Of a stretch of 64,000 bases of DNA, positions 1 to 64,000 are shown piece by piece. Numbering within the stretch: position 1 is the first letter of the stretch; each line of letters starts with the position of its first letter. The position numbers were made by a program, and so were the translations under genes. The DNA comes from Escherichia phage vB_EcoM_G17. The stretch lies in the sequence record MK327931.1; one strand, given 5' to 3'. The notes below the pieces were generated by a model, which saw only the letters and a list, made by a program, of their open reading frames with translations, was not told the origin of the DNA and did not search any database.

Positions 1-292
1 ATACTATCAGTGTATGTGATTGTTTTTAGAAATGATTTTATATTTCTATTAAACCAATACCACTTTTTGTTTTTATTATAACAACTATACCATTTCTTCA
101 ATATATCAATTGCTTCAGAATTAATTTTTAAAGCAAATTCATCAATTAAAAACATATGATGGTAAAAAATATCACTTTGTTCTTCAGTTAAATTATATTG
201 CTGCATATTCACCTACCCTAGTAACAATGATTCCTTGGGTATTTAGCTCATATAGATCAAAATATGATCAATGGAAAATTGATATACAGCAA

Positions 293-322
293 TAAAAATA
301 GGAATCCCATGATAGGATTCCT
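293..322 (-). terminator. rho-independent terminator downstream of gene 333..779
   Basis: Inverted repeat AGGAATCC / GGATTCCT (300-307 / 315-322), 7-nt loop; T-run follows on minus strand (plus 293-299). Confidence 0.5.
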
Positions 323-332
323 TTTCACAATA

Positions 333-779
333 TTATTTTTGATATGGGGTGTACTGATATTTTTCACAATCAGAAACAGTTAGAACACCTTCATCATAAC
401 CATATTGAAGTACAAGGTCAAATGCTTTATCAACCATAGCAACAACATCTTTATAACGAACAATCTTATGAGATTGATTCTCAACTGCTTTCATAATCCC
501 CATTAGCAACCAGCGACCTTCATCGGTGTGTAATTTAGCAAAGCGTGGACGCTTTGTCGCTGCCATAATATCAGTCCATTCAGCTTTAAAAATGTGTGGA
601 CGTTTTGGAATATCATATAGTGTAGTAGGGAAAGTTACATTATTTTTCTTCATTGCTTCTGCTTGTGCTGCACGATAGCCCTGACGATATAATGGATGCT
701 GCATTTTTAGCTGTTCAGCACTTAGAACTACTTTTGCTTTGTATGCGTCATAACCATCTTTATATTGTGCATTGGACAT
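333..779 (-). CDS. hypothetical protein (148 aa)
   Basis: Uninterrupted minus-strand ORF, co-oriented and tightly packed with neighbours; no motif recognised. Confidence 0.55.
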   Translation of the reverse strand: MSNAQYKDGYDAYKAKVVLSAEQLKMQHPLYRQGYRAAQAEAMKKNNVTFPTTLYDIPKRPHIFKAEWTDIMAATKRPRFAKLHTDEGRWLLMGIMKAVENQSHKIVRYKDVVAMVDKAFDLVLQYGYDEGVLTVSDCEKYQYTPYQK

Positions 780-780
780 A

Positions 781-1098
781 TTATTCTTTTACCTCATCAG
801 TTTGAATGTATTTTTTGTCAGAGAATGTACCGTGTTCTTTACGCACAGCTTCTGCATGTTGAACCGCATCAACTGGATTAATGTTCTTTTTAATTAGTAC
901 TTCATTCATTAATTCAAGTACAATTGCAAAACCATTCAGCACACGCTCAGATTCATCTACATTTTTTAATTCAAGTGCTACTGCACTAATTTGATCGAAC
1001 GCAACATTAATAAAATCGGAATCTTCTAATACATTTGCTACTTCCGTATTATTACGTACTAGTACTTTCATATAATCTCCACAAAGATGATGCCCCAT
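781..1098 (-). CDS. hypothetical protein (105 aa)
   Basis: Minus-strand ORF ending 1 nt before the next gene start; no motif recognised. Confidence 0.5.
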   Translation of the reverse strand: MGHHLCGDYMKVLVRNNTEVANVLEDSDFINVAFDQISAVALELKNVDESERVLNGFAIVLELMNEVLIKKNINPVDAVQHAEAVRKEHGTFSDKKYIQTDEVKE

Positions 1099-1119
1099 AT
1101 TGAGGCATCAAAATCTATC

Positions 1120-1815
1120 TTACACCCACTCTTCTACACCACCGCGACGCTTAACTAAGTACTTGCCTTCTTCGTTACGTGGACCAAGAATAATACCATC
1201 AATGAAACCATGTTCACCATATTCAAGTGCTTCTTCTGCATTTAACCACAAATCGCGGTCAGCATCTTTTAGTAATTGTTCATGTGATACACCTACAGCT
1301 TCTGCAATTTCTTTGGTCAACAATGTATTCAGTGCATCAGAATGTTGTAGGGAAATCTTCTGGTCTGTAATTAGACCTTGTGTACCAGAACTTACTTGGT
1401 GACACATGAAGTATGAGCGTTTACCACCTAAACGGAAACCTTTAGTCCCAATAACAGATTGTGTATAGCAACCCATTGATGCTGCATAGCCCATTACTAC
1501 AGTGCGAATTGGCGAAATACAAGACTTAGCAACATCTGCAATACCCAAACCTGCGTGTACTGAACCACCCGGTGAACTAATGTAGAATGTAATAGGGGAA
1601 TCACCTTGTGAGTCTAACCATACCAATTGTTGTTTGATGATATGTGCCATTTGATCATTGAAATCAGTATCAAGGAAAATGATACGGTCTTGCATCATAC
1701 GAGATGCTAGATCATATGTACGTTCTGAACCATTAACTTTCTCAACTACGTAAGGAATAGAAATGTTACGTACTTCGCCATTAGCATAACCACCAAACAT
1801 GAATTGTTCAACCAT
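1120..1815 (-). CDS. clpP: ClpP-family serine protease homologue
   Basis: 231 aa; ClpP/S14-like core: 'ISSPGGSVHAGLGI' (GGS nucleophile region), 'MGYAASMGC', 'MCHQVSSG' (His region). Confidence 0.7.
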   Translation of the reverse strand: MVEQFMFGGYANGEVRNISIPYVVEKVNGSERTYDLASRMMQDRIIFLDTDFNDQMAHIIKQQLVWLDSQGDSPITFYISSPGGSVHAGLGIADVAKSCISPIRTVVMGYAASMGCYTQSVIGTKGFRLGGKRSYFMCHQVSSGTQGLITDQKISLQHSDALNTLLTKEIAEAVGVSHEQLLKDADRDLWLNAEEALEYGEHGFIDGIILGPRNEEGKYLVKRRGGVEEWV

Positions 1816-1879
1816 TATTAATTTCCTCTATTATTTCGTTGTTGTGAGTATTATATCACTAAGATTTAAAATGTCCAAA

Positions 1880-2320
1880 CTATTTTACTGGAATATTTGA
1901 AAAGAAATCAGTCATCCAATACGCCGTCTCTTTGTTGAATAATACTGGATCAAACTTAAGTAACTCAACATGACTTGTATCATACACGCTTGTATCGGTA
2001 ATGTCAAACAAAGTTTTAGTACTGAATAGTGGATTACTCACTAGAAAGTAGTAATCAGCAGTAGTGCTAATGTCATCATAAAACACACCGTCATACCATC
2101 CATCATCATATACATAAACAGAATCGTCATGAAGATAGTAAACTTCTATATGTAAACTCAAGTTCTTCATGGTTTCAATCATTTTTGCCGTATGAGGATT
2201 TAACTTATTGACATTTTCAAACACATAAGAGTGTTTTTTATTCATATCAACAAATGAAAATATTCGTACTGAACGTATATTCATATTACTCCAAATAAAC
2301 AAGTGAATTAATGAAATCAT
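1880..2320 (-). CDS. hypothetical protein (146 aa)
   Basis: Minus-strand ORF; no motif recognised. Confidence 0.5.
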   Translation of the reverse strand: MISLIHLFIWSNMNIRSVRIFSFVDMNKKHSYVFENVNKLNPHTAKMIETMKNLSLHIEVYYLHDDSVYVYDDGWYDGVFYDDISTTADYYFLVSNPLFSTKTLFDITDTSVYDTSHVELLKFDPVLFNKETAYWMTDFFSNIPVK

Positions 2321-2669
2321 ATTTCAATTTATCATCAACATAATTCAAATCAACTTTAATCATCGGAGCATGGGAACGTATAGACAGTGTTTCCATAAAG
2401 TACTGATTAAGTTTGTATGTATGGAAAAGATGAATATCTCGTTTCAATACCACCATTACTTCCCCGAACAGATCACAGAGTTCAACTTCAGTGTTAGTTG
2501 GGTCAAACCCATAACGATTCTTTAATGTACGTGGTTCTTTATTTCGATAATAATGCACAGCTTTATTACTATTCACTAACAAGTGATGATATGCATTACT
2601 ATAAACTGAGCAAATAACTCGGCTTGGATAATTGGTATATTCTGGCAGTTCAAAATAAATTAATGACAC
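2286..2669 (-). CDS. hypothetical protein (127 aa)
   Basis: Minus-strand ORF; overlaps the downstream gene by 35 nt, so start/stop context is uncertain. Confidence 0.45.
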   Translation of the reverse strand: MSLIYFELPEYTNYPSRVICSVYSNAYHHLLVNSNKAVHYYRNKEPRTLKNRYGFDPTNTEVELCDLFGEVMVVLKRDIHLFHTYKLNQYFMETLSIRSHAPMIKVDLNYVDDKLKYDFINSLVYLE

Positions 2670-2681
2670 AATATCCTCTCA

Positions 2682-3485
2682 TTAAATTTCAAATACAAAT
2701 TTAGGATTGTAATCAAAATTCTCACAAGCTCCACTGTATGATTCATAGCCTCGTGGATTACAAATGATACGTGTCTTACCAATGTGGTAGTCAAAACTAC
2801 TATGAACATGACCATGAATCCAAACATCAGCACCCAAATCTTCAATGTACTGATCCATATCGGAACAGTAACAACCATTCAGTGAATCATTTTTATATTT
2901 TGGTGAAACACTTTGATAACTTGGTGCGTGATGGGTAACCACGATGACCTTGAAATCATTATCATGCATAAAGCGAACTGTGTCAATAGAATTTTTGATA
3001 AATTGTTTATCTTTGTGATGCATAAACTCAGTATCATCTGGTGTCAGTTTCTTACGCCAAGGCTCTGATGTTGTTCCATGACGGATATGTTTGTAATCGT
3101 TCATCTTCAGACGAGCATCAAACTTCGTCAAAGAATTACCTTTATCGAAGTCTGTCCACAGAGTACTACCAACAAGCAGTACTCCGTCCAGCCATACAAA
3201 TTTGTTTTGCAAAAAGATGAAATTTGGAATCTCATCTTGCATATCGGACAGTACTTTATGCGTTTTGTGGATATTGGAACCATAATATTCATGATTGCCA
3301 GGAACCAGTACTACATTCTTAAACTGCTTACATAGTGATTCTATACCAGTACGGTAACGACTGCGTTTAACTTCATCGAAGTCCCCAGCAATAATCAGTA
3401 CTGTATCACTGTAATCACCACTATGGAGGTAATCAGTCCCACCGTGTACATCAGATGTTACAACAAATTTCATAATCACCTCCAA
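2682..3485 (-). CDS. calcineurin-like metallophosphoesterase
   Basis: Metallophosphatase motifs 'SDVHG', 'IAGDFDE', 'PGNHEYY', 'VVTHHAP', 'HGHVHSS'. Likely true start is the second Met (MKFVV, 3473). Confidence 0.7.
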   Translation of the reverse strand: MEVIMKFVVTSDVHGGTDYLHSGDYSDTVLIIAGDFDEVKRSRYRTGIESLCKQFKNVVLVPGNHEYYGSNIHKTHKVLSDMQDEIPNFIFLQNKFVWLDGVLLVGSTLWTDFDKGNSLTKFDARLKMNDYKHIRHGTTSEPWRKKLTPDDTEFMHHKDKQFIKNSIDTVRFMHDNDFKVIVVTHHAPSYQSVSPKYKNDSLNGCYCSDMDQYIEDLGADVWIHGHVHSSFDYHIGKTRIICNPRGYESYSGACENFDYNPKFVFEI

Positions 3486-3492
3486 TAAATGG

Positions 3493-4911
3493 TTAACCTA
3501 ATGCGTCAATAATACTGTTTGAGAACACTTCAACAGCACTCTCACGAATTTCTAAGATACGAGTATAATCATCACAAGTGTTTTTGTCAAATCTAAATTC
3601 AATAAACACTGGTAAGAACAGTGATGGCTCACCAGTACGCTTGTCGAATACAATGTCATTACACTCAACTGTAACCACTTTACCAATAAGTTCTTGCATT
3701 CTTTCCCAAATGGTTTTAAATGTCCATTCAGCATCTTTCTCTTTGATACCAGTACCCACATTAACTTTCAATGAACCACAAGCACTTTCCAGTTGTAAAG
3801 AACCTAGGCTTCCTTTACGTTTACCTTCACCTTCATTGAAACCAACAATACGTAAGTCCAGTTGCATTTTCAATTTCATTTTCAACTGCTTAGGTGAAGT
3901 ATGAGATTTCCAGATACCATCTTCACATTTCAGTACTGAACCCTCTTCACCTTCGTTCATTAGTTCACTATTGTACTCAAATGCTTCTTTGATGTTTAGA
4001 ACTTTACGGAATCCAACCATACGAACAAAATCACTATTGAGTTCGTTAATTGCATCTACTAAGATCTCGCGACGTTCTTTACGTTTTACATCCCATACAC
4101 CTTCACAAAATGCATCATATGGAACAACATCCCATAGAACGAATACAGTACGCATTGCTTCATTCTGACTGATGCTATCTTTACCAGCTTTCTGAATTAT
4201 ACCGTTGCCAGTAGTGCGTGGGAGAATGGTTTCTCCATCATTGTCCAGTACTACACCTTCCCCCATAAAGACTACACCACTACTAAAACGTTCATCTTTA
4301 CTTTGGATGATGTGAGCAAGACCTGCCATCTCACCATCACGACAACCCAGGAAGTCGTATAGTTTACCATTACGGGATGTAGAAGTTAATGAACCATTAA
4401 TGACAACGTGGTTTAAGTACTGACCATCCATTTTCACTTCTGATATAGCGTAACCATAATCTTTGAAGTTGATGTTCTTTGCAGTCTTTTTGTCAATCAA
4501 AGAACAACGCATATATGGTTCGTCTTTGATGAATCCTTTACCAAACACATCATTGCAGTTCTTCTCCTGAATACCACAATCAAGGTTCTTAGTGAGCATT
4601 CTACGTAGAACTTCCTGATCATCTTCAGATACAGAACCCAGTACTGAAGCAATGAAATCACGCCCCGCATTTCCTGTCACATCACGCTTGTAAATGCATT
4701 CTAGCTTATCAATTGCTTCATCTAACGTCATATGTTGATATACGTCATCAGCGGCAGGGAGCTTCTTATAGCCACTAACGATAGAAGGGTCTAGAGTATA
4801 TTTCAGTACTTTTTGTAAAGTTACATTATCTTTATTTTGTTCAAGAATAGCCTTTTTGCCCAGAGTACTGCTAGTATTTTTAATGCTTTCAAGAATTGCT
4901 AAAATGCTCAT
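3493..4911 (-). CDS. 30: ATP-dependent DNA ligase (T4 gp30-like)
   Basis: 472 aa; N-terminus 'ILAILESIKNTSSTLGKKAILEQNKDN' parallels T4 gp30 as recalled; adenylation motif 'KMDGQ'; 'EGVVLD'-type motif. Confidence 0.85.
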   Translation of the reverse strand: MSILAILESIKNTSSTLGKKAILEQNKDNVTLQKVLKYTLDPSIVSGYKKLPAADDVYQHMTLDEAIDKLECIYKRDVTGNAGRDFIASVLGSVSEDDQEVLRRMLTKNLDCGIQEKNCNDVFGKGFIKDEPYMRCSLIDKKTAKNINFKDYGYAISEVKMDGQYLNHVVINGSLTSTSRNGKLYDFLGCRDGEMAGLAHIIQSKDERFSSGVVFMGEGVVLDNDGETILPRTTGNGIIQKAGKDSISQNEAMRTVFVLWDVVPYDAFCEGVWDVKRKERREILVDAINELNSDFVRMVGFRKVLNIKEAFEYNSELMNEGEEGSVLKCEDGIWKSHTSPKQLKMKLKMQLDLRIVGFNEGEGKRKGSLGSLQLESACGSLKVNVGTGIKEKDAEWTFKTIWERMQELIGKVVTVECNDIVFDKRTGEPSLFLPVFIEFRFDKNTCDDYTRILEIRESAVEVFSNSIIDALG

Positions 4912-4922
4912 TGTATATTCCT

Positions 4923-6125
4923 TTATAGATAATACTTTCCAATATAAAGTGGATTACTAATTGATAGTTGAACGTGACATGGTTTGTCTTGGTAGTAACG
5001 AGTGCTTGATGTTTTGCGTTCATTTGGTGGGAAGAATGGGGAACGATAGCCATTCCATGTACTAAATGATGAGTGTTCATTAATATCAACATCCATTACC
5101 ATAATCCCATTATCATCAATTTGAACTGGATATGCACTAAAGCGTTCAAATTTATCATTATAATGGATATTATAATCTCCACTACGCCCATAATAACTAC
5201 GCGTTGTATTATTACTTACACCAAAAAATACGCGATATGTTTGTTCATTATCTTTAGTCATAAATGGTACGTTCTCGTTGAAACGTCCATTATTCATAAG
5301 ATCATCAACATTTATTTCTTCGTATTTAATTTTAAGGTCTTTTGCTTTAAATGATTTATTGTGTACCAGTACTGGAATGTTAGATTCACCTAATGGGTTA
5401 TGTCTGTTTGTTCTATAGCTTTGCCAAAATTCATTAGCAAGTTTAATTTCTTCATCTGCCGTAGTCTTCTTATTCAAGAGTGCACGAGGTTCAAGATTGT
5501 AATTATCCAAACGTTGATTCAATGCATAAGTTCCACGAGTACTGTTAAAAAGTAAATGATAAACTGAACTTTTGTCGGGATATGCAAATTCTTTAGTTTT
5601 CTTTATACAAATTGCATGTACTTTACCGCAGTAATAGTAATCTTCTTTAAGATAAGTGAAACCATCACCAACTTTAAGACCTGCTACAGTTTCTTTTTGT
5701 TGTTCTTTTTTATTTTCTTTTTCAACTAACTTAGCAAACGTTTTTGTTTTACCATTAATTAATTCTAAGTTATTGTTGAAAAACATTGGGTCTACAAAAA
5801 CACCTTTGATTATATCGTTATTGATAATTAAATCATTCATGTTTTTTGCACTAATCATAAATTCAAATCCTTCTGGGTGACGGATCGTGAAATATGTTTC
5901 TCGTGCATGAGTTGTTAATTTATCAACTACACAAAATCCCGTAGTTGGAACGTTGTCAATATATAACGATGGAAGATTGTTCTTCTTTGCCCAGTACTCT
6001 GCTCTCTCTTTCTTTGTTTCAAACGCTTTTGTATGTGATTTTGTTGCATCGATAATAAAACCATCAACTTGGTTGTGGTTTACATAGGAACGTGCAACAA
6101 ATAACTTCTCTGGAAAATCCATCAA
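4923..6125 (-). CDS. hypothetical protein (400 aa), immediately upstream of ligase
   Basis: Long minus-strand ORF; no catalytic motif recognised. Confidence 0.55.
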   Translation of the reverse strand: MMDFPEKLFVARSYVNHNQVDGFIIDATKSHTKAFETKKERAEYWAKKNNLPSLYIDNVPTTGFCVVDKLTTHARETYFTIRHPEGFEFMISAKNMNDLIINNDIIKGVFVDPMFFNNNLELINGKTKTFAKLVEKENKKEQQKETVAGLKVGDGFTYLKEDYYYCGKVHAICIKKTKEFAYPDKSSVYHLLFNSTRGTYALNQRLDNYNLEPRALLNKKTTADEEIKLANEFWQSYRTNRHNPLGESNIPVLVHNKSFKAKDLKIKYEEINVDDLMNNGRFNENVPFMTKDNEQTYRVFFGVSNNTTRSYYGRSGDYNIHYNDKFERFSAYPVQIDDNGIMVMDVDINEHSSFSTWNGYRSPFFPPNERKTSSTRYYQDKPCHVQLSISNPLYIGKYYL

Positions 6126-6541
6126 ATTGTCCTCATTGTGCTGATTGCTTTTAATGTGTCAAACAATGCACCATATTTTACTTGCATTAGTTGATCACCA
6201 GCAGGAAGATTCATACGCATAACAGCCATGTCTTCAATCATTTCAGACGTACACAGTACTGCTACACAGGTAATAGCATCATTCAATCCAGCTTCATTGA
6301 ATTTGGCAAACGGAACTTTTCCCTGTTTGCTAAGGTTGTTATAATAAGAATTTAACTTATCATGTCCACCAGCATTTAGTACTACAATAGTTTCGTGTTC
6401 ATAGTACCATTCATCAATAATAGTACTGAAAGCAGTACCTTCATATTCTTTAATTAGTTTAACACCAGCATGGAATGCTTGAATACCAGCTTGGACACCT
6501 TGGCAGTACATATTAGTTAAGCAATACAATTTCATTTCCAT
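6122..6541 (-). CDS. hypothetical protein; weak resemblance to Pth2-type peptidyl-tRNA hydrolase
   Basis: 139 aa; 'GVQAGIQAFHAGV' and 'ETIVVLN...EAGLNDAITCVAV' loosely recall Pth2 motifs. Tentative. Confidence 0.4.
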   Translation of the reverse strand: MEMKLYCLTNMYCQGVQAGIQAFHAGVKLIKEYEGTAFSTIIDEWYYEHETIVVLNAGGHDKLNSYYNNLSKQGKVPFAKFNEAGLNDAITCVAVLCTSEMIEDMAVMRMNLPAGDQLMQVKYGALFDTLKAISTMRTI

Positions 6542-6759
6542 ACCTCTTGTTTTTCTACGTAGCCTTTCCCATCACAGTGTGGACAAGCATAAAAGCTGCG
6601 GTAATCTTCTGACGGTACTTGTTGTGTTCCATTACATGTAGGACATACTTTACGTGCACCAGAAATAATACGTTCATGGTGTTCAGCTTGTTTAGCTGAA
6701 TCAAAAATACGACCATCTTCAGTTTGGTATTTTTCTACCATAACTTGAATTACTTTCAT
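6532..6759 (-). CDS. small Cys-rich (zinc-finger-like) protein
   Basis: 75 aa; two CxxC pairs 'CPTCNG...CPHCDGKG' (DnaJ-type CxxCxG spacing). Confidence 0.5.
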   Translation of the reverse strand: MKVIQVMVEKYQTEDGRIFDSAKQAEHHERIISGARKVCPTCNGTQQVPSEDYRSFYACPHCDGKGYVEKQEVWK

Positions 6760-6769
6760 TTCTATTTCC

Positions 6770-7039
6770 TTATAAAAATGTTAAATCTTCAGTACTTAAT
6801 TGTGATAATTTACCATCATATTCTATTTCAACATATACATCTTGGTCATAAACAGCAACTACACGTTTAATAACTCCAACCTTCACGACATTCTTTTTGT
6901 AGTTGAACTCAACTGAACAACCAATAAGTTTATTTGATAGAATCTCACGTATTTGATTTGCATGGTCTTTTAGGATAGAATTAATAGATTTTTTCATAAT
7001 ATATCTATCATTCAAATATTTTTTAACTACATCATGCAT
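6770..7039 (-). CDS. small hypothetical protein (KYxGKxV-like family)
   Basis: 89 aa; 'NKLIGCSVEF' fits the motif seen in several ~90-aa paralogues. Confidence 0.45.
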   Translation of the reverse strand: MHDVVKKYLNDRYIMKKSINSILKDHANQIREILSNKLIGCSVEFNYKKNVVKVGVIKRVVAVYDQDVYVEIEYDGKLSQLSTEDLTFL

Positions 7040-7044
7040 AATTA

Positions 7045-7803
7045 TTACCTTTTGAAACGATTGAATGAGTACTCATCTTTTTCTTTACGTAAGTATCTCA
7101 TCCCACCACTTTGTGGAGTAGCGAGAGTTAAGTCACCCGTCAAGAACTGACTATCAATCCAAATGCGATTACCGTAAATGAGTGGGTCTGTAACTGCTGT
7201 ATGTCCACTAAAGACACAATGCACTCCATCTAACTTAGGTGCATAATATGTATTATTAGTTCTACAATAATCGAATGTTTTTCTATCCCACAAGCACTTA
7301 TCAATTATATCAGCACTAAGTGATTTTGTCCCATTAACAAATCGTTCCCATGTTGTATATTCCAACGGAACTCCAGCATGAACTAACCCAATCTTCAATC
7401 CTCGGTGATTGATTTGGATAATCATAGGGAGATCCTTTAAGTACTGACGAAAGAATTGAATGCCTGTTCCTCCAACTTCATCAAGGAATTTATCACCACC
7501 ATTACTTATCCAACAATGATACCAATCTCGAAGTGTTTCCGAATCAACGCACATCATCTCATGATTACCCGCAATCATGTAACGATTTTCTCCGAACAAA
7601 AATTCAAAAAGGAGCTTTGAATTTTGTTCTCCACGGTCGATAATATCACCTACACTGAAAACATAATCATTGTGTGTAATACCAAATTCTTTCACTGTAG
7701 CATCCCATAGTTTACCATTACCATGCAAATCACCTACAATGTATAAATCTTTATCATCAGGTACAGTTACTTCTAAGAAGTGTTTCATTATTACTCCAAC
7801 CAT
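7045..7803 (-). CDS. PPP-family Ser/Thr phosphatase-like metallophosphoesterase
   Basis: Motifs 'GDLHGN', 'GDIIDRGEQ', 'GNHEMM' (GDxHG / GDxxDRG / GNHE). Confidence 0.75.
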   Translation of the reverse strand: MVGVIMKHFLEVTVPDDKDLYIVGDLHGNGKLWDATVKEFGITHNDYVFSVGDIIDRGEQNSKLLFEFLFGENRYMIAGNHEMMCVDSETLRDWYHCWISNGGDKFLDEVGGTGIQFFRQYLKDLPMIIQINHRGLKIGLVHAGVPLEYTTWERFVNGTKSLSADIIDKCLWDRKTFDYCRTNNTYYAPKLDGVHCVFSGHTAVTDPLIYGNRIWIDSQFLTGDLTLATPQSGGMRYLRKEKDEYSFNRFKR

Positions 7804-8042
7804 ATAATATTAGTGTGTTTAGTAACTTGTGTTCCAGCAAAAGAACCATCTTTAAGATAAGTATTAATTTTAAAACGCCATTCACCACCACTAATATACA
7901 TATCAGTAATAATATACTTTCCATACCCTCTGGAGTTTATTAATCGTACTTCTTGACCAATATATTTTGGCTTCAGATCATTTATAAAATCATCAGCCAA
8001 AGACATAAGATATCGCAAATGTGATAAGTCAGTGTTGAACAT
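7791..8042 (-). CDS. small hypothetical protein (KYxGKxV-like family)
   Basis: 83 aa; 'KPKYIGQEVRL'. Confidence 0.45.
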   Translation of the reverse strand: MFNTDLSHLRYLMSLADDFINDLKPKYIGQEVRLINSRGYGKYIITDMYISGGEWRFKINTYLKDGSFAGTQVTKHTNIIWLE

Positions 8043-8257
8043 TATTTCTTTCTCTTATATTTGTTAATAATATCTTGGGTAAGTGAAATAAAAATATATA
8101 CTAATGTTACAGGCCAAATAATAGCCATCAGTGCTGCTGTTTGGAGATTCATGATAATCATGATTTCATCTTTAAAACAACCCCAATTAAGTACTAGAAA
8201 GTTGGTTATAAATGTAACAAATGCTACAAAACCATATATTGCAAAAAATGTTATCAT
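8042..8257 (-). CDS. small membrane protein
   Basis: 71 aa; two hydrophobic helices. Confidence 0.45.
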   Translation of the reverse strand: MITFFAIYGFVAFVTFITNFLVLNWGCFKDEIMIIMNLQTAALMAIIWPVTLVYIFISLTQDIINKYKRKK

Positions 8258-8259
8258 AA

Positions 8260-8589
8260 TTATTCCTCATCATCCACTAAAACAAGATAATCCAAACTTA
8301 ACTCGGTATCTATGTAACAATCACAATTCAAGTACTCAATTTCAGCACCTATAGTTCTCCCATTCTTAAATATCTCAATGATTTTCATTCTAGTATTGGG
8401 ATTAATGTGTTCAATGTCGTATTCGTATTCAGGGTCAATATACTCACTTGTCATACGTTTGATGTATTGTTCCGAATATCGTACAGTTTTACCTATAAGA
8501 TCATTACTCAACGTCTGATAAAAATCATCTTGAATTTTGAATAATGACCTATAAAAAATATTATGTTGAATTAGTGGTTTCATTGACAT
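8260..8589 (-). CDS. small hypothetical protein (KYxGKxV-like family)
   Basis: 109 aa; 'NDLIGKTVRY'. Confidence 0.45.
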   Translation of the reverse strand: MSMKPLIQHNIFYRSLFKIQDDFYQTLSNDLIGKTVRYSEQYIKRMTSEYIDPEYEYDIEHINPNTRMKIIEIFKNGRTIGAEIEYLNCDCYIDTELSLDYLVLVDDEE

Positions 8590-9230
8590 TAATCACAACT
8601 TCCAGACGATGAACTTGAATCAGAACTAGAGCTATCATAGGAACAAGAATCAGAGGAAGAACTGCTGTGACGGCTATAATCACTGTAATCATCATTGTTG
8701 TAGATTGGTGATGTTACGATTGCTGCTGCGGTCGCTGCCGTTGCAATTTGTGCAGTATGGTCATGAACACCTAGTTGTGGTTCATCCTTAGATTTACCTT
8801 TGTTCTTACCTTTAGTGTAACGAGCTTTCTTTGCAGTTTTAGTATTTTTCTGTACTTTAGGAGCTTTTGGTTTCACATCTTCAACGACTGGAACTACATT
8901 CACTACAACTTTAGGATCAGTTTCTTCAAGTGTATTATACACTTTAACTTGCATTTGAACTTCAACTTCTTTAACTTCTTCTTTAACTTCTTCTTTAACT
9001 TCTGGAATAACTGTTTCTGGTGCTGGAGTGATTTTATCAAGTTCTTTAGTAATAAAGAAGCTTGTATTTTTCTCACCTAGCATAACAAGAAGACCAATGG
9101 CAATCACTGGACTTAGTACTGTACCAAGTACTACATAACCTAGAACACTTCGGTTATAGTTATATGCAAGCATACCAGAAATAATAATACCGATTACATA
9201 TGCACTGCTAAGAATAATTGGGGTTAACAT
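8589..9230 (-). CDS. membrane-anchored protein with EVKEEVK repeats and Ser/Asp-rich tail
   Basis: 213 aa; N-terminal TM segments, 'EVKEEVKEEVKEVE', basic patch, C-terminus 'SSSSSDSCSYDSSSSDSSSSSGSCD'. Confidence 0.55.
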   Translation of the reverse strand: MLTPIILSSAYVIGIIISGMLAYNYNRSVLGYVVLGTVLSPVIAIGLLVMLGEKNTSFFITKELDKITPAPETVIPEVKEEVKEEVKEVEVQMQVKVYNTLEETDPKVVVNVVPVVEDVKPKAPKVQKNTKTAKKARYTKGKNKGKSKDEPQLGVHDHTAQIATAATAAAIVTSPIYNNDDYSDYSRHSSSSSDSCSYDSSSSDSSSSSGSCD

Positions 9231-9534
9231 ATTCTACTCCTTTGTATATAAATTTACTAACTTCTTCGATGTATAAAGACAACCCTGAACGTTCATTTAG
9301 AACTAACCAAGCACCAAAACCACATCGAATCTCGGATATATGAAACTCTTCTACACTATAAATTGAATACGCGTTAAATGGACATATTTCATCAGATATA
9401 CTTACCACATAGTTATTATTAATTGAATCTAACACCTGGGTATTGTATAAATTATTAGTACTGAAAATCTGCATTAACGAGCTAGAAAGCATCTCGGTTG
9501 TCTTTTCTAATATTGTTAAAAACGAACCATTCAC
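9208..9534 (-). CDS. hypothetical protein (108 aa)
   Basis: Minus-strand ORF. Confidence 0.4.
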   Translation of the reverse strand: MNGSFLTILEKTTEMLSSSLMQIFSTNNLYNTQVLDSINNNYVVSISDEICPFNAYSIYSVEEFHISEIRCGFGAWLVLNERSGLSLYIEEVSKFIYKGVEYVNPNYS

Positions 9535-9591
9535 TTCAACTTCTCCCTATTGGTGATGTAATCAAATTATATCACCGAATTCTGATACGTC

Positions 9592-9897
9592 TCATGATAT
9601 TCGCATTTCATCTATATATAATGAACATGATTCAGAATTATCGTCTAAACTTAAACCTAAATCGACCATCAAACCGCAATGCGTTCCCCAGAATTTCTTT
9701 ATGTATAGTTTTTTGCTATTATTACCTAAATCATAAACATATTCATTTTTAAATATACTTTTTAATTCTTCACATATACATTTTATTATCTTCATTACTT
9801 GATTATGATATTCGTATGGTATTCCATCAAGTTCGTTAATTATTAATGCAAAACCATCATCATAGTACTTAAGTTTATTGAATGTTTGTATATCCAT
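9592..9897 (-). CDS. hypothetical protein (101 aa)
   Basis: Minus-strand ORF. Confidence 0.45.
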   Translation of the reverse strand: MDIQTFNKLKYYDDGFALIINELDGIPYEYHNQVMKIIKCICEELKSIFKNEYVYDLGNNSKKLYIKKFWGTHCGLMVDLGLSLDDNSESCSLYIDEMRIS

Positions 9898-10194
9898 TTA
9901 ATATATAATCTCACTAGCTTCTATTGTGTAGACACCATCATCAGTCATTAATCTAACTGCAACTTTAATATTATTAGACATTCGTGTAACTATCAATCCA
10001 ATAATTACACCATTCTTTAAAGTACCGTTATGGTATCTTACTTGTACTTTAGTTTTGTTATCAATTAGGTATCTTCGAATTTGATGAATTTCAGTTCTAA
10101 ACAGTTCTAAATAAACTTCACTATATTCCTTATCTGAACCGTCTGAACACCAGTACAATAAATTTACTTGTTCAAATAATTTTTTTATATTCAT
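9898..10194 (-). CDS. small hypothetical protein (98 aa)
   Basis: Minus-strand ORF abutting its neighbour. Confidence 0.45.
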   Translation of the reverse strand: MNIKKLFEQVNLLYWCSDGSDKEYSEVYLELFRTEIHQIRRYLIDNKTKVQVRYHNGTLKNGVIIGLIVTRMSNNIKVAVRLMTDDGVYTIEASEIIY

Positions 10195-10550
10195 AAAAAT
10201 CTCACAGATTTAATATTACTGGTTACATGATTTACCCAAGTGTTATCGAACTTGTAAACAATTGTATTAAGTGATTTATGAAAATTAACCTCGCACACTA
10301 ATGCCTTGGAACCATTGATTGTACAGACCGTGGATGGTAAGTTGTTTGCTAATATCTCTTTTTCATCTAAACATAGTGAACTAATACAATCATAATAGAG
10401 AGGTTCAAGAACTTTTTCAGTACTGAGAAATTCAAAAGAAAGATCATCTATTAGTTTTATGTAATCGAATAAATTATGATAATATTCATTCATTGCAGAT
10501 CCTTTTAAATTTAGCATTATTAGAATATGTATATGAATGACCGAAATCAT
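10191..10550 (-). CDS. hypothetical protein (119 aa)
   Basis: Minus-strand ORF; 4-nt overlap downstream. Confidence 0.4.
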   Translation of the reverse strand: MISVIHIHILIMLNLKGSAMNEYYHNLFDYIKLIDDLSFEFLSTEKVLEPLYYDCISSLCLDEKEILANNLPSTVCTINGSKALVCEVNFHKSLNTIVYKFDNTWVNHVTSNIKSVRFL

Positions 10551-10740
10551 TTACACCATGTACATTTAGTACACCGTCACTGAAATAAATTCGATCAATA
10601 GTGAGTTCACGTTTATAATCCCAATCATCATACCAGCACAGAACACGAATACCTTTGTACTTTGTAGTTAAATCATTTTCTAATATAGTCAAGTAATCAA
10701 TATGACTTTTGAATATCTCTAAGTCCTGCTCAAACATCAT
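10486..10740 (-). CDS. small hypothetical protein (KYxGKxV-like family)
   Basis: 84 aa; 'TKYKGIRVLCW'. Confidence 0.4.
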   Translation of the reverse strand: MMFEQDLEIFKSHIDYLTILENDLTTKYKGIRVLCWYDDWDYKRELTIDRIYFSDGVLNVHGVNDFGHSYTYSNNAKFKRICNE

Positions 10741-10997
10741 TGTTCCTCGTATAATTCTATATCATCAACACCAACTTGGCGAATTGCAGTACTTCTGTTG
10801 AATGTATTTTTTTCAAACAAACATACTGTTAAACGTATTTCACACTTCAATGCACTATAATAAATCATATCAATAACACCATATGTTTCATACATTTCTA
10901 CGTATACATTTCGACCTAAATACTTTTCTTCTAAATCAGTAATTAGACTATTGATAAGATTACCTATCTGTGTTATATCTGTGTGAAATTTATCCAT
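10737..10997 (-). CDS. small hypothetical protein (KYxGKxV-like family)
   Basis: 86 aa; 'EKYLGRNVYV'. Confidence 0.45.
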   Translation of the reverse strand: MDKFHTDITQIGNLINSLITDLEEKYLGRNVYVEMYETYGVIDMIYYSALKCEIRLTVCLFEKNTFNRSTAIRQVGVDDIELYEEQ

Positions 10998-11185
10998 TAT
11001 AATAAACCTCTCACATAAAACATTGATGAAAATAGATAATCATCAGTACTGGAATTTAGTAGTTTATCAAAACTATAATTTTTATGCTTATTTTCATACA
11101 AAGACAATCTATAGTATCGTTCTATATTTTCTAAGTAGTCTTTTTGTAATAACATCTGTGTTGTTACATTCACTATAATGTACCT

Positions 11186-11220
11186 TAAAAGAAAAAGGGA
11201 CCAATATATGATCCCTTTTG
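11186..11220 (-). terminator. rho-independent terminator downstream of polynucleotide kinase gene
   Basis: Stem AAGGGA / TCCCTT (11195-11200 / 11212-11217); T-run follows on minus strand (plus 11191-11196 A-run). Confidence 0.5.
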
Positions 11221-11222
11221 TA

Positions 11223-12155
11223 TTAGAAATTTCCTTCAGCCACTTGGAAAACTTTCAACCCAAGTAGCTTACGCCACATGAATACAACTTGATCGCGGTC
11301 ATCATATACCTTTTTAACATCGTAATGATCAACCACATTTTTCATGTACAGGTCGAATTTTACAACATCATCAGGACGTTTATCATCGATATCTCGCATA
11401 AACAATGCATCGTAAGGAACACCCCAATTCTTAAGCCACTGTTCGGTATCAGCACGACACCCTTCAGTACGCCCACTCATGACGATAATCTTGCGTTTAT
11501 GAAAAACTGCTTCAGCGATAATAGACAAAATAACTTCTTCATCAGGTGTATCCTGAAGAACAGTACTTTCATCGTAAGGATTACGACCCCATTTATGAGC
11601 AAGAGTTCCATCGATATCAACGATGATAGCAGCTTCGCGTGAATTACCATAGTAACCAATGTGTAATGCCTTACTATAATAGTACGTATCTGCCATTGTG
11701 TCAATGATATCATCTTGTACTGAACGCTCACGCTGGAGGTTATATTTCTTACAAAGTTTTACGAACTCTTTAATCTTAAAGAATTCATGAACATCTGCAC
11801 CACGGTCTTCATTAGGTACAAAATCATCATAGAAGTTCTTTTCTTTGTAATCATAACCATTATCTTTAGCCCATACTTTCCAGAGATTACGGAAATGTTG
11901 TTTAAGGTTTGTATCGGATATGATGATGTTCCAACCATTCTCTGCTGCTGAATTTGCTGCACTGAACTGTAAATTAGTTACGTACTGCTCATTAGCATCG
12001 TTGAATTTGTAAGCATCATGTGACCCAGCCATAGATTCACGAATATCATCACGGTTGATGTTGATAGTCTTGGATTTGGCATTTTTAATTTCTTGAACTG
12101 CCCATGTGGTTTTACCACACCCAGGTAATCCAACTGTTAGTGTAATAGTTGGCAT
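11223..12155 (-). CDS. pseT: polynucleotide 5'-kinase / 3'-phosphatase (T4 PseT-like)
   Basis: 310 aa; N-terminal P-loop 'GLPGCGKTT'; C-terminal HAD motif 'IVDIDGTLA'. Confidence 0.85.
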   Translation of the reverse strand: MPTITLTVGLPGCGKTTWAVQEIKNAKSKTININRDDIRESMAGSHDAYKFNDANEQYVTNLQFSAANSAAENGWNIIISDTNLKQHFRNLWKVWAKDNGYDYKEKNFYDDFVPNEDRGADVHEFFKIKEFVKLCKKYNLQRERSVQDDIIDTMADTYYYSKALHIGYYGNSREAAIIVDIDGTLAHKWGRNPYDESTVLQDTPDEEVILSIIAEAVFHKRKIIVMSGRTEGCRADTEQWLKNWGVPYDALFMRDIDDKRPDDVVKFDLYMKNVVDHYDVKKVYDDRDQVVFMWRKLLGLKVFQVAEGNF

Positions 12156-12167
12156 TATTACTCCTTG

Positions 12168-12482
12168 TTACTCAATGAATTCTACATCTTCGAGTTTGTG
12201 CCATCCTCTTGAAAGGTTTCTTGTTCCGTTATTGTATTCAGTGTATACAAAGCATTCACCATTTACTAAATTACCAATAGCAGTACGCGATACTTTAACA
12301 TCAAGAATTATAGTACTGAACCATTCTCTGATTGTATGATCCCAGCATTTAACTTTACATCCAATCAATGTTTTCTTAAAATCGAAAACGTAATCTTCGA
12401 CCATTGATTCGACAGATTCTATTAGTTCCTTTTCAATGTACTTTAACTTTTCGATCCTCTCAAATGCAAGTTCTTTATTCAT
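12168..12482 (-). CDS. small hypothetical protein (KYxGKxV-like family)
   Basis: 104 aa; 'KKTLIGCKVKCW'. Confidence 0.45.
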   Translation of the reverse strand: MNKELAFERIEKLKYIEKELIESVESMVEDYVFDFKKTLIGCKVKCWDHTIREWFSTIILDVKVSRTAIGNLVNGECFVYTEYNNGTRNLSRGWHKLEDVEFIE

Positions 12483-12488
12483 ATGTCC

Positions 12489-12743
12489 TCAATTATCTAG
12501 AACATCCACTATCAAACAAGCTTCAATAACGAAACAATCATCTAATTCAAAGAGTAATTGATAGTCATCAGAAAACTTCACTTTAGTAATGTAAGCACTT
12601 TCAATTCCACCACTATGATAAGAACTATATAAAATACATTTACCTGTATATTCCTTACGGATACGACTAAATTCTTCATATAAATGAGTAATAAACGTAT
12701 CCGCAGTTTTGTTGTAGTATTTTAGGTCACTTACTGTGCTCAT
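12489..12743 (-). CDS. small hypothetical protein (KYxGKxV-like family)
   Basis: 84 aa; 'KEYTGKCILY'. Confidence 0.45.
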   Translation of the reverse strand: MSTVSDLKYYNKTADTFITHLYEEFSRIRKEYTGKCILYSSYHSGGIESAYITKVKFSDDYQLLFELDDCFVIEACLIVDVLDN

Positions 12744-12957
12744 TAACTTTTCCTACTCCAAATCGTTTGGAGATTTTCACAAGTACAGATTCATCACAAC
12801 GAATACTAGCAGTATCATTGGATGAACTGTACTTTAATGGGGTCCACTGTAATTGAGATTCTTCTAGGAACTTGATACATCTGAAGTAATCTTTCAGAGA
12901 AAGAAATTTAACTACTGACATATCCTGAACAATACTATGCTGAACTTCAACTTTCAT
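12727..12957 (-). CDS. small hypothetical protein (76 aa)
   Basis: Minus-strand ORF. Confidence 0.4.
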   Translation of the reverse strand: MKVEVQHSIVQDMSVVKFLSLKDYFRCIKFLEESQLQWTPLKYSSSNDTASIRCDESVLVKISKRFGVGKVNEHSK

Positions 12958-12966
12958 ATGAACTCC

Positions 12967-13224
12967 TTATAGTGGATCAAATTTATTTTCACGTTTCGAT
13001 GTATAGCGAGTTACATCATGTATTCTCGGCTTAACACCTTTTGGTTTCCTTTTCTTCTTGTATTCAGTACTACTACATCCGAAGGTATTCTCGATTCGTT
13101 TCTTACTTATCTTCACACCTTTCATTGAGCGTTTGTGCTGTAATTCATCGATTTCTTCTTGTATTTTCCTGAACTCAGTCGGAGAAAGGGAACCGTCATT
13201 TTTATACTTAGGTTTAGCCATCAC
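12967..13224 (-). CDS. small highly basic protein (possible nucleic-acid binding)
   Basis: 85 aa, Lys/Arg-rich ('KKRKPKGVKPR'). Confidence 0.45.
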   Translation of the reverse strand: MMAKPKYKNDGSLSPTEFRKIQEEIDELQHKRSMKGVKISKKRIENTFGCSSTEYKKKRKPKGVKPRIHDVTRYTSKRENKFDPL

Positions 13225-13251
13225 TTCTCCTTGTGCTTAGGCTAGATAGTA

Positions 13252-14394
13252 CTAAAAATCCTTTAGTACAATTTTCATGTATTTTATAAGAGTCTCTTTG
13301 TAATCAACTTTCTTATTGTTATACATTGCAAAGGCCAAGCCCTGACGATTCAGTTCATTAGTTAAACACTCCTGAACCTTCATTGCGAATTCCTTTCGCT
13401 CCAAGTGCTTGTGTTCCTTGACGAAGCTTTCTACTTCATCTTGTAATGCATTATAGCACGAAAATACCAATTGTTCCATTCTTAATATCTTTTGCATAGC
13501 ATATTCATCAGTACTGAACAATTGTTTTAAATCATCACTTGAACCATTTAATACTGCTTCATATAAATGAGAATCAATAATAATACTATCTTTTGTAAGA
13601 TGTAATGAACTGTACCAGTCAGTCTTTATTTTACACATTGTCCCATTATTTAGGATGCACACAAAACCCTCAATATCAAGCATTTTATGAACTTCCTCCA
13701 CGCTTTCACGGAAGGTATTTCGTACCGGAAAAGTGTGATGAATATCTTTTCCAGTCATATTAGTACTGTACTGTGCAAGACATGGAAACTTATCACGTAG
13801 TGCTTTACCACATAGCAACTCACCACTCACACGATGACGAACGTTCAGTACAAACAGTTGTTCTACCTGATATGGTAATACAATTCGGTACTCTGGGCTT
13901 GTATACTCCATATTAACTGTGTAACCTAAACGTTCCGCTTCGTCGATGTACTGATACAAATTCTGGTTCTCGTTAATAAGTCGAGTACTGTTAATCGCAT
14001 GGTCAGAATACAATGCAGTATGTGATTTACAACGAATCTCACCATCATTATCACGGTAAGTACTGATAATCGAACCATCCAACTTAGGCATCACTACCGC
14101 AATGTCATCGCATGTGGTGTTAGCAGGGAACATTGTAGCAGGATTCTCGTAAGCATTGAAGAACTTTTTCATTGTACGTGCTGCACAACGTATCATTTCA
14201 CCTTCTTCATCAATTTCCCACATAGAGCCACGGGTTTCCAACGCATTTGGTTGCATGAAATCAGTGTATGATGCTAGACGATAACTGAATACACGATACG
14301 TGCCACCAGCAGGACTTTTATGATCCACATAAAAGAATGCATCGTTTGTATTACATAAGTGCATTAAATCTTCATATATTTGCAAAAGGGTCAT
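13252..14394 (-). CDS. rnlA: RNA ligase 1 (T4 RnlA-like)
   Basis: 380 aa; N-terminus 'FFYVDHKSPAGGTYRVFSYRLASYTDF...ALETRGSMWE' parallels T4 RnlA as recalled; 'KLDGS' adenylation motif; 'KIKTDWYSSLHLTK'. Confidence 0.85.
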   Translation of the reverse strand: MTLLQIYEDLMHLCNTNDAFFYVDHKSPAGGTYRVFSYRLASYTDFMQPNALETRGSMWEIDEEGEMIRCAARTMKKFFNAYENPATMFPANTTCDDIAVVMPKLDGSIISTYRDNDGEIRCKSHTALYSDHAINSTRLINENQNLYQYIDEAERLGYTVNMEYTSPEYRIVLPYQVEQLFVLNVRHRVSGELLCGKALRDKFPCLAQYSTNMTGKDIHHTFPVRNTFRESVEEVHKMLDIEGFVCILNNGTMCKIKTDWYSSLHLTKDSIIIDSHLYEAVLNGSSDDLKQLFSTDEYAMQKILRMEQLVFSCYNALQDEVESFVKEHKHLERKEFAMKVQECLTNELNRQGLAFAMYNNKKVDYKETLIKYMKIVLKDF

Positions 14395-14699
14395 TTTATT
14401 ACCTCTATATCTACATCAGTTCCATAATATGATATTAATCCATCATCAGATTCACACTGAATAGACAACTCAGATTCATAGTATGTTACTTTATTCACTG
14501 TTAGTACTTGTTCTTCAATTACTCCAGAAAAATAATTCATCTCACGTACACGAACTTTAGTTCCTTTAGGTAGTTCATCTGAGATTTTTCGAACAAGATC
14601 ATAAGCAGCCTGTTCAAGTGTGTACAGTAATTGTAATCTATCTTGAATATTCATATTATTTCCACCAACTGGTATCACGTCCATTAGACAAAGATTCAT
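14391..14699 (-). CDS. small hypothetical protein (KYxGKxV-like family)
   Basis: 102 aa; 'LPKGTKVRVREM'. Confidence 0.45.
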   Translation of the reverse strand: MNLCLMDVIPVGGNNMNIQDRLQLLYTLEQAAYDLVRKISDELPKGTKVRVREMNYFSGVIEEQVLTVNKVTYYESELSIQCESDDGLISYYGTDVDIEVIK

Positions 14700-15345
14700 T
14701 GTACTGATGCCTAAAATTAGTTTTTGGATTATTGTTCATAGTACTAATAAAATCAAATTTAACATTCTCTTGAATATATTTTTTAACACTATCTTTAAAT
14801 TTAATAGTACTGAAGTCTAAATCTAGATGTTCATACAATACCGGATGACAAAACTCATGTGTACGCAACGCTGGCATGGTATCCTTAATGTATTGCACAG
14901 TGTTAATCATTGCATTGTATTCCGGCATAGCACGCATCATCATTAGCTGAAAGTGTTCTTCCTCTGACATTGACTCATCCAAATCAATAACGACTTCATC
15001 ATTTTTAGAGTCATAAACTTTAATGGTACTCTTGGTTGGATCAAGCATAGCCCACTCTGGATACAGGCATGTTTTCCAAAAAGGATTATTGCACTGAAAC
15101 ATACTAATGAGATTTTGATCTTTATCAAAAATAGCAAATCCAAGATCCGAACTTGGTTGTACTTCACATACACAAATATCGTAAGACGAGTCTTCAGTAC
15201 TGAGTGAACCAACTACATTTGATATATGTGAATATGGAGTTTCTCTTGACTCCAACTGAAATGTACTTTCAATTCGATTGATTTGTGGATGTAATGTAAT
15301 TACACCCCTTAGTACATATAAAATTCTATCTAAATCTTTAATCAA
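14656..15345 (-). CDS. hypothetical protein; distant FQxS-family relative
   Basis: 229 aa; 'SEEEHFQLMMMR'. Confidence 0.45.
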   Translation of the reverse strand: MIKDLDRILYVLRGVITLHPQINRIESTFQLESRETPYSHISNVVGSLSTEDSSYDICVCEVQPSSDLGFAIFDKDQNLISMFQCNNPFWKTCLYPEWAMLDPTKSTIKVYDSKNDEVVIDLDESMSEEEHFQLMMMRAMPEYNAMINTVQYIKDTMPALRTHEFCHPVLYEHLDLDFSTIKFKDSVKKYIQENVKFDFISTMNNNPKTNFRHQYNESLSNGRDTSWWK

Positions 15346-15920
15346 AATTCTATCCCCGTATCAGTTAATTTCGTTCCGTCCATGTACTTAACAGTTATTT
15401 CAATGCGTCGATCAGTACTCAATTTTTGAAGATCATTGTAGTACAATTTAAATTCTTCAAAGAACTCAAGTGGTGGAATATCGTATAAAGTACTAATCTG
15501 GAAGTGCTCAGGTAATCCAAATTCCAATATATCAATCTTAGGCATAAGTCCATCGGCTGCTGCACCTTCTGGAGTACTGCTATCTGCTACATAAAACATA
15601 GAATTACCATGACGCTGGATAACGAATATGCAATCATCTTCACTTACATAAATCATATTTCCAAGGTATGGATCGTTATCACACCAATTATCATGGACGA
15701 GTTGTTCAACTTGAAGTAAATCTTTTATAATTCCCTGACCACTATCGTCAACTAGAATATGTAAACCAGAACAATCTTTGCTCAACCAGCGGTATCTTGC
15801 ATCACATCCTGATTCCATAAATGGATATTTTGAAAAATCCATATCAGTACCATTATAAAACCAATCGTACCACTCATTACGCATACTAATCAGCTTAGTA
15901 CTTAATTCTAATACATTCAT
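15342..15920 (-). CDS. hypothetical protein (192 aa)
   Basis: Minus-strand ORF with ATGA-type overlap to neighbour. Confidence 0.5.
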   Translation of the reverse strand: MNVLELSTKLISMRNEWYDWFYNGTDMDFSKYPFMESGCDARYRWLSKDCSGLHILVDDSGQGIIKDLLQVEQLVHDNWCDNDPYLGNMIYVSEDDCIFVIQRHGNSMFYVADSSTPEGAAADGLMPKIDILEFGLPEHFQISTLYDIPPLEFFEEFKLYYNDLQKLSTDRRIEITVKYMDGTKLTDTGIEF

Positions 15921-15927
15921 TTTAGTT

Positions 15928-16230
15928 TTATCCTCTTAATTTAATAGTACTGGCTGGATATTCTACAAAAGTATTATCTGGTAATCCTATACAGTAATAA
16001 GGTAAATACCCCATCTTTATATTAATACCAATTAAAATTCCTGTTTTATATGAAGTATTAATTCCATAGTAATCGTCTATATCAACAGCAAGTCCATATA
16101 ATGATATGTTACAATCCTTGATGTATCGGTCAAACATTTTATACATTGATGGATATAAAGTTCCATTGGATTGTCTCACCAAATCAGCCAACATTTTGAT
16201 AGTACTGTTAATTAAATCTATACTGAACAT
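15928..16230 (-). CDS. hypothetical protein (100 aa)
   Basis: Minus-strand ORF. Confidence 0.45.
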   Translation of the reverse strand: MFSIDLINSTIKMLADLVRQSNGTLYPSMYKMFDRYIKDCNISLYGLAVDIDDYYGINTSYKTGILIGINIKMGYLPYYCIGLPDNTFVEYPASTIKLRG

Positions 16231-16274
16231 CTTTGTACCTGCGAAAAAAGACCAGCAAACGCTGGCCTAAGAAT

Positions 16275-16556
16275 TTAAATTATTTCATAAAGACAATATA
16301 CACCATCAACGCCAGCATCAGGAAAATCAACATAGAAATTCACACTAACAGTGTCGTAATCTATATCAGTGATTCGTCCGGTTTTACCTACACTTTTTAC
16401 AAATATATCAGACCCAAGATACACAAACTCGAACTCGTCAGCATACTCTTTTATGATATCTGCGAACCTACAACCACACCTAGGTTCTGTGTTAATAATT
16501 TCAAGATATAATGTAATATATTGTTCGTATGTCCATGTGTGTAGATAAAAATCCAT
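16275..16556 (-). CDS. hypothetical protein (93 aa)
   Basis: Minus-strand ORF. Confidence 0.45.
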   Translation of the reverse strand: MDFYLHTWTYEQYITLYLEIINTEPRCGCRFADIIKEYADEFEFVYLGSDIFVKSVGKTGRITDIDYDTVSVNFYVDFPDAGVDGVYCLYEII

Positions 16557-16566
16557 AGAAGTTTCC

Positions 16567-17304
16567 TTAGAAATATATCATACCCATCAATTCAGAATCG
16601 GCGGGGCGAGTATAACCTTGCTTCTTAACTTTAAAATAGAATGATTCATGCTCTTCTAAATTATAACGTTTTTTCAAGCAACGAGTGTATGTCTGACAAT
16701 TTGGGTGAACCCATTCATAAATGTGAATGCCATTTTCGTCATAACCATTTATACTACAACGATTTCCTTCATGCTTCATGAAGTTTTTACTTTTTTCAGT
16801 AAATTCTTTCACTGTAGTTGTATATGGGGATTTGTATTCAAAAGGAACTTCAGTCATACGAAAATAATAGTATTCTTCGTCTTCATCATATCCCAAGAGC
16901 ACTGTGTTAGTTTCACGTACATTGTAATGATTCTTACTTTTTAATTCATTTTCGTATATATCTTTCAGTACTTCTGCAAAAACTTCCTCGCTTGATGCAT
17001 TAGGATTAGATACACCTGATACTCGGCGTTCAATAATAAAATCAGTGAATTTACGGTCTTCGGCAATATCTTCGTTCATATAAAGACTAACAAACTTATC
17101 CTTATATGTCTTTACACTATATTGCTTACTTTGCACTTCACTATAAACATCTGCTAACATATTCTCCTGACCACACTGCACACCACTTACAGAATAAGCA
17201 CATGCATGTTCAGCCATTACTGATGTTAACATTTGGAAATTTGCCATGTTTAATTCATTCGCCATCTCTGTAGCGAAACGGATACGGTCAAGCATTTCAC
17301 ACAC
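16567..17304 (-). CDS. hypothetical protein (245 aa)
   Basis: Minus-strand ORF; no motif recognised. Confidence 0.5.
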   Translation of the reverse strand: MCEMLDRIRFATEMANELNMANFQMLTSVMAEHACAYSVSGVQCGQENMLADVYSEVQSKQYSVKTYKDKFVSLYMNEDIAEDRKFTDFIIERRVSGVSNPNASSEEVFAEVLKDIYENELKSKNHYNVRETNTVLLGYDEDEEYYYFRMTEVPFEYKSPYTTTVKEFTEKSKNFMKHEGNRCSINGYDENGIHIYEWVHPNCQTYTRCLKKRYNLEEHESFYFKVKKQGYTRPADSELMGMIYF

Positions 17305-17353
17305 TCCTTGTGTTAATTATTGTTCCTTACCCATTATTATATCATGAATTAAA

Positions 17354-17650
17354 CTATTGTCCCTGTTTATAGCAATAAAGATTCTCTAATTTAAAATCTA
17401 CTAGATCACATTCAGAACGTACTCGATTCTTGTTCCAGAATAAAATACGAATCCTTTCATAATCACGATAAACACTAATAATGCTTCTGTGCTTGGATTT
17501 GTAGTAATCCTGTACTATCCCCAGATACACAGTCCTCAATAAAGACTTAGTTGGATAGGGCATATTCTGTGCTGACGTGATATCGTAAATCATCTTCATT
17601 GTTTCAGCAACAAGTACTTCATTTGTTCTCATTGTAATCCTTACATACAC
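17354..17650 (-). CDS. hypothetical protein
   Basis: Minus-strand ORF; true start may be the internal 'MRTNEV' Met at 17632. Confidence 0.4.
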   Translation of the reverse strand: MYVRITMRTNEVLVAETMKMIYDITSAQNMPYPTKSLLRTVYLGIVQDYYKSKHRSIISVYRDYERIRILFWNKNRVRSECDLVDFKLENLYCYKQGQ

Positions 17651-17795
17651 TATGTAAAGTAAATCCTAATCCAACACCGACAAATGGAAATAGTAAATTG
17701 ATATACCAAGTATTAATTGATGAAAGTAAACAAATCCCACATACTGTCAGTACTGCCAATGAAAAAAGACTCCAGATAAAAAATACTGCTCTCAT
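17619..17795 (-). CDS. small membrane protein (58 aa), below the 60-aa track cutoff
   Basis: My translation: 'MRAVFFIWSLFSLAVLTVCGICLLSSINTWYINLLFPFVGVGLGFTLHSVCKDYNENK'; two hydrophobic helices; ATGA overlap with upstream gene stop. Confidence 0.35.
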   Translation of the reverse strand: MRAVFFIWSLFSLAVLTVCGICLLSSINTWYINLLFPFVGVGLGFTLHSVCKDYNENK

Positions 17796-18082
17796 AAAAA
17801 TGTTACCTCATCAAATGAAAAGTTTAAGTACGTTGTTGAATCTTGGTCTAAAGTATGAATAGTAATATGACCATTGAAATAAAAAGAAACATCAACTATT
17901 TGAAGTTTTGGGTATTTTCTAGTACTGAAATACCTTCCTACTACTAAGTCAGAAAACATATTTCTGTATTCTTGTGTTACGTTTTTGTATAGGTTATGTA
18001 GAGCACTTTCTTGTGAATCGAAAGTAATGGAATAATCTTTCACCAATATAGCATATGTTTTCTGCATTAAAATGATATTCAT
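17792..18082 (-). CDS. small protein, IQFTYK-type family
   Basis: 96 aa; N-terminus 'MQKTYAILVKDY'. Confidence 0.45.
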   Translation of the reverse strand: MNIILMQKTYAILVKDYSITFDSQESALHNLYKNVTQEYRNMFSDLVVGRYFSTRKYPKLQIVDVSFYFNGHITIHTLDQDSTTYLNFSFDEVTFL

Positions 18083-18342
18083 AAATCTCCTAATATCTCA
18101 AAAATTATTGATATTGGGTATACTGGGTTATCAGATGAAGTAACACATACTATTAGTACGTTTTTTCCAGGTGCTACATCCTTTACCGTGAAATTAATAT
18201 TATTAAGAATCAGTGATTTACCAATATAATGCTCTTTCAATAATTCAACAAAATAATCCAGTACTGGATTATCTGCACTATATGATAACTCAGTACTTGA
18301 TATCATTTTATATGTATGAACTATTAGTTCAGCTTTAGTCAT
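18079..18342 (-). CDS. small hypothetical protein (KYxGKxV-like family)
   Basis: Track ORF runs to 18465; likely start is internal Met 'MTKAEL' at 18342, avoiding overlap with the zinc-ribbon gene. 'EHYIGKSLIL'. Confidence 0.4.
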   Translation of the reverse strand: MTKAELIVHTYKMISSTELSYSADNPVLDYFVELLKEHYIGKSLILNNINFTVKDVAPGKNVLIVCVTSSDNPVYPISIIFEILGDL

Positions 18343-18535
18343 GAACACGCTCACAATTAAGGCAATAAATGCACTCAATGTCAGGTCGCCATGATTTATC
18401 AAAATCTTTGTGTTGTTCTTCGGTGTATTCCGCATCATCATTAATAGGGAAGAAATCACCAGCACCAGTCGCCCAGTCTGAATCTAAACGGAAACGAGCT
18501 AATTGAGTACTGTTACAATATGGACATTTATTCAA
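18335..18535 (-). CDS. small zinc-ribbon protein
   Basis: 66 aa; 'CPYCNS ... CIYCLNC' (CxxC x2). Confidence 0.5.
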   Translation of the reverse strand: MNKCPYCNSTQLARFRLDSDWATGAGDFFPINDDAEYTEEQHKDFDKSWRPDIECIYCLNCERVHD

Positions 18536-18812
18536 AATTTATTCCTTCTAACTGATATACGTTTAATGAAAATGACCCACTATTATTATCGCATCTGAAA
18601 CACAGTGTTAAAGAACCATTAAAACTAACTACATCCGTACAGATACATTTTTCACCATTGGATATGATAGATTTTCCTATATATAAATCTCTTACTATAG
18701 TACGGTAATGTTGCCATAAAAAATAATACACACTTTCATAGTACTCATCTTTTACATATGATAAGTATAAGAATTTATAAAATACTTGTATTTCCTTTAA
18801 GTTGTTTTTCAT
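18528..18812 (-). CDS. small protein, IQFTYK-type family
   Basis: 94 aa; 'KEIQVFYKFLYLSY'. Confidence 0.5.
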   Translation of the reverse strand: MKNNLKEIQVFYKFLYLSYVKDEYYESVYYFLWQHYRTIVRDLYIGKSIISNGEKCICTDVVSFNGSLTLCFRCDNNSGSFSLNVYQLEGINFE

Positions 18813-19086
18813 TCTTCAATTCCAGTAAATTTACACCAATCCAATCAACATCACTATCAGTACTTAATTCCAATCGTAGCTTACCGCTATGACTAACAAT
18901 ATCGCGGAATTTGTATATTTTATTATCACGAACTATACACAAATCATGGTAATATTCATGTAATTCATCCAAAAACTTTATCCATACCGAACGATAGATT
19001 TCACTGTAGAGATATTCTCCAGCATCAACCGTAGCGTATTGGATATACAAAAATTTGTATGTGAATTGTATATCATTTAATAACAT
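18775..19086 (-). CDS. small protein, IQFTYK-type family
   Basis: 103 aa; 'LNDIQFTYKFLYIQY'. Confidence 0.5.
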   Translation of the reverse strand: MLLNDIQFTYKFLYIQYATVDAGEYLYSEIYRSVWIKFLDELHEYYHDLCIVRDNKIYKFRDIVSHSGKLRLELSTDSDVDWIGVNLLELKNEKQLKGNTSIL

Positions 19087-19096
19087 ATGTAACCTC

Positions 19097-19408
19097 TTAT
19101 AAATTCACCAACTTCACAACTTTAATCTCGATAAATCCCCTATCGGTTATTTCCTGAAATTGAACATGGATTATACCATTATATGATTGCACACCATAGA
19201 AATCGAATTTATCATTTCCATCGATAAAAGTACTGTAATTCTTTTTTATATATTCACCTACTGAATCTAAGTACTCAATATATAAATCAATAAATGGTTG
19301 TTCTTTGGATCGGTTATGTGAACCTATGTTGTTACTAACAAGGTATACATCATACAAATCATATAGGATCTTATAAGTGAATTGTATATCATTTAAATTT
19401 AATCCCAA
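19097..19408 (-). CDS. small protein, IQFTYK-type family
   Basis: 103 aa; 'LNDIQFTYKILYDLY'. Confidence 0.5.
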   Translation of the reverse strand: MGLNLNDIQFTYKILYDLYDVYLVSNNIGSHNRSKEQPFIDLYIEYLDSVGEYIKKNYSTFIDGNDKFDFYGVQSYNGIIHVQFQEITDRGFIEIKVVKLVNL

Positions 19409-19665
19409 GGGAATATCTCCAACGGAATACTGGTAAATCCAAAATCAGTGTAGTACTGAACCTCAACTTTACCATCACGTCTAATGATTATATCAGAAAA
19501 TTCTGCATGGTCATCACCAATAATAACAGTACTGAATTTTTTTTTAATCTTACCACGAATCGTATGAATCATTTCAGTGCATGTGTCTTCTAGACTAGGG
19601 CTATCATTGTCGTGTGCTAAATCTCGAATAATCTTGTATGTTAGTAGGAAATCTTTATAATTCAT
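19399..19665 (-). CDS. small protein, IQFTYK-type family
   Basis: 88 aa; 'KDFLLTYKIIRDL'. Confidence 0.5.
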   Translation of the reverse strand: MNYKDFLLTYKIIRDLAHDNDSPSLEDTCTEMIHTIRGKIKKKFSTVIIGDDHAEFSDIIIRRDGKVEVQYYTDFGFTSIPLEIFPWD

Positions 19666-19937
19666 ATGTCCACCAAATCTATACTATATCTTTCATTAGT
19701 ATTACTATCTATAAATGATAGTACTAATTTACCACCAAAACTATTAACTTGTTCTATCTTCTGTTTTTTACCACGAATGATTATCTCACTATTAACAAAA
19801 TATTCACGTATCATTATTAAGTGATTAATCCAGATAGTATGAGTGAATGTGTTTTCTCGTATTGTATTGAGATATCTTCCATTGTGATGTAAATCAAACA
19901 AAACACTGTATGTATATTGTAGAACTTTATAATTCAT
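19662..19937 (-). CDS. small protein, IQFTYK-type family
   Basis: 91 aa; 'KVLQYTYSVLFDL'. Confidence 0.5.
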   Translation of the reverse strand: MNYKVLQYTYSVLFDLHHNGRYLNTIRENTFTHTIWINHLIMIREYFVNSEIIIRGKKQKIEQVNSFGGKLVLSFIDSNTNERYSIDLVDI

Positions 19938-19949
19938 ATATCCCCTTAC

Positions 19950-19978
19950 AAAAATAGCCCGAACTTATGTCGGGCTAT
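19950..19978 (-). terminator. rho-independent terminator
   Basis: Stem AGCCCGA / TCGGGCT (19956-19962 / 19970-19976); T-run follows on minus strand (plus 19950-19955 A-run). Confidence 0.55.
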
Positions 19979-19983
19979 GTACA

Positions 19984-20670
19984 TTATTCATCGTCGTCAT
20001 CGTCATCTAGATCGATATAGATACTATCATCACCATCATCAAAGTACTCCACAATAACTCCTGGAATATTAAGGGCAGTAAACATTGCATCATATTTCTC
20101 ATCAGATGGAATCAAAACAAATTCGTCAATGTTTTGAACTTCTGGCATTTTATCTTCGGGGATACCCATATCAACAAGTGACTGAATAATCTTTTCTTTG
20201 AATTCTAAAAACTTCTCTTCAGATTCAAAATCCATAATAAGCTGTGCAACATATCCTTCATCGTTACCGAATGAAATTGACATTTGTGCATCAGTACCGA
20301 CATAGCACCAAACACGTTTACCTGTGTGCTGCTCAATAAAGTTTTGAATCTGTAACACAATGTCATGGCGAGAACTGTTAGCAATGTTGTTAAGATTTTC
20401 TACACCAGCATTAATTCCAGTACTGTCATTTGTTTCTTCAAATTCACCATAATCACCCAATACATACTGTACACCTTCATGATGTAATGCATATGCATAG
20501 TCAAGGTCAGCGAGTGAATCGCACTTTCCACGGATCGGACGTAGGGAAAGACCTAAGCGAAGATAACGGAAGTATGTATTAGTATTTGTATTTGTCAACG
20601 TAATGCTCCTTAACAATATAAAAGTAGTTGCTGTTATTGTCAAAAAAGATAACCATCCCTTTATAGACAT
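19984..20670 (-). CDS. hypothetical acidic protein
   Basis: ORF with poly-Asp/Glu C-terminus 'DLDDDDDDE'; start uncertain (overlaps upstream ORF, no early Met after the first). Confidence 0.45.
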   Translation of the reverse strand: MSIKGWLSFLTITATTFILLRSITLTNTNTNTYFRYLRLGLSLRPIRGKCDSLADLDYAYALHHEGVQYVLGDYGEFEETNDSTGINAGVENLNNIANSSRHDIVLQIQNFIEQHTGKRVWCYVGTDAQMSISFGNDEGYVAQLIMDFESEEKFLEFKEKIIQSLVDMGIPEDKMPEVQNIDEFVLIPSDEKYDAMFTALNIPGVIVEYFDDGDDSIYIDLDDDDDDE

Positions 20671-20878
20671 TTACACCAATTTTGATTTCACATATGTTAT
20701 TTGATTTACTCGCTTCAGTCAATAACATTTTGTGCTCTTTACTGAAAGTGTGGAACAGTGGTTTGACATGCCACATTTCGATACCATCCAGTACTGAAAA
20801 TTTTTCACTAAATTTAATCATTGATTCTTGTAAAAAATATCCTGTAAGATTTATTTCATCACACATGCAAGTTTCCAA
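20579..20878 (-). CDS. hypothetical protein (99 aa)
   Basis: Minus-strand ORF. Confidence 0.4.
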   Translation of the reverse strand: METCMCDEINLTGYFLQESMIKFSEKFSVLDGIEMWHVKPLFHTFSKEHKMLLTEASKSNNICEIKIGVNVYKGMVIFFDNNSNYFYIVKEHYVDKYKY

Positions 20879-21152
20879 GAAAATTAATCACATCTGCATG
20901 TGATAATGTATCATTACCTTCTAGTACATTAATGATAAACGGCACTTGACGATATAGTTCAGCCAGGAATTGTACCTCATCAGATGTGTAAGAATATCCC
21001 ATAGGAACAACCTGTGCAGTCCAGTTTCCTAGAGTTTTGTTAGCAATAATTGCAACTACAGTATTACCTTTGTATTCAACATGGATGGAACGAAATCCTG
21101 ATTGCTCATTTTGATCCCAAAGTACTGGATTGGTTTTGAACAGTACTGACAT
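20859..21152 (-). CDS. hypothetical protein (97 aa)
   Basis: Minus-strand ORF directly downstream of the NMNAT-like gene. Confidence 0.45.
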   Translation of the reverse strand: MSVLFKTNPVLWDQNEQSGFRSIHVEYKGNTVVAIIANKTLGNWTAQVVPMGYSYTSDEVQFLAELYRQVPFIINVLEGNDTLSHADVINFLGNLHV

Positions 21153-21154
21153 AA

Positions 21155-21688
21155 TTATTTCCTCATGTATTTTATAACGTCTTCAAATAATTGTATTTTT
21201 AAGTCCTCGTCATTTCCAGGTAAAAACTCACGAAAACTATCAAAATCTTCATTTTTTGCGAAGTTACGCATTTGTGTTGAGCTATATTGACTTACATTAC
21301 GGTCAATACCTGCCTGAATTGCTTTTATACTACAAAAATTATACAACTTACCATTGTACATGTCAAGAGTTTTTTGAAAAGAATCAATACGGTCAGAACC
21401 ACAAATGAAAAGAACATCTAAGTACTTTCCATCCAGTTCTCTCATTATATCAAATAGATTGTCTTCTGTGTAGATGTTCTCTTGCACTGAAGGATAGAAT
21501 CCCTCTGTATAATACATTTTTAGTTCAGGTGGGAGTGGGTTTTTTATATTGTCAGTACTGGTGCTTAGATATATTTTTAAATCAGCATTGTACTGTTCTT
21601 GTAATGTTTTGGCCTTTTCAAAAACTAAACCATGTCCACGATGTACAGGATTAATACGACCAAACGTTAATACACATGTTTCTTTCAT
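21155..21688 (-). CDS. NMN/NaMN adenylyltransferase-like nucleotidyltransferase
   Basis: 177 aa; 'GRINPVHRGH' matches the GRFxPxHxGH signature; 'SSTQMR' matches SxTxxR. Confidence 0.65.
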   Translation of the reverse strand: MKETCVLTFGRINPVHRGHGLVFEKAKTLQEQYNADLKIYLSTSTDNIKNPLPPELKMYYTEGFYPSVQENIYTEDNLFDIMRELDGKYLDVLFICGSDRIDSFQKTLDMYNGKLYNFCSIKAIQAGIDRNVSQYSSTQMRNFAKNEDFDSFREFLPGNDEDLKIQLFEDVIKYMRK

Positions 21689-22206
21689 AAATTCTTCATC
21701 ACCAATCCGAGAGATTTAAGATAATTAATTTTAGCAGTGGTTAAGTACTTATCCAGTACTATCAGACACGAAGGAAATGGTGCTGAATCTGTTTTCTTAT
21801 CGGGTTCTTCTGGTATACCAAATCGTAATCTTCCCTTAATAAAACAAATACAATCACATATTTTAGCAGCATAATCCTGAAAAGCAATTGTGTCGGTTCT
21901 TGAGGGTACAAGAATAACTACAGTTGCCCCGTTATTATATGCATCTACTGCTTTAGATAACCAAGTTTTCAAATCACTGTATGGTGGATTCAACCAAACT
22001 ATATTATTTCCCCAATCCTGTGATAGTGAATCATCTTCTGGAGTGAAAAAATTATCACACAATGCAGTCTCATCAACACAAGCAGCATCAAGTGTAAATC
22101 CCCATAACTCATCCAAATCTTCAAAGAAATCTTTGGGAGTTGTCCAGTTATCTTTTCCAGTACTGAAATGTACTGAATGTTTTTTCGAAGCATCCTTCTT
22201 CGACAT
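21685..22206 (-). CDS. DNA N6-adenine methyltransferase (small phage Dam-like, NPPY motif)
   Basis: 173 aa; catalytic 'NPPY' in 'IVWLNPPYSD'; 4-nt ATGA overlap with the NMNAT-like gene. Target sequence unknown. Confidence 0.65.
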   Translation of the reverse strand: MSKKDASKKHSVHFSTGKDNWTTPKDFFEDLDELWGFTLDAACVDETALCDNFFTPEDDSLSQDWGNNIVWLNPPYSDLKTWLSKAVDAYNNGATVVILVPSRTDTIAFQDYAAKICDCICFIKGRLRFGIPEEPDKKTDSAPFPSCLIVLDKYLTTAKINYLKSLGLVMKNL

Positions 22207-22222
22207 TATATAATTCCTTTTG

Positions 22223-22843
22223 TTAGAGACAGTTGTGTACTATCTTATCAAAAGTACTACTGTCAATGTTATATTCATATAAAAATTTAAAATGTGAACC
22301 GTAACGCATCATCAGATTAAACTCTTCTTCAGTATTGAACTTGTAATCATGAATAGTCTCAGGGGTACATTTTAAACCCAAGAACTCTATAATTTCAGAT
22401 GTTACATCATATCCTGAATTGAAGTATTTAACCCAAACACATTTTCCTTGTGGGTTGTATTTTCTATATTCTCCTTCTAGTTCTCCTTTAATAATATGAG
22501 CCTTAACACTTATTGAATTATTACTATATCTTTCTTCAAAATAATTACCATACTGGGCTTTTGATATTGTTGGTTTTTGAGTAGGAAGTAATTTAACTGA
22601 AGTTACTTCAATTCCATTTTGTAATTCCTTTATATAAGAAATGCATCCTTTTTCTTTAATAACCACATATCCAGTAAAGATATCTTCGTCTTGTGATTGA
22701 TTAATGCAATCATCAAAATTCAAAGTTTTATAAGTAACAGTTTTTTCTTTTCTAATAAATGCCATCATTATTCCTATGGAAACATCAATGAATATACGTG
22801 ACGTTGATTGCATCAACATCAGTAGAATTATCATGCTACGCAT
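22223..22843 (-). CDS. hypothetical protein (206 aa)
   Basis: Minus-strand ORF; no motif recognised. Confidence 0.45.
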   Translation of the reverse strand: MRSMIILLMLMQSTSRIFIDVSIGIMMAFIRKEKTVTYKTLNFDDCINQSQDEDIFTGYVVIKEKGCISYIKELQNGIEVTSVKLLPTQKPTISKAQYGNYFEERYSNNSISVKAHIIKGELEGEYRKYNPQGKCVWVKYFNSGYDVTSEIIEFLGLKCTPETIHDYKFNTEEEFNLMMRYGSHFKFLYEYNIDSSTFDKIVHNCL

Positions 22844-23448
22844 GTCTAATTCTACACAAGTACTATTTTCTTTTAATTAATATTGACGGGGTTTGCTTGA
22901 GCATATTTCATCCCCCCGCAGGGGAAAGAACAAAAAAATTTGACGCTGGTGGCCTTCACATAGTTCATATCACGAATTCTCTTACGAGACGAAAGCGGGT
23001 TGCTCTGTTTCTCTCTATCGCGGTTCTTGTAGCAACGGTCGTCGGTCTTAAACATCCCGACACATAATACAAATACCATATGACCAGTACTTGTATTTGA
23101 TTTCACAAAATTTGGACGCAACTATATTGTATAATTCCGACCGCATATTTCTTATGAAATCTCCCTTAGATAATTGGTAAGGTGCGATCCTTATATGTCT
23201 ATCGAGGAACTCTCTTTATCCTATTGGAGTTCTTTATACAGCCGCATTGCCGTGAGTGGTTCAAACTATGCCATCATCTAACGGGTTTCATCTGCTGTTC
23301 GTACTGAAAGGACTACTCATCTACCCTCTACATTTTCGAGTGGATTAGGCTTTTAATCATTTCCTTATGGGAACCTTTCAGGATTAAAAAAAGGTGACTA
23401 ACATATTATGTTGTCACCTTATATTATATCATTAACTTATCATTTGTC
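22844..23448. other. ~600-bp non-coding island with locally elevated G+C
   Basis: No convincing ORF; G/C-rich tracts ('CATCCCCCCGCAGGGG', 'GCGGGTTGCTCTG', 'CGGTCGTCGG') in an otherwise AT-rich genome; local hairpins. Confidence 0.4.
23384..23422 (-). terminator. rho-independent terminator downstream of gene 23449..24303
   Basis: Stem AAGGTGAC / GTCACCTT (23391-23398 / 23413-23420); T-run follows on minus strand (plus 23386-23392 A7). Confidence 0.6.
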
Positions 23449-24303
23449 TCAGTTATATTCGGTTTTTTCTGTGAAATTTGTTAGTATATCAACACTAAAA
23501 CTTCGAATAACCTCAATCCTGCTTGGCATGAAACGATGTTTATTTTTAATATACAACTCATCATCTTCAATAAAAGACGTAAAAATAAATGTCATATCTT
23601 CACGTGGAATTTGTAAAATATCACACATTTCATTTGCCGATGCTACTGGTGAATCGTTGTAGTACTGAGAGTATGCACTAGATTGGCGACCGATTATAAT
23701 AGAATTTCTGATTAGAAAATTACTACAGTACTGAAAATCTTTGTAGTACTTTTCAATAATGTAAGGCATAAGTGCTTCTTTCACGTCTTCATAACCATTA
23801 GTACTATCAATTGCTATACAGTAATCTTCACGTTCTTTTTTCTCATGATGGTAATCATAAACATACTCAAAGAATGAATTTTTATTTAATGAATCATTTA
23901 AACCAACTGACCCACTATAGTATGATTTTCTATCATTCATTCGATCATCTGGGCATGATGCATACATAGAAGTGTCATGTGATGATGTACCAATATAAAT
24001 TTTCTTAGTAATATGATTATACGCTATGTAATCATAATCTTGAACTCCAGTCAGCATTAACTGGAACATTAAATCATCAGGAACATCAATTAACGGGTAC
24101 TCAAACTTCGAATATCTACTGCGGCAGAAGTTCTTTTCAAATGCTCGGTATGCGATAAAATCTTTTAGATTTTTACAAGATTCATGTTCATGAGCACTAC
24201 TGCTACGTACATTGACATTAGTCGATGTGCAATATCCATCCGAATCTTCGGTGAAGTTACCAGCATAATCCTTATTGTAGTCAACGATTAGATAAAGTTT
24301 CAT
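23449..24303 (-). CDS. hypothetical protein (284 aa)
   Basis: Minus-strand ORF bounded by terminators on both sides. Confidence 0.55.
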   Translation of the reverse strand: MKLYLIVDYNKDYAGNFTEDSDGYCTSTNVNVRSSSAHEHESCKNLKDFIAYRAFEKNFCRSRYSKFEYPLIDVPDDLMFQLMLTGVQDYDYIAYNHITKKIYIGTSSHDTSMYASCPDDRMNDRKSYYSGSVGLNDSLNKNSFFEYVYDYHHEKKEREDYCIAIDSTNGYEDVKEALMPYIIEKYYKDFQYCSNFLIRNSIIIGRQSSAYSQYYNDSPVASANEMCDILQIPREDMTFIFTSFIEDDELYIKNKHRFMPSRIEVIRSFSVDILTNFTEKTEYN

Positions 24304-24313
24304 ACATCTCCAG

Positions 24314-24348
24314 ACAAAAAAAAGGACGAGATAACAAATCCCGTCCTT
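24314..24348 (-). terminator. rho-independent terminator
   Basis: Stem GGACG / CGTCC (24324-24328 / 24342-24346); T8 run follows on minus strand (plus 24316-24323 A8). Confidence 0.6.
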
Positions 24349-24355
24349 TGGTTTA

Positions 24356-24661
24356 TTAGTGACTTGCCCAGCAGTAAACAGGACGTAGATTTTCCATTGG
24401 ATTTACTTCAGGCTTCAGTACTGTTACACGTACTTCATATGGAGTTCCATCTGCGTGATGGAATGTTTCATAATGAATACTTTCAATAAATGTTTCGTAT
24501 TCTTCTTGTGAACGTGAACGTACTGATGATGAATATTTCTTTTTAGAATCTGCTTTAAGTGTAACACTAACTAGTTCTGATTCCTCACCTTCTTCAAGTT
24601 TGTTGAAATCGAACTCTGGTACACCTTCAAACATATCAAATTTCATTCCATTGTCTTCCAT
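24356..24661 (-). CDS. hypothetical protein (101 aa)
   Basis: Minus-strand ORF. Confidence 0.5.
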   Translation of the reverse strand: MEDNGMKFDMFEGVPEFDFNKLEEGEESELVSVTLKADSKKKYSSSVRSRSQEEYETFIESIHYETFHHADGTPYEVRVTVLKPEVNPMENLRPVYCWASH

Positions 24662-24710
24662 TTTTAAATTCCTTTTATATAATGTTAATTAGATATTTTT
24701 AATAAGCAGA

Positions 24711-25097
24711 TTAGATTGTGTCATACTGTAGTGTTCCGTGACGGAATTTTTCAAGTCGTGCTAGAACTTCTTTTCGTTCAACAATTTCTGGAACATCTTC
24801 TTGTAGTTGATCACAAACTTCAACAATGAAGTCCCAATCACTCTCACAACTTTGTCGTACCGCCTCAATTGTTTTCCAATCAGTACTGATATCACCATCA
24901 GCATTTTGATATACAGGCCAAACTTTTCCATAATCAGCAATGGATTTGTCATTTAGAATACGAATGGCATTGAAAATCTGACCAGTACTGAAGTGTTTTG
25001 TATTCTTCATATCTTCTAAACAGCATAGCTTTGGCTCACCTTTTACTTCAATGAGTAAAACACCACCAATTGCTTTTAGGACTGAACTTGTATTCAT
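24711..25097 (-). CDS. hypothetical protein (128 aa)
   Basis: Minus-strand ORF. Confidence 0.5.
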   Translation of the reverse strand: MNTSSVLKAIGGVLLIEVKGEPKLCCLEDMKNTKHFSTGQIFNAIRILNDKSIADYGKVWPVYQNADGDISTDWKTIEAVRQSCESDWDFIVEVCDQLQEDVPEIVERKEVLARLEKFRHGTLQYDTI

Positions 25098-25169
25098 CTA
25101 TATCTCCGTTATCAAAAAAAAGATGTGAACATTATATCACAAGAATCTAATATGTTCACATTATTTTCA

Positions 25170-25463
25170 TTAGATTTTAATAATATTGTACCAGTTATCA
25201 AAATCCTCAATTGCTAGAATGAACATATTTTCATCATTGAAATCTAAAATATGTTCATTGTATAGGTAACTAATGTACTTGTTTTTGCATAGTCTAGCAT
25301 TCATTAGTAACATTTCTACTGCACGTTCATAAGAACAAGGAACAAGGTATAACTTAGTACCATCTTGGTGAATAATTTCCTCAGCACCATGTGGTATAAA
25401 ACGTTCTGCTGTATGTGGAATATACGGCTTAGTTTTAAAAATAATTTTGAATTTAGTATCCAT
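25170..25463 (-). CDS. hypothetical protein (97 aa)
   Basis: Minus-strand ORF. Confidence 0.45.
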   Translation of the reverse strand: MDTKFKIIFKTKPYIPHTAERFIPHGAEEIIHQDGTKLYLVPCSYERAVEMLLMNARLCKNKYISYLYNEHILDFNDENMFILAIEDFDNWYNIIKI

Positions 25464-25479
25464 ACCAAATCCTCCAGAT

Positions 25480-26334
25480 TTATAATGTTTCTTTTATGTT
25501 ATGTAACATAGTATTAACTATGCACATCTTACCACCTAACTTGTAGTAATATTCTAACTTATTAATAATATTACTTTTTAATATATCAAATATTTGATAT
25601 TCATTTGGATCGAAACTAAGTTCGAATTGGAATGTATATAAATTGTTAAAGAGGTGAACTAATGATGCATCTGGTGATTCCATTGTAACTGTATATTTTT
25701 CACGATAACCAGTACTAATCACTACTTCGGATATATCACCTTTCATGTATATGTCAATATTGTACATCATTGGTCTGCCTGTGGCAATATCTTTCATGCG
25801 AAAGAATGCAGTACTACGATATACAATGCCTTCTGAAACCTGTTCTTGTATAGTGATATTTGAAACTTCACTCTCTTGGAATTTGGACTCGAATGAATGA
25901 GTGTAATTTGTTTTTTCATTATCCGTGTGCATAGTACATGTGTATTTTCCAAAATCATCTCTAGATGTATATGATTTATCACTGCTAGTTTTATAGAACG
26001 AAACACCATTAATATGTTGTTCTTTATACATCATCGTGTCATGGGATTTGTAGTATGAACAATTAGGTGTTGAAAGAGATTCAAACTTGTTCACGTCATG
26101 ACAGTAAGAAATAGAAGAATCGCTATACATTACTACATCACGAATTGCAACTTCTTTTGTAAAACCTTTTTTGACGGAAATTTGAAAGTCATTGTATGGG
26201 AAGATTGTATATCCATCGTATGCATCTGATGTACTGATACCAAATGGTGTAGTAGAATTCAGAAATTCGTTGATATGTTCAAGTACTGAATACTTTTTAA
26301 AATTAAGAAAATCTGAAATATCTAACATATACAA
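25480..26334 (-). CDS. hypothetical protein (284 aa)
   Basis: Minus-strand ORF. Confidence 0.5.
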   Translation of the reverse strand: MYMLDISDFLNFKKYSVLEHINEFLNSTTPFGISTSDAYDGYTIFPYNDFQISVKKGFTKEVAIRDVVMYSDSSISYCHDVNKFESLSTPNCSYYKSHDTMMYKEQHINGVSFYKTSSDKSYTSRDDFGKYTCTMHTDNEKTNYTHSFESKFQESEVSNITIQEQVSEGIVYRSTAFFRMKDIATGRPMMYNIDIYMKGDISEVVISTGYREKYTVTMESPDASLVHLFNNLYTFQFELSFDPNEYQIFDILKSNIINKLEYYYKLGGKMCIVNTMLHNIKETL

Positions 26335-26349
26335 TCCTCATAAATTTAG

Positions 26350-26381
26350 ACAAAAAATTAGTCGAGAATAAATCTCGACTT
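26350..26381 (-). terminator. rho-independent terminator
   Basis: Stem AGTCGAGA / TCTCGACT (26360-26367 / 26373-26380), 5-nt loop; T-run follows on minus strand (plus 26352-26357). Confidence 0.55.
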
Positions 26382-26491
26382 GTGTTTTACTTTACCATTT
26401 TTCATTTCTTTTTTACGATCCACATGTGTCTGAGGCTTGTTAAACTCATTCATGTGTTTCTGTACGAAATTGTTTACTTTCTTAGCCATAC

Positions 26492-26965
26492 TTACTCCAA
26501 ACTGGGATCTTTAACTGTTAGACTTTCTATGTCACTCGCATAAAGAACTACATTGGATTGATTTTCAGACACTTTAAAGTCGTGATAACTGTCTTTGACG
26601 ATAAAATTATCTAATATAAACCCTTTACTACAGCACATCATAATTTTATCATCTTTGATTGTGTAGGTGTTTTTCTTTTTACGTACTTCAGATTGTGGCG
26701 TAATACTATCGTTATTACGAATAACACAATCAATATATTGTTCATTTGTACTCATAGGCATACCCATGATAAACGAGTTTTCAGTACTGATTGTTAGTAT
26801 AAAAACGTTAGTATTTGGGTTGTGAAAAAAATCATGCATTGTCTTGCTACACAAAAATAGACATTGAATAATGTCCTTCACATTAAACATTATATCATGA
26901 ACTTTGAATGCGTCCAACTCTAAAATGTCATCAATTTTCCCATTTTCAACAGTTTTAATCTCCAT
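26492..26965 (-). CDS. hypothetical protein (157 aa)
   Basis: Minus-strand ORF. Confidence 0.5.
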   Translation of the reverse strand: MEIKTVENGKIDDILELDAFKVHDIMFNVKDIIQCLFLCSKTMHDFFHNPNTNVFILTISTENSFIMGMPMSTNEQYIDCVIRNNDSITPQSEVRKKKNTYTIKDDKIMMCCSKGFILDNFIVKDSYHDFKVSENQSNVVLYASDIESLTVKDPSLE

Positions 26966-27007
26966 GATCTATCCTTGATCTTCTAATGCACTCCATGTGC
27001 GTTTTTA

Positions 27008-27505
27008 TTAAGTCACTGCATTATACTTCTCTATAGCATTAGTAATATTTAATATAGCTTCAGGAACCATTTCTTTATTGTATTCACGTTTTAAATTTTC
27101 CATTTTCTTAATAATTTCCAAGAAAAATGGCAAAATACATGAAGTATCTGTAAAATTACATGAGTACAAAGTACTCATTTGAAATAATTCACCTGAATCA
27201 ATATTAAGAGATTTGTATTCCTTAACAATGTTTTCGTTTGTATTGAAAATATGAAATACTGTTCCCATGTGATGAAGATATACACCATTCTCATTTTGAA
27301 TATGGCATGGTGTGATTACAATAGCAGTGTTGTCAATATTATTTACTATTGATAAACGTAGACTATGTAAACCTAAAATAACAGTACAATCACTTGAACT
27401 GCTTTGAATTTGGTCAGCAGTTTGTGTAACACTTGTAATATTTTCCCCATCAAGACAACTCTTGATTTTATCAAATGAATTTTTCATTGATTTAGTTAGA
27501 TACAT
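27008..27505 (-). CDS. FQxS-family paralogue
   Basis: 165 aa; motif 'SGELFQMSTLY'. Confidence 0.55.
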   Translation of the reverse strand: MYLTKSMKNSFDKIKSCLDGENITSVTQTADQIQSSSSDCTVILGLHSLRLSIVNNIDNTAIVITPCHIQNENGVYLHHMGTVFHIFNTNENIVKEYKSLNIDSGELFQMSTLYSCNFTDTSCILPFFLEIIKKMENLKREYNKEMVPEAILNITNAIEKYNAVT

Positions 27506-27909
27506 TTATGAACACCTTCGAAATATTTGATTAATGATTTTATCATATCGCTACTAATGCCATGTAAGTCAACACCTAAACACTCGTATTGAAAAAAATC
27601 AATATCCTCCAGTGTGTTTAGATCAATTTCCACCTTATCATGACCCAACGAATTCATAATAACGTTTTTATCATTAATTGTCAAGAAAGTTTTTTTATCT
27701 GAACCTAAAAAGATTTTTACATGTTTTTTTGGCATTACATCATAAGATAAAGATTGTGAACCATAAATGTATATGCCTTCCATTGAACCAATATCTATAA
27801 AATATAGACGAATCCCTTTGTGGTATTTTGACTCCTTAGTGATCGCCTCTATTAGTTCATCTGTGGTTGTTAACCTTGTTTCTTTCTTCTCTAAATTGCT
27901 CAAATGCAT
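27496..27909 (-). CDS. hypothetical protein, possible divergent FQxS-family member
   Basis: 137 aa; 'DIDFFQYECLG'. Confidence 0.45.
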   Translation of the reverse strand: MHLSNLEKKETRLTTTDELIEAITKESKYHKGIRLYFIDIGSMEGIYIYGSQSLSYDVMPKKHVKIFLGSDKKTFLTINDKNVIMNSLGHDKVEIDLNTLEDIDFFQYECLGVDLHGISSDMIKSLIKYFEGVHKCI

Positions 27910-28330
27910 AAAATAATACCTTGATCATTTGTAATGTTTCTGACATTACATCAGCAGAAAATTGAACATCAGTGTATTTTACCATAGTACTTTGAGTAAA
28001 GAAAGTAGCTTCAATATCTTCAAGGTCAAATGGTTCATCAAATAAATTAGTACTGAACATATCAGTTTTTTTCTTATAAGTCAACATAAACTTAGCACTG
28101 TATCTCAATACAATTTCATCTTTACTTACTAAAATTCGTGCAATGTTCTGTCTACCCAGTGTTGTAATGTTAACATTAAACGTATTCTTTCGTGCCTCAA
28201 CAATATCAACGAAATAACCATCACCTTGGTAAACGTTATGACGAACTTCTAATCCTTGTTGAACTGTATTGAACAGTGCGTCCTGGATAAAATAATTTGC
28301 AGTATCGATGTTTCCTAAAATATCTAACAT
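27857..28330 (-). CDS. FQxS-family paralogue (divergent)
   Basis: 157 aa; 'EATFFTQSTMV'. Confidence 0.5.
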   Translation of the reverse strand: MLDILGNIDTANYFIQDALFNTVQQGLEVRHNVYQGDGYFVDIVEARKNTFNVNITTLGRQNIARILVSKDEIVLRYSAKFMLTYKKKTDMFSTNLFDEPFDLEDIEATFFTQSTMVKYTDVQFSADVMSETLQMIKVLFYAFEQFREERNKVNNHR

Positions 28331-28860
28331 AACTTCTCCTTTATAGCTGTCATATTTAGAAGAAATTCAGTAAGCAATTCCTCCGTAACATGCTCTGTAT
28401 ACCAGAATATCACAATATCTTTTGAAAGTCGTGTATTCATAAAAATATCTACTAACTCTTTGTAGAACTCTAGTGTTTCGAGATTTGTGAGAATTAACGA
28501 GTACTGAAAGAGTAATTCTTCCGTTAGATTAAATTCTGGATAAAGTAAATCATTGAACTCATGTGATGCAGTTTGAACTTTAATTTCTTTGAAGTTATTG
28601 GTTATACAACCGGAATAAATATTTCGGTGCAACTCTCTGTACAACGCAGCATAATCTATGAATTTTGCTTTAGGGTTAAAATCAAGAACACTTTCACCTT
28701 TATATGACAATCGGTGGAACGCCGAGAACATAGTCACTTCCCACGGTTGCTTAATATCTAGCTCAGTAATATCAATATTATTGGACAGAAGAACCGTAAA
28801 AATCTCACCAATCTTTAATAGTAACTTAGTACGTGCCAGTGCTACCATCGGGTCAGTCAT
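28324..28860 (-). CDS. FQxS-family paralogue
   Basis: 178 aa; 'EELLFQYSLIL'. Confidence 0.55.
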   Translation of the reverse strand: MTDPMVALARTKLLLKIGEIFTVLLSNNIDITELDIKQPWEVTMFSAFHRLSYKGESVLDFNPKAKFIDYAALYRELHRNIYSGCITNNFKEIKVQTASHEFNDLLYPEFNLTEELLFQYSLILTNLETLEFYKELVDIFMNTRLSKDIVIFWYTEHVTEELLTEFLLNMTAIKEKLC

Positions 28861-29273
28861 TATACACCTTCATATTCATCAAGAAAATCTTCGATAATCA
28901 TTTCAGCTTCATCCATATGCATAGCATCAACTTCAATGATGCGAACTTTAGATGCATCCCAAATCATAAAGCTAGGAACATTATCAGGCTCGTAGTCATT
29001 TTTGTACTGAACAGCATCATAACCTTGAGCAGTGCAATTCTCAATAAGTGAACGCCACTCATCATCACTGCCTAAATCTTCACACAGAAGCACGTTATCA
29101 ACATCAACTTCTAAGGTATGCAAGTATACTGTACATGCGTCTACTACGTTCAGTGGGCTTCTCAGCTTGCGTAATGCAGCTTCCAAAGCACTGTGTTTAC
29201 CTCCCATATGAAGACCACCATACGGGATATAAAAGTTATCAATTTTTACAGTACTCGCATGATACAGTTTCAT
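28860..29273 (-). CDS. hypothetical protein (137 aa), not a family member
   Basis: Minus-strand ORF starting 'MKLYHAST'; lacks the FQxS motif. Confidence 0.5.
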   Translation of the reverse strand: MKLYHASTVKIDNFYIPYGGLHMGGKHSALEAALRKLRSPLNVVDACTVYLHTLEVDVDNVLLCEDLGSDDEWRSLIENCTAQGYDAVQYKNDYEPDNVPSFMIWDASKVRIIEVDAMHMDEAEMIIEDFLDEYEGV

Positions 29274-29282
29274 ATTTCATTC

Positions 29283-29867
29283 CTATTTCAGTACTTTAGT
29301 CAATGCTTTCACAGCGGTTTCGAGTTGAGCATAGTCGTTAATTGTAAGGTAATGAATACCATGTGCCTTCATTTCAGCATCTATTTTACTATATAAATCA
29401 AACATGTCAAGGATATGATTGTATGCATATGAAGTATTTGAAACACACAATTCTTGGAACAAACGTTCTTCCAAGTCATTCACAACTTCTCCATGAATGT
29501 CAAGTACTACACCATCTTTGTAAGTGTAGTACTCTTCACTCCACTCTTCAGAAAGTCGGAACAGTAACGGATTCCCGCCGAACACTTCCATGTCATAGGA
29601 ATTTATCTCACTAAGTAGTGTTTCACCTGGTTCTGGTGTGAAGTCAAAATATGCGAGTGTTGTACCATCATAGTCCTTGAGTGATATACCAGTATGATTT
29701 AAGGTTACTTCACCATAATTATTATTCTTGAACTTGATTTTGATATTAATCTCAATGTATTTTATTGTCTCATCATCACTGAAATTGTAATCAACTTTAT
29801 ACTTTTTCCAAAGAAGTTTGATATCTTTGAAGTACTTTAATTTACTTTCAATTTCTTTAAAGTCCAT
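29283..29867 (-). CDS. hypothetical protein, possible FQxS-family member
   Basis: 194 aa; 'EERLFQELCVS'. Confidence 0.5.
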   Translation of the reverse strand: MDFKEIESKLKYFKDIKLLWKKYKVDYNFSDDETIKYIEINIKIKFKNNNYGEVTLNHTGISLKDYDGTTLAYFDFTPEPGETLLSEINSYDMEVFGGNPLLFRLSEEWSEEYYTYKDGVVLDIHGEVVNDLEERLFQELCVSNTSYAYNHILDMFDLYSKIDAEMKAHGIHYLTINDYAQLETAVKALTKVLK

Positions 29868-30459
29868 CTGGAACCACCATTTCTTGAATGTGCTTACATT
29901 TTATATTTGCCATATTGGTATGTAATATAATGCTGTGTTTACGCAATGATTTTACTTTGTAGCACTCATTGAGTACTGAAATAATTCCCCATAACTCTTC
30001 TACACTAATAGTGATAGGTTCACTTGTACTCAGTTGCATCAGTGCTGCTTGAACATCATCTTTGTTATTAATAGTGAACTGGATTCCTCTTTTGAGAATT
30101 TTAGTTTTTGGATTGTACTCAGCTAATACATCACCTTCTGGATAACCCTCATGAAGTAATAATGTTGTTTCAAAATCACCGCAGTTGAAGTTAATTTCAT
30201 CATAATCAGGTACACAAATGTTCCCTTCCCCGTACTCATTAGGTTCAGATTCTAGTGTTAAAATACGCTGAGTCTCATTGCTCAGGATGATAGAATCATT
30301 CCAGTACTGGGTAGTGAATGCTCTACGTTTCTTTTGAAAGCACATACTCGACATTGAACCATACTTCTTGTATATGGACTTCTTGAACTCAATAGCAGCA
30401 GGAGCCACCTTGATAACTTCACGAATTAAGTCAATAGCTTCTTGATAACTTTTTCTCAT
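29857..30459 (-). CDS. hypothetical protein (200 aa)
   Basis: Minus-strand ORF in the array; motif not evident. Confidence 0.5.
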   Translation of the reverse strand: MRKSYQEAIDLIREVIKVAPAAIEFKKSIYKKYGSMSSMCFQKKRRAFTTQYWNDSIILSNETQRILTLESEPNEYGEGNICVPDYDEINFNCGDFETTLLLHEGYPEGDVLAEYNPKTKILKRGIQFTINNKDDVQAALMQLSTSEPITISVEELWGIISVLNECYKVKSLRKHSIILHTNMANIKCKHIQEMVVPDGL

Positions 30460-31007
30460 TTATCGTATCCATATAAAATATGATCTAGTGTACTTTGTAC
30501 TTCTTCATGAAAGAATGAAGGGTAAACTTGTATCAATTTATCTTTAAGTTCAAGGGAATGGCATAGTTCTAATGTTTTGTAACAATCCTCGTACTGTGCC
30601 AGATCATGTAATGTACTTAACTGAAAATGTTGTTCTTCGGAGTACAATAAATCATAAACCATATTATCGGATAAAAGATTAGATTTGATTGAAGGATCAA
30701 GTACTGTCTGGTGGTGACCAACCCAAAAGATAGCTTTTGAGTTAATGTTATTACAACCCCATCCTTTCCCCATCTTTTGGTGAATAGCAAATACACAGGA
30801 ATCATACAAATTAATGCTCAGACGTTCTTCGTCTGCATGGATAGTTACACCATCAATAGATAGTGTATATTTGAAATCCATAGCCCCCTCACTTCGTGCA
30901 CGAGAACTAAAGACCAGATATCGATGAATTATGGTATTGATTTTATCTGTCCATCCATCAACACATTTGGATGCACATAATGTAAAAAGATCATGATTGT
31001 AGTTCAT
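30456..31007 (-). CDS. FQxS-family paralogue
   Basis: 183 aa; 'EEQHFQLSTLH'. Confidence 0.55.
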   Translation of the reverse strand: MNYNHDLFTLCASKCVDGWTDKINTIIHRYLVFSSRARSEGAMDFKYTLSIDGVTIHADEERLSINLYDSCVFAIHQKMGKGWGCNNINSKAIFWVGHHQTVLDPSIKSNLLSDNMVYDLLYSEEQHFQLSTLHDLAQYEDCYKTLELCHSLELKDKLIQVYPSFFHEEVQSTLDHILYGYDK

Positions 31008-31068
31008 AAAATTCTCCTTTAGGACAATGTATCATACAAAAATACCAGAGTCAACCCCTGGTACGAAT

Positions 31069-31650
31069 TTAATCCATCATAAGTGGGATAATTGCCCATA
31101 TCTTTTTCATAATCATATCTTCAGTAAAAACAAATGTTTTAGGAGCAGTATATGATATTGACACACCAAATGGAAGTTTGATTGCATCATCAATTATATT
31201 ATGAATATCAAACCATGTTTTAACATAATCATACGGTGGAAGTTCATGAATTGTACTTAACTGAAAGTAATTCTCTTCACCAAAATCACTATATTCAATT
31301 TCACAAATTTTAGTGAATTGATGATTCCATTTAGATATAATACTATTTTTATTATTGTACATAGTAGTTCTATGCATAAAACCATTTTTGCTAGTATGAT
31401 TTGATATTACGTTTTCTTCAATGTCAGTATCTATTTTAAAATTCATATCAAAGTTGTAGTACGGACTTGACGATTCTTTGAATTTTAAATGTAAATTGCG
31501 ATTGTTATTAATTTCAATTTCAATACAAAACACATCTGAATCAAAACGATTAAACTTGTAATCGTTATCTTCCGGTAGATTCTGTATTTTTTTCATAATA
31601 CTAAGCATAGGGTGTACTACACTTTTAATAAAATCATTTGTTATTTTCAT
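31069..31650 (-). CDS. FQxS-family paralogue
   Basis: 193 aa; 'EENYFQLSTIH'. Confidence 0.55.
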   Translation of the reverse strand: MKITNDFIKSVVHPMLSIMKKIQNLPEDNDYKFNRFDSDVFCIEIEINNNRNLHLKFKESSSPYYNFDMNFKIDTDIEENVISNHTSKNGFMHRTTMYNNKNSIISKWNHQFTKICEIEYSDFGEENYFQLSTIHELPPYDYVKTWFDIHNIIDDAIKLPFGVSISYTAPKTFVFTEDMIMKKIWAIIPLMMD

Positions 31651-32143
31651 AGTATTCCTTTAGAACTTTATATGATTCAACAATACTATCTTGTGTATAA
31701 TTTGAACTATATACAACAGCACTTGTTTTAGTTGACCATAGATATGACATAAAGGTTATAACACTACTACATGGACTTAATGTATTGTTTTGAAATTCAA
31801 TTTCTTCAATGTTATCAGTACTGGTATAGATGAATTGGAAAGTACCCATTGATTTATTGGACAGCGATACTATAGTAGAATCCGTACCAGGACTATACAT
31901 GAATGTCTCATTACTAATTGAACTATCATTAGTATATGATGGTTTGGGAATATAAATCAAACGCATGATATCGCGTTCAAGACCTGACTTATTACTTTCC
32001 ACCAAAGAAATCATATCTATATTTGATATATGTTCAACACTGACATGGAACTTTTTGTCGAGAATCACATCTCCATGAGAATTTTTATATGAAGACAAAA
32101 TCTCATACATCTCAACTAATTCGCGTGCATTTAATAAACTCAT
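31634..32143 (-). CDS. hypothetical protein, possible FQxS-family member
   Basis: 169 aa; 'EEIEFQNNTLS'. Confidence 0.45.
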   Translation of the reverse strand: MSLLNARELVEMYEILSSYKNSHGDVILDKKFHVSVEHISNIDMISLVESNKSGLERDIMRLIYIPKPSYTNDSSISNETFMYSPGTDSTIVSLSNKSMGTFQFIYTSTDNIEEIEFQNNTLSPCSSVITFMSYLWSTKTSAVVYSSNYTQDSIVESYKVLKEYYENNK

Positions 32144-32568
32144 GTTTTGTCTCTTAATGAAAGAATATCCTTAGTATAAACTGAAACAGAAATATGATTA
32201 TATTTCATCATTAATTTATACACATAAGAAGCTAGTACTAAATCGTAAATTAATTTAGTATTATACAGTACTTGGTATTGTAACGCAAGTGAATCAATAT
32301 CATCTTTACTTTCAATATCCAGAAATGTACCGAAAAATGTAGTACCGTAGAGATGAAAAGTGGAATTAATGCAATCAATGCATTCATTGTCCAATAGAGT
32401 AGATGCTGATGCCCTCGGTGAATCCCAAATAGTCACTGCGTGTATGCCCTCAACGAACAAATCTATCCATATTTTGTGTCGTTGTCTTTTTTTTGTTTTA
32501 TAATTTTCTGGATTTGAAAGTGTAGTTTCAATTATATCCCATATGTACAAACAATCATCTCTTGTCAT
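32140..32568 (-). CDS. hypothetical protein (142 aa)
   Basis: Minus-strand ORF in the array; motif weak ('LALQYQVLY'). Confidence 0.45.
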   Translation of the reverse strand: MTRDDCLYIWDIIETTLSNPENYKTKKRQRHKIWIDLFVEGIHAVTIWDSPRASASTLLDNECIDCINSTFHLYGTTFFGTFLDIESKDDIDSLALQYQVLYNTKLIYDLVLASYVYKLMMKYNHISVSVYTKDILSLRDKT

Positions 32569-33146
32569 TATATAACCTTATCCATTGCTGCATTTAATGC
32601 TTTTAAACGATCTACATTCAAATTATTGAAGATGTACGTTCCTAACATGTGGAAATCGAACTGGTTCTTTTTGTATTCATGATAAATTAAACTACAAAAA
32701 ATAATAGTACTAAGAACCTCTTCAGGTATAACAGTGCTCATCTGGAACAGTTCTTCTTCAACTGTACTTGAATCTGGATTGATAGATTTTAACACATACT
32801 CTTCATCACCGAATAGTACTTTAATATTATATAAAACACCAACAGTACTAATATGGAATGGGTGGTGTGAAAAACTTCCATCATCCTTAATTTGTATATC
32901 GGTTCTAATCTCACACTCTTCATTACTTTTACTTTTATTTTTTACAATACAAATATTTCTGGCCCCAGAAATAGTAAGAATACCGTGGTCGTAATATTCA
33001 TTTGACCAACATTTGGATGAAATTGATACATCACGGATGAGATATTGTTTTTCAATTTCTTTCGCACTACCAACAATTGATAGCATTTTTTTACTGATAT
33101 CATATAATAACTGATGGCGTTCTGTCATATAACTATAAGCGTTCAT
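32568..33146 (-). CDS. FQxS-family paralogue
   Basis: 192 aa; 'EEELFQMSTVI'. Confidence 0.55.
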   Translation of the reverse strand: MNAYSYMTERHQLLYDISKKMLSIVGSAKEIEKQYLIRDVSISSKCWSNEYYDHGILTISGARNICIVKNKSKSNEECEIRTDIQIKDDGSFSHHPFHISTVGVLYNIKVLFGDEEYVLKSINPDSSTVEEELFQMSTVIPEEVLSTIIFCSLIYHEYKKNQFDFHMLGTYIFNNLNVDRLKALNAAMDKVI

Positions 33147-33717
33147 ATTTTTCCTTAACAGATTCTATATTTTGAAGTAGTGTATTCAGAACATCAGTCT
33201 TGCAATTGATAAAATCATTGTACATAACTAGTTCACCACAATCAAGAATTTTTGCAGTATCGTAACAAAGCATTAAGTACTCGAATTCTTTGTAATTGTC
33301 CAACAAGGATTTCTGGAAAATGAATGCATCTCGAATATCTTCACTTTGGTCTAATTCTGGTGGAACATCCAACCCAATAAATCCATCATCTTCACTGAAA
33401 TTAGATTCTACAATTTTATTCATTTTTTCATGTAATGCATTCGCAAATACCATATTAGAAGAAATAGAACCAATACGTTCACGATTTCTGGATGTGCGAA
33501 TGTACATAGTAATCGTATCCCATGAACTTTTAATTTTTTTAGAAAATTCATAAGTTTTATATACATCCAACTGAACTGATCCAAAACGATGTTTGGATTT
33601 GTTTTCAATTTTCAGTCGATAATCATCAAATTCAACAATTTCTGTAATGTCATGAATCTCTGAAAGTTCTGCAATGTCATGCATGAGTCTCAAAATTTTA
33701 GTTCTGATATGGTTCAT
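33133..33717 (-). CDS. FQxS-family paralogue
   Basis: 194 aa; 'DAFIFQKSLLD'. Confidence 0.55.
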   Translation of the reverse strand: MNHIRTKILRLMHDIAELSEIHDITEIVEFDDYRLKIENKSKHRFGSVQLDVYKTYEFSKKIKSSWDTITMYIRTSRNRERIGSISSNMVFANALHEKMNKIVESNFSEDDGFIGLDVPPELDQSEDIRDAFIFQKSLLDNYKEFEYLMLCYDTAKILDCGELVMYNDFINCKTDVLNTLLQNIESVKEKYERL

Positions 33718-34292
33718 TGTGCATCCTCGAATTTAACAGGTACATGTTCATTAATGAAATTCTTAAGAGCCTGTACTAAATCCTCTAATTCTTTTGTACT
33801 GTATTTTAAAATAGTTTTAAAGTGAATCAAATCTTTTCTTTCCATGATCTTTGGAATTTTATATGCTAACTCTAAACAGCGTACAGTACTGGCATCATAC
33901 AAAAGGTTTGCGTTGAACATTAGAACATTGTATTCATCAGATGAAATTTTATAATTATATGTATCAATCACTTCATGTGTGTATAAATTCTTATACACAA
34001 TTTTATTCTCACTGAAGTTTGAGCAAACACACAGATGATCGTTGTAAAATGAAGAACGATAATCTTGTTTACGTTGTACATCTGCTATGATTTGTAATAC
34101 TGTATATTTTTCTTCAGAATCCAACTCAATGTTTGCATAACTGCTCGCAGTTTCAGATACAAGGATATTGATGTTATATTTCTCATTAACTTTAATGTAC
34201 TGGCGTGAGCCAGTATCAGGAATGAACTTAAAACAATGCTTCAGAAGTAATGTGACTTCTTTAATTAATTCAGTACTCATAGATTCCTCCAA
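33714..34292 (-). CDS. hypothetical protein, possible FQxS-family member
   Basis: 192 aa; 'YNVLMFNANLLYD'. Confidence 0.45.
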   Translation of the reverse strand: MEESMSTELIKEVTLLLKHCFKFIPDTGSRQYIKVNEKYNINILVSETASSYANIELDSEEKYTVLQIIADVQRKQDYRSSFYNDHLCVCSNFSENKIVYKNLYTHEVIDTYNYKISSDEYNVLMFNANLLYDASTVRCLELAYKIPKIMERKDLIHFKTILKYSTKELEDLVQALKNFINEHVPVKFEDAQ

Positions 34293-34344
34293 CTCTAGTT
34301 AAAATCAAGTATAACACACCTGAATGCTCTTGTAAAGCCATAAA

Positions 34345-34367
34345 CACAAAAAGACCCATACGGGTCT
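34345..34367 (-). terminator. rho-independent terminator immediately after the stop of gene 34368..34934
   Basis: Stem AGACCC / GGGTCT (34352-34357 / 34362-34367), 4-nt loop; U-rich run on both strands (possibly bidirectional). Confidence 0.55.
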
Positions 34368-34934
34368 TTATTTTGGTAAAACACTGTCGATGTACGCTAG
34401 AACCTCATCTCGAAGGTACGTTCCATCTATAGTTAGGTAATAGTTCATGGGAATATCACTCCCAACCTTCTCATAAATTTTCATACATGATATCACATCT
34501 TCATCACAAATGGTACTCAATTGAAAAATAACTTCATCGGTTAACGGTACGATATCATGTTTAGATAGGGGATTTGTATTTTCATTCAACACAATATTAA
34601 TCAAGTTAGGAGTATTCTTTGACGAAATATAACGATGCTTACTACGAATTACCATTCTCGATAGTGAAATACTGGAACTCCATCTTGGATCAACATCTTC
34701 ATATGATAACGATATTAACATCTCGTGAAAATCTTGAAATTTCATTGACGCATAATATGTTTTATCCTCACCGTACATACCAAATGATTTAAATTCAATA
34801 TCCCCCACTTTGTATGTATCGACATCATTATTTGAGAACTTTATTAAACTATTAATTAGTCTAATTAGAATATCATCTTTATCCATTCTTAAATAACTCC
34901 AAGTGCATGTCGTATAAATCTCTGAAGTCTTCAT
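34368..34934 (-). CDS. FQxS-family paralogue
   Basis: 188 aa; 'DEVIFQLSTIC'. Confidence 0.55.
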   Translation of the reverse strand: MKTSEIYTTCTWSYLRMDKDDILIRLINSLIKFSNNDVDTYKVGDIEFKSFGMYGEDKTYYASMKFQDFHEMLISLSYEDVDPRWSSSISLSRMVIRSKHRYISSKNTPNLINIVLNENTNPLSKHDIVPLTDEVIFQLSTICDEDVISCMKIYEKVGSDIPMNYYLTIDGTYLRDEVLAYIDSVLPK

Positions 34935-35442
34935 AGAAATCTTTTTCTTCGAGAATATTCTTTAAACTGGGAATCTCTTCCATAATTTCATCTATATCTG
35001 ATTCTATGAAAAATCCTGATGGATTATCGTAGTTTTGTAACAGATAACTGAAAGTAATAATGTAAAGAAGTTCATTAGGATTGTGAATTAAACTTAGCTG
35101 GAACATAGCTGATTCTAAATCTGATTCAGTACTAAGATCAACCCAACGTGAATTTCTATAATCAATTCGTACTTGACTTGTATTTGGATTCCATGTGAAG
35201 CAATGTGTACCAATATGACCTATACAACCAACCCTTGTACTGTCTCCGGTATCAACACTGATATCAACAAATAGTTCAATACCGATATCGGTTGATGTTA
35301 CACGACCTTTTTTCAGAAATAAATCATTATCCTTACGAAATTGTTTGGATGAAAGAGTGTCAATGATGCACATCAATGTTTTTGCAAATGCAACACAATG
35401 ACGAAATTCAAGCCTATGAAATTGGTAATCATTGATATTCAT
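34879..35442 (-). CDS. FQxS-family paralogue
   Basis: 187 aa; 'ESAMFQLSLIH'. Confidence 0.55.
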   Translation of the reverse strand: MNINDYQFHRLEFRHCVAFAKTLMCIIDTLSSKQFRKDNDLFLKKGRVTSTDIGIELFVDISVDTGDSTRVGCIGHIGTHCFTWNPNTSQVRIDYRNSRWVDLSTESDLESAMFQLSLIHNPNELLYIITFSYLLQNYDNPSGFFIESDIDEIMEEIPSLKNILEEKDFYEDFRDLYDMHLELFKNG

Positions 35443-35981
35443 AATTCAACCCTCAATATTTTATCAGCAATAGATATAACCTTATCATTGAATACATTAC
35501 CAATCTCAATCCTTATATACATAGCAGGTGGAATCTTTCCTTGTAGTGAATAATATGTTTGTATACCTAAGTACTCATTATCTGATAATGAAAATTTGAT
35601 TCTCTCCATATCAATGTCTGTTACTGGTAAATCTATCATTTCATAATGGTAGTCAACGTTTTCATTGTATATTTTATCGAAGTAATTTGAATAATCACTA
35701 CTAATGTAGATGCTATCATCACGAATAATTACTTTATAATCAGAAGGTTCAAATTTATCTTTACAGGAAAAGAATGCATCATCTATTTTCTCTTCTCTTA
35801 TGCCAAATAACATTCTACCATCATATTTTACATCAAGAATACTACCTAGTATATTAATGGTACAATGCTCATCAATATTATGATGTAATGAACGTTTTTT
35901 GTATTTTGGGTTAATGAAAATTTTCATTAATTTTATACAAATTTCAGTAATGCATTTTACATTCTCATTTTCTATGTACAT
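35439..35981 (-). CDS. hypothetical protein (180 aa)
   Basis: Minus-strand ORF in the array; motif weak. Confidence 0.45.
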   Translation of the reverse strand: MYIENENVKCITEICIKLMKIFINPKYKKRSLHHNIDEHCTINILGSILDVKYDGRMLFGIREEKIDDAFFSCKDKFEPSDYKVIIRDDSIYISSDYSNYFDKIYNENVDYHYEMIDLPVTDIDMERIKFSLSDNEYLGIQTYYSLQGKIPPAMYIRIEIGNVFNDKVISIADKILRVEL

Positions 35982-36468
35982 TAAAAGCCCTCTTTAATTC
36001 TTTTACATTTTTAATGAATACTTTCATTGCAGAAATCTCAAAAGATAATGTATTAAATTTGCAGTACTTTTTAAAGTACGACATAATATATAACATTTTG
36101 AGTTCTTTTTCTGTATAAATTAAACTGTTTTGAAAGTAACTTTCTTCGGAAATGTCCGTAAGAAAAGAATAAAATGTATTTTGCTTGTGCACAATTTTAA
36201 TACTATCAGACCAAGATTTGTATGAAACGTAATCAGTACGTGCAAAATCATATAGTGAATTAGATGTATCTGTGTATGTTTCCGAGAACACAATCTTATA
36301 TATCTTATCTTGAATTCGAGAACATATGTACCTATGGTCATCTGTCTCACTGATTGCAATGTATCTATGGAGTAAATCTTTATGAGCATTGATGAACTCA
36401 AACACTTCTAAACACTCCCTAGCGAACTTCATAGTTTCTCTGTACTTTCGGTTCATTAGTCTCTCCAA
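35965..36468 (-). CDS. FQxS-family paralogue
   Basis: 167 aa; 'EESYFQNSLIY'. Confidence 0.55.
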   Translation of the reverse strand: MERLMNRKYRETMKFARECLEVFEFINAHKDLLHRYIAISETDDHRYICSRIQDKIYKIVFSETYTDTSNSLYDFARTDYVSYKSWSDSIKIVHKQNTFYSFLTDISEESYFQNSLIYTEKELKMLYIMSYFKKYCKFNTLSFEISAMKVFIKNVKELKRAFNVHRK

Positions 36469-36869
36469 ACTTTACCAGGGAAGTGTTTCTCGTAGTACTC
36501 ATCATCACTTAACATATAATCAGGAGTTTCTACTTCTATGGTTTTGAAGATTGTTTCTGGAATGTGTGTGACTTTATTGGGTTGTACTTTATGTTCGCGT
36601 AAAACCTTCTGTATCGCTCCTAGACGTTGTAAATCGATACATGTAGGAAAGACTAAGCTGTACTGAAATAACTCATCAGGGGTCATTATAGACACATCTT
36701 TAGCTTGTTTGATTTGATAATTAGTACTAATGAATATATCAAATCCTTGTACAGCATTATAGCTTACATAGGTTGTTTTATTTTTGTCAATAGGAGCACT
36801 TAAACGATATCCATATATCCCGTGTTGGTCAACAACACAACGTTGCATAATTTTAATCATTTCTAACAT
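36456..36869 (-). CDS. FQxS-family paralogue
   Basis: 137 aa; 'PDELFQYSLVF'. Confidence 0.55.
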   Translation of the reverse strand: MLEMIKIMQRCVVDQHGIYGYRLSAPIDKNKTTYVSYNAVQGFDIFISTNYQIKQAKDVSIMTPDELFQYSLVFPTCIDLQRLGAIQKVLREHKVQPNKVTHIPETIFKTIEVETPDYMLSDDEYYEKHFPGKVWRD

Positions 36870-37215
36870 AATTTACCTCATATGTATTGTAACACCACGG
36901 TTTAACAATATCGATTTGTATATCATTTGCTTCATGAAAATGTTTAAGTACCTTCTGGTATTCCATTATTTCGTACACATCTTCAGTACTGATAGTGCTC
37001 TGCTGAAACAATTCCTCTTCTGATAAAGTACTATAATCAGGGATTTTTATTTCTGAATATATATCATTTATCTTTCCATTATATTGATAAATCTGGATAT
37101 AAAATTGATTGTATTCTGGAATATAGGTCACATAATGGTTGTGGTTGATTACATATCTTGAAACAAAGTATTCAGTACCATCAGTCATGTACTGAATTGT
37201 TGTCGTATTTTTCAT
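36853..37215 (-). CDS. FQxS-family paralogue
   Basis: 120 aa; 'LSEEELFQQSTIS'. Confidence 0.55.
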   Translation of the reverse strand: MKNTTTIQYMTDGTEYFVSRYVINHNHYVTYIPEYNQFYIQIYQYNGKINDIYSEIKIPDYSTLSEEELFQQSTISTEDVYEIMEYQKVLKHFHEANDIQIDIVKPWCYNTYEVNYVRND

Positions 37216-37675
37216 TCAAATAATCCACGCATTTATAGTATACTACTAAATCTAAAAAGAATCGTTGTTTGTATTTGTAATGATGAAGTAGTGCACCATA
37301 AAATAACATAGCATTAAGTACTTTTACATCATGAATACAAGAACCCTGAAAGTACATTTCCTCTGACATGAACACTAAATCATCATACTTAACAAATACT
37401 GCTTCTCTATAATTGTCAATATTAATCTTCAAATCAGACCCAGGGCAATATGAAATGTATCCGGCTTTGTAATGAAAGTCATTGTCATCAAAGTACTCGG
37501 CATAGATTTGATTACCTCTTTCATTAGTAAACGCAAGTCTTCCTTTGGATGAACTAAACTCATCGTATTCGAACATACCACCAAATGGGTCAGGACTTCT
37601 GAACTCCTTTGCAATGCGATAGATATTTTCTGCAAATTCTAAAACACCATCGTAATCATATTCTGTAGTAATCAT
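37181..37675 (-). CDS. FQxS-family paralogue
   Basis: 164 aa; 'EEMYFQGSCIH'. Confidence 0.55.
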   Translation of the reverse strand: MITTEYDYDGVLEFAENIYRIAKEFRSPDPFGGMFEYDEFSSSKGRLAFTNERGNQIYAEYFDDNDFHYKAGYISYCPGSDLKINIDNYREAVFVKYDDLVFMSEEMYFQGSCIHDVKVLNAMLFYGALLHHYKYKQRFFLDLVVYYKCVDYLNEKYDNNSVHD

Positions 37676-38148
37676 AAACCATTTTTCTCCAGGTACTCAA
37701 TAATACAATCGAGATTGTTCAGGTCCAAGTAGAAATGATCACTATCTGAATTTAGTTCATTTTTAAGGGCAGTGTAAATCACTGAACTGAAAACAATCCT
37801 CTCTGGATACACAGTACTGTACTGGAAGAACTCTTCTTCAGTGTTAATTTCAGCCGTATCAAATCCTTCATTTATAAGATGATGATTGTAGTATTTGAAA
37901 TTATCTGAACTTGGGAAATGGTATGAAATAAAATCACCACTTGGTACTTCATCAAGCACTCTAATACTACAAGTTGATTCATCTGAACTATAGAGTAACC
38001 CATCCATAAAGGAAAGGTATCCATTTCGTTTTTTGACTGTATGTTTGCCTACGGAAAAATCTTCAGTAACATTTGTAAGGAATTTATAAACCCTGATAAT
38101 GTCTTTTGCTATTTTTTGTGCATTGCTAAATGATAGGTCTTTGGACAT
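37672..38148 (-). CDS. FQxS-family paralogue
   Basis: 158 aa; 'EEEFFQYSTVY'. Confidence 0.55.
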   Translation of the reverse strand: MSKDLSFSNAQKIAKDIIRVYKFLTNVTEDFSVGKHTVKKRNGYLSFMDGLLYSSDESTCSIRVLDEVPSGDFISYHFPSSDNFKYYNHHLINEGFDTAEINTEEEFFQYSTVYPERIVFSSVIYTALKNELNSDSDHFYLDLNNLDCIIEYLEKNGL

Positions 38149-38207
38149 TGTGATATAACCCTTTACAATTAATATAAAGAGATTATATCACAAAGAATCG
38201 GAGGGTG

Positions 38208-38792
38208 TCAAGATGGGTTGCGAAGTTCTACCATTTCTTTCCAAACTAATTGGTAATCTTCTAAGTCCAGATAGAAGTCTTCATTCCAGTGCTCATGAAA
38301 GTACTTATACATGAATAGAACTCCTAAATCGTATGCAGGAAACAATAATGATAGTTGAAAGTAGTATTCCTGATTTAAAACTATATCAATAAACTCTAAT
38401 GTACGTATGCCACCTTTCGATGAACGTATCTCAATGTGTGAGGTATCCTTCATACTGTAACACATGAAACCACCTCTAAATTCTGGATCATATTCACATT
38501 CGAACTGCTCACTGTTGTTATAGAAATCTCTCCCACTTTCTTGATCTTTCGGTCTACGTACTGATACATGAATATTTTTATCACGGTACATTGAACGATT
38601 TAGTATTTTCAAACATTTGAACTTATCTTCTTTAATGAACTTGATAATATCAATTATATCTTGTGCTGTACTGATAGCTGATTCGAATGTATCCAACTTA
38701 AGATGATTATATTGGGTTCCAGAGTTCATTTTTTTATCTAACATATAAACCTCATAATTCATACATTTTTGATTTGAACTGCATATGACCAC
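38208..38792 (-). CDS. FQxS-family paralogue
   Basis: 194 aa; 'QEYYFQLSLLF'. Confidence 0.55.
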   Translation of the reverse strand: MVICSSNQKCMNYEVYMLDKKMNSGTQYNHLKLDTFESAISTAQDIIDIIKFIKEDKFKCLKILNRSMYRDKNIHVSVRRPKDQESGRDFYNNSEQFECEYDPEFRGGFMCYSMKDTSHIEIRSSKGGIRTLEFIDIVLNQEYYFQLSLLFPAYDLGVLFMYKYFHEHWNEDFYLDLEDYQLVWKEMVELRNPS

Positions 38793-39093
38793 CTATTTCA
38801 CATGGATAACAATTCATAATTTTGTTCAATAGAATCTGGTATTTTTTAATAACTTCTATATCAATTTTTATATTACTATTAAAAACTAATGATTCTTGAA
38901 ATAATTCCCCCTCGTCAAGTGAAGTAAAATCATTTATCTTCAAGGGTATATTGTTGCATCGCAAGGAGAATGTATTTTCATCACGAATTAAAGTATAGAA
39001 ATCATTATGTTTTTTATTATAATCAAATTTAACAAGTAGTAGTTTAATATGAGTAGCGTACATTACTTTAACTAATTCAGATTCACGTCGCAT
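38752..39093 (-). CDS. FQxS-family paralogue
   Basis: 113 aa; 'EGELFQESLVF'. Confidence 0.55.
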   Translation of the reverse strand: MRRESELVKVMYATHIKLLLVKFDYNKKHNDFYTLIRDENTFSLRCNNIPLKINDFTSLDEGELFQESLVFNSNIKIDIEVIKKYQILLNKIMNCYPCEIGGHMQFKSKMYEL

Positions 39094-39515
39094 ACAATAC
39101 CTCTCTTATGATGCAAACATTCTTGCATAATGTGTTGTATTTTTCGTAACAGAAACACATCCAGTTCATTAAAAACAGTACTGTACTGGAACATCTCTTC
39201 TTCCCCGTACTCAGTTAAATCATCAATTTCATCTCTAGAAACAGCTACAATATTAAAACCACGTGTACTACAATAACCCTTAGTAAGATAATATATGTAC
39301 TTGTACTCTCCGTTGATATCTAAGAGATCTTGTGTGATACAGAAGCTTTTGGGTGACAGTTTATCATCAGGAACCATATGCCTTGCTTGTACATAGCAAC
39401 GGATACCATCACCTATACTATATGTAATAACTTCAAATTCAATCTTCATAGGTGAATATAATCCTTTTATATTGCTCAGGTGCAGTACTGAAACGTTTGA
39501 TTGGATAATTATCAA
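39072..39515 (-). CDS. FQxS-family paralogue
   Basis: 147 aa; 'EEEMFQYSTVF'; start may be the internal Met (MKIEFE). Confidence 0.5.
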   Translation of the reverse strand: MIIIQSNVSVLHLSNIKGLYSPMKIEFEVITYSIGDGIRCYVQARHMVPDDKLSPKSFCITQDLLDINGEYKYIYYLTKGYCSTRGFNIVAVSRDEIDDLTEYGEEEMFQYSTVFNELDVFLLRKIQHIMQECLHHKRGIVCDVNLN

Positions 39516-39801
39516 AGATTCTTTTCATTTCTTTCTGGATTAAACATAAGAAATCAAAGTTACAATCGTACTTATTATCCCATACTAAACTTTCTTGGAA
39601 TAACTCATCCTCTTGCATTAGTGTAGTGTCAATTACATCTTCACGGACATAGCTATATACTTCATAGCTCTTGAAGCCATCTTCTGATAATTCTAATTCA
39701 TATGCAGCCATATCAAACATATCATCATGGTTTGTCTTCAAAGATATTAAACAAGTAACTAATTTTTTAGTTGTATAGTATGTAATACTTAATGTGTTCA
39801 T
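39439..39801 (-). CDS. FQxS-family paralogue
   Basis: 120 aa; 'EDELFQESLVW'. Confidence 0.55.
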   Translation of the reverse strand: MNTLSITYYTTKKLVTCLISLKTNHDDMFDMAAYELELSEDGFKSYEVYSYVREDVIDTTLMQEDELFQESLVWDNKYDCNFDFLCLIQKEMKRIFDNYPIKRFSTAPEQYKRIIFTYED

Positions 39802-39806
39802 TTGTT

Positions 39807-40409
39807 TTATACCTCAGTATATAGCTTACAATAGCTTTCATCGAAATTACAAACACTTCTCAAGTACTGACACAGGTCATTGAAAATATTTACATTTGAT
39901 ATATATACATTATCAAATTCTGTTCGTTGAAAGAATGTATACATAGAATTTGTAATATATCGCATTGCATCTTCACGTCCCATAGTTATATCATTTGTGA
40001 ACATTGCATCTTCATCAGTACTGATGTGTTCTATTTTAAATGATTTCATAAATGGAATACTCTTTCCTAGGGCATAACCATCACCATATGATGCTTCTAC
40101 TGCACCTTTAGAATAAAGGAATTGATATAAGTCCGAATCACGATTATAAAAAGTACGACATACGGAGGAACATAATTTATTATCTATATGAAATAAAAAT
40201 CTTTTAGCATTTTTGTCTAATACTATTCGCAATGCATCACTCTCTAGAAATATATCACCATCAAGCATAAATGAGAACTGTACTAATGCTTTTTCTAAAT
40301 CCGCTCGTTTGTGATAAATCATTTCCTGCATATATATAATATCATTTGCTAATTTCTTAAAAAACAAATGCACATCTGCACTACAACATTTATTTGCATT
40401 TATTGACAT
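39807..40409 (-). CDS. hypothetical protein (200 aa)
   Basis: Minus-strand ORF in the array; motif not evident. Confidence 0.5.
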   Translation of the reverse strand: MSINANKCCSADVHLFFKKLANDIIYMQEMIYHKRADLEKALVQFSFMLDGDIFLESDALRIVLDKNAKRFLFHIDNKLCSSVCRTFYNRDSDLYQFLYSKGAVEASYGDGYALGKSIPFMKSFKIEHISTDEDAMFTNDITMGREDAMRYITNSMYTFFQRTEFDNVYISNVNIFNDLCQYLRSVCNFDESYCKLYTEV

Positions 40410-40960
40410 AATAGTTCCTTATACATATGATGTACTTTACAAATCTCATTATAGTATTTCATATCAATGTCATTTGTATTAAAAACGGAAACAGACAATA
40501 CTGCTAACTTATCAATTAAGTAATTATTATCGGCGTACTGTTTTAACTTATTGAACATATAGATGCATTTTATACTTAATTCATCATGCAACACACTGTT
40601 CTGAAAAATATTCTCTTCAGTATTAGGAGATAAGTAATCTTCAATTATATACGATAAACTACTATCGCAATCTTTATAGATTGAAATTGATGGATGTAAT
40701 GTGTCATACATTACACTAAACAGATCACCGTCATATGTGGATATTAAACTATTATTGGAAACAGTAGGATGATAATATTTCAGTACTGAAAACTTTGAAC
40801 AATCAGTGCAGTAAAAATGATCCATCCCTCGACGACTTTCGTATGAGAATAGTTTACTTGTATATTCAATCCCTTTGGTGCGACGGATTGTTTCATGCAT
40901 TTCTGCACATTGCATTAAAATTACCATACGTTCAAACGCAAGATCTAAATCATCGTACAT
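40400..40960 (-). CDS. FQxS-family paralogue
   Basis: 186 aa; 'EENIFQNSVLH'. Confidence 0.55.
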   Translation of the reverse strand: MYDDLDLAFERMVILMQCAEMHETIRRTKGIEYTSKLFSYESRRGMDHFYCTDCSKFSVLKYYHPTVSNNSLISTYDGDLFSVMYDTLHPSISIYKDCDSSLSYIIEDYLSPNTEENIFQNSVLHDELSIKCIYMFNKLKQYADNNYLIDKLAVLSVSVFNTNDIDMKYYNEICKVHHMYKELLCQ

Positions 40961-41141
40961 AACGGATATCCTTCTTCAACGAATTAATATATTCCAAAAT
41001 AACTTGTTCCTGATATTGGGTTCCCAAGTACATCAGTACTTTCAACTCTTTGAATTCAGTACTATATGAGTCTGTTTGCATCATTCTAGTAGAATATATA
41101 TTGAATAGTTTAGCAATATCATCTTGGTCTATTATTTTCAT
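40950..41141 (-). CDS. LGTNYQE-family small protein (copy embedded in the FQxS array)
   Basis: 63 aa; 'MYLGTQYQEQ'. Confidence 0.5.
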   Translation of the reverse strand: MKIIDQDDIAKLFNIYSTRMMQTDSYSTEFKELKVLMYLGTQYQEQVILEYINSLKKDIRYVR

Positions 41142-41337
41142 TAACCCTCTTCTGTATTAGTTCCTGTAAGTGCTGAATATAACCCTTCATTGCAACATCC
41201 TGTTTGTTAGAGCCAACGAAGAACAAGAGCTTAAAGTCATGGTAATCCATTTTTGGTTTAGTAGTGAACCATATGTCCCACACTGCACTCACAGTTCTCA
41301 TGTATTCAATTCGATTAAATGTTTTTGAATACTTCAT
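41119..41337 (-). CDS. LGTNYQE-family small protein (divergent, embedded copy)
   Basis: 72 aa; 'FFVGSNKQDV'. Confidence 0.45.
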   Translation of the reverse strand: MKYSKTFNRIEYMRTVSAVWDIWFTTKPKMDYHDFKLLFFVGSNKQDVAMKGYIQHLQELIQKRVNENNRPR

Positions 41338-41851
41338 CGATGTTCATTGCCAATAAGTTAATATACAAATTACTGTTAAATGCTATCTGCAATTCCATAT
41401 AGAACTGAATGATTGCATAGTCAGGGTCAGTACACGATAGTTGAAAACACTGTTCGTCGAATGCATTGTAATTGTACTTAGGGATGTGAATTTCACGCTT
41501 CAAATCAGGTTGCCCCCACTTCATCGCGTACACACCAATGTTATTGTTCTTTTTCCTTTTCTTAAATGTTAATTGTTGAATATTTCCTGCGTTATCCAGG
41601 AAAATAGAATTATTCGACACAGGTGCACCAATAGAAAACAATGATGTATCAATTACGTGTTTCTCACGTACATCACACTTCTGAAATGCACCTGTACCCT
41701 GTAATACACGATGAAAATTGTACTTCTCATTAACAACAGTACTAGGATCAATTAAACCAGTACTGCATTTTTTGAGTACTGGTACGATGATACGAATCTT
41801 TTTTGATAAATCTTGTAATGCATCAAAGTCATTGATGTTAACTTTCATCAC
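41315..41851 (-). CDS. FQxS-family paralogue
   Basis: 178 aa; 'DEQCFQLSCTD'. Confidence 0.5.
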   Translation of the reverse strand: MMKVNINDFDALQDLSKKIRIIVPVLKKCSTGLIDPSTVVNEKYNFHRVLQGTGAFQKCDVREKHVIDTSLFSIGAPVSNNSIFLDNAGNIQQLTFKKRKKNNNIGVYAMKWGQPDLKREIHIPKYNYNAFDEQCFQLSCTDPDYAIIQFYMELQIAFNSNLYINLLAMNIDEVFKNI

Positions 41852-42297
41852 TCAAATGTGGCCTCTTCAGTAGTAACAAAATTGATTAGTGTATCCAGTT
41901 CAGCAGTGTCAAGATAAAATACATCCAGTACTGATTTCTGATATATTACACTGAATGTGCATAGATTGTCAAGCGTTCCTTGTTCATAAACAGTACTACC
42001 CTGGAAGTACCCTTCTTCAGTACTCAGGGATAAAATGTCTGAAATTTTAAAAGATTCTTCAGTCGCATGTCTTTCTATATTAACTAAATGTCCGTTTCGG
42101 TTCAATGAAATATAATCGTATGCTAACTCAATTAGACTATAATTATCCGCATTAGTGTCAAATAAAGCGACAATTTTTCGTCTCAATCTCTCATCGTGAT
42201 CATGGTTTTCATCAGCTAAGTATTCAGGATTTTCTTTGAAGAACTGAACAACTTTTAGAATATCATTTGCTTTCTTGATTGCACTTTCGTAACTCAT
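41848..42297 (-). CDS. FQxS-family paralogue
   Basis: 149 aa; 'EEGYFQGSTVY'. Confidence 0.55.
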   Translation of the reverse strand: MSYESAIKKANDILKVVQFFKENPEYLADENHDHDERLRRKIVALFDTNADNYSLIELAYDYISLNRNGHLVNIERHATEESFKISDILSLSTEEGYFQGSTVYEQGTLDNLCTFSVIYQKSVLDVFYLDTAELDTLINFVTTEEATFE

Positions 42298-42602
42298 AAT
42301 AATTCAACCACTCCATCTCTAAAGTACATATAACTACCACCATTGGATACCTTGAATTCTATTGTCCCCAATAATATATTATATTTTTTTATTTCACATG
42401 TAGTACTGGTAGTGTAAGGCTCACCATCTCCTAAGTACATTGACATATGACATAGAACTTTTCTACCTGCATATTTCTCTTCAAACGATTGTTCAAAACT
42501 ATGCATAATTTGATTTAAAGCTGAAATGTAATTAATAAAGTCAGGTATTTCTGTCAATGAATTATAAACCGTACAAAGTGAATCAAATTCATTTTTAGTC
42601 AT
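42294..42602 (-). CDS. small protein, KYxGKxV-like family (embedded in the FQxS array)
   Basis: 102 aa; 'EKYAGRKVLCH'. Confidence 0.45.
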   Translation of the reverse strand: MTKNEFDSLCTVYNSLTEIPDFINYISALNQIMHSFEQSFEEKYAGRKVLCHMSMYLGDGEPYTTSTTCEIKKYNILLGTIEFKVSNGGSYMYFRDGVVELL

Positions 42603-42916
42603 TATATTTCTATCTCAATGTAATCCTGTGTGATTAAGTAATCCCAATGATACTTCACCTGCTTTTGTAATTCAATTAACGTAAAGAAGTTGATCGATTT
42701 ATCCCATACGAGCGATTCCTGGAAAATAAATGATTCATGTTCATCGTAATAATCACACTCTAAAAAATCAGGTATATATTCACTATCGTGAATGTATTCA
42801 ACAAACGAACTAGCTTGGCATTTCTTTACTACTAGTAATAATGAATTATCATGATCAAACAGATACAATAAACTAATTTCACCAGGGACGTACTGAACAC
42901 TGAATAAGTTTTTCAT
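42602..42916 (-). CDS. FQxS-family paralogue
   Basis: 104 aa; 'ESFIFQESLVW'. Confidence 0.55.
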   Translation of the reverse strand: MKNLFSVQYVPGEISLLYLFDHDNSLLLVVKKCQASSFVEYIHDSEYIPDFLECDYYDEHESFIFQESLVWDKSINFFTLIELQKQVKYHWDYLITQDYIEIEI

Positions 42917-43365
42917 TCTATACCTTCTGGATCTTTACGAAGTTCTTCGAAATCCAAATAAAATCGAGGACAGTTAACACTCTTTAAGTACCACATAATA
43001 ACTAATGCTTCAAGTACTTCATCATCGTAAACAGTACTGTTTTGGAAGTAATACTCTTCACTATCCCACGGACCATCCAGTACTTCATAATTCAAAATTA
43101 ATGGTTTTTTGCGATTAATAAAACGAATGCTACCATTTTCAACATAACTAATAAATTCTGCATCTCTATTGTATTCAGAAAACGATATAGGACTATTGGA
43201 ATTCAACCCAAGAATAACCCTTACACCCACGGAGTTATTATACATTTCATCTTTGTAGTAGTTGCCGTTCTCGGCTTTGTACACTTCTTTGAACTTTCCT
43301 GCCTTTATATCGTCAAAGTATCCATGTAGTTCTTTTGCTTTTTCAAGAGCACTTTGTAATGACAT
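42913..43365 (-). CDS. FQxS-family paralogue (EEYYFQ subgroup)
   Basis: 150 aa; 'GPWDSEEYYFQNSTVYDDEVLEALVIMWYLKS'. Confidence 0.6.
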   Translation of the reverse strand: MSLQSALEKAKELHGYFDDIKAGKFKEVYKAENGNYYKDEMYNNSVGVRVILGLNSNSPISFSEYNRDAEFISYVENGSIRFINRKKPLILNYEVLDGPWDSEEYYFQNSTVYDDEVLEALVIMWYLKSVNCPRFYLDFEELRKDPEGIE

Positions 43366-43831
43366 TACCTTCTCCTACAGTATTCTCTACATATTCATAA
43401 TCAAAATAGAAACTACTGGAGTCAATACTTTTGAAATACCACATAATTACAATAACATCTAATTCTTCTTCATTGTACAACGTACTATTCTGGAAGTAAT
43501 ATTCTTCACTATCCCACGGTCCTTCCAGTACTGAATAAGGAATGATAGTGTCATCAGCATCACTATCTGTGTTGTAGATGGTAATATCTTCATTACGGCA
43601 ATAACTAATGTACTGATTGTACATATGATATTCACAGTTATCACTGTCACCAGTATCAGTGTGCAGTACTAATGTTTCTGCACATATCTCGGACTCGTCA
43701 TAATCGTCACGGTCTTTTACAAAAAATTCAGTATCAGATGTTTTATATACACCTGGTACTGAACCTTCCTGTACCATAATCATGTACTCATGAATCTTCT
43801 TTGCTTCTTTCAATGCACTTTGTAATGACAT
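43343..43831 (-). CDS. FQxS-family paralogue (EEYYFQ subgroup)
   Basis: 162 aa; 'GPWDSEEYYFQNSTLYNEEELDVIVIMWYFKS'. Confidence 0.6.
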   Translation of the reverse strand: MSLQSALKEAKKIHEYMIMVQEGSVPGVYKTSDTEFFVKDRDDYDESEICAETLVLHTDTGDSDNCEYHMYNQYISYCRNEDITIYNTDSDADDTIIPYSVLEGPWDSEEYYFQNSTLYNEEELDVIVIMWYFKSIDSSSFYFDYEYVENTVGEGNVITKCS

Positions 43832-44274
43832 TACAAATCCCCTGTACTTAAATATTCACATGCTCCCCAGTCAAGAAAGAATGGTTCAAAATTCAATTCC
43901 TTAAAGTACCACAACACAACCAAGGAATCAAGAATTTCTTGGTTAAAAATGAGACTCTGTTGGAAGTAATACTCTTCAGTACCCCACGGGCCATCAAGTA
44001 CCCCGAAGTCAACAGGTGTATTTGTTGTGTCAAAAGTAATCTTAGTACCTGGAATATATACAAAAAAATTAGTATATTGACTACATGAAGAGTACTGTAT
44101 AGTATTGTCTTTATCCTGTCCCATAAGTAAAATATCATCAGAGTATGTCTTTATACCTGATAGATAATACTCATCACCAAATGCACTTACTTTATCACCA
44201 TAGAACCCACTTTTTATGTTATCGTGGAAGTGATGTATTCTGTGTGCTAGTTCAAGTGCACTTGCTAAACTCAT
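43831..44274 (-). CDS. FQxS-family paralogue (EEYYFQ subgroup)
   Basis: 147 aa; 'GPWGTEEYYFQQSLIFNQEILDSLVVLWYFKE'. Confidence 0.6.
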   Translation of the reverse strand: MSLASALELAHRIHHFHDNIKSGFYGDKVSAFGDEYYLSGIKTYSDDILLMGQDKDNTIQYSSCSQYTNFFVYIPGTKITFDTTNTPVDFGVLDGPWGTEEYYFQQSLIFNQEILDSLVVLWYFKELNFEPFFLDWGACEYLSTGDL

Positions 44275-44741
44275 ATATCCTCTTTAATAACTCGTAGTAG
44301 ATCCAAGTCCAAATAGAAGCTAGGACAATCTGTATTATTAAAGTACCACAGAATGACAAGCTTGTCAAGTACATCTTCCTCGTAGATAGTATTCTGCTGG
44401 AAGTAGTACTCTTCACTTCCCCAGTCATTATCCAGTACTGAATACGGAAGATGTTTCTCTGCTGCACCAGATATAATGTCAGAATCTTGTATTAAAATAT
44501 CAGCATCACGACAGAAGTACATGTAATTATCTTCCAAATTAACATCACACCCATTGAGTGTTGTTTCAGAAGAATCTAAGTTTTCTTCATACATGTGAAT
44601 GTACTCACTACTGTCATCGTATCTCATTCGACAATATGATTTACCTTCCTTGAATAGATATCCATTAAGACAATTTGCTACAATTTCTTTGCTGCATAAA
44701 TCAATTAACTTCGCAATCTCTAATGCTCTTTCTAAACTCAT
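44271..44741 (-). CDS. FQxS-family paralogue (EEYYFQ subgroup)
   Basis: 156 aa; 'NDWGSEEYYFQQNTIYEEDVLDKLVILWYFNN'. Confidence 0.6.
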   Translation of the reverse strand: MSLERALEIAKLIDLCSKEIVANCLNGYLFKEGKSYCRMRYDDSSEYIHMYEENLDSSETTLNGCDVNLEDNYMYFCRDADILIQDSDIISGAAEKHLPYSVLDNDWGSEEYYFQQNTIYEEDVLDKLVILWYFNNTDCPSFYLDLDLLRVIKEDI

Positions 44742-44742
44742 T

Positions 44743-45234
44743 TCAACCCCTGTTAATACCGTTATCTACAGTTTTCTTTACGTATTTGTAATCGAAATAG
44801 AAGTTCCCAGAACCAATACTTTTAAAGTACCACATAATTATAATAACATCAAGTACTTCATTATCATATACAGTACTTTGTTGGAAGTAATACTCTTCAC
44901 TATCCCACGGACCTTCCAGTACTTCACTCGGAATTATAATGTCATTGGAATCGCTGTCAGTACTGTTGATGGTATCTGTATCATTAATATAGACCATGTA
45001 CTCATTATGCATATTAATGAAGCATTCATAATCATTAGGGTCGGTATCTAGTATGCACGTTTCTGTATCCAGTACGCACGTTTCTGTATCTGAGCAGTCA
45101 TTATAAAGGAGGTTATCCGGTACATAATATTGAGTACTTGTGTCTTTGAAAACACCGTAAACTGAACCTTCTTTTGCCATATTCATGTACTCATGAATCT
45201 TCTTTGCTTTTTCCAATGAACTCTGTAATGTCAT
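44743..45234 (-). CDS. FQxS-family paralogue (EEYYFQ subgroup)
   Basis: 163 aa; 'GPWDSEEYYFQQSTVYDNEVLDVIIIMWYFKS'. Confidence 0.6.
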   Translation of the reverse strand: MTLQSSLEKAKKIHEYMNMAKEGSVYGVFKDTSTQYYVPDNLLYNDCSDTETCVLDTETCILDTDPNDYECFINMHNEYMVYINDTDTINSTDSDSNDIIIPSEVLEGPWDSEEYYFQQSTVYDNEVLDVIIIMWYFKSIGSGNFYFDYKYVKKTVDNGINRG

Positions 45235-45243
45235 TTTATAATC

Positions 45244-45603
45244 TCATATATTGAAATAATAATTATTCGTTCTTGATGGGGATGGATTAAATACGTTTTC
45301 TTTTTCAAATCTCTTCATTTCATTTTGCAAAGAAACCATTTCTTCAAATGTACAGGAGTACTTATTCTTATCAAACACTAATGCAGCCTGAAATAGTTCC
45401 CCATCGTCCAGTACTGTATAATCTATAAGACTCTCAGATTCATAGTCATAGTCGTCATGTGATACATGAATAAATTTAAAACAAGAATCTTTGTAATGCA
45501 TATATAAACTCAACTCATGTTCCGAGTCGCCCTTAATAAGATTACAGCACAAGTCCCATCCTTTAGGTAACTTATAATAGTACATAGAATAATCATATGT
45601 CAT
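45244..45603 (-). CDS. FQxS-family paralogue (short subgroup)
   Basis: 119 aa; 'YTVLDDGELFQAALVFDKNKYSCTFEEMVSLQNEMK'. Confidence 0.6.
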   Translation of the reverse strand: MTYDYSMYYYKLPKGWDLCCNLIKGDSEHELSLYMHYKDSCFKFIHVSHDDYDYESESLIDYTVLDDGELFQAALVFDKNKYSCTFEEMVSLQNEMKRFEKENVFNPSPSRTNNYYFNI

Positions 45604-45956
45604 TCTTGAATTCCTAAATTGAATTTGTATTCTTGATTAATACTTGCATTGGGTTTATGCAAAGCAGCATACTCTTTCATTTCATTTTGTATTGCAATAA
45701 CTTCTTCAAATGTACACAAGTACTTCTTATCAAATACTAATGATTCTTGGAATAGTTCTGCGGTATCCATTAATGTATAGTCCGGCATATCTTGGTGTGG
45801 ATACTGTAATGAACTGTAATCAATGAATGTAAATTTACCCTGAGTGTAATGAATATACTCATTTGCACTGTGCATTAAATCACCTTTGTTTAAATTACAA
45901 AAGTACTGATAACTGTGCTTGAAAGTATGTACTGATATTAAAAAATCAAATTCCAT
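45600..45956 (-). CDS. FQxS-family paralogue (short subgroup)
   Basis: 118 aa; 'DTAELFQESLVFDKKYLCTFEEVIAIQNEMK'. Confidence 0.6.
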   Translation of the reverse strand: MEFDFLISVHTFKHSYQYFCNLNKGDLMHSANEYIHYTQGKFTFIDYSSLQYPHQDMPDYTLMDTAELFQESLVFDKKYLCTFEEVIAIQNEMKEYAALHKPNASINQEYKFNLGIQE

Positions 45957-45959
45957 CAG
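45878..45959. repeat. 82-bp direct repeat, copy 1 (covers the 5' end of gene 45600..45956)
   Basis: Matches 46406..46487 with 2 mismatches by eye ('AAATCACCTTTGTTTAAATTACAAAAGTACTGATAACTGTGCTT...AAAAAATCAAATTCCATCA'). Confidence 0.7.
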
Positions 45960-46327
45960 TACTCAACCTCTACATAAATAGATTCAGGAAACTTAGTCAT
46001 ATAATCTTCTGGATAGTTCTGCATTACTTTGATCATTTCTGCCTGTGTAGCACGGACGTATTCAATTGGTGCTCCTGGTAAATTCCAGACAGTACTTTCC
46101 TGAAAGAATTCCTCTTCTGACAGTACTGTCAGATTTACAAAATCATTACGGTAATTTTTTGAATCATCATATGTGAAGATTTTAAAAGACCCATTTTCAT
46201 ATAGTACAAGAACAAAATGGGAGAATTTTTGTAATGCACCACCAAGGCTTTCCACGACCGCATGATTCAGTGTACAGATGACCTCTTTTTTCCTCATACC
46301 GAATTGAATTCTAATTTCTTTTTTCAT
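45956..46327 (-). CDS. FQxS-family paralogue
   Basis: 123 aa; 'LSEEEFFQESTVW'. Confidence 0.55.
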   Translation of the reverse strand: MKKEIRIQFGMRKKEVICTLNHAVVESLGGALQKFSHFVLVLYENGSFKIFTYDDSKNYRNDFVNLTVLSEEEFFQESTVWNLPGAPIEYVRATQAEMIKVMQNYPEDYMTKFPESIYVEVEY

Positions 46328-46329
46328 AA

Positions 46330-46490
46330 AATCTCCTTCAGATTAGTACTGAATTTGTACAGAATATTAGAACTGTATACAGCCTCTGTATCTGTATCCA
46401 TAATCAAATCACCTTTGTTTAAATTACAAAAGTACTGATAACTGTGCTTAAAAGAATGTACTGATATTAAAAAATCAAATTCCATCACAC
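46330..46490 (-). pseudogene. truncated duplicate of the 5' end of gene 45600..45956 (~53 codons)
   Basis: My translation: 'MEFDFLISVHSFKHSYQYFCNLNKGDL...' then diverges and stops; reproduces the N-terminus of the downstream paralogue; contains direct-repeat copy 2. Confidence 0.45.
46406..46487. repeat. 82-bp direct repeat, copy 2
   Basis: Near-identical to 45878..45959 (2 mismatches by eye), 528 bp apart. Confidence 0.7.
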
Positions 46491-46862
46491 TTCCCCTAGA
46501 TTGAAATGATTACAAAAATCATCTTCACCAGTACTGCACCAGATATCTATACATTCCCTGTGAATACATTTAATTCTACGCTGTAATTCAATCATCTCTT
46601 CTAATGTACAGATGTACTTCTTATCAAATACTAATGCCGCCTGAAACAGTGCAGCATCATCAAGTACTGTATAGTCCAACATCTCGGTTGCTTTACCCCT
46701 AAACCCAGTACTAAAATCCATCAAATAAAAGTCAGCATTCCAGTACTTTAAAATCTTGTCCCTAGCGTAGTTTAAATCACCCTTGTATAAGTTAGAGTGC
46801 GTAACTAACTCACCAGTGTACATCCATGTCCTTGCACAAAATTCATTATATTTTATTTCCAT
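46485..46862 (-). CDS. FQxS-family paralogue (short subgroup)
   Basis: Track ORF extends to 47048 through a low-complexity leader; probable start is Met 'MEIKYNEF' at 46862. 'LDDAALFQAALVFDKKYICTLEEMIELQ'. Confidence 0.55.
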   Translation of the reverse strand: MEIKYNEFCARTWMYTGELVTHSNLYKGDLNYARDKILKYWNADFYLMDFSTGFRGKATEMLDYTVLDDAALFQAALVFDKKYICTLEEMIELQRRIKCIHRECIDIWCSTGEDDFCNHFNLGEV

Positions 46863-47060
46863 CTTAATCTCTACTATAATTAATAAGGTAAACTCCAATA
46901 TAAGGAGAACGTTCGGCGGCGGGGTATTTTTTGTTTCAAGAAACATGAACTGTACTCTGAAAAACACAATATAAAACTTTATATTAAACATATACCTTAG
47001 CATGTTTTTCAGCGGAAATTTTTTTGACCCCCCCCTGCGGCCTGTCAAAATGAAACGTCT
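46863..47060. other. ~200-bp non-coding island with G/C-rich tracts
   Basis: 'GAACGTTCGGCGGCGGGG' and 'TTGACCCCCCCCTGCGGCC' in an AT-rich context; no credible ORF. Confidence 0.35.
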
Positions 47061-47285
47061 CTATTTATTCAGCCTAGAAACCTTGATTTCTTCAATCCTT
47101 TTCATTGCACAAAGCCTTCGACTCGTCCTCTCGTATATATTCAATACTCGCTGTAATGCATTATCTGTATTATCTGCAACTGCAATCTGAACCAAATATG
47201 TATCCTTCAAAATAGAATCCATCATGAATTCAAAACCTTTCACACTAAAGCAATATGCCACTTCCGGCTCTTCAAACGTAATCAT
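47061..47285 (-). CDS. small hypothetical protein (74 aa)
   Basis: Minus-strand ORF; 'DNALQRV' resembles the unlisted small ORF at 47465..47641. Confidence 0.45.
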   Translation of the reverse strand: MITFEEPEVAYCFSVKGFEFMMDSILKDTYLVQIAVADNTDNALQRVLNIYERTSRRLCAMKRIEEIKVSRLNK

Positions 47286-47502
47286 AATTCCAATCCCCTA
47301 TTCCCTCTAACCTTCTAAGATATCTTGCGTAAATTATTTCGAAATATCTGTGCAACGAAATTACGGATTGCTCATAATCATCATTCCTGTACATTGTGCA
47401 TGTCAGAAAATCATTTAACCCAAAATCTAAACTGCACTTGAACTTCTCCTTTGCAATATCACTATTACTTGCACTTTTCATAATAAACCCTTTGTACCGC
47501 AT
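47272..47502 (-). CDS. small hypothetical protein (76 aa)
   Basis: Minus-strand ORF; start uncertain. Confidence 0.4.
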   Translation of the reverse strand: MRYKGFIMKSASNSDIAKEKFKCSLDFGLNDFLTCTMYRNDDYEQSVISLHRYFEIIYARYLRRLEGIGDWNYDYV

Positions 47503-47663
47503 TGGTGTACTGTGAACTCAGCACCACTAATAGGTAATCTATATTGTAAGCACGATTTCCTCGTTGACTAGCACGGCTGGAATAAAGAATATTATCCACA
47601 TATGTATTGAACTGATCTTCAAATAACTCTTTCATCAGCATTATACCATCACATAATCATACA

Positions 47664-48287
47664 TCATACATTAACAACTTTATCGATGTAATCTTCTAAC
47701 ATATCAATATATCTGGTATTGGTTCTAACTAAAAGGTATGCAAATCCAGAAAACTCCTGTGTATAATGCTTTACAGCGTACATACAACGAAGCTTATCAT
47801 TGTCATACATTGTACTGTACTGAAACAAACTCTCGTCTGATAGCTCTAATAACGCTTGGGCTTCACTTCTCGTGAACTTCATAGGGTCATGTACTGCATC
47901 ACAAAAACAAACCTGTGTCTCGCTATTGAAACCCTGTGATAGATATATACCTTCACACTCTGAACGCACCGATACTGCATTATAACTATGTGTTGCCCCC
48001 ATCATATCTGAACTCAAAACTAAAATCAACCCATTTTTATTTTTAATCAACAAATCTGACTTAAGGGATTTGATCTCCGTATGGGAAATATCACCAAATC
48101 TTCCTGGGACTTCAAACTTATCAACGTTGTATACAATCTTTTGTACTTGCTCTTTTAAACGCTTAATTGCACTTCTGTCTTTTTCTAATGTATCTAATAA
48201 ACTCATTGAACTCATTGTACTTTCCTTACATATTTGTACCGAACAAAACGGAACTTTGAATGCCATTAATCGACACTTCATGTACAT
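47664..48287 (-). CDS. FQxS-family paralogue
   Basis: 207 aa; 'LSDESLFQYSTMY'. Confidence 0.55.
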   Translation of the reverse strand: MYMKCRLMAFKVPFCSVQICKESTMSSMSLLDTLEKDRSAIKRLKEQVQKIVYNVDKFEVPGRFGDISHTEIKSLKSDLLIKNKNGLILVLSSDMMGATHSYNAVSVRSECEGIYLSQGFNSETQVCFCDAVHDPMKFTRSEAQALLELSDESLFQYSTMYDNDKLRCMYAVKHYTQEFSGFAYLLVRTNTRYIDMLEDYIDKVVNV

Positions 48288-48570
48288 ATATATTTTGTCT
48301 GAACAAAGGAACTAATTGAACTAAACTCGTTTGCATAATAATATGCATATGTACATTGTCATATGCCGTTTCGTATTGGAATCGTGCAGCTTCATCTTCT
48401 ATGAAATTCGGAACTTGGACTGGATTCTCAAAATTTGTCCTTGTACTGAACTGTACATCATTGTCCTGTACCTTAATACCATATGAATTATCATTGTTAT
48501 CAACTACATCAAATTCAATTAAACTACCATCTTTACTGACGTTTACTATATAAACCGAAAATCGACTCAT
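48226..48570 (-). CDS. FQxS-family paralogue (divergent)
   Basis: 114 aa; 'EAARFQYETAY'. Confidence 0.5.
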   Translation of the reverse strand: MSRFSVYIVNVSKDGSLIEFDVVDNNDNSYGIKVQDNDVQFSTRTNFENPVQVPNFIEDEAARFQYETAYDNVHMHIIMQTSLVQLVPLFRQNIYVHEVSINGIQSSVLFGTNM

Positions 48571-49082
48571 AAACCTATTTCCTCTAAATCTTTGACAAAT
48601 GTATCATAATCCGATAATGACAAAAATATGTCTGTACTGATGTTTTGACGTAATGTATTAAACAAATTATGTACCTGTAATAAATCAGGTGCATAAATCA
48701 GGGATTGCTGGAAATACGATTCTTCTGTATCTAATATATCCCTGCACTCAATTTCACGAACTCGTTGGTATATTGAATTTAATAATACATTTTCATCTTT
48801 GAGCATTGGAAGGTATCGGATGTACATGTGCTCCATCAACTCATCCTGGATTGAACCCCTGAACTGCAACACGTATTCAAAACACATCACTACATCTTGT
48901 AGGTAATTGGCACTGTAATTATTGCTGTAAACAATCTTATGACTTCTGAACTCATCATCATTTCTGAACCAATTGTCACCTACTTTGGTGTACTTATGAC
49001 TAAGCTTCCCATCCTCCAACGCTCGAATGAACTTCATAATGTTAATTGCAAAATCATATGAATGATGCTTGTGTTGATGCAT
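48567..49082 (-). CDS. FQxS-family paralogue
   Basis: 171 aa; 'DTEESYFQQSLIY'. Confidence 0.55.
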   Translation of the reverse strand: MHQHKHHSYDFAINIMKFIRALEDGKLSHKYTKVGDNWFRNDDEFRSHKIVYSNNYSANYLQDVVMCFEYVLQFRGSIQDELMEHMYIRYLPMLKDENVLLNSIYQRVREIECRDILDTEESYFQQSLIYAPDLLQVHNLFNTLRQNISTDIFLSLSDYDTFVKDLEEIGL

Positions 49083-49090
49083 TTTTTACC

Positions 49091-49285
49091 TCAATTCTGT
49101 CCGAAAAAATAACCAAAATGTTTAAAGCAAGAAAGCATTACTATGTTCATCACTCTATCATCAAATTCATCTTGTGTTTCTGCACATAATGTTTCACAGA
49201 TATTCAAATGTAATAATTCAAGCTGGAAACTGTCGGTGAACCAATCAAACTTACGGTATTTTTGTTTAACATCAACTGTAAGCAT
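49091..49285 (-). CDS. small hypothetical protein (64 aa)
   Basis: Minus-strand ORF filling the gap between two paralogues. Confidence 0.4.
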   Translation of the reverse strand: MLTVDVKQKYRKFDWFTDSFQLELLHLNICETLCAETQDEFDDRVMNIVMLSCFKHFGYFFGQN

Positions 49286-49286
49286 A

Positions 49287-49910
49287 CTATATATCCAACC
49301 CTTTTACAACATCTACGAAATGTTCAAACACTTCTTTTGAAAAATAACCACCTTCACAAAAAAGCATACTAAACGGTGGCAGCATGTCCGATAACTCTTT
49401 AGCTAAATTGATTTCTGCTCTTAACTCTTGAACATCAATGATATCATGTACTAAAGATAATTGAAACATGAATGCATCTACATCTTCATTCATTTCTGAA
49501 TTGTAATATAACTCTTCAGGGAATTTGTCGGTTTCGTAATAATAAAAAACTTTATTGTTGAACACACCACTAATAGGAACATCATTTTCATCTTTCTTTG
49601 AAATGTTTGTTTCCCATGACTCTATATTATTAGGAACAAAAAAATCATAGGCTGATTTTGAACCCTGTACTGAATCCAACTTTATTCCATAATATTCCGT
49701 ATCCATGTATTTCTGCTGTAATGTAATACCACGTGTACTGACATTCACTTGGAATATATCATCTTTATCTGGAACACTAAATGGAATACATAACACTGAA
49801 TTCTCAGGGTATTTGGCAATGAATGCATCCAGCACTTTATTAAGCACCGGAATGGCAATTTTACTGTACTGCATCAAATCATACATTTTAATTCTGGTCA
49901 TATCATTCAC
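49287..49910 (-). CDS. FQxS-family paralogue
   Basis: 207 aa; 'VDAFMFQLSLVHD'. Confidence 0.55.
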   Translation of the reverse strand: MNDMTRIKMYDLMQYSKIAIPVLNKVLDAFIAKYPENSVLCIPFSVPDKDDIFQVNVSTRGITLQQKYMDTEYYGIKLDSVQGSKSAYDFFVPNNIESWETNISKKDENDVPISGVFNNKVFYYYETDKFPEELYYNSEMNEDVDAFMFQLSLVHDIIDVQELRAEINLAKELSDMLPPFSMLFCEGGYFSKEVFEHFVDVVKGLDI

Positions 49911-50442
49911 CTGTGTATGTTTTCACCCTTAGCGATTCAAAATCCCATACATCACTGATTGTACCATTGTGCCTGTAATCATAATATTCTACTAATACAT
50001 TATACAATAACTTCAACGATACAAATTCATGATTCCACGGAGCTTTATTGTCATGAACACATTTGGTGATATAAGGTATAATATATAAACTAAACAACAC
50101 TAATGGTGAATGTATACATTGCATTTGAAAATATTCTTCTTCTTGCATACAATGTTCAGGAATAATTAGATCATAATGTGTCTCAAATAAATGTAAACCT
50201 ATTGTGGTTTTTTTCGTATCACATGCGTACCATATTGTACTATCCGAAATAAATGGAATGATACCATTATTGTTTGCAATGTACATCATATGGTAAGAGC
50301 GATTTGTCTTGTTAAATATCTCGATACTTTCGATATTACTACAAATCATGTATTCAAGGCAATCAATGATCTTATCTTTAAATGTACCAATTTCATTGAA
50401 TGACATTGCTTTCTGTACTTTTGATACTGTTGTACTGCTCAT
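49903..50442 (-). CDS. FQxS-family paralogue
   Basis: 179 aa; 'QEEEYFQMQCIH'. Confidence 0.5.
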   Translation of the reverse strand: MSSTTVSKVQKAMSFNEIGTFKDKIIDCLEYMICSNIESIEIFNKTNRSYHMMYIANNNGIIPFISDSTIWYACDTKKTTIGLHLFETHYDLIIPEHCMQEEEYFQMQCIHSPLVLFSLYIIPYITKCVHDNKAPWNHEFVSLKLLYNVLVEYYDYRHNGTISDVWDFESLRVKTYTGE

Positions 50443-50981
50443 ATGTTCTCCTTAAAAAAATCCAAATACTCTTCATTGAAAGCATATGTATCATCTTTTA
50501 TGTTATGCACCACATAATCATAAAGAGCTATGAATGCAGGGATTATGATCTTACATGATTTATTATTGTATTTGTACTGCTCCAAATCAACGGTGTTCAA
50601 TTTAGCAATAAGCATAGCAGCAAAGATATCTTCATGGCGGTGTACTGTGCTGTACTGAAAATACTCATCCTCTCCAATATCGGGATGATATAACGGTATA
50701 ACCAAATTATTACGAATTGACATTTTATATTTTTGTAATGCAGCTAAATGCATGAACCACAATCTATCTTCATGGAAAGATGGAAAAATAATTTTGTCTG
50801 TGCTAATAAAAATTTCTTCATTTCGATTATTTGTCACAAGAGGTGCATACATTTTAATTTTTGCAGATTTAATAATTAAATTAAAAATATAATGAATCTT
50901 ATGAACTGCACTTGATGCATCTTCGTATGTACTTGGGATTATGAAACTCACTATATGTTCTCCTTTAAAATGAATACACAT
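50439..50981 (-). CDS. FQxS-family paralogue
   Basis: 180 aa; 'GEDEYFQYSTVH'. Confidence 0.55.
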   Translation of the reverse strand: MCIHFKGEHIVSFIIPSTYEDASSAVHKIHYIFNLIIKSAKIKMYAPLVTNNRNEEIFISTDKIIFPSFHEDRLWFMHLAALQKYKMSIRNNLVIPLYHPDIGEDEYFQYSTVHRHEDIFAAMLIAKLNTVDLEQYKYNNKSCKIIIPAFIALYDYVVHNIKDDTYAFNEEYLDFFKENI

Positions 50982-51011
50982 GATAACAGCTTTGGTCTTC
51001 TATGTCAATAC

Positions 51012-51056
51012 CAAAACGAAAAAAGCCCATATCTTACGATACAGGCGTTATGGGCA
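51012..51056 (-). terminator. rho-independent terminator overlapping the stop of gene 51034..51540
   Basis: Stem GCCCATA / TATGGGC (51025-51031 / 51049-51055), long loop; T-run follows on minus strand (plus 51017-51024). Confidence 0.45.
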
Positions 51057-51540
51057 TGTTGATTTGAATTTCATTGTACAAATCATCAATATATAGACAT
51101 GAAAAAAACACACTATCTTGTACTATATTGTTGTGATAAAGCATTTTAAATACTACATAAAAAAATAAATCAATATCATCGTGGACTAAATTCTGCTGGA
51201 ACCACCACTCGTCTGTTAAATCTTGTGCATTAAAATCATCAGGAACTTCAATGAACGACATATCACAATCTTCTTTGTACTCAAACCACATGTCGTCATT
51301 CGGATAACGTTCATGCTTCTCTGGGTAACAATTGCTGGGATTAAATGTTAAAATATTAAACCCCGTAGAGCAACGTTCTTTATTTAAAAATGTATTATTC
51401 CATACCTGATATTTTTCACCAACATCAAGCTCTTCTGTTACTGATTTTATTGCACATAATGTACTGTATATTGTTTCTATCTTGTGAACATATTTAAATG
51501 CAGCATCTAAGCTGAACTCTAAATCATACATGTACTGCAT
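51034..51540 (-). CDS. FQxS-family paralogue
   Basis: 168 aa; 'TDEWWFQQNLVHD'. Confidence 0.55.
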   Translation of the reverse strand: MQYMYDLEFSLDAAFKYVHKIETIYSTLCAIKSVTEELDVGEKYQVWNNTFLNKERCSTGFNILTFNPSNCYPEKHERYPNDDMWFEYKEDCDMSFIEVPDDFNAQDLTDEWWFQQNLVHDDIDLFFYVVFKMLYHNNIVQDSVFFSCLYIDDLYNEIQINMPITPVS

Positions 51541-51860
51541 AAAATTACCTCAACTAAAGCAAGAACTGTATTAAATTCAACTATACTTGTAATTCCTTGA
51601 AGGTACATGTACTTTGCTACTACATATTTCTGTACTAAATTATAATTATTAAATTCCTCAAAATTGTAATTTAGAACAAAATCTGTACTCAAAAATATCT
51701 TATGCATCTCTAATGCACTTTGATAATACGCGTACAACTCACGGATATCAATACTGGTTAAATTATATTGTTCATATCTATGATACGGGATGGCTTCAAT
51801 TTCAATACTATAAAACCATTCTCTTAACTTATTAATATCAAATGTATTATTCAGCTTCAT
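51519..51860 (-). CDS. hypothetical protein (113 aa)
   Basis: Minus-strand ORF in the array; motif not evident. Confidence 0.45.
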   Translation of the reverse strand: MKLNNTFDINKLREWFYSIEIEAIPYHRYEQYNLTSIDIRELYAYYQSALEMHKIFLSTDFVLNYNFEEFNNYNLVQKYVVAKYMYLQGITSIVEFNTVLALVEVILCSTCMI

Positions 51861-52413
51861 AACTCAATACCTCCATTAAACACTCATACACACCATCAAT
51901 CGCATAAGCACAAAAATTGAAATTAATTTTGTGATTCTTGTGTAATGGACTATTGTGTACTGTACTCATTATGACATTATAAAATAACAAACGCACTGGT
52001 ACAAGCATTGAACCTTGGAAAAATTCTTCCTCTGATTTATATGTATTGTACTCTATTGTTTTGTTCGTTTCTTTATCATATGTTACCATTACTAATGGGG
52101 AATTTTTATTATACCATGCGTACTCTAAATCATTCTTTCCAATAACAGCACCAGGTGCGAAATCCAAAAGACCAATAACACTACGGGCATTTGGTATATC
52201 TGGTGTATTGAATCGTTTATCAAAATGACTCGTGCACGCAATATATGTATTGTACTTCGATGGAATAATACCAATACATTTGTGGAAATGACGCTTGTGA
52301 TATTTCTGGGCATTATATAAGGATGCAACAATACAAGCTAACTTTTGTCCCATAAGGATTGCATTAGCGTAGGTGTACTGAATTTCATTGCTGGTACGGT
52401 ACTTCGAGGTCAT
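51847..52413 (-). CDS. FQxS-family paralogue
   Basis: 188 aa; 'SEEEFFQGSMLV'. Confidence 0.55.
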   Translation of the reverse strand: MTSKYRTSNEIQYTYANAILMGQKLACIVASLYNAQKYHKRHFHKCIGIIPSKYNTYIACTSHFDKRFNTPDIPNARSVIGLLDFAPGAVIGKNDLEYAWYNKNSPLVMVTYDKETNKTIEYNTYKSEEEFFQGSMLVPVRLLFYNVIMSTVHNSPLHKNHKINFNFCAYAIDGVYECLMEVLSYEAE

Positions 52414-52696
52414 AATATTTCCTTTGCCATATCATGGGCTTAAAATCAATAACAGCTTTCTGTATCTTTTTTAATAATAAGACATCATAACCACCCGTGT
52501 CAATCACTAATTGCTGTTGGAACAATTCTTCATCGGATAATGTATTGAAATCTACAAAATAATCTGTAACTATCGAATCATTTAAATGTGCCATGTACCA
52601 ACCTGAACTTCTTGAATAAATCAAATTCCACCCATCGTCATCATCTTCTAATTCAACATAAATCATATCTGGGGTATACATCATTTTATACTTCAT
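52385..52696 (-). CDS. FQxS-family paralogue
   Basis: 103 aa; 'LSDEELFQQQLVID'. Confidence 0.55.
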   Translation of the reverse strand: MKYKMMYTPDMIYVELEDDDDGWNLIYSRSSGWYMAHLNDSIVTDYFVDFNTLSDEELFQQQLVIDTGGYDVLLLKKIQKAVIDFKPMIWQRKYYDLEVPYQQ

Positions 52697-53234
52697 AACT
52701 ATATCCTTGCATTAATAAATCATAAACTACATGGACTAAATTTAATTGAATATAAAATTTTAAACCTTTAATTAATGAATTCAAATGCATTGTACTGAAT
52801 AACATTAGATACATCATCTCATGCGGTTTTGTGATTAATGATTTTTGAAATACGCCAGCTTCATCATAAGGGTCTATGAACTGAAATTTGTCTTCATCAT
52901 AATTTGTATTGGAATGCTGATATATAAAATAATCATCATTGGTATTGTACCACAAATATCCTTCGAATCCTGTACTAACATCTTTGGTCAATGGGGATGC
53001 TGATACTGGATTTGAACTGATTAATGCACCTACATCAACAATCCCCGTTGTATCATATTCGATTTCAACATCAATATCAATGTATTTCCTTGCGATATCT
53101 GCGTTTATGGACAAATATAAACTACCACCTGTCCTCTGACTCAGGATTCCATCTATATGCGATATAGGATGGTTGTTATTGAGGATAAGCATTATTGTAC
53201 TTATCTTGTGTGCTAATAACTCTATCTCATTCAT
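52686..53234 (-). CDS. FQxS-family paralogue
   Basis: 182 aa; 'DEAGVFQKSLIT'. Confidence 0.5.
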   Translation of the reverse strand: MNEIELLAHKISTIMLILNNNHPISHIDGILSQRTGGSLYLSINADIARKYIDIDVEIEYDTTGIVDVGALISSNPVSASPLTKDVSTGFEGYLWYNTNDDYFIYQHSNTNYDEDKFQFIDPYDEAGVFQKSLITKPHEMMYLMLFSTMHLNSLIKGLKFYIQLNLVHVVYDLLMQGYSYEV

Positions 53235-53434
53235 AATTTACCTATCGATGGATACCTAGGATTTGTAGGATGTAAAATCCTGTCCTGTACTGAAAGGTGC
53301 TCAAATGTAATTAAACTCAAATAATAATCGTAATTATCAATACCACCCTTCAAATGTATATTGTAATACATCTTAATACTATCTAATAATGAATCCTGTA
53401 ATGCATTTAATGTTATCGTATTAATCTTTTGCAT
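53231..53434 (-). CDS. small hypothetical protein (67 aa)
   Basis: Minus-strand ORF. Confidence 0.4.
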   Translation of the reverse strand: MQKINTITLNALQDSLLDSIKMYYNIHLKGGIDNYDYYLSLITFEHLSVQDRILHPTNPRYPSIGKL

Positions 53435-53582
53435 TAATGTTCTTCTCTTAAAAATCGTTTGATAGCATAATCTAAATAAAATTCATAACACATGCTATCT
53501 CTGTTCTTTATCCATATTTTGTAATCGGATTTTATATTACGCAACAAATAATTTGTATTAATTGTGTAATAATCTAATCGCC

Positions 53583-53975
53583 CTAATCTTTCCATTTAAT
53601 AGGATACTCCTTTCCTTGTACTATATATGACAAAATCCATCCGTAATGAATAGGATGATTTTTGTCTGAATCAGGAATAAAATATAAAGCTGTACTTGGA
53701 TTATGACTGAATAAATCTTTATTGTCAAATGTAAAATGTGATAATATAATTTTCCTTGCACTTGGACGAATAACATTCTTAACACTGAACTCTGAACCTT
53801 TGTATTTCTCCGATAATTCAAATAATGCATCTGTAATTAAATCACTGATCTCTTGGATTACAAAATTCTGATAAAATGCATTAATCTCTTTTAACTCTGT
53901 ATACAATTCACTTCTGGTATTCAAAAGAAATATTACTTTTTTAAGATCCTGAACTATTTCTGGATTCATATTCAT
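53583..53975 (-). CDS. hypothetical protein (130 aa)
   Basis: Minus-strand ORF. Confidence 0.45.
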   Translation of the reverse strand: MNMNPEIVQDLKKVIFLLNTRSELYTELKEINAFYQNFVIQEISDLITDALFELSEKYKGSEFSVKNVIRPSARKIILSHFTFDNKDLFSHNPSTALYFIPDSDKNHPIHYGWILSYIVQGKEYPIKWKD

Positions 53976-54207
53976 TTATCTCATTCTGTAACTTAAGCAT
54001 CAAAATTTGCATATTAATTTTTTGTAAAAGGTGCTTGATAAATTTCTGTGCCATTTCTTCTTGTTCTTTTGTACCAAGATAAAATAACAGATTAAATTCT
54101 GATAATCGCAAAGAAAAATCTTCATCACCACCCTTTAAACAAAAATCCCTGTACTTTGTAGCGTACAAATATTGGTTTACCTTTTTATAATACCCTGTGT
54201 TTTGCAT
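53941..54207 (-). CDS. LGTNYQE-family small protein
   Basis: 88 aa; 'FYLGTKEQEE'. Confidence 0.5.
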   Translation of the reverse strand: MQNTGYYKKVNQYLYATKYRDFCLKGGDEDFSLRLSEFNLLFYLGTKEQEEMAQKFIKHLLQKINMQILMLKLQNEINEYESRNSSGS

Positions 54208-54395
54208 ACTATCTCCGTTCGCAACGAATTTATATAATAATGAACAAATTGTTCTTGTGAACGTGTTCCAAGAAAAATAAACATATCAAACTCTGTTGTT
54301 TTTAAATTCAATGCATCTTTTGTAAAATTCCTGTTGAATTCCCTGTACTTTTGGGTCTTCCATTCTTGATTAATTGTCTTGTATATCGATTTCAA
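54177..54395 (-). CDS. LGTNYQE-family small protein
   Basis: 72 aa; 'IFLGTRSQEQ'. Confidence 0.5.
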   Translation of the reverse strand: MKSIYKTINQEWKTQKYREFNRNFTKDALNLKTTEFDMFIFLGTRSQEQFVHYYINSLRTEIVCKTQGIIKR

Positions 54396-54696
54396 TGATT
54401 CTCCCTGATGTACCTTGTATTAGCTTATCATACATATCGAGCATCACTTTTTGAATACTAATTAGTACTGGCATCGTGCAAATATCAATGTCGTATACTA
54501 AGCTGTACTGGAATAATTCATCTTCCTGCATTTGTACTAAATTAGGTAAAGGATAATTGTCTGCCTCTTCATCCTGGTACTTGAAATGCATAACACCATC
54601 CTTTTTGTACAAAAGAATGTCAATATCACCTAACTCATCAGCATAACCAAAAATACATATACTCGATGTTTTTGCTATATTAAATTTCATCTCCAC
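54370..54696 (-). CDS. FQxS-family paralogue
   Basis: 108 aa; 'MQEDELFQYSLVYD'. Confidence 0.55.
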   Translation of the reverse strand: MEMKFNIAKTSSICIFGYADELGDIDILLYKKDGVMHFKYQDEEADNYPLPNLVQMQEDELFQYSLVYDIDICTMPVLISIQKVMLDMYDKLIQGTSGRIIEIDIQDN

Positions 54697-54932
54697 CTCT
54701 CTCCGTCAGCACAAGAGTACTGGTACGTTGTCGTTAGGGTAGGGACCATGTTTGTAATGGGCATATTATTAACAATAACGGTAACAGGCATAAGAATCGT
54801 CTCTACTCTACTCTGTCCTGTCCTTGTACAATTCATCTTCTGCATTTCATCTGAATCCATGAAATACAATACAAATGGTGCAATCCCAAGAACAATACAC
54901 AAGACGATAAGGAAATTTAAAAAATTTAACAT
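54687..54932 (-). CDS. small membrane protein
   Basis: 81 aa; N-terminal hydrophobic helix 'FLNFLIVLCIVLGIAPFVLYF'. Confidence 0.45.
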   Translation of the reverse strand: MLNFLNFLIVLCIVLGIAPFVLYFMDSDEMQKMNCTRTGQSRVETILMPVTVIVNNMPITNMVPTLTTTYQYSCADGERWR

Positions 54933-54991
54933 AATTTTTACCCTATGATTAACGTTAGTGTACTATATCAGTAATGAAAAGTACTGTCAAG

Positions 54992-55396
54992 CTAGTATTG
55001 CACTGTTCTAATGAAAGTACCTTTACTCATGGATTTAAGCTTATGAACCTCTTCCTGCATACCCTTAATTAACCCTAAAGGTATAGGTAAATCATGTACT
55101 AAGCTGTACTGAAAGTATTCTTCTTCAGATAAAGTACTAACATCTGGAACGCCAATTTTAGTTATATAATCTTGATGTGTTGACCAATAAATTATATCTT
55201 CAGTACTATTGTACTCCCCATATACTGAACAATATTGATGAATATCTTTCCTGTACCCTTGAGCAATAAAGAACTTATCTAATGCATTACCAGCATTAAT
55301 AGAATTTACTTCGATTGTCACAGTACTTGAGCTTGTATAACTCTTAATATTATCAGTACTCTTAATACTCAACGATGTGTTCTTCATAATCACCAT
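54992..55396 (-). CDS. FQxS-family paralogue
   Basis: 134 aa; 'LSEEEYFQYSLVHD'. Confidence 0.55.
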   Translation of the reverse strand: MVIMKNTSLSIKSTDNIKSYTSSSTVTIEVNSINAGNALDKFFIAQGYRKDIHQYCSVYGEYNSTEDIIYWSTHQDYITKIGVPDVSTLSEEEYFQYSLVHDLPIPLGLIKGMQEEVHKLKSMSKGTFIRTVQY

Positions 55397-55706
55397 TAGG
55401 CTCCTGTTTAGATTCTTTCATTAGTACTATCATCTTATGTACTAATGGCATAGGGAACTCTAAATCCCATACTAATGATTCCTGGAAGTATTCCTCTGGT
55501 GATAAAGTACTTAAATCTTTAATATCAACGTGCTTGTATATTTTATTTTCGTAATTAACAAATGATATATATAAATCACTAACATAAGAATCATAGGTAA
55601 TTGTGAATGGCTTACCCTTGTAATCCATTACATCTCTACATAGACTACTTTTGATATATGTATGTTCAAATGATTTATATACCTTGAGTTGTATATTAGT
55701 TTTCAT
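55362..55706 (-). CDS. FQxS-family paralogue
   Basis: 114 aa; 'LSPEEYFQESLVWD'. Confidence 0.55.
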   Translation of the reverse strand: MKTNIQLKVYKSFEHTYIKSSLCRDVMDYKGKPFTITYDSYVSDLYISFVNYENKIYKHVDIKDLSTLSPEEYFQESLVWDLEFPMPLVHKMIVLMKESKQEPNGDYEEHIVEY

Positions 55707-55971
55707 ATTTCTCTTTATTAGCTTGTTTGGTTTTATAGTGAATTAAATCTATTAATGTAATCAAGTACAACGTCAAATAGTACTCTTGTTGATCTGTACC
55801 TAATGATACAAAGAACTTGTGCTCATAGATTAAAACCTGTTTCTCTTCAAATGGACATTTAATCCTCTGTATAGGCTTAAGTAAATGATAGTACTTATTA
55901 AATCTATGATACATTTCTAGTTCTGTCAGTACTTTCATATTAAACACATACTCCATTAGCTGTAGCATCAC
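55696..55971 (-). CDS. LGTNYQE-family small protein
   Basis: 91 aa; 'FVSLGTDQQEY'. Confidence 0.5.
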   Translation of the reverse strand: MMLQLMEYVFNMKVLTELEMYHRFNKYYHLLKPIQRIKCPFEEKQVLIYEHKFFVSLGTDQQEYYLTLYLITLIDLIHYKTKQANKEKYEN

Positions 55972-56161
55972 GTAAAGCTGTCAAATACTTCTGTACGGCT
56001 TGCTCTTGCTTATTTGTACCTAAAAGTATATACATCCATAATTCACTGTAATGTACATCTTGTGTATAAGGGTCATTGTAACTTTTTGATAATATAGCAT
56101 CAAATTCAGATGCATGAACCCTTGTGAACTTAAGAATATCTTGTTGTGTTATGATTCTCAT
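55940..56161 (-). CDS. LGTNYQE-family small protein
   Basis: 73 aa; 'ILLGTNKQEQ'. Confidence 0.55.
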   Translation of the reverse strand: MRIITQQDILKFTRVHASEFDAILSKSYNDPYTQDVHYSELWMYILLGTNKQEQAVQKYLTALRDATANGVCV

Positions 56162-56373
56162 ATCTTTTCCTGTACAATCTGTATAAGAATACCTATGTGT
56201 GAATTAACAGTTCTCTCTTGATGCTGTGTTCCTAAGAGTGTCAGTACTATCATATCTGAACGCAAAAGATTTTTTTCAAGTTCACTTATATCAGTTCTTG
56301 AATCAAGTGCCATATATTTGTGATTATTCTTCCTGAATAGTGCCAAGTACTCTTGGTTTGATATTATCTTCAT
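56158..56373 (-). CDS. LGTNYQE-family small protein
   Basis: 71 aa; 'TLLGTQHQER'. Confidence 0.55.
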   Translation of the reverse strand: MKIISNQEYLALFRKNNHKYMALDSRTDISELEKNLLRSDMIVLTLLGTQHQERTVNSHIGILIQIVQEKI

Positions 56374-56585
56374 AGTTTACTTTTAATTTCCATTAAAAGT
56401 GCTCTAATATGCTCATTGACAAATCGCTCTTGGGAATCTGTGTCTAGGGTGAGAAGCATTCTTAAATCGGAACCTCTGATGGTATATTCTAAATCATTCT
56501 TTGATTCTCGCATAAGTTTCTGAAAGGATGAGAAGTGTAATCCCATGAGTTCAATGTATTCTGCTGTTCCTAGTGGTTTTGGCAT
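56370..56585 (-). CDS. LGTNYQE-family small protein
   Basis: 71 aa; 'LTLDTDSQER'. Confidence 0.5.
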   Translation of the reverse strand: MPKPLGTAEYIELMGLHFSSFQKLMRESKNDLEYTIRGSDLRMLLTLDTDSQERFVNEHIRALLMEIKSKL

Positions 56586-56803
56586 TTTAGTTCAATAGCT
56601 CGTTTAAGTGTATTAATATAATCTTTAATGTCGTGTTCTTGATAGTTCGTTCCAAGGGTAGCTAGAACATAGACTTCATTTCTCTTAATAATTTTATCCA
56701 TATCTGGTATATCTGATGTGTTAATGACGAAGAGCTTCAAAAACAGTCCATTTATGATTGTTAGGTATTCTACATCGGTAATGATTTTCATTTGCATTTG
56801 CAT
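56570..56803 (-). CDS. LGTNYQE-family small protein
   Basis: 77 aa; 'ATLGTNYQEH'. Confidence 0.55.
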   Translation of the reverse strand: MQMQMKIITDVEYLTIINGLFLKLFVINTSDIPDMDKIIKRNEVYVLATLGTNYQEHDIKDYINTLKRAIELKCQNH

Positions 56804-57009
56804 TTTCTCAGTACTGATTCTTTAAGTTCATTGATGTAGCACTCTACATATTCTTCTTGTAGGTTTGTTCCGATATGTAACAGTACTCTTAAATCTGCTC
56901 TCAGTACTTCTTTGTCATCTTCATCTATATCAGACAGTGTTATGTTTAAGAATTTACTTGAACTCTCTATAAGTAATATTACTGAATCACCTTTGCTTAA
57001 AATTTTCAT
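56788..57009 (-). CDS. LGTNYQE-family small protein
   Basis: 73 aa; 'LHIGTNLQEE'. Confidence 0.55.
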   Translation of the reverse strand: MKILSKGDSVILLIESSSKFLNITLSDIDEDDKEVLRADLRVLLHIGTNLQEEYVECYINELKESVLRKCKCK

Positions 57010-57217
57010 AATCTCTTTTTGCTTTCCTCGCCAAAAGGTACATATACGATTCTTCGTATTGTGCTTGGTAGTTTGTGTTTAAGAGTCGAAACAACTTCTG
57101 TTCTGCTAGAACTAGTTGCTTATCTTCATAACAACGGTAGCGTATCAACTTTTTGTATTCGATGTTGATTACATCCATTACTATAAGCCCATGTTCATCA
57201 TCTGTCAAGTGTTTCAT
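56987..57217 (-). CDS. LGTNYQE-family small protein
   Basis: 76 aa; 'RLLNTNYQAQ'. Confidence 0.5.
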   Translation of the reverse strand: MKHLTDDEHGLIVMDVINIEYKKLIRYRCYEDKQLVLAEQKLFRLLNTNYQAQYEESYMYLLARKAKRDYENFKQR

Positions 57218-57456
57218 GCATTTTTTCTTTTTCTTATATGTTTAGTTAAAAGGTATATTAGTTTTCTGATGTATTCTTCTTGATAGTTTGTTCCTAAGAG
57301 TGCAAGAAGTTTTGCTTCAACTAAAGCTAGTTGTCGTTCTTCGAATGTGTGTTCCAGTATGTACTTGGGGTTTGATTTTTTAGCGTAAGCACTATTAGTC
57401 TTCATTACAATCTTATGATATTCATTAGCTGTTAGGATTTTTAAATACTTGATCAT
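57214..57456 (-). CDS. LGTNYQE-family small protein
   Basis: 80 aa; 'ALLGTNYQEE'. Confidence 0.55.
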   Translation of the reverse strand: MIKYLKILTANEYHKIVMKTNSAYAKKSNPKYILEHTFEERQLALVEAKLLALLGTNYQEEYIRKLIYLLTKHIRKRKNA

Positions 57457-57676
57457 GTATCTTTTCCTTTATAGAGAATTTAAGATATCGAAGCATACTT
57501 TCAATGTAATACTCTTGTCTGTCAGTGCCAAGAAAGTACATGAGTTGAATGTATAAAACTTCTGCACTCCTTTCCGCTGGAGACTTGTTTGTGTCGTTTG
57601 GAAGTTGATTTGTATGTTTTCTTGATTTAATTAGTCGTTCTTTTAACTCATCGTCTGTTAAGTATTTCATTTTCAT
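57425..57676 (-). CDS. LGTNYQE-family small protein
   Basis: 83 aa; 'PAERSAEVLYIQLMYFLGTDRQEYY'. Confidence 0.55.
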   Translation of the reverse strand: MKMKYLTDDELKERLIKSRKHTNQLPNDTNKSPAERSAEVLYIQLMYFLGTDRQEYYIESMLRYLKFSIKEKIHDQVFKNPNS

Positions 57677-57902
57677 TTACTTTTTCCTTAATAGTGATTT
57701 TAAGATATCTAATCATACGTGCAACATATTCCTCTTGTCTATCAGTTCCCAGAAGATATGGTAGTGATTGGAATAATACTTCTGCACTCCTTTCTGCTGG
57801 GGTTTGGTTTAGGTCAATTGGACGTTTATTGGTATATCTCTTGGCACGAACTAATCTCTCGACGTATTCATTATAGGTTAAGTATATCATTTCATTTTGC
57901 AT
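57648..57902 (-). CDS. LGTNYQE-family small protein
   Basis: 84 aa; 'PAERSAEVLFQSLPYLLGTDRQEEY' (close to the preceding copy). Confidence 0.55.
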   Translation of the reverse strand: MQNEMIYLTYNEYVERLVRAKRYTNKRPIDLNQTPAERSAEVLFQSLPYLLGTDRQEEYVARMIRYLKITIKEKVNENEILNRR

Positions 57903-58122
57903 TTACTTTTTCCTTAATACTCATTATAAGATGTTCAATCATATTTTGAACCATAAATTCTTGTTTATCAGTTCCAAGAACGTATGGTAGCTTCTGAAAC
58001 AATACATTTGCAGATACTTCAGATATTGATTGATTTGGAACGAACTTAAGAGTAATGTTTTTGGTTTTTAACATCTTCTCTTGAAATTCTTCATTCGTTA
58101 AGTATATCATTTCATTTTGCAT
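57892..58122 (-). CDS. LGTNYQE-family small protein
   Basis: 76 aa; 'YVLGTDKQEF'. Confidence 0.55.
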   Translation of the reverse strand: MQNEMIYLTNEEFQEKMLKTKNITLKFVPNQSISEVSANVLFQKLPYVLGTDKQEFMVQNMIEHLIMSIKEKVNAK

Positions 58123-58338
58123 TTACATTCTCTCATATATATTTTGGGTTAAAAGGTCAATCCAGATTTCCACATATCGTTGTTGGTGTTGCGTCCCTAA
58201 CAGTACACCCAACTTAGCTTCACACTCTAATAACAATCTGGTTTTGTATGGTAGACTTTGGAATCCTATAGTAGCATCTAATTTGGTAATTGCATAGTTG
58301 ATTCGGATGAATCTTTCTTGCAATGTGATGTTGTTCAT
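58123..58338 (-). CDS. LGTNYQE-family small protein
   Basis: 71 aa; 'VLLGTQHQQR'. Confidence 0.55.
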   Translation of the reverse strand: MNNITLQERFIRINYAITKLDATIGFQSLPYKTRLLLECEAKLGVLLGTQHQQRYVEIWIDLLTQNIYERM

Positions 58339-58625
58339 TTCTTAGTACACCTCAGTGGTTGGGTCATTTGATAAAAGTACAGCTTACCTTTGATTTCCAG
58401 TAGTAACTCCGCGATTAAGCGATTTACTTCTGTATCTTGATAGTTTGTTCCTAAGAATACACCCATCTTTAACTCACGCATCATAATCATTTTCTTACTG
58501 TGTTGAATTTCTGGGTTGTGATAGATTGTATTACGTTTGTGCGTAATTTTTGTCATACGCTCGGTATATTCATCTTTACTTAAATTGATCATTTGCATGT
58601 TCATCAACCTCACATTTATTTTCAA
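58335..58625 (-). CDS. LGTNYQE-family small protein
   Basis: 96 aa; 'VFLGTNYQDT'. Confidence 0.55.
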   Translation of the reverse strand: MKINVRLMNMQMINLSKDEYTERMTKITHKRNTIYHNPEIQHSKKMIMMRELKMGVFLGTNYQDTEVNRLIAELLLEIKGKLYFYQMTQPLRCTKK

Positions 58626-58627
58626 TA

Positions 58628-58894
58628 CTATTCTTTAGTTTGTAGATATAGTTTTCTTCCAATGTATCTCTTAAGTGCGATTATGTATTCATCTACATAA
58701 TACTCCTGATAGTTTGTTCCTATGAATGCACCCACCTTTAACTCAAGTTTCATAATCATCTTATTTCCGTGTTTAATGACTTCTCCGTGATGGATTTCAT
58801 TAAGTCCAGGTGCAATTTTCACCAGGCGTTCTTTATATTTTGCTTGAGATAATTTAATCATTTTCATGTTAATTACCCTTACATTTATTTTCAA
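58628..58894 (-). CDS. LGTNYQE-family small protein
   Basis: 88 aa; 'AFIGTNYQEY'. Confidence 0.55.
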   Translation of the reverse strand: MKINVRVINMKMIKLSQAKYKERLVKIAPGLNEIHHGEVIKHGNKMIMKLELKVGAFIGTNYQEYYVDEYIIALKRYIGRKLYLQTKE

Positions 58895-59099
58895 TACTAT
58901 TCATGAGTTCTATAAGATAGTTTTCTACCTTACCTTCCTGATAGTTAGTCCCTAGGAAGTTGCACAACACGGCTTCTATGATTTTGATTTTCCTGATATC
59001 AGGCTTCAATCTTTTGTTATTGAATATTTGAATCCTTATATCTCTGGATGCATTTAAACGTTTTTGATATTCATGGTAAGTTAAATGAATCATTTTCAT
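58869..59099 (-). CDS. LGTNYQE-family small protein
   Basis: 76 aa; 'NFLGTNYQEG'. Confidence 0.55.
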   Translation of the reverse strand: MKMIHLTYHEYQKRLNASRDIRIQIFNNKRLKPDIRKIKIIEAVLCNFLGTNYQEGKVENYLIELMNSIENKCKGN

Positions 59100-59314
59100 T
59101 TACGTTTAACCTCTCGCTGGAGGGCATCAATTAACATCAGTACAGCATTCTCTTGATAGTTTGTTCCTAAGACTGAAAGCATCTTTATCTCATTTACTAA
59201 AATCAACTTCTTTGAGGGTTCAATAATGTGACTATCATAAACGGCCTTACGTGCTGGATAAGTTTTCGCCAGTATAACATAAAATTCGTCTTTACTTAAA
59301 TTAATCATTTGCAT
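59096..59314 (-). CDS. LGTNYQE-family small protein
   Basis: 72 aa; 'SVLGTNYQEN'. Confidence 0.55.
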   Translation of the reverse strand: MQMINLSKDEFYVILAKTYPARKAVYDSHIIEPSKKLILVNEIKMLSVLGTNYQENAVLMLIDALQREVKRK

Positions 59315-59523
59315 TTACTTTTAACCTCTTTCTGTAGAGCGTCAATCCATAGATCTACATACATTTGTTGATAGTTTGTGCCTAAGAGTGCACCTACATA
59401 GAGTTCAGTTACTAGTGCGTGCTTAAGGTTAGCTTGGATGCTCTTATCGCTTGATATCATTCTCCTTCTGCTTCCACATGTTTTCAGGAGTCTGATGTAT
59501 TCAAAGCCTTGTAAATTTCTCAT
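59305..59523 (-). CDS. LGTNYQE-family small protein
   Basis: 72 aa; 'ALLGTNYQQM'. Confidence 0.55.
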   Translation of the reverse strand: MRNLQGFEYIRLLKTCGSRRRMISSDKSIQANLKHALVTELYVGALLGTNYQQMYVDLWIDALQKEVKSKCK

Positions 59524-59735
59524 ATTTTGGATACCACCTTGTTACGTAAGGAACTTAATAATACGTCAGTGTAGATGTTTTGATAGTTTGTCCCTACGAA
59601 TACACCCAACTTCATTTCAGCTATTATAACACATTTGTCCTCTTGTGCAATAGATTTGTTTAACACAATACTATACACTTTTGATTTGATAGTTTGTAAC
59701 CTCCAATGATACTGATACTCATTAAGGATTATCAT
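59520..59735 (-). CDS. LGTNYQE-family small protein
   Basis: 71 aa; 'VFVGTNYQNI'. Confidence 0.55.
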   Translation of the reverse strand: MIILNEYQYHWRLQTIKSKVYSIVLNKSIAQEDKCVIIAEMKLGVFVGTNYQNIYTDVLLSSLRNKVVSKI

Positions 59736-59982
59736 TCTCTTTCCTCCAGATTTCGGTTCTCATGTGTTGGCAGTGTGCATCAATATATTGCTCTATCGAT
59801 CTGGCGATTGCTGTTTTATCAGTGCCTGTCATCAGTACAAGCATCTCGGCCTCACAGTGAAGTAAACGCATGATATCATAGGGTAATATTTCAGATACCG
59901 TGTCATAGTGTTTCTGTGCCAGTGTCTGCAATAGTTTACAATACATTTTGTGATTTAGTCTTTGTCGCATTGTTTCTTCCAT
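59722..59982 (-). CDS. small protein, divergent LGTNYQE-family member
   Basis: 86 aa; 'LVLMTGTDKTAI' in the equivalent position. Confidence 0.45.
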   Translation of the reverse strand: MEETMRQRLNHKMYCKLLQTLAQKHYDTVSEILPYDIMRLLHCEAEMLVLMTGTDKTAIARSIEQYIDAHCQHMRTEIWRKENDNP

Positions 59983-60227
59983 TCTCTTCTGGCTTGGCGG
60001 GTTTTATCTGATATTTCGTTTCTCAATGCAGAGATATATCGTAGAGTGAACAGTTCTTGATAGTTAGTCCCTATGAATTTATTAAGATATACATCAGCGT
60101 TGACGATATCAGCTTCACGGGAATTATAAAGTTTATTGTTAGTGCGAAGGGTGTTTAGAAGAGAGAAGAGGGCAGTCTGATACTCAGTGCTTGATAAAGT
60201 TTTCATATTTTTCCACAATTCGTTCAT
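59955..60227 (-). CDS. LGTNYQE-family small protein
   Basis: 90 aa; 'KFIGTNYQEL'. Confidence 0.55.
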   Translation of the reverse strand: MNELWKNMKTLSSTEYQTALFSLLNTLRTNNKLYNSREADIVNADVYLNKFIGTNYQELFTLRYISALRNEISDKTRQARREWKKQCDKD

Positions 60228-60441
60228 TTAGTTTTATCTGTATAAGATCCATTAGTTGTTCAAGATAATCGGTACAATATTTCTCTTGATATTGGGTTCC
60301 CACAAAGTACAGCAACCATAGCTCATGAACTTTAACTTTCATCTCGTTCCATGAAAGTGCATCGTCATCGTAGATTACTCTTGCTTCTGGGGTGAGCTTT
60401 CGAATTCTAAGTGAATATTCATCGTCCGTCAAGTGTTTCAT
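60184..60441 (-). CDS. LGTNYQE-family small protein
   Basis: 85 aa; 'YFVGTQYQEK'. Confidence 0.55.
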   Translation of the reverse strand: MKHLTDDEYSLRIRKLTPEARVIYDDDALSWNEMKVKVHELWLLYFVGTQYQEKYCTDYLEQLMDLIQIKLNERIVEKYENFIKH

Positions 60442-60596
60442 TTACATTTATCCCTTATTAGATTTGTGAGTGCAACTATGTGTTCATGGATATAAAAATT
60501 TTGATGAGAAGTTCCAAGAAAGTACAGCATCCATCCCTCACTCTGCTCGACTTCTAGTTTAGTATCGAGTTGGTCAGATATGTTAATGAAAACCAT
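60438..60596 (-). CDS. LGTNYQE-family small protein (52 aa, below track cutoff)
   Basis: My translation: 'MVFINISDQLDTKLEVEQSEGWMLYFLGTSHQNFYIHEHIVALTNLIRDKCK'; fills the 60.44-60.60 kb gap; ATGA / TAATG overlaps with neighbours. Confidence 0.4.
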   Translation of the reverse strand: MVFINISDQLDTKLEVEQSEGWMLYFLGTSHQNFYIHEHIVALTNLIRDKCK

Positions 60597-60853
60597 TAGT
60601 TCTTTTCCTTTCTTTCTATTTGTTTCATAAGAACATCGATATACTCACCCGCAAACCTATTCTGATACTGCGTCCCCATGAATTCCAACATCCATACTTC
60701 AGCAACCTTTTCTTCAATTTCAGTCCATTGTAAGTACATCATAGTGAAGTAAATGGTGTTCTCTTTTTTTCTGGCACTCTTAGCACGGGCCTCGTATTCA
60801 AAGTTATTAATGATGTTCATTACATTTGTCCATAATGTAATTCTTGAGTGCAA
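60596..60853 (-). CDS. LGTNYQE-family small protein
   Basis: 85 aa; 'EFMGTQYQNR'; start may be internal. Confidence 0.5.
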   Translation of the reverse strand: MHSRITLWTNVMNIINNFEYEARAKSARKKENTIYFTMMYLQWTEIEEKVAEVWMLEFMGTQYQNRFAGEYIDVLMKQIERKEKN

Positions 60854-61034
60854 CTATGTGTGCAATAACATACTCTTCCTGGAAGTTCGTCCCCAGTACA
60901 GCCAACATGCGTACATCGGTGGTGTTTATCTTGTGTTCCAATCGAGTTAAACCTTTTATTTGTAAAAGGGTATCGTATTTGTTTAATGCATCAATGATAA
61001 TTCTCATCTTCTCAATATTACTTAAATGTTTCAT
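60807..61034 (-). CDS. LGTNYQE-family small protein
   Basis: 75 aa; 'AVLGTNFQEE'. Confidence 0.55.
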   Translation of the reverse strand: MKHLSNIEKMRIIIDALNKYDTLLQIKGLTRLEHKINTTDVRMLAVLGTNFQEEYVIAHIVALKNYIMDKCNEHH

Positions 61035-61243
61035 AGTTTACTCTTAATGTAGTTCTGAAGTTCAATTAAGTATTTCCCTACATAATACTCCTGAAAGTCT
61101 GTATCCAAAAATGCACCCAAAAGTAAATCCTTCTCCATTGCCCTTGATAAGTTAAGGTCTGCATTTGAAAGGTATATAAGTAATATTTCAGTCTGGACAG
61201 AATTAAAACGTTTCTTATATTCTTCAGGTGTTAATATAATCAT
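61031..61243 (-). CDS. LGTNYQE-family small protein
   Basis: 70 aa; 'LNLSRAMEKDLLLGAFLDTDFQEYY'. Confidence 0.55.
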   Translation of the reverse strand: MIILTPEEYKKRFNSVQTEILLIYLSNADLNLSRAMEKDLLLGAFLDTDFQEYYVGKYLIELQNYIKSKL

Positions 61244-61455
61244 AATTTGCTCCTGATGTATTTCTCAAGAGATGACAAATACTTTTCCTCATAATACTCC
61301 TGATAGTCTGTTCCCAAGAATGCACCCATAAGTATTTCATTTTCCAATACCTCGGCTAAGTTTAAATCAGACGTCTCTTCGTATATTATGAGGATTTCAA
61401 GTTGTCTGGCAGCGATGCGTTCAGTATATTGATATGAGTTTTCTATAATAATCAT
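61240..61455 (-). CDS. LGTNYQE-family small protein
   Basis: 71 aa; 'LNLAEVLENEILMGAFLGTDYQEYY' (close to the preceding copy). Confidence 0.55.
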   Translation of the reverse strand: MIIIENSYQYTERIAARQLEILIIYEETSDLNLAEVLENEILMGAFLGTDYQEYYEEKYLSSLEKYIRSKL

Positions 61456-61661
61456 ATTTTACTCTTAATATCTTCTATTAAAAATCGAATCCATTCTTCA
61501 ACATAATCTTCCTGATGGTTTGTGTTCAGTACAGCCAACATGCGGATCTCTGCTCTTGCAACTTCAATTTCAGTTTTAGGCAGGTCTTTGCTGATATCCA
61601 CCATTAAGTCCATGTATTTCAAGATAAGACCGTATGATTGGGTTCGTGTTATAGTTTTCAT
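61452..61661 (-). CDS. LGTNYQE-family small protein
   Basis: 69 aa; 'AVLNTNHQED'. Confidence 0.55.
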   Translation of the reverse strand: MKTITRTQSYGLILKYMDLMVDISKDLPKTEIEVARAEIRMLAVLNTNHQEDYVEEWIRFLIEDIKSKI

Positions 61662-61858
61662 TGTTTCCTCGTGGACAATATTTTATTTTTCAATGTATCC
61701 ATATATTGCCACACCCATCTACCCTGATAGTTTGTTCCCAATGTAATCAAAAGGTATAACTCCATTCGTTCTACGTGTGTGTCTGTGTTGTAAATCTTTA
61801 CGTAGTTTTTACGTAACAGTGATTGATATTCTTCTTTATTTAAAATACGCATTTTCAT
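61658..61858 (-). CDS. LGTNYQE-family small protein
   Basis: 66 aa; 'ITLGTNYQGR'. Confidence 0.55.
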   Translation of the reverse strand: MKMRILNKEEYQSLLRKNYVKIYNTDTHVERMELYLLITLGTNYQGRWVWQYMDTLKNKILSTRKQ

Positions 61859-62082
61859 AGTTTACTCGTTATATCTTCAATTAAATACCAAATCCAATCG
61901 TTGACATACCTTTCCTGAAAGTTAGTTCCAATGAATAGTGCCATAATTAATTCACGCTTATAGGCAATACCACGGTCATGGGACTTATACATTATCATAG
62001 CCATGTTATTGATAAGTCTTTCGTGGTGCTGTTCTTTAGTTAAAATACGCATAGGGACTCCCTTAAAATTAATATCAATCAT
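61855..62082 (-). CDS. LGTNYQE-family small protein, first gene of the array
   Basis: 'LFIGTNFQER'; probable start is Met 'MRILTKEQ' at 62052, preceded by RBS AAGGGAG. Confidence 0.5.
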   Translation of the reverse strand: MIDINFKGVPMRILTKEQHHERLINNMAMIMYKSHDRGIAYKRELIMALFIGTNFQERYVNDWIWYLIEDITSKL

Positions 62083-62110
62083 ATTTTATACGATTCATAT
62101 AAAAAGTCAA
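62083..62110 (-). promoter_or_regulatory. candidate sigma70-type promoter heading the LGTNYQE-family array
   Basis: Minus strand: TTGACT (plus 62105-62110) - 16 nt - TAAAAT (plus 62083-62088), ~25 nt upstream of RBS/ATG at 62052. Confidence 0.4.
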
Positions 62111-62203
62111 TAACATTTTATTCGTAATACCCCTTTATCGAAGTCGCTAAGGTTACCCGCCCTTTAGCCCCCTACGCATTTTGCCATAGTCCAATCCCTT
62201 TTA

Positions 62204-62268
62204 TTTCAAAAAAGTCAAGGGATTACCTATGCATTTTTTTAACGCATAATTTTAAAAACGCCTTGACT
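62204..62268. repeat. 13-bp perfect inverted repeat flanking a 38-bp A/T-rich core
   Basis: AAAAAAGTCAAGG (62204-62216) and CCTTGACTTTTTT (62256-62268); nearby triple 'ACGCATT' motif. Possible operator upstream of the array promoter. Confidence 0.4.
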
Positions 62269-62301
62269 TTTTTCTGAATCAGTACTAGATCCCTTTACGC
62301 A

Positions 62302-62511
62302 TTAATCCTTCGTTACGCTAACGATTATCTGTGTATCCCCGTAGTCCTGCCATACTTCCACGCCATCGGTCGCCCTGGTTAGTCGTGCTGTCATCTGCTT
62401 AATGGTCTTAGGCTTTAGTGGAACCTGTTGCAGTACTGTACGCATAGCATCATTGACGTTATCATGTACGCCTGCAATAGTACCTAGAACGCTGTATACT
62501 GTATAGAACAT
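62302..62511 (-). CDS. small hypothetical protein (69 aa)
   Basis: Minus-strand ORF in a locally G+C-richer segment. Confidence 0.45.
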   Translation of the reverse strand: MFYTVYSVLGTIAGVHDNVNDAMRTVLQQVPLKPKTIKQMTARLTRATDGVEVWQDYGDTQIIVSVTKD

Positions 62512-62579
62512 ATGTATGCCCTCCTGATATAGTTAAGGCCGCTACAAGGCGGCCTATGATGTTTGGTGATGTGTAACGC

Positions 62580-62981
62580 TTACAGTCCTAAGATAGTGCG
62601 TGCTTCGTTACGTTCCGTACACAGCTGCATGATGTGAGCAAGTAAGTCCTTGCTAATGTATCCGGTGTTCATAGCTTCACGAATAGATACATCATACGCA
62701 CCGAACCCCGTGCGAACGATACGCACATCATTCAGGTTAGTATTATAGATACCGCCGAGATCAACGGCTTCGAATACTACATCAACAGAATATTCATTGT
62801 TGCCATCGTGGAAGTTTTCCAGTGCAATAGTATTGGATACCGCCCAACGTTTGCAGTTTCCAATGATGCGGCACTGTTCCGGTTGGATAGTACCATTACT
62901 TACAGCGTACTCCAGTGCATCTTTACCAAAAGTCCGAGCCAGTACTAAAACGTCAGCGAAGGAATTGATTGAGAAGGTCAT
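62580..62981 (-). CDS. hypothetical protein (133 aa)
   Basis: Track ORF extends to 63014; RBS AAGGAG sits 8 nt upstream of the internal Met 'MTFSINS' (62981), so that is the likely start. Confidence 0.55.
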   Translation of the reverse strand: MTFSINSFADVLVLARTFGKDALEYAVSNGTIQPEQCRIIGNCKRWAVSNTIALENFHDGNNEYSVDVVFEAVDLGGIYNTNLNDVRIVRTGFGAYDVSIREAMNTGYISKDLLAHIMQLCTERNEARTILGL

Positions 62982-63000
62982 GATAAAACTCCTTAATTTA

Positions 63001-63063
63001 GGAGGGAGAACCATTTCCCCCTCTCTATGTAAAACATTATACTTGATTCTAAGTACTATGCAA
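63001..63063 (-). promoter_or_regulatory. sigma70-type promoter plus conserved leader hairpin (copy 1)
   Basis: Minus strand: TTGCAT (plus 63058-63063) - 16 nt - TATAAT (plus 63036-63041), then conserved 'GTTTTACATAGAG', then hairpin AGGGGG/CUCCCU (plus 63003-63022), then RBS and ATG at 62981. Confidence 0.55.
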
Positions 63064-63070
63064 GTACTTT

Positions 63071-63403
63071 TTACATTTTAATACCTGGATTCAGGTAGCG
63101 GTGAGATCCATATTCTGGATCGGTTTCGGTCCAGTACTGTAAATCGATAGTACCTTTCGCGTTAATCTTGTCTACCAGCTTATTCATCTTAGTGTATACT
63201 ACGTCAGCATCGATGCGTTTAAAGCCAGTAGCTTTAGTGAAGTAGTAGTGATTTGCTTCACTATCATTAAGGATATACCGAGCACCGTTTGCAGTCTGTG
63301 CGATAATGATTGAGTATTCTACTTCCCGATCCAGACCGTCGATGAATACAGATGAAACATTGGTACGGATGAAAGCTTTAACGATAGCGATTGAAGTACT
63401 CAT
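63071..63403 (-). CDS. hypothetical protein (110 aa)
   Basis: Minus-strand ORF; higher local G+C than the paralogue arrays. Confidence 0.55.
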   Translation of the reverse strand: MSTSIAIVKAFIRTNVSSVFIDGLDREVEYSIIIAQTANGARYILNDSEANHYYFTKATGFKRIDADVVYTKMNKLVDKINAKGTIDLQYWTETDPEYGSHRYLNPGIKM

Positions 63404-63649
63404 TTTGAATCTCCTAACTTTGTGGGCCGTCGCACCATTGCCGCCCTACGAGATACATTATTGCAGTACTGATATACTTTGTCAATACTTTTTTTATTAA
63501 TAGTTTTCACCCCACCAGCAGATAGTTACTCACCGTTATTAACTATATATTTTAGATACACTCCTGCACCCAGTGGGCTAGTTTTTGTCTATGCGTATAT
63601 AATAGCAAAGGGACTGACCGGAGTCAATCCCTTTTTTTATTCTTTTTTG

Positions 63650-63850
63650 TTAGATGATTCTCCAATCTTCTACGATCATGGTAAGATAACGGACCATCGA
63701 TTCAAGTGATTCGAATTCCCGATAGTCTGCCGCTCCACCAGCGGTACAAGTACAGCCGATTAAACCATTTTGTAATTCCTTAATCTGTACATCGATAAGG
63801 TTGGCTTTAGCTTCTTTCAGTACTTCAACCAGGGCGATAGCGATAGACAT
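63650..63850 (-). CDS. small hypothetical protein (66 aa)
   Basis: Minus-strand ORF immediately downstream of promoter/leader copy 2. Confidence 0.5.
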   Translation of the reverse strand: MSIAIALVEVLKEAKANLIDVQIKELQNGLIGCTCTAGGAADYREFESLESMVRYLTMIVEDWRII

Positions 63851-63871
63851 AATGTTTTACTCCAAACTATT

Positions 63872-63933
63872 GACGGGAGAACTATTCCCCCGCTCTATGT
63901 AAAACATTATACATTACTGGTTAGTACTGTCAA
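63872..63933 (-). promoter_or_regulatory. sigma70-type promoter plus conserved leader hairpin (copy 2)
   Basis: Minus strand: TTGACA (plus 63928-63933) - 16 nt - TATAAT (plus 63906-63911), same 20-nt 'GTATAATGTTTTACATAGAG' block, hairpin CGGGGG/CUCCCG (plus 63874-63892) with compensatory closing pair versus copy 1. Confidence 0.6.
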
Positions 63934-64000
63934 ATAGTTTTATGAAATATCTTCGATGTAGTCGGCCCATTTCATTTTTTCAGTACTGTCAATGGCTACC

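What the first reader, a model, noticed from the sequence alone, without database searches (positions are those of the whole stretch)
2682..7803. Two distinct calcineurin-type metallophosphoesterases flanking the ligase
Gene 2682..3485 (SDVHG, GDFDE, GNHEYY, GHVHSS) and gene 7045..7803 (GDLHGN, GDIIDRGEQ, GNHEMM; lambda-phosphatase/ApaH-like) both carry complete metal-binding motifs. Such enzymes can act as protein phosphatases or as phosphodiesterases on (cyclic or linear oligo-)nucleotides. In a counter-defence setting they could degrade nucleotide second messengers or reverse host kinase signalling.
Basis: inference. Interest (0 to 1): 0.5.

Follow-up and report, generated by a model that had tools for sequence, protein, structure and literature searches.

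The report
Two unrelated phosphoesterases in jumbo phage
A giant E. coli phage carries two intact metal-dependent phosphoesterase genes near its DNA ligase: one is an ordinary lambda-type protein phosphatase, the other a phosphodiesterase from a very large uncharacterised family; both are already annotated in public records and nothing found here ties them to anti-defence.

Summary
Both ORFs exist on the minus strand with all metal-binding motifs intact and invariant across homologues. The true starts are ATG 3473 and ATG 7788, not 3485 and 7803. The window is 100% identical over the 6.5-kb stretch compared to the published jumbo coliphage Sharanji (Asteriusvirus), where the genes are already annotated as gp499 "calcineurin-like phosphoesterase" and gp505 "serine/threonine phosphatase".

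- **Gene 1** is a phosphodiesterase-type metallophosphoesterase, not a PPP phosphatase. It belongs to a huge single-domain family with no characterised member: about 9,800 clusters at E<=1e-30, in large phages and in at least 596 mostly betaproteobacterial genomes. Its nearest solved relative, by three methods, is M. tuberculosis phosphopantetheinyl hydrolase PptH, at only 18% identity.

The two genes are not a functional pair. They co-occur only in RaK2-like phages, as part of a vertically inherited block. Gene 1's recurrent neighbours are ClpP, DNA ligase, dCMP deaminase and MazG, which are nucleotide/DNA metabolism genes. No known anti-defence family matched. The substrates remain unknown. 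Ordinary overall; the PptH lead is the one mildly interesting point.

The parts
2682..3473 (-). Gene 1 (identical to Sharanji gp499), 263 aa. A phosphodiesterase-type binuclear metallophosphoesterase of the phrog_1649 family with a helical cap insert at about residues 104-170.
3478..3483 (-). Shine-Dalgarno GGAGGT for gene 1, 4 nt upstream of ATG 3473.
   Evidence: Sequence read.
3444..3452 (-). Gene 1 motif I, D8-x-H10 (metal ligands).
   Evidence: Invariant in 59 homologues.
3381..3386 (-). Gene 1 motif II, G30-D31 (bridging Asp).
   Evidence: Invariant.
3288..3299 (-). Gene 1 motif III, G59-N60-H61-E62.
   Evidence: G59, N60 and H61 are invariant; E62 is at least 90% conserved.
2928..2933 (-). 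Gene 1 motif IV, H181-H182.
   Evidence: H181 is invariant and H182 at least 90% conserved.
2802..2813 (-). Gene 1 motif V, G221-H222-x-H224.
   Evidence: Invariant.
7045..7788 (-). Gene 2 (identical to Sharanji gp505 'pphA'), 247 aa. A lambda-phosphatase/NinI-type PPP-family Mn-dependent phosphatase.
7723..7731 (-). Gene 2 motif GDxHG (D20, H22).
   Evidence: Invariant; aligned to lambda phosphatase D20/H22.
7633..7647 (-). Gene 2 motif GDxxDRG (D48, D51, R52).
   Evidence: Invariant; aligned to lambda phosphatase D49/R53.
7561..7566 (-). Gene 2 motif GNHE (N75, H76).
   Evidence: Invariant.
7378..7380 (-). Gene 2 H137, equivalent to lambda phosphatase H139.
   Evidence: Invariant; alignment.
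7201..7203 (-). Gene 2 H196, equivalent to lambda phosphatase H186.
   Evidence: Invariant; alignment.
3493..4911 (-). ATP-dependent DNA ligase (gp500), immediately upstream of gene 1.
   Evidence: Pfam DNA_ligase_A_M 6.8e-14 and phrog_114 1.8e-119.
4923..6122 (-). Conserved 399-aa protein of unknown function (gp501, phrog_14061). It is part of the syntenic block.
   Evidence: No Pfam, NCBIfam or PDB match.
6122..6535 (-). PTH2-like hydrolase (gp502), part of the syntenic block.
   Evidence: Pfam PTH2 2.1e-5 and phrog_3668 1.6e-45.
6532..6759 (-). 75-aa zinc-ribbon (CxxC...CxxC) protein (gp503).
   Evidence: Sub-threshold DnaJ_CXXCXGXG and Anti-TRAP hits, plus phrog_12574.
1120..1815 (-). ClpP-family protease. 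This is the most frequent neighbour of gene 1 homologues across phages.
   Evidence: Pfam 4.2e-41. Present in 21 of 80 IMG/VR loci.
11223..12155 (-). T4-type polynucleotide kinase/HAD 3'-phosphatase (Pnkp). Context only: it already supplies RNA end-healing.
   Evidence: Pfam HAD_PNKP 8.6e-44 and AAA_33; phrog_505.
13252..14394 (-). T4 Rnl1-type RNA ligase. Context only.
   Evidence: Pfam RNA_lig_T4_1 and T4_Rnl1_C; annotation.

Best explanation
These are two evolutionarily independent binuclear metallophosphoesterases. They sit in one long, same-strand block of non-structural genes that RaK2-like jumbo phages inherit vertically. The block runs: NinI-like phosphatase, small genes, PTH2-like hydrolase, 399-aa protein, DNA ligase, metallophosphoesterase, ClpP.

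Gene 2 is a lambda-phosphatase (NinI) orthologue-type enzyme, a Mn2+-dependent phosphomonoesterase. Like lambda phosphatase, it most likely strips phosphate from phospho-Ser/Thr/Tyr/His proteins of the infected cell. The fold and active site are shown here; the substrate is inferred.

Gene 1 is a soluble phosphodiesterase-type enzyme. It has a helical cap over a complete two-metal site and belongs to a very large uncharacterised family shared by large phages and Betaproteobacteria. I infer that it hydrolyses a small phosphodiester or a blocked nucleic-acid end as part of the phage's nucleotide/DNA-metabolism module (ligase, dCMP deaminase, MazG, FEN). I do not think it acts together with gene 2 or as a dedicated immune-signal degrader. 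Fold class, motif integrity, distribution and neighbourhood are shown; the substrate is inference.
For: - Identity: the 6.5-kb stretch compared (window 2000-8500) is 100% identical to Escherichia phage Sharanji, with the same gene calls.
- Gene 1: all five motifs are invariant and the model has pLDDT 96. The top structural neighbours are all diesterases: PptH 23.4, MPPED2 17.8, Lmo2642 16.8, Mre11 16, Rv0805 14.9 and GpdQ 14.5. PPP phosphatases score only about 8. Foldseek agrees.
- Family size: 25,822 cluster representatives at E<=1e-3 and 9,841 at E<=1e-30, all single-domain proteins of about 250-290 aa. The family is in 194 phage records, at least 586 IMG/VR contigs and at least 596 bacterial genomes.
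- Neighbourhood, in 80 IMG/VR loci: ClpP in 21, ATP-dependent DNA ligase in 18-20, dCMP deaminase in 17, then Hsp20, IF-1, MazG and FEN. A ligase lies within 10 kb in 13 of 40 loci that have full flanks, and in 7 of 16 lineages defined at 50% identity. It is seen with three different ligase types.
- Block synteny is kept in Pectobacterium phage CBB/GAP32 at 53% identity.
- Not a pair: a NinI-like gene lies near gene 1 homologues only in the 3 RaK2-like loci.
Against: - No substrate has been tested for either protein or, as far as the searched literature shows, for any member of gene 1's family.
- The physiological role of lambda phosphatase itself is unknown.
- The ligase association is only about 3-fold over a rough random expectation. 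It is confounded by shared ancestry and by the general clustering of replication genes in large phages.
- The closest characterised relative of gene 1 (PptH) acts on a protein-linked cofactor, not on a nucleotide.
- The wider region does hold bona fide counter-defence genes, namely T4-type Pnkp and Rnl1, so an anti-defence role cannot be excluded from context.
Confidence: 0.55

Rival explanations
1. Counter-defence enzymes. Gene 1 degrades cyclic or linear oligonucleotide immune messengers such as those of CBASS, Pycsar or type III CRISPR. Gene 2 reverses phosphorylation by host defence kinases.
For: - Gene 1 has a diesterase-type fold with an intact active site.
- Distant relatives such as Rv0805, MPPED2 and Lmo2642 hydrolyse cyclic nucleotides.
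- Iyer et al. 2021 predicted calcineurin-like phosphodiesterases of jumbo phages as counter-nucleotide enzymes (PMC7824862).
- Counter-defence genes Pnkp and Rnl1 lie 4-10 kb away.
- Phosphorylation is now known to matter in phage-host conflict (T7 kinase paper listed).
Against: - There is no similarity to any validated anti-defence phosphodiesterase. Literature searches found no calcineurin-type anti-CBASS or anti-Pycsar enzyme.
- The family Iyer et al. named (T5 A1 orthologues) is not gene 1's family (hhalign probability 0.7%).
- Gene 1's homologues are common stand-alone genes in betaproteobacterial genomes with no conserved neighbour.
- Neighbours in phages are metabolic or replication genes.
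- NinI-like phosphatases are near-ubiquitous in unrelated phages and no defence target is known.
Confidence: 0.15
2. Nucleic-acid end-healing partners of the ligases. One or both enzymes remove 3'-phosphate, 2',3'-cyclic phosphate or other 3' blocks so that the DNA ligase (gene 1) or the Rnl1 RNA ligase (gene 2) can seal breaks, as the metallophosphoesterase domain of Clostridium thermocellum Pnkp does.
For: - Gene 1 is 19 nt downstream of the DNA ligase.
- A ligase lies within 10 kb in 13 of 40 fully flanked loci, and with three ligase types.
- From established knowledge (Keppetipola & Shuman 2007, not retrieved here), lambda phosphatase has 2',3'-cyclic phosphodiesterase activity.
- Iyer et al. 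note calcineurin-like domains in this role in a few jumbo phages.
Against: - The phage already encodes a complete T4-type Pnkp (kinase plus HAD 3'-phosphatase) and Rnl1.
- NinI-like genes occur in more than 1,300 phages, including lambdoid phages, which are not known to encode an RNA ligase (my own knowledge, not tested here).
- Most gene 1 homologues (60 of 80 loci) have no ligase within reach, and bacterial homologues have no ligase neighbour.
Confidence: 0.15
3. Gene 1 is a PptH-type phosphopantetheinyl hydrolase. It strips 4'-phosphopantetheine from host holo-acyl carrier protein and so shuts down or rewires host lipid and carrier-protein metabolism.
For: - hhalign gives 97.5% probability.
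- PptH is active on E. coli ACP in vitro (PMC8557913).
Against: - Identity is only 18%, and sequence similarity is detectable only over the N-terminal 66 columns.
- PptH's Arg-rich C-terminal extension (REWRRRKPY...) is absent from the phage family.
- No carrier-protein or PPTase genes recur nearby.
- No biological rationale is established, and the role of PptH itself is unknown.
Confidence: 0.07
4. Gene 1 is a DNase that degrades host DNA, like mycobacteriophage A10ZJ24 Gp48 or T5 A1.
For: - A phage metallophosphoesterase with this role exists (PMC12287305).
Against: - hhalign probability is about 1% to Bxb1 gp47 (the cluster-A metallophosphoesterase type) and 0.7% to T5 A1.
- Gene 1 lacks the Mre11 capping/DNA-binding domain, being a single domain of 263 aa.
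- Bacterial chromosomes carry stand-alone homologues with no obvious immunity partner.
Confidence: 0.05

Closest known systems
Bacteriophage lambda Ser/Thr protein phosphatase (NinI, lambda PP; PDB 1g5b), and T5.035
   Different: It is only 25% identical to lambda PP, with about 25 extra residues, mostly in the helical region and the C-terminus. It sits in a jumbo-phage non-structural gene block rather than the lambdoid nin region. No activity has been measured.
E. coli PrpA/PrpB and ApaH
   Different: Scores are far below the equivalog cut-offs: 63 against 326, 54 against 332, and 32 against 176. Gene 2 is therefore not an orthologue of any of them.
M. tuberculosis phosphopantetheinyl hydrolase PptH (Rv2795c, PDB 6unc)
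   Different: Identity is 18% and TM only about 0.66. There is no detectable sequence similarity beyond residue 70 or so. PptH has a basic C-terminal extension that the phage family lacks. PptH is described as restricted to mycobacteria and sits next to the PPTase gene pptT, whereas gene 1's family is in large phages and Betaproteobacteria with no carrier-protein context.
Class III cyclic-nucleotide/glycerophospho-diesterases (CpdA/Icc, Rv0805, GpdQ) and MPPED2
   Different: The NCBIfam CpdA score is 15.5 against a cut-off of 225. The cap architecture is different, so gene 1 is not an orthologue.
Mycobacteriophage cluster-A metallophosphoesterase (A10ZJ24 Gp48, Bxb1 gp47) and T5 A1
   Same: These are phage-encoded members of the calcineurin-like superfamily. 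Gp48 has a demonstrated role in evading host immunity (PMC12287305).
   Different: There is no relationship beyond the superfamily. hhalign probabilities are 0.6-1% for both window genes against Bxb1 gp47, and 0.7% for gene 1 against T5 A1.

Membership tests
Calcineurin-like metallophosphoesterase superfamily (PF00149) | Five motifs supplying the binuclear metal ligands: DxH, GD, GNH[DE], H, GHxH/GH | tested here: met
   Both genes exceed the Pfam gathering score (50.7 and 43.5 bits against 21.5). All ligand residues are present and invariant in their families.
PPP family, lambda-phosphatase/NinI type (gene 2) | GDxHG, GDxVDRG and GNHE signature, plus the C-terminal His/Arg/His (lambda PP H139, R162, H186) | tested here: met
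   The motifs are GDLHG, GDIIDRG and GNHE. H137, R169 and H196 align with the lambda PP residues; H137 and H196 are invariant and R169 is at least 90% conserved in 20 homologues.
PPP family, lambda-phosphatase/NinI type (gene 2) | Lambda-PP fold | tested here: met
PPP family, lambda-phosphatase/NinI type (gene 2) | Mn2+-dependent phosphoprotein phosphatase activity | not testable with these tools
   This needs recombinant enzyme assays.
PPP family (gene 1) | GDxVDRG motif and PPP fold | tested here: not met
PrpA/PrpB and ApaH equivalogs (gene 2) | NCBIfam whole-protein score above the curated cut-off | tested here: not met
   63.1 against 326, 53.6 against 332, and 32.1 against 176 bits.
CpdA/Icc 3',5'-cAMP phosphodiesterase (gene 1) | NCBIfam equivalog score above the cut-off | tested here: not met
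PptH-type phosphopantetheinyl hydrolases (gene 1) | Closest structural and sequence relationship to PptH, including the cap | tested here: inconclusive
PptH-type phosphopantetheinyl hydrolases (gene 1) | Genomic linkage to a phosphopantetheinyl transferase or carrier protein | tested here: not met
   Mycobacterial pptH is followed by the remainder of the pptH-pptT region and truB. No such neighbour recurs in 80 phage loci or 80 bacterial loci of gene 1's family.
PptH-type phosphopantetheinyl hydrolases (gene 1) | Hydrolysis of holo-ACP to apo-ACP | not testable with these tools
   This needs a biochemical assay.
T5 A1 orthologues (the calcineurin-like 'counter-nucleotide' phosphodiesterases of Iyer et al. 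2021) | Detectable homology to T5 A1 | tested here: not met
   hhalign probability 0.65%.
Mycobacteriophage cluster-A metallophosphoesterase (Gp48 / Bxb1 gp47) | Detectable homology beyond the superfamily motifs | tested here: not met
   hhalign probability 0.97% for gene 1 and 0.57% for gene 2.
Known defence or anti-defence protein families | Full-length match to a PADLOC model | tested here: not met
   Gene 1 has only a partial hit (residues 4-115) to candidate PDC-S10, and gene 2 has none. No dedicated anti-defence library was available; literature searches found no calcineurin-type anti-CBASS or anti-Pycsar enzyme.

The most novel reading that the evidence does not exclude
Gene 1 represents a very large, wholly uncharacterised branch of PptH-like phosphodiesterases: about 10,000 clusters at 50% identity, spread through large phages of many hosts and through Betaproteobacteria. 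Its real substrate could be something unexpected for a phage. One possibility is the 4'-phosphopantetheine arm of host acyl carrier protein, which would be a new way of shutting down host lipid synthesis. Another is a defence-related nucleotide messenger, which would make it the first calcineurin-type anti-signalling enzyme.
Probability: 0.12. Interest if true: 0.7.

Novelty: already known. Interest (0 to 1): 0.3.

Why it matters
As it stands, this confirms existing GenBank annotation of a published jumbo phage and adds a cleaner classification: a lambda-phosphatase type enzyme plus a PptH/MPPED2-like diesterase.

It would matter more if gene 1's family were characterised. The family is one of the more abundant single-domain enzyme families in large phages (at least 586 IMG/VR contigs, about 9,800 clusters at E<=1e-30), it has bacterial counterparts, and not one member has a known substrate.

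The physiological role of NinI/lambda phosphatase, a reagent used in many laboratories, is also still unknown. A jumbo-phage knockout with a phenotype would help with that long-standing gap.

Tried and rejected
1. **T5 A1 orthology for gene 1**, as implied by the jumbo-phage review: hhalign probability 0.65%. Rejected.
2. **Relationship to the mycobacteriophage immune-evasion metallophosphoesterase** (Bxb1 gp47 / Gp48 type): about 1% for both genes. Rejected.
3. **NAD link.** One uncultured phage has the gene 1 homologue directly upstream of NAD kinase, NMNAT-NUDIX and NAMPT, and CBB has an NMNAT about 5 kb away. Across 80 IMG/VR loci, however, NAD genes occur only in the 4 loci closest to the query (L011-L014, 48-68% identity). 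The NARP3 paper and the 'phage phosphatases versus aRES' preprint involve NadR/PnuC and a Macro-domain phosphatase, not metallophosphoesterases. Rejected as a general association.
4. **Conserved bacterial operon context for gene 1's family.** The best neighbour cluster was present in only 7 of 80 loci. Uninformative.
5. **Functions of the two conserved genes between the phosphoesterases** (399-aa protein and PTH2-like hydrolase): no PDB sequence match.
6. **Full-length PptH from the homologue search.** Only fragments were returned. The sequence was recovered indirectly from frameshifted mycobacterial contigs and the 6unc alignment.
7. **AFDB Foldseek** was unavailable. The PptH structure paper is not held.
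8. **Sigma-70 promoter scan.** The count did not exceed shuffled expectation (65 against 66.7). The only convincing minus-strand terminators nearby follow Pnkp (11219-11193) and ClpP (1110-1088). The block may therefore be one long transcription unit, but this is not established.
9. **Net charge as an argument for or against ACP binding.** Gene 1's family has a median pI of 5.8 and PptH 5.8. Uninformative.

Full report
**Where the window comes from.** The region 2000-8500 is 100.0% identical to Escherichia phage Sharanji (OR545507, Asteriusvirus, 350 kb). It is 95-99.9% identical to PBECO4, 121Q and about 20 other jumbo coliphages and Salmonella phages. In Sharanji the two genes are gp499 'calcineurin-like phosphoesterase' and gp505 'pphA serine/threonine-protein phosphatase 1'. 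Other records call them 'metallo-phosphoesterase' and 'NinI-like serine-threonine phosphatase'. The existence and general nature of both genes is therefore already in public annotation.

**Checking the observation.** Both ORFs are real and lie on the minus strand. Reading the upstream sequence moves both start codons.
- Gene 1 begins at ATG 3473, preceded by GGAGGT at 3483-3478.
- Gene 2 begins at ATG 7788, after GGAG at 7797-7794.
- These corrected starts match the GenBank calls.

- Gene 1 scores 4e-13 against Pfam Metallophos and 2.6e-72 against phrog_1649.
- Gene 2 scores 6.2e-11 against Pfam Metallophos and 6e-66 against phrog_246 'NinI-like'.
- In an alignment of 59 gene 1 homologues down to 35% identity, D8, H10, G30, D31, G59, N60, H61, H181, G221, H222 and H224 are invariant.
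- In 20 gene 2 homologues, D20, H22, D48, D51, R52, N75, H76, H137 and H196 are invariant.

'Flanking the ligase' is loose. Gene 1 is 19 nt downstream of the ligase stop codon. Gene 2 is 2.1 kb upstream, separated by four genes.

**Gene 2.**
- By sequence its best solved relative is lambda phosphatase 1g5b (E=2.8e-16). The alignment pairs every catalytic residue of lambda PP (D20, H22, D49, R53, N75, H76, H139, R162, H186) with an identical residue in gene 2.
- NCBIfam scores for PrpA, PrpB and ApaH are far below the equivalog cut-offs, so it is not an orthologue of those.
- tblastn finds homologues in 1,319 phage records: T5-like, rV5-like, lambdoid, Sf6 and many Vibrio phages. Gene 2 is 30% identical to T5.035.
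- Gene 2 is therefore an ordinary member of the most widespread phage phosphatase family. I found no paper giving that family a defined role in infection or anti-defence.

**Gene 1: fold class.** By sequence alone it has no close solved relative (6unc at E=0.046). The AlphaFold2 model is very confident (pLDDT 96.1, pTM 0.93).
- It is clearly ahead of aq_1956 (19.2), TT1561 (18.2), MPPED2 (17.8), Lmo2642 (16.8), Mre11 (about 16), Rv0805 (14.9) and GpdQ (14.5).
- PPP phosphatases reach only about 8.
- Foldseek gives the same order, with PptH at TM 0.64-0.68 and MPPED2 at 0.57.
- A family profile also hits PptH best (1.9e-8).

It is also not a CpdA/Icc orthologue (15.5 against 225 bits).

**Gene 1: testing the PptH link.** I recovered the authentic PptH sequence by stitching a frameshifted mycobacterial contig and aligning it to 6unc.
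- hhalign of the gene 1 family against PptH gives 97.5% probability, but only over the 66 N-terminal columns.
- Overall identity is 18-19%.
- PptH carries an Arg-rich C-terminal extension that the phage family lacks.
- Mycobacterial pptH lies in the pptH-pptT-truB region. No carrier-protein or transferase gene recurs near gene 1 homologues.

PptH is thus the nearest characterised relative and a lead for assays. Membership of a functional PptH family is not established.

**Distribution and context of the gene 1 family.** The family is very large.
- An exhaustive profile search returns 25,822 cluster representatives at E<=1e-3 and 9,841 at E<=1e-30. The best 150 are all single-domain proteins of about 250-290 aa.
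- It occurs in 194 annotated phage genomes, almost all large. These include RaK2-like phages, KVP40-like Vibrio phages, cyanomyoviruses, Rhizobium T4-like phages, Caulobacter and Brevundimonas jumbo phages and Bacillus phage G.
- It occurs in at least 586 IMG/VR contigs.
- It also occurs in at least 596 bacterial genomes, mostly Betaproteobacteria, as full-length matches of 30-37% identity on contigs of up to 3.5 Mb.

I called and clustered ORFs in 80 diverse IMG/VR loci.
- The recurrent neighbours are ClpP (21 loci), ATP-dependent DNA ligase (18-20), dCMP deaminase (17), and then Hsp20, IF-1, MazG, FEN and a P-loop kinase. Nearly all lie on the same strand.
- A ligase lies within 10 kb in 13 of 40 loci with full flanks, and in 7 of 16 lineages defined at 50% identity.
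- It appears with three different ligase types: the ATP-dependent ligase in Asteriusvirus and CBB, gp30 in Vibrio phage nt-1, and NAD-dependent LigA in an uncultured jumbo phage.
- That is roughly three times a naive expectation (20 kb out of 150-350 kb). It is confounded by ancestry and by the clustering of replication genes.
- In 80 bacterial loci no neighbour is conserved; the best cluster is in 7 loci.

**Are the two genes a unit?** No.
- The block NinI-like, PTH2-like, 399-aa protein, ligase, metallophosphoesterase, ClpP is syntenic in Pectobacterium phage CBB/GAP32 at about 53% identity. It is therefore old within RaK2-like phages.
- Outside that clade, gene 1 homologues have no NinI-like neighbour (3 of 80 loci, all RaK2-like).
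- T5 also places a NinI-like gene next to a second, small metallophosphoesterase (T5.034), with a protease nearby. T5.034 resembles gene 1 only at superfamily level (85% probability over the N-terminus).

**The counter-defence idea.** The neighbourhood does contain classic counter-defence genes: a T4-type Pnkp (11223-12155) and a T4 Rnl1-type RNA ligase (13252-14394). Iyer et al. 2021 had already proposed calcineurin-like phosphodiesterases of jumbo phages as counter-nucleotide enzymes and, in a few phages, as RNA-repair phosphatases (PMC7824862).

Several points argue against it.
- The family they named (T5 A1 orthologues) is unrelated to gene 1.
- The one experimentally supported phage metallophosphoesterase in immune evasion (mycobacteriophage Gp48, PMC12287305) is unrelated to both genes.
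- PADLOC gives only a partial hit to an uncharacterised candidate.
- Two recent NAD-centred anti-defence papers use other enzyme folds.
- The bacterial homologues have no conserved neighbours that would suggest defence islands.

The idea is not excluded. I give it about 0.15.

The most likely picture is two independent enzymes. One is a lambda-type protein phosphatase. The other is a PptH/MPPED2-like phosphodiesterase working in the phage's nucleotide/DNA-metabolism module. The substrates of both are inferred, not shown.

Both genes are already annotated in identical public records, so novelty is low. The only moderately interesting residue is that gene 1 belongs to a very abundant family with no characterised member, whose nearest known relative is, unexpectedly, a phosphopantetheinyl hydrolase.

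Noticed in passing
window 53941-62082 (plus 40950-41337): About 30 small paralogous genes (roughly 70-95 aa each) are packed head to tail on the minus strand, forming one BLAST-connected family. All those that fall within the Sharanji record are annotated 'hypothetical'. AT skew shifts sharply in the same stretch, to about -0.22 at 56-60 kb.
   Followed up: partly
window 31069-55706: A second paralogous family of 28 genes (about 110-190 aa) is scattered over 25 kb, again all on the minus strand and all hypothetical. A third family of 5 tandem paralogues lies at 18528-19937.
   Followed up: partly
window 1-64000: 153 of 158 non-overlapping ORFs are on the minus strand and there are no tRNA genes. 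Mapped onto Sharanji, the window would run past the end of the linear record (303631 + 64000 > 350079). The source record therefore starts elsewhere or is a different isolate.
   Followed up: no
window 4923-6122 and 6122-6535: A conserved 399-aa protein (phrog_14061) has no Pfam, NCBIfam or PDB match. Together with a PTH2-like (peptidyl-tRNA hydrolase 2 fold) protein, it sits between the phosphatase and the ligase. Both keep that position in Pectobacterium phage CBB/GAP32.
   Followed up: partly
window 11223-12155 and 13252-14394: This is a complete T4-type tRNA healing-and-sealing pair: Pnkp with kinase and HAD phosphatase domains, and an Rnl1 RNA ligase with the tRNA-specific C-terminal domain. 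Sharanji annotates the Pnkp as 'zeta toxin', which looks like a mis-annotation.
   Followed up: partly
L004 8001-15000 (IMG metagenome contig Ga0565165_003900917): In one uncultured large phage, the gene 1 homologue is followed directly by NAD kinase, an R2K ATP-grasp protein, an Endonuclease_NS, NMNAT-NUDIX, NT5C and NAMPT. This is an NAD-salvage cluster. The linkage is not general across the family.
   Followed up: yes
L110, L111, L167 (Methylotenera / Gallionella genomes): Some bacterial homologues of gene 1 lie among small phage-like genes. These include DEDDh exonucleases, HAD-like proteins and a Cys-based phosphatase with an HCxxGxxRS motif, which hints at prophage or island locations in those genomes.
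   Followed up: no
L171 16916-18300 (phage T5): T5 also encodes two adjacent metallophosphoesterases: T5.034 (173 aa) and the NinI-like T5.035. A protease gene (T5.042) lies 3.7 kb away. This loosely parallels the arrangement in the window.
   Followed up: partly

What the first reader, a model, noticed from the sequence alone, without database searches (positions are those of the whole stretch)
6770..18342. Dispersed family of ~85-105 aa proteins with a central 'KYxGKxV' motif
At least ten small genes (6770, 7791, 8260, 10486, 10737, 12168, 12489, 14391, 18079, and 42294 inside the FQxS array) share an N-terminal helix followed by '(K/E)(Y/L)xG(K/R)x(V/I)' and a beta-rich C-terminus. Unlike the tandem arrays, these copies are scattered among functional genes.
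Basis: seen in the sequence. Interest (0 to 1): 0.35.

Follow-up and report, generated by a model that had tools for sequence, protein, structure and literature searches.

The report
Fast-evolving small helix-plus-barrel phage protein family
A jumbo E. coli phage carries about a dozen very diverged copies of one small, previously unrecognised gene family of unknown function, scattered among its DNA/RNA-repair genes; this is real, but it is the ordinary kind of lineage-specific gene expansion seen in giant phages.

Summary
The window is an Asteriusvirus jumbo coliphage: bases 6000-19000 are 100% identical to phage Sharanji. All ten listed ORFs exist on the minus strand.

They are a real but very diverged paralog family.
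- **Pairwise similarity** is almost nil.
- **Firm members:** in leave-own-group-out profile-profile tests, eight ORFs score 31-80 (HHalign probability 87-99%). These are 6770, 7791, 8260, 10486, 10737, 12168, 12489 and 42294. Seventy-two control small ORFs from the same window score at most 18.3.
- **Marginal members:** 14391 (23.4) and 18079 (20.7) still beat every control.
- **Motif:** as written it fits only 3 of 10. The real signature is an amphipathic helix, then K-(Y/L)-x-G-(K/R)-x-(V/I), then alternating aliphatic strands.
16275 is a firm member. 53583 and the tandem cluster at 17792-19937 are probably distant relatives.

AlphaFold models of two members (pLDDT 71-73) show N-terminal helices followed by a four- to five-strand, SH3/Tudor-like sheet. 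No Pfam, NCBIfam or PDB sequence relative was found. The family was detected only in Asteriusvirus and RaK2-like phages.

The genes are under purifying selection, yet they diverge far faster than their neighbours and are swapped as sharp-edged cassettes between phages that are otherwise at least 98% identical. Orthologs were absent from the phAPEC6 virion proteome.

My best guess, which is inferred, is that they are non-enzymatic binding modules for host takeover or counter-defence.

The parts
6770..7039 (-). Family member, 89 aa, basic (pI 8.7). Lies just downstream of the Ser/Thr phosphatase gene.
   Evidence: Leave-own-group-out HHalign against the family profile: score 36.2, probability 93%, over 74 columns. 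Leave-out HMM E = 2.7e-3, top-ranked among non-training sequences. dN/dS 0.30. phrog_38615.
7791..8042 (-). Family member, 83 aa. Its 3' end overlaps the phosphatase start.
   Evidence: HHalign 44.9, 96%. Leave-out HMM E = 2.9e-4. dN/dS 0.03-0.38. phrog_37322.
8260..8589 (-). Family member, 109 aa, acidic, with an insertion in the barrel.
   Evidence: HHalign 41.9, 95%, over 82 columns. Leave-out HMM E = 3.9e-4. phrog_29135.
10486..10740 (-). Family member, 84 aa. It is the closest paralog of 7791 and adjacent to 10737.
   Evidence: HHalign 35.3, 93%. Leave-out HMM E = 4e-5. Grouped with 7791 through their JNE01 orthologs.
10737..10997 (-). Family member, 86 aa. It matches the motif as written (KYLGRNV).
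   Evidence: HHalign 80.2, 99%. Leave-out HMM E = 3.4e-5. Motif match. The ortholog is intact but unannotated in phAPEC6.
12168..12482 (-). Family member, 104 aa, just downstream of pseT. Used for structure model 1.
   Evidence: Leave-out HMM E = 1.3e-7. HHalign 38.2, 94%. AF2 pLDDT 71: helix 3-39 followed by five strands. Lies in a cassette that phAPEC6 and Ecwhy_1 replace with a 34%-identical allele.
12489..12743 (-). Family member, 84 aa. It matches the motif as written (EYTGKCI). Absent from the phAPEC6 / PBECO4 / Ecwhy_1-type genomes.
   Evidence: HHalign 30.7, 87%. Leave-out HMM is weak at E = 0.13. Recruited in iteration 5 of the decoy-controlled search. Cassette polymorphism.
14391..14654 (-). 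Marginal family member, 87 aa from the corrected start. Overlaps the RNA ligase start.
   Evidence: HHalign 23.4, 43%, above all 72 controls. Its own HMM E-values are 0.12-2. Its syntenic RaK2 ortholog (L001 27077-27349) is recruited at E = 4.9e-4.
16275..16556 (-).
   Evidence: HHalign 40.1, 95%. Recruited at E = 4.1e-4 with no decoys.
18079..18342 (-). Marginal member, 87 aa. It bridges to the tandem cluster. Used for structure model 2.
   Evidence: HHalign against the family: 20.7, 32%, above all controls. Against 18775: 87%. Against 18528: 76%. AF2 pLDDT 72.6: two helices followed by four strands. Lies in a replaced cassette relative to Ecwhy_1.
42294..42602 (-). Family member, 102 aa, isolated inside the unrelated array of 150-190 aa paralogs. 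It matches the motif as written (KYAGRKV).
   Evidence: Leave-out HMM E = 2.3e-6. HHalign 34.5, 92%. Array proteins score E > 1 with the family HMM.
17792..19937 (-). Tandem cluster of six more small paralogs: 17792-18082, 18528-18812, 18775-19086, 19097-19408, 19399-19665 and 19662-19937. Probably a distant subfamily. The range also spans 18079-18342 (listed separately above) and an unrelated 66-aa zinc-ribbon-like ORF at 18335-18535.
   Evidence: Mutual phmmer E-values of 1e-7 to 1e-5. HHalign against the scattered family: 18528 25.0, 18775 22.5, 19662 19.4, 17792 18.0. 19097 and 19399 fall in the control range. Profile A1 against A4: 36%, score 24.4, with the equivalent helix-G-strand region aligned.
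53583..53975 (-). Possible additional member, 130 aa (KYKGSEF).
   Evidence: HMM E = 0.004 in the decoy database. HHalign 22.2, 34%.

Best explanation
**Shown.** These ORFs are real protein-coding genes. They form one lineage-specific, highly diverged paralog family, with at least 9 firm copies in this window and 7-8 in other Asteriusviruses. Five copies were found in RaK2. None was detected in more distant Rak2-like genera. Each protein is about 85-105 aa. It has a 25-40-residue amphipathic N-terminal helix (or helical hairpin) that ends in K-(Y/L)-x-G-(K/R)-x-(V/I). The glycine marks the turn into a small four- to five-strand, SH3/Tudor-like beta sheet or barrel. Only the glycine and core hydrophobic positions are conserved.

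**Inferred.** The proteins are non-enzymatic, non-virion accessory proteins. They are co-transcribed with the phage's nucleic-acid repair and counter-defence genes. The conserved helix-plus-barrel core would act as a scaffold, and the variable, mostly acidic surface of each paralog would bind a different host (or competitor) macromolecule. That would make the family a diversifying toolkit for host takeover or counter-defence. The family grows by local duplication and is reshuffled between phages by cassette replacement.

**My confidence in each layer.**
- Family is real: about 0.9.
- Fold class: about 0.7.
- Non-enzymatic binder or accessory role: about 0.5.
- Host-takeover or counter-defence role specifically: about 0.3.
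For: **Homology**
- Decoy-controlled iterative HMM search: 37 real sequences, 0 decoys.
- Leave-one-group-out HMM tests.
- HHalign against 72 and 620 controls.

**Real genes**
- dN/dS is 0.03-0.4 for unsaturated ortholog pairs.
- Most copies have Shine-Dalgarno-like purine runs upstream.

**Fold**
- AF2 models have pLDDT 71.2 and 72.6, with helix or helices followed by 4-5 strands.
- The best PDB fold matches for the 12168 model are Tudor, PWWP, Plus3 and SAWADEE barrels, with TM 0.41-0.49 over about 65 columns.

**No catalytic signature**
- The conserved columns are G (84%), Y/L (97%), V/I (89%) and aliphatic core positions only.
- No Pfam or NCBIfam hit.

**Mostly acidic**
- 15 of 19 members and candidates have pI below 6.1.

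**Rapid diversification**
- Syntenic copies are 30-45% identical between phages whose pseT and rnlA are 83-89% identical.
- Window 12155-12740 (12168 plus 12489) is replaced in phAPEC6 by a single 103-aa member that is 34% identical. The flanks are 98.0% and 99.5% identical.
- Other break points against Ecwhy_1 include one that coincides with 18079.

**Not structural**
- The phAPEC6 orthologs lie within gp358c-gp386c.
- Of the parts of the phAPEC6 virion proteome table returned, the tail runs gp341c, gp347, gp549, gp551, so no protein between gp348 and gp548 is listed (PMC7247149, Table 1).

**Neighbourhood**
- Nearby genes are DNA ligase, Ser/Thr phosphatase, PNK and Rnl1. Rnl1 and PNK form the anti-PrrC tRNA repair pair noted for phAPEC6 (PMC7247149).
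- NAMPT/NMNAT and methyltransferases lie in the syntenic regions of relatives.
Against: - No experiment or homolog of known function ties any member to a target. The functional part rests on context and evolutionary pattern alone.
- The AF2 models have only moderate confidence, come from shallow alignments, and share family alignments, so they are not independent proof of a common fold. The second model shows four strands rather than five.
- Foldseek matches to solved structures are not significant (best E = 0.02).
- Three listed or candidate members are basic (6770, 7791, 19662), so 'acidic binder' is not universal.
- Fast divergence and cassette turnover also fit weakly constrained, dispensable genes.
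- No promoter evidence for early expression was obtained. The sigma-70 scan found no more sites than chance.
Confidence: 0.5

Rival explanations
1. Sm/Hfq-like RNA-binding chaperones. They would work with the neighbouring RNA ligase and polynucleotide kinase by holding cleaved tRNA or other RNAs. The architecture is an N-terminal helix followed by a bent five-strand sheet.
For: - The architecture resembles the Sm fold: a helix followed by five strands.
- The sequence 'l-x-G-k-x-V' after the helix resembles the start of the Sm1 motif (my own knowledge; a lead only).
- One Sm-like variant (2e12) appears among the PDB fold hits at rank 16.
- Several copies flank rnlA and pseT.
Against: - No Pfam LSM or Hfq hit, even at E <= 5, for 17 members.
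- HHalign of the family profile against E. coli Hfq and an archaeal Sm protein gives probability below 1%.
- Most members are acidic.
- No conserved polar RNA-contact residues.
- The top fold hits are Tudor and PWWP domains, not Sm.
Confidence: 0.1
2. Dispensable evolutionary debris. On this view the genes are duplicated ORFans that persist in a hyperplastic region under weak constraint, with no specific molecular targets.
For: - Very fast divergence and presence/absence or replacement polymorphism among near-identical phages.
- Truncated or frameshifted variants of 10737 and 6770 exist in public assemblies (P0015, P0023, P0026).
- The family is restricted to two genera.
Against: - dN/dS is well below 1 wherever dS is unsaturated.
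- The fold-defining core is conserved over divergence down to 15-30% identity.
- Copies sit at syntenic positions from Asteriusvirus to RaK2.
- The truncated variants may be assembly errors.
Confidence: 0.15
3. Not one family. The resemblance would be convergent: generic small helix-plus-sheet proteins in an AT-rich genome, with a low-information G motif.
For: - Pairwise identities are 12-25% and pairwise E-values are mostly insignificant.
- PHROGs places each ORF in a separate family.
- The strict motif fits only 3 of 10.
- Decoys occasionally reach E = 3e-4.
Against: - Controls drawn from the same genome, and so the same composition and size class, never exceed a score of 18.3, while eight members score 31-80.
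- No decoy was recruited in iterative searches.
- Alignments place the same helix-G-strand register in all members.
Confidence: 0.05
4. Virion, assembly or chaperone components, for example decoration or fibre-attachment helpers. Rnl1 is annotated as 'tail fiber attachment catalyst'.
For: Some relatives annotate the neighbouring Rnl1 as 'RNA ligase and tail fiber protein attachment catalyst'.
Against: - None of the orthologs (within gp358c-gp386c) appears in the phAPEC6 virion proteome. The returned tail of its table lists nothing between gp347 and gp549.
- The region contains no structural genes.
Confidence: 0.05

Closest known systems
Small accessory ORFs of the hyperplastic (plastic) regions of T4-like and other large myoviruses: early, non-essential host-takeover or anti-defence genes lying between conserved core genes.
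   Same: - Small size, same-strand dense packing with overlapping stop and start codons.
- Location between conserved enzymes (phosphatase, pseT, rnlA).
- Extreme divergence and presence/absence or replacement between close relatives.
- Not in the virion.
   Different: - Here at least 9 of the ORFs are homologous to one another and share one fold, rather than being unrelated ORFans.
- No member has a demonstrated target or phenotype.
- Early expression is not shown.
Tudor, PWWP and other 'Royal family' SH3-like beta-barrels, including Tudor-like interaction domains.
   Same: These are the best structural matches of the 12168 model: Pdp1 PWWP (2l89), UHRF1 tandem Tudor and PAPI extended Tudor. 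TM is 0.41-0.49 and rmsd 2.5-3.9 A over about 65 columns. Both are five-strand barrels with a short helical turn before the last strand.
   Different: - The matches are not statistically significant (E >= 0.02).
- No Pfam Tudor or PWWP hit.
- No conserved aromatic cage.
- A long N-terminal helix is an integral conserved part here.
Sm / LSm / Hfq fold
   Same: The secondary-structure order is the same: an N-terminal helix followed by a bent antiparallel sheet.
   Different: - No sequence or profile similarity.
- The helix is about three times longer.
- The proteins are mostly acidic.
- No Sm2-like motif.
PHROG singletons-by-clade: phrog_38615, 37322, 29135, 33398, 29519, 31355, 28139, 33961 and 11429, all 'unknown function'.
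   Same: Each listed ORF (except 12489) is a full-length member of one of these PHROGs (E = 1e-33 to 1e-75).
   Different: PHROGs treats them as nine unrelated families. The profile analysis here unites them into one superfamily.
Uncharacterised small SH3-like-barrel phage proteins in BFVD, for example DUF1653-type proteins and Burkholderia phage AH2 I6NTL2.
   Same: Similar predicted fold and size (E = 4e-3 to 5e-2).
   Different: - No detectable sequence relationship.
- The function of those proteins is also unknown, so the comparison adds nothing mechanistic.

Membership tests
The proposed helix + K(Y/L)xG(K/R)x(V/I) + beta-barrel paralog family itself | Significant profile match to the rest of the family when the ORF's own ortholog group is left out | tested here: met
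   Eight listed ORFs score 30.7-80.2 (probability 87-99%) against a control maximum of 18.3. 14391 (23.4) and 18079 (20.7) are marginal but above every control. 9898, 15928, 19097 and 19399 are not distinguishable from controls.
The proposed helix + K(Y/L)xG(K/R)x(V/I) + beta-barrel paralog family itself | The literal motif (K/E)(Y/L)xG(K/R)x(V/I) | tested here: not met
   Only 3 of 10 listed ORFs match the regular expression. Column statistics over 37 members: G 84%, Y/L 97%, K/R at +1 62%, V/I at +3 89%. The motif is therefore a consensus, not a rule.
The proposed helix + K(Y/L)xG(K/R)x(V/I) + beta-barrel paralog family itself | N-terminal helix followed by a beta-rich C-terminal domain | tested here: met
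   AF2 model of 12168: helix 3-39 followed by five strands, pLDDT 71. AF2 model of 18079: helices 3-16 and 26-39 followed by four strands, pLDDT 73. Only two members were modelled. For the others, the architecture is inferred from the alignment.
Tudor / PWWP 'Royal family' domains | Sequence-profile membership (Pfam Tudor, PWWP, Agenet, chromo) | tested here: not met
   No such Pfam hit at E <= 1-5 for the 10 ORFs or the 17 members of alignment A1.
Tudor / PWWP 'Royal family' domains | Five-strand SH3-like barrel superposable on solved members | tested here: inconclusive
   The top Foldseek PDB hits are Tudor and PWWP domains, with TM 0.41-0.49, but E = 0.02-0.3 and none below 1e-3. The model has only moderate confidence.
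Tudor / PWWP 'Royal family' domains | Conserved aromatic cage for methyl-lysine or methyl-arginine | tested here: not met
   No barrel column has an aromatic residue conserved in most members. The conserved barrel columns are aliphatic V/I/L.
Sm / LSm / Hfq | Sm1/Sm2 sequence motifs, or a match to an LSM or Hfq profile | tested here: not met
   No Pfam LSM or Hfq hit. HHalign of A1 against E. coli Hfq gives probability 0.2%, and against an archaeal Sm1 0.4%.
Sm / LSm / Hfq | Ring-shaped homo-oligomer that binds RNA | not testable with these tools
   No multimer prediction or experiment was available.
Hyperplastic-region accessory genes of large myoviruses (a functional class, not a homology family) | Located between conserved core genes, and variable or replaced among close relatives | tested here: met
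   Nucleotide alignments break exactly at family genes, while the flanks are 84-99.5% identical. Family copies are 30-45% identical in amino acids against 76-89% for neighbouring enzymes.
Hyperplastic-region accessory genes of large myoviruses (a functional class, not a homology family) | Early expression and a host-directed activity | not testable with these tools
   The sigma-70 consensus scan found no more sites than chance. No transcriptome was found in the literature searches.

The most novel reading that the evidence does not exclude
The family would be a dedicated, cassette-swapping arsenal. Many paralogs would share one helix-plus-Tudor-like-barrel scaffold, and each would neutralise a different host defence or housekeeping protein. 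On this reading the sharp allelic replacements seen between 98-99%-identical phages are the footprint of an ongoing arms race. That would make it a new anti-defence or host-takeover protein superfamily specific to Rak2-like jumbo phages.
Probability: 0.2. Interest if true: 0.55.

Novelty: new member of a known kind. Interest (0 to 1): 0.3.

Why it matters
More than 80% of the genes of these 350-kb phages have no known function, and databases treat these ORFs as unrelated singletons. Uniting about a dozen of them per genome into one fold family reduces the number of unexplained genes. It also gives a consensus and alignment for annotation.

The family's copies are swapped between near-identical phages, so it is a sensible first target for host-range, anti-defence or toxicity screens in phages considered for therapy against E. 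coli and Klebsiella.

In itself, though, a lineage-specific expansion of small accessory proteins is expected in jumbo phages. The RaK2 authors already noted that about 10% of its proteins are paralogues (PMC3622015). No function is established here.

Tried and rejected
**Searches and tests that led nowhere**
- **Pairwise BLASTP and phmmer within the window.** These were too weak to define the family. A single-linkage graph at E <= 0.05 chained 119 ORFs together and was discarded as meaningless.
- **Pfam, NCBIfam and PDB-sequence searches.** Nothing beyond noise. A myosin-VI / designed-peptide 'HEE' similarity is generic.
- **Profile search of 5.8 billion clustered proteins.** It returned only Asteriusvirus orthologs.
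- **Full HMMER profile search of 1.84 billion representatives.** It returned the same orthologs plus one leucine-rich-repeat protein, P0032. I reject P0032 as a repeat artefact.
- **Sm/Hfq hypothesis.** Tested by HHalign and Pfam and not supported.
- **Sigma-70 promoter scan.** It found fewer sites than shuffles, so it is uninformative about timing.
- **DNA repeat search for recombination signals flanking the cassettes.** No cassette-specific repeat was found. The search instead exposed the CAGTACTG palindrome.
- **Mapping BFVD hits to specific paralogs.** I tried to map the hits of model 2 through UniProt accessions. Only H6X4R2 could be mapped, to RaK2 ORF455, by accession arithmetic. The others stayed ambiguous.

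**Candidate members rejected**
- 9898-10194 and 15928-16230 fall in the control range.
- 20859-21152 has a motif hit but a different architecture.

Full report
**Where this is.** Window 6000-19000 is 100% identical to Escherichia phage Sharanji (OR545507.1). It is 95-99% identical to 121Q, PBECO4, phAPEC6 and other Asteriusvirus jumbo myoviruses. Essentially all genes lie on the minus strand at about 33% G+C. The finding's span contains three annotated enzymes: a Ser/Thr phosphatase (7045-7803), polynucleotide kinase/phosphatase PseT (11223-12155) and RNA ligase 1 (13252-14394). About 30 small ORFs of unknown function sit among them.

**Observation check.** All ten ORFs exist as described.
- The 14391 ORF probably starts at 14654, giving 87 aa. 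This matches the 264-nt annotations in phAPEC6, JNE01 and A4.
- The 18079 ORF starts at 18342, giving 87 aa.
- Pairwise similarity is nearly absent. Only 7791-10737 and 10737-42294 reach E of about 1e-3.
- PHROGs puts each ORF in its own family.
- The motif as literally written matches only 10737, 12489 and 42294.

**Profile-level evidence.** I pooled minus-strand ORFs from the window with syntenic regions of RaK2, PHA46, CBB, JNE01, Yen9-04, A4 and Ecwhy_1. Four tests followed.
1. *Decoy-controlled iterative search.* Four seeds were searched against a database that was 80% reversed or shuffled decoys. The search recruited 37 real proteins and no decoy. These included 6770, 7791, 8260, 10486, 10737, 12168, 12489, 16275 and 42294. 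Of the next 25 sub-threshold hits, 24 were real (an earlier version is).
2. *Leave-one-ortholog-group-out HMM tests.* These gave E = 1e-7 for 12168, 2e-6 for 42294, 3e-5 for 10737 and 4e-5 for 10486. They gave 3e-4 for 7791, 4e-4 for 8260 and 3e-3 for 6770. They were weak for 12489 (0.13) and 14391 (2.0). The best decoys fell between 3e-4 and 0.1.
3. *Pairwise profile comparison.* Of 45 listed-versus-listed HHalign scores, 51% exceeded the 99th percentile of 620 control comparisons (p = 3e-15).
4. *Each group's profile against a family profile built without it*.

| ORF | HHalign score |
|---|---|
| 10737 | 80.2 |
| 7791 | 44.9 |
| 8260 | 41.9 |
| 16275 (unlisted) | 40.1 |
| 12168 | 38.2 |
| 6770 | 36.2 |
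| 10486 | 35.3 |
| 42294 | 34.5 |
| 12489 | 30.7 |
| 14391 | 23.4 |
| 18079 | 20.7 |
| 72 controls | mean 10.0, sd 2.6, maximum 18.3 |

Eight listed ORFs are therefore firm members, and two are marginal but above all controls.

**True extent.**
- 53583-53975 (score 22.2) is a probable distant relative.
- So is the tandem cluster at 17792-19937. Its members are related to each other at E = 1e-7 to 1e-5. Against the family, 18528 scores 25.0 and 18775 scores 22.5. The two family-level profiles align the equivalent helix-G-strand region at 36% probability.
- 9898 and 15928 are not members.

A strict census gives 9 copies in the window, 8 in JNE01, 8 in A4, 7 in Ecwhy_1 and 5 in RaK2. PHA46, CBB and Yen9-04 have none. 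Profile searches of 5.8 billion clustered proteins and 1.84 billion representatives returned only Asteriusvirus orthologs, plus one spurious LRR protein.

**Signature and fold.** Column statistics were taken across 37 members.
- The helix shows an i / i+3-4 / i+7 hydrophobic pattern, with acidic positions 11 and 7 residues before the glycine.
- Then come K (49%), Y/L (97%), x, G (84%), K/R (62%), x, V/I (89%).
- Aliphatic pairs typical of beta strands follow.
- No conserved polar or catalytic residue appears.

AlphaFold2 results:
- 12168, with the family alignment, gave pLDDT 71: helix 3-39 and five strands with a helical turn before the last.
- 18079, with 35 tandem-cluster sequences, gave pLDDT 73: two helices followed by four strands.

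Foldseek results:
- Against the PDB, the 12168 model matched Tudor, PWWP, Plus3 and SAWADEE barrels, with TM 0.41-0.49 and E = 0.02-0.3. None was significant.
- Against BFVD, it found a 31%-identical PBECO4 paralog or allele (E = 2e-6) and many uncharacterised small phage barrels.
- Model 2's top BFVD hits include small proteins named as coming from 121Q, UB and RaK2 at 12-18% identity.

Pfam, NCBIfam and PDB-sequence searches were empty.

**Evolution.** For unsaturated ortholog pairs, dN/dS is 0.03-0.4, so these are real, constrained genes. The syntenic copies in A4 are nevertheless only 30-45% identical, while the phosphatase, rnlA and pseT are 76%, 83% and 89% identical. The pattern is mosaic: 12168 is 92% identical to JNE01 but only 32% to the otherwise closer Ecwhy_1.

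Against phAPEC6, the flanks are 98.0% and 99.5% identical. Window 12155-12740 (12168 + 12489) is replaced there by 311 bp encoding a single 103-aa member that is 34% identical to 12168. Against Ecwhy_1, alignment breaks coincide with 12168/12489, with 18079, and with the 192-aa ORF at 15342-15920.

**Context.**
- Three convincing intrinsic terminators divide the region into co-directional units, at 19978-19954, 16268-16249 and 11219-11193 on the minus strand.
- Most family genes have SD-like purine runs, and many overlap their neighbours' stop or start codons.
- The phAPEC6 orthologs fall within gp358c-gp386c. The parts of its 62-protein virion proteome table returned show nothing between gp347 and gp549 (PMC7247149, Table 1). 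The family therefore appears to be non-structural.
- Fifteen of 19 members and candidates are acidic.

**Interpretation.**
- *Shown:* one diverged paralog family of small helix-plus-beta-barrel proteins. It is non-virion, under purifying selection, evolving fast and exchanged as cassettes.
- *Inferred:* the conserved core is a scaffold and the variable surface binds different partners. The location among repair and counter-defence genes, together with the turnover pattern, suggests host-takeover or counter-defence roles. No partner or activity is known, so I give this part about 0.3.
- *Rivals:* Sm/Hfq-like RNA chaperones are not supported. Weakly constrained dispensable ORFans are partly compatible. 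Convergence is rejected for the core eight. Virion or assembly roles are contradicted by the proteome.

**Literature.**
- The RaK2 paper notes that about 10% of its proteins are paralogues but does not describe this family (PMC3622015).
- The Sharanji paper does not mention the family.
- The term searches run in the phAPEC6 paper and the jumbo-phage comparative-genomics paper turned up no description of it either.

**Verdict.** This is a real, previously unrecognised superfamily, but of an ordinary kind for jumbo phages. Interest is about 0.3.

Noticed in passing
whole window, e.g. 3396, 6254, 10418, 13509, 18259, 19527, 37812, 46529: The palindromic octamer CAGTACTG occurs 45 times in 64 kb, against 0.7 expected from dinucleotide shuffles (maximum 4 in 100 shuffles). 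Its core AGTACT occurs 190 times against about 21 expected. The sites lie inside unrelated genes in two reading phases about equally, so this is a DNA-level signal and not a peptide motif. The excess is shared by RaK2 (25 observed, 0.34 expected), CBB (14, 0.34), PHA46 (9, 0.36) and Yen9-04 (3, 0.19). Possible meanings are a binding site for a phage DNA-binding or condensation protein, or a methylation target. A literature search for the string returned 928 papers; the ten listed were unrelated to phage, apparently primer sequences.
   Followed up: partly
window 12155-12740, 15355-15926, 18082-18313: There are sharp-edged replacement or indel cassettes relative to near-identical phages. phAPEC6 replaces 12168 + 12489 with one 103-aa allele that is 34% identical, between flanks that are 98-99.5% identical. 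Ecwhy_1 also lacks or replaces the 192-aa ORF at 15342-15920 and the 18079 gene.
   Followed up: partly
window ~27000-53300 and ~53900-62100: Two very large paralog arrays are unrelated to this family. One has about 40 linked ORFs of 104-207 aa, plus one 54-aa fragment. The other has about 33 linked ORFs of 52-96 aa. Both were clustered by phmmer at E <= 1e-3. The family HMM does not hit either array.
   Followed up: no
window 6532-6759 and 18335-18535 (minus strand): Two tiny Cys-rich proteins. The 75-aa ORF has CxxC...CxxC pairs (CPTCNG...CPHCDGKG) and is annotated as a DnaJ-like chaperone in phages A4 and Ecwhy_1. The 66-aa ORF has CxxC...CxxC pairs that look like a zinc ribbon.
   Followed up: no
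window 8589-9230 (minus strand): A 213-aa ORF with N-terminal hydrophobic segments, a (K/E)EV repeat encoded by a 12-nt tandem DNA repeat at 8966-9013, and a Ser/Asp-rich C-terminal tail.
   Followed up: no
window 19978-19954, 16268-16249, 11219-11193 (minus strand): Three strong intrinsic-terminator-like hairpins sit in the few intergenic gaps. Across the region, 12 terminator-like sites were found against 4.0 expected. They suggest at least three transcription units across the region.
   Followed up: no
L008 (phAPEC6 MK817115.1) 4714-4974, equivalent to window 10737-10997: The ortholog of family member 10737 is intact in phAPEC6, with one substitution, but is not annotated in that record. 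Public assemblies also contain truncated or frameshifted variants of 10737 and 6770 (P0015, P0023, P0026). These may be assembly errors or pseudogenes.
   Followed up: partly

What the first reader, a model, noticed from the sequence alone, without database searches (positions are those of the whole stretch)
8589..9230. Membrane-anchored protein with 'EVKEEVK' repeats and a poly-Ser/Asp tail
Two N-terminal TM helices are followed by a tandem EVKEEVKEEVK repeat, a basic segment and an extreme C-terminal run 'SSSSSDSCSYDSSSSDSSSSSGSCD'. This composition is unusual for phage early proteins. The encoding repeats may also be length-variable.
Basis: seen in the sequence. Interest (0 to 1): 0.35.

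Follow-up and report, generated by a model that had tools for sequence, protein, structure and literature searches.

The report
Jumbo-phage membrane protein with disordered tail
This is a real, conserved but uncharacterised gene of E. coli/Klebsiella jumbo phages: a two-helix membrane anchor carrying a long floppy tail that has a fast-changing 4-amino-acid repeat and a strongly conserved serine/aspartate-rich end. It is somewhat curious but not surprising, and its function is unknown.

Summary
Window 8589-9230 (minus strand) is a 213-aa ORF, identical to Sharanji_gp509 ('hypothetical'). It has two strong TM helices, then a perfect 12-bp x3.2 array encoding (EVKE)3, a +13 basic block, a short Ala/Thr helix, and a Ser/Asp/Cys tail.

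The tail is not an artefact. It has the lowest dN/dS in the gene (0.02-0.17), uses all six Ser codons, and ends in ...SYDSxSxDSSSSS..SCD in two phage genera and a metagenomic lineage.

EVKE copy number runs from 1 to 4 among isolates that differ by only 1-2 SNPs in 2.4 kb, and the 1-copy state arose twice.

The 2-TM hairpin is a widespread module with no Pfam model (PHROGs 9201/25625). It occurs alone as ~50-aa proteins, including one in the same gene block of an Erwinia jumbo phage. The ~160-aa disordered tail is a lineage-specific addition.

The protein is absent from the phAPEC6 virion proteome. A conserved sigma70-type extended -10 element lies upstream.

No homolog has a known function. 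My best reading is an early, inner-membrane, cytoplasm-facing tethered disordered protein whose conserved C-terminal peptide is the working end. The repeat is neutral slippage in a spacer. Interest is low to moderate.

The parts
8589..9230 (-). Complete ORF (213 aa plus stop), identical to Sharanji_gp509 / WNN14790.1. It belongs to phrog_29057.
9237..9243 (-). Shine-Dalgarno sequence AAAGGAG, with 6 nt between it and the ATG
   Evidence: read directly from the sequence
9162..9221 (-). TM helix 1 (aa 4-23)
   Evidence: KD 2.0; AF2 helix 3-25
9147..9161 (-). Short inter-helix loop NYNRS (aa 24-28). This is the signature N-R-S motif of the widespread 2-TM module; R27 is nearly invariant in 28 homologs.
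9075..9146 (-). TM helix 2 (aa 29-52), carrying the conserved ...LS..SP.I...LL.LG motif. P41 is invariant.
   Evidence: KD 2.6
8850..9035 (-). Acidic spacer (aa 66-127), 71% P/E/V/K and predicted disordered. Its sequence is poorly conserved between clades.
8966..9003 (-). Perfect 12-bp tandem array (unit AAGTTAAAGAAG on the coding strand) encoding (EVKE)3. Copy number is 1-4 among isolates.
8787..8876 (-). Polybasic block (aa 119-148, net +13) containing the conserved KKARYTKGKNKGK motif
8700..8759 (-). Ala/Thr-rich weakly hydrophobic segment (aa 158-177). AF2 models a helix at 158-171. KD is 1.07, too low and the segment too short for a standard TM helix. It is absent in the distant relative P0014.
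8592..8699 (-). Ser/Asp/Tyr/Cys-rich tail (aa 178-213). It has the lowest dN/dS in the gene.
8592..8642 (-). Most conserved C-terminal peptide, SYDSSSSDSSSSSGSCD-COOH (aa 197-213). Y198, D199, S200, S202, S205, S209, S211 and D213 are invariant across the Asteriusvirus, Alcyoneusvirus and metagenomic relatives.
8587..8591 (-). TAATG: the stop codon overlaps the ATG of the downstream gene gp508, consistent with translational coupling
9566..9595 (-). Sigma70-like promoter candidate with an extended -10 (ATGAGA-18-TGaTATAAT), in the 57-nt gap upstream of gp510/gp509. Its core is conserved in diverged clades.

Best explanation
This is a non-structural, probably early-expressed inner-membrane protein of RaK2-like jumbo phages, and it is built from two parts.

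Part 1 is an ancient 2-TM helical hairpin of about 50 aa, with the motif A..NRS..G[YW]..LS..SP.I..LL.LG. It also exists as a free-standing mini-protein in many phages and bacteria. Here it inserts with both ends in the cytoplasm.

Part 2 is a lineage-specific, intrinsically disordered cytoplasmic extension of about 160 aa, organised in charge blocks. First comes an acidic P/E/V/K-rich spacer whose sequence and length are free to drift. Next is a polybasic patch that would lie on the anionic membrane surface or bind nucleic acid. A short Ala-rich helix follows. Last is an invariant Ser/Asp-rich C-terminal peptide, which is the working end: a docking or modification site that holds a partner at the membrane.

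The EVKE repeat is a recent, perfect 12-bp array inside the spacer. It expands and contracts by replication slippage in 4-aa steps, probably without functional consequence.

Shown here: the ORF, the TM hairpin, predicted disorder, the conservation pattern, repeat instability and absence from virions. Inferred: the topology, early expression, the spacer role, and that the tail works as a linear binding or modification motif. The partner is unknown.
For: - ORF and features.
- Purifying selection is strongest on the tail and relaxed on the acidic spacer. Tail dN/dS is 0.02-0.17; spacer dN/dS is 0.66 vs JNE01 and 1.3 vs A4.
- The architecture and the terminal SYDSxSxDSSSSS..SCD are kept in Asteriusvirus clades down to A4, in Klebsiella Alcyoneusvirus and in a metagenomic lineage, while the middle is rewritten.
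- AF2 gives only the hairpin and one short helix. All else is below pLDDT 50.
- Topology: K/R count is 1-2 in the loop against 2-4 just after TM2, plus a +13 block. Muenster's annotation carries a TMHMM N-in/C-in note. Homologous hairpins are followed directly by zinc ribbons, which are cytoplasmic domains.
- The module stands alone elsewhere: 48-60-aa proteins, RB49/JSE 114-aa proteins, and a 55-aa protein in the same block of an Erwinia jumbo phage.
- Not in virions: the phAPEC6 MS table has no gp366c.
- Expression signals: SD sequence, TAATG coupling, and a conserved extended -10 element.
- Repeat dynamics: 3, 4 and 2 copies in isolates 1-2 SNPs apart, 1 vs 2 copies at 1 SNP apart, and two independent 1-copy lineages. 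The array is degenerate in UE-S1 and in the WPEC3 clade.
Against: - No homolog of any part has an assigned function (Pfam, NCBIfam, PADLOC, PHROGs, PDB), so the mechanism rests on anatomy alone.
- Topology is not proven. Across the wider module family the loop is itself quite basic (57 K/R in loops against 78 after TM2 in 28 proteins). No dedicated topology predictor was run here.
- Promoter-like sites in the region are not more frequent than in shuffles (42 vs 36.6 +/- 5.2). Only the conservation of one site supports it.
- The Cys residues of the tail are not invariant (P0007 has none, P0006 has one), so a metal- or disulfide-based role is not general.
- Absence from one virion proteome is a weak negative for a small membrane protein with few tryptic peptides in its tail.
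Confidence: 0.5

Rival explanations
1. Periplasm-facing envelope protein (N-out/C-out). The P/E/V/K spacer followed by a K-rich stretch would act like the TonB/TolA proline/charge-rich rod and carry the Ser/Asp tail across the periplasm. Its role could be superinfection exclusion (blocking DNA entry, as T4 Imm or Sp do) or contacting peptidoglycan or the outer membrane. The two tail Cys residues could form a disulfide.
For: In many homologs the hairpin loop carries the conserved basic residue(s), 2-3 K/R in 8 residues, which by the positive-inside rule could put the loop in the cytoplasm. An acidic-then-basic spacer resembles the TonB linker (my own knowledge of TonB; composition). Small 2-TM phage proteins expressed early are classic exclusion factors (established knowledge of T4 Imm).
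Against: Within the jumbo-phage clade the loop has only 1-2 K/R, against 2-4 right after TM2, and a +13 block would have to be exported. The TMHMM note on the Muenster ortholog says N-in/C-in. Zinc-ribbon fusions to the same module imply a cytoplasmic C-terminus. Pfam Imm_superinfect gives no hit even at E<=1. The tail Cys residues are not conserved.
Confidence: 0.2
2. Membrane tether for phage nucleic acid. The polybasic block binds DNA or RNA and fixes replication, repair or transcription complexes to the inner membrane, in the way phi29 p16.7 does. The acidic tail would act as an intramolecular competitor that regulates the basic patch.
For: There is a +13 block with the conserved KKARYTKGKNKGK motif. 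The gene lies in a conserved block with DNA ligase, RNA ligase, PseT-like kinase/phosphatase and, in Muenster, peptidyl-tRNA hydrolase. The predicted orientation is cytoplasmic. The protein is non-structural.
Against: There is no recognisable DNA-binding fold, and the region is predicted disordered. In A4 and Muenster the basic block is rewritten as K/T-rich sequence with dN/dS above 1 vs A4, so it is less constrained than the tail. The block is collinear across the whole lineage, so neighbourhood carries little weight. Polybasic stretches next to a membrane more often bind acidic lipids (general knowledge).
Confidence: 0.12
3. Holin, antiholin or lysis-timing protein of the class II type: two TM helices, N-in/C-in, and a charged cytoplasmic C-terminus.
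For: The 2-TM N-in/C-in prediction and a highly charged C-terminal region fit. Stand-alone hairpins of 48-60 aa are holin-sized.
Against: No endolysin or spanin lies within +/-4 kb, and the neighbours are ligases, a phosphatase and small hypotheticals. The 160-aa tail is far longer than holin tails. No holin family matches in Pfam or PHROGs. The candidate promoter is sigma70/early-type. The fEgEco12 genome paper states that holin and lysozyme genes were identified but gives no locations in the passage read (PMC13070987), and GenBank labels the fEgEco12 feature under this protein's match 'hypothetical protein' (H57).
Confidence: 0.06
4. The tail is a substrate or pseudosubstrate dock for the co-conserved lambda-PP/NinI-like Ser/Thr phosphatase (window 7045-7803). 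The protein would then be a membrane-targeting or regulatory partner of that enzyme.
For: The tail is a 36-aa run of Ser interspersed with phosphomimetic Asp, and it is the most constrained part of the gene. The membrane protein lies 0-5 small genes upstream of the phosphatase in all four lineages examined: Sharanji/A4/JNE01, Muenster and the SRR22590157 contig.
Against: The whole block is collinear, so the proximity is not specific. The phosphatase occurs in 781 phage records against about 45 for this protein. The Erwinia jumbo phage has the phosphatase with only the tail-less hairpin nearby. No phage Ser/Thr kinase was identified here, and E. coli has few.
Confidence: 0.08

Closest known systems
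phrog_29057 (orthologs such as 121Q gp451, PBECO4 AGC34797, phAPEC6 gp366c and Muenster gp172 'putative membrane protein')
   Same: Full-length match at E 1.8e-142. Same architecture, and the same position in the PseT...phosphatase...DNA-ligase block.
   Different: Nothing differs apart from EVKE copy number. The family itself has no known function.
Stand-alone 2-TM mini-proteins (phrog_9201, phrog_25625, phrog_8436; RB49p211 / JSE_00218; Erwinia phage pEa_SNUABM_49 gene 00081)
   Same: They share the hairpin with the A..NRS..G[YW]..LS..SP.I..LL.LG motif. HMM E-values run from 1e-4 to 1e-8.
   Different: They are 48-120 aa with no tail or with unrelated tails (zinc ribbons, short helical segments). 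None is characterised, and no Pfam model exists.
Titin PEVK segments and the TonB Pro/Glu-Pro/Lys spacer
   Same: Composition only. The spacer is 71% P/E/V/K, has an acidic stretch followed by a basic stretch, is predicted disordered and tolerates length change. The comparison with titin and TonB rests on my own knowledge.
   Different: There is no sequence homology. TonB has a single TM helix, a periplasmic orientation and a folded C-terminal domain. Here there are two TM helices, a probably cytoplasmic orientation and no folded domain.
phi29 p16.7 (early, membrane-anchored DNA-binding organiser of replication)
   Same: The resemblance is functional only: an early-type, non-virion, N-terminally anchored protein with a charged cytoplasmic part in a DNA-metabolism region.
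   Different: p16.7 has one TM helix, a coiled coil and a folded DNA-binding domain. No homology was tested or expected. DNA binding here is purely hypothetical.
Ser-Asp-rich low-complexity regions (staphylococcal Sdr/Clf SD repeats; dentin phosphophoryn DSS repeats)
   Same: S/D-dominated composition.
   Different: Those are long, regular dipeptide or tripeptide DNA-level repeats in secreted proteins, and they are glycosylated or phosphorylated. This tail is short (36 aa), irregular, encoded with mixed codons, C-terminal and position-specifically conserved.
Pfam DUF7206 (PF23836) and phrog_13684
   Same: Weak similarity of the C-terminal ~85 aa. DUF7206 scores 19-21 bits on the WPEC3-clade proteins. 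phrog_13684 scores E 4e-5 on the window protein.
   Different: The Pfam scores are below the gathering score of 25.6, and the window protein itself gives no Pfam hit. The similarity may be compositional. Both families have unknown function.

Membership tests
phrog_29057 (orthologous group of Asteriusvirus membrane proteins) | Full-length profile match | tested here: met
   E 1.8e-142, residues 1-213 against profile positions 1-209 of 209
2-TM hairpin module (phrog_9201 / phrog_25625) | Profile match over the hairpin, with the conserved A22, R27, P41 and G52 positions | tested here: met
   E 1e-7 and 3e-7. All 28 aligned homologs hit phrog_9201.
Pfam DUF7206 (PF23836) | Score at or above the gathering threshold (25.6 bits) | tested here: not met
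   No hit for the window protein at E<=1. Clade relatives score 18.7-20.7 bits.
T4 Imm-type superinfection immunity protein (Pfam Imm_superinfect) | Match to the Pfam model | tested here: not met
   A Pfam scan at E<=1 returned no families. No member of A3 hit it at E<=0.01.
T4 Imm-type superinfection immunity protein (Pfam Imm_superinfect) | Blocks DNA injection by superinfecting phage | not testable with these tools
   Needs an exclusion assay
Class II holin | Two TM helices, N-in/C-in, small size (about 65-100 aa) with a short charged C-terminus | tested here: not met
   The TM number and predicted topology fit. However, the protein is 213 aa with a 160-aa tail, well outside that size range.
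Class II holin | Location in a lysis cassette next to an endolysin or spanin | tested here: not met
   The neighbours within +/-4 kb are ligases, a phosphatase and small hypotheticals
TonB family | Single N-terminal TM helix, periplasmic Pro-rich spacer and a folded C-terminal TonB domain | tested here: not met
   Two TM helices, no TonB_C Pfam hit, no folded C-terminal domain
Coding VNTR (in-frame slippage-prone tandem repeat) | Perfect short tandem DNA repeat whose copy number differs among otherwise near-identical genomes | tested here: met
   12 bp x3.2 at 100% identity. Copy numbers of 1-4 at 1-2 SNPs of flanking divergence, with homoplasy.
Phase-variable contingency locus | Repeat changes switch the reading frame or promoter on and off | tested here: not met
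   The unit is 12 bp, and all observed variants stay in frame, including a 3-bp variant in CRJP21
Virion structural protein | Detected in purified particles | tested here: not met
   Ortholog gp366c is absent from the 62-protein phAPEC6 virion proteome table (PMC7247149)

The most novel reading that the evidence does not exclude
The invariant Ser/Asp-rich C-terminal peptide is a phospho-acceptor or pseudosubstrate that docks the neighbouring lambda-PP-like phage Ser/Thr phosphatase (or a host kinase or phosphatase) at the inner membrane. An ancient stand-alone hairpin mini-protein would then have been converted, in the E. coli/Klebsiella jumbo-phage lineage, into a membrane-targeting regulatory subunit. 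The slippage-prone EVKE array would give the population a range of tether lengths.
Probability: 0.08. Interest if true: 0.6.

Novelty: new member of a known kind. Interest (0 to 1): 0.27.

Why it matters
About 80% of jumbo-phage genes have no known function. This gene is a cleanly delimited example whose anatomy points to direct experiments: topology fusions, tail-peptide pull-downs, and tail or hairpin deletions.

Two points have some general use. First, the N-terminal hairpin is a widespread module with no Pfam model, found alone or fused to other domains in many phages and bacteria, and it deserves a family definition. Second, the EVKE array changes faster than single-nucleotide differences accumulate, so it is a convenient typing marker for otherwise near-identical Asteriusvirus isolates. 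It also shows that the spacer tolerates changes in length.

Nothing here overturns current understanding.

Tried and rejected
- **Library scans.** Pfam, NCBIfam and PADLOC scans of the protein gave nothing significant. The best NCBIfam hit was 16 bits against a cut-off of 126.
- **C-terminal profile search.** A profile of the C-terminal half alone (A5) against the 5.8-billion-protein set failed. Ser-rich words saturated the 8,000-candidate limit and nothing scored, not even family members. I therefore could not establish whether the tail module exists outside this family. The phrog_13684 and DUF7206 similarities remain weak and possibly compositional.
- **PDB profile search.** It returned only compositional hits to an S/T-rich segment of Mycoplasma Mgp-operon protein 3 (E about 0.01-0.03) and a weaker one to ribosomal protein L27 (E 0.55).
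- **Structure comparison.** I did not run it. The AF2 model has mean pLDDT 48 and pTM 0.17, so any match would be meaningless.
- **Paralogs.** The family HMM found no paralog of the protein in the window.
- **RiPP or microcin-like precursor, or a metal or disulfide site.** Rejected. The tail has only 0-2 Cys and they are not conserved. No maturation enzymes are adjacent. The peptide is attached to a membrane protein.
- **Third TM helix at 159-177.** Rejected as a general feature. KD is 1.07, the AF2 helix is about 14 residues, and the segment is absent from P0014.
- **Obligate link to the phosphatase.** Rejected on distribution: 781 records against about 45.
- **Literature.** No paper mentions this gene. 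The Sharanji, phAPEC6 and fEgEco12 papers have nothing on it. 'DUF7206' returns no papers, and no Asteriusvirus transcriptome exists.
Full report
**What is there.** Window 8000-10000 is 100% identical to Escherichia phage Sharanji (OR545507.1, genus Asteriusvirus, 350 kb jumbo myovirus). The finding's coordinates coincide exactly with a minus-strand ORF, 8589..9230, 213 aa, annotated as Sharanji_gp509 'hypothetical protein'.
- Two strongly hydrophobic segments at residues 4-23 and 29-52, with Kyte-Doolittle 19-residue means of 2.0 and 2.6.
- EVKEEVKEEVKE, encoded by a perfect 12-bp x3.2 tandem array at 8966-9003.
- A block of 13 K/R and no acidic residues at 119-148.
- A 36-residue tail with 19 Ser, 7 Asp, 3 Tyr and 2 Cys.

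The array is the only 100%-identical tandem repeat among five repeat loci in the 64 kb window. No other stop-free segment in the window is comparably S/D-rich.

**The gene and its tail are real.** AAAGGAG lies 6 nt before the ATG. The TAA stop overlaps the ATG of the next gene (TAATG), and the gene's start overlaps the upstream gene by 23 nt. Nei-Gojobori dN/dS against progressively diverged orthologs is 0.19 (UE-S1), 0.28 (WPEC3) and 0.18 (JNE01) for the whole gene. For the tail alone it is 0.02, 0.17 and 0.11. Against UE-S1 the tail has 8 synonymous changes and 1 non-synonymous change. The 19 tail serines use all six Ser codons interleaved. The poly-Ser character is therefore maintained at the protein level and is not a DNA repeat. 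This disposes of the 'out-of-frame artefact' possibility.

**Repeat variability.** An alignment of ten orthologs shows the EVKE unit in 1, 2, 3 or 4 copies, plus a 3-bp variant in CRJP21. The rest of the protein is 99-100% identical in the seven closest isolates; the three more diverged orthologs are 66-88% identical. The tblastn match lengths give this distribution:

| Copies | Records |
|---|---|
| 1 | SD-6_S16, phAPEC6 |
| 2 | 14 records |
| 3 | Sharanji, slurp01 |
| 3, with one Glu codon deleted | CRJP21 |
| 4 | BF17 |

. I compared copy number with SNP distances in 2,377 ungapped flanking columns from 13 isolates:
- Sharanji (3 copies), BF17 (4) and E9.1 (2) differ by only 1-2 SNPs.
- phAPEC6 (1) and UB (2) differ by one SNP.
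- The two 1-copy isolates are 25 SNPs apart on different branches.

The array therefore changes faster than point substitutions accumulate, and it does so recurrently. All variants stay in frame, so this is length variation and not phase variation. In UE-S1 and the WPEC3 clade the units are degenerate. The perfect array is thus a recent feature of one clade. Because it sits in the least constrained part of the protein, I read it as neutral slippage.

**Family and anatomy.** tblastn finds the protein only in Asteriusvirus phages (35 records). The 5.8-billion-protein search finds 12 clusters. A profile search of 1.84 billion representatives adds three distant full-length relatives. One of these is the ortholog in the Klebsiella RaK2/K64-1/Muenster group (Alcyoneusvirus). 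Another comes from a metagenomic contig.

Across all of them the order of parts is kept: hairpin, acidic E/V/P-rich stretch, K-rich stretch, usually a short Ala/Thr-rich hydrophobic helix, and a terminal ...SYDSxSxDSSSSS..SCD. The middle is essentially rewritten between lineages. In the C-terminal alignment the invariant positions are Y198, D199, S200, S202, S205, S209, S211 and D213. The Cys residues are not invariant. AlphaFold2 with the family alignment gives helices at 3-25, 29-67 and 158-171, and pLDDT below 50 elsewhere. Residues 66-127 are 71% P/E/V/K. That composition recalls titin PEVK segments and the TonB spacer, but this is a recollection and not a homology claim.

**The hairpin is an independent module.** About 24 further profile hits are proteins of 48-165 aa that match only residues 4-62. 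They share the motif A..NRS..G[YW]..LS..SP.I..LL.LG. Several continue directly into zinc ribbons. One cluster is the 114-aa RB49p211/JSE_00218 protein of T4-like Krischvirus, which explains the 'phage JSE' note in the phAPEC6 annotation. No Pfam model covers the module. It corresponds to PHROGs 9201, 25625 and 8436, all of unknown function. In Erwinia jumbo phage pEa_SNUABM_49 (Eneladusvirus) the module is a stand-alone 55-aa gene about 3 kb upstream of the phosphatase. The disordered tail is therefore an addition specific to the Escherichia/Klebsiella jumbo-phage lineages.

**Topology.** In the jumbo-phage clade the inter-helix loop has 1-2 K/R, the 15 residues after TM2 have 2-4, and a +13 block follows. 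The Muenster annotators recorded 'TMHMM: 2 TMDs; N-in, C-in'. Zinc-ribbon fusions also argue for a cytoplasmic C-terminus. Across the wider module family the loop is itself rather basic (57 against 78 K/R in 28 proteins). I therefore treat N-in/C-in as favoured, not established.

**Expression class and context.** The ortholog gp366c is not among the 62 proteins of the phAPEC6 virion proteome (PMC7247149). Promoter-like matches in the region are no more frequent than in shuffles. One of them, however, is an extended -10 element (TGATATAAT) in the 57-nt gap upstream of gp510/gp509. It is perfectly conserved in UE-S1 and in the 78%-identical WPEC3 clade while its surroundings diverge. Muenster has TTGAAT-17-TGaTATAGT directly upstream of its ortholog. 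This is moderate support for host-RNA-polymerase (early-type) transcription. No transcriptome exists for the genus.

The gene sits in a collinear block of many small genes between a PseT-like kinase/phosphatase and RNA ligase on one side and a Ser/Thr phosphatase and DNA ligase on the other. This holds in Sharanji, A4, JNE01, Muenster and the metagenomic contig. The phosphatase lies 0-5 genes downstream in each. That proximity is part of general collinearity, and the phosphatase is far more widespread: 781 phage records against about 45.

**Interpretation.** I commit to the following, at about 0.5 confidence. The protein is an early, non-structural inner-membrane protein. An old, self-sufficient hairpin tethers a cytoplasmic, disordered, charge-blocked extension, and the invariant Ser/Asp C-terminal peptide is a linear docking or modification motif. 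The acidic P/E/V/K stretch is a length-tolerant spacer, and the polybasic block sits on acidic lipids or nucleic acid. The partner is unknown. Rival readings:

| Rival | Confidence |
|---|---|
| Periplasmic orientation with an exclusion or envelope role | 0.2 |
| Nucleic-acid tether like phi29 p16.7 | 0.12 |
| Docking partner of the neighbouring phosphatase | 0.08 |
| Holin-type lysis protein | 0.06 |

**Verdict.** The object is an uncharacterised but ordinary kind of phage gene: a small membrane protein with a low-complexity tail, already annotated as hypothetical in GenBank. Interest is modest. The most useful outputs are a delimited, experimentally tractable architecture, recognition of a widespread hairpin module that has no Pfam model, and a fast-evolving in-frame VNTR usable as a strain marker.

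Noticed in passing
L014:601-1280 (Klebsiella phage RaK2, JQ513383.1 293393-294072): The RaK2 ortholog is annotated as two ORFs (ORF480/ORF481). RaK2 has A10 where Muenster and K64-1 have A9 in a homopolymer run. This is most likely a sequencing error, so the gene is probably intact.
   Followed up: partly
window 9566-9595 (minus strand): A promoter-like element with an extended -10 (TTCGGTGATATAAT) lies in the 57-nt gap upstream of gp510/gp509. Its core is identical in UE-S1 and in the ~78%-identical WPEC3 clade while the flanks diverge. Muenster has a comparable TTGAAT-17-TGaTATAGT.
   Followed up: partly
L022:370-537 (Erwinia phage pEa_SNUABM_49, Eneladusvirus): A stand-alone 55-aa version of the 2-TM module (family HMM E 3.5e-8) lies in the same gene block, about 3 kb upstream of that phage's phosphatase. 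This implies the long tail was added, or lost, at lineage level.
   Followed up: yes
window 6770-11000 (minus-strand small genes gp504-gp515): Several 83-109-aa neighbours are weakly similar to each other (gp506-gp515 E 4e-4; gp506-gp508 and gp506-gp514 E about 0.01, in a 12-protein database). They may be a diverged paralog family of small early proteins.
   Followed up: partly
window 9732-9794: An imperfect 21-bp tandem repeat (3 copies, 74-85% match) lies inside gp511. Its variability among isolates was not examined.
   Followed up: no
L004:461-790 (phage CRJP21, WIL00704.1) and H25 (fEgEco12): These look like mis-transferred product names. CRJP21 labels the 109-aa gp508 ortholog 'putative serine/threonine protein phosphatase', whereas the real phosphatase is the 252-aa gene at window 7045-7803. 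fEgEco12 labels small neighbours 'Nop10' and 'SAM-dependent 2'-O-MTase domain-containing protein'.
   Followed up: no
about window 8861 and 8417: These are the other in-frame indels in the 2.4-kb region. UE-S1 has an 18-bp insertion (QRSKKT) inside the basic block of the target gene, and SP27 has a 6-bp insertion in gp508.
   Followed up: partly
window 11193-11219 (minus strand): A strong terminator-like hairpin (11-bp stem followed by a T-run) lies just upstream of the small-gene run that includes the target. A near-consensus promoter-like site (TTGACA-17-TATTAT) lies at 11676-11704.
   Followed up: no
whole window: Window position 8000 maps to Sharanji record position 311630, so the window end extrapolates to about 367,630, beyond the 350,079-bp record. 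The window may cross the record's end or terminal repeat, or come from a different permutation. Only 8000-10000 was compared.
   Followed up: no
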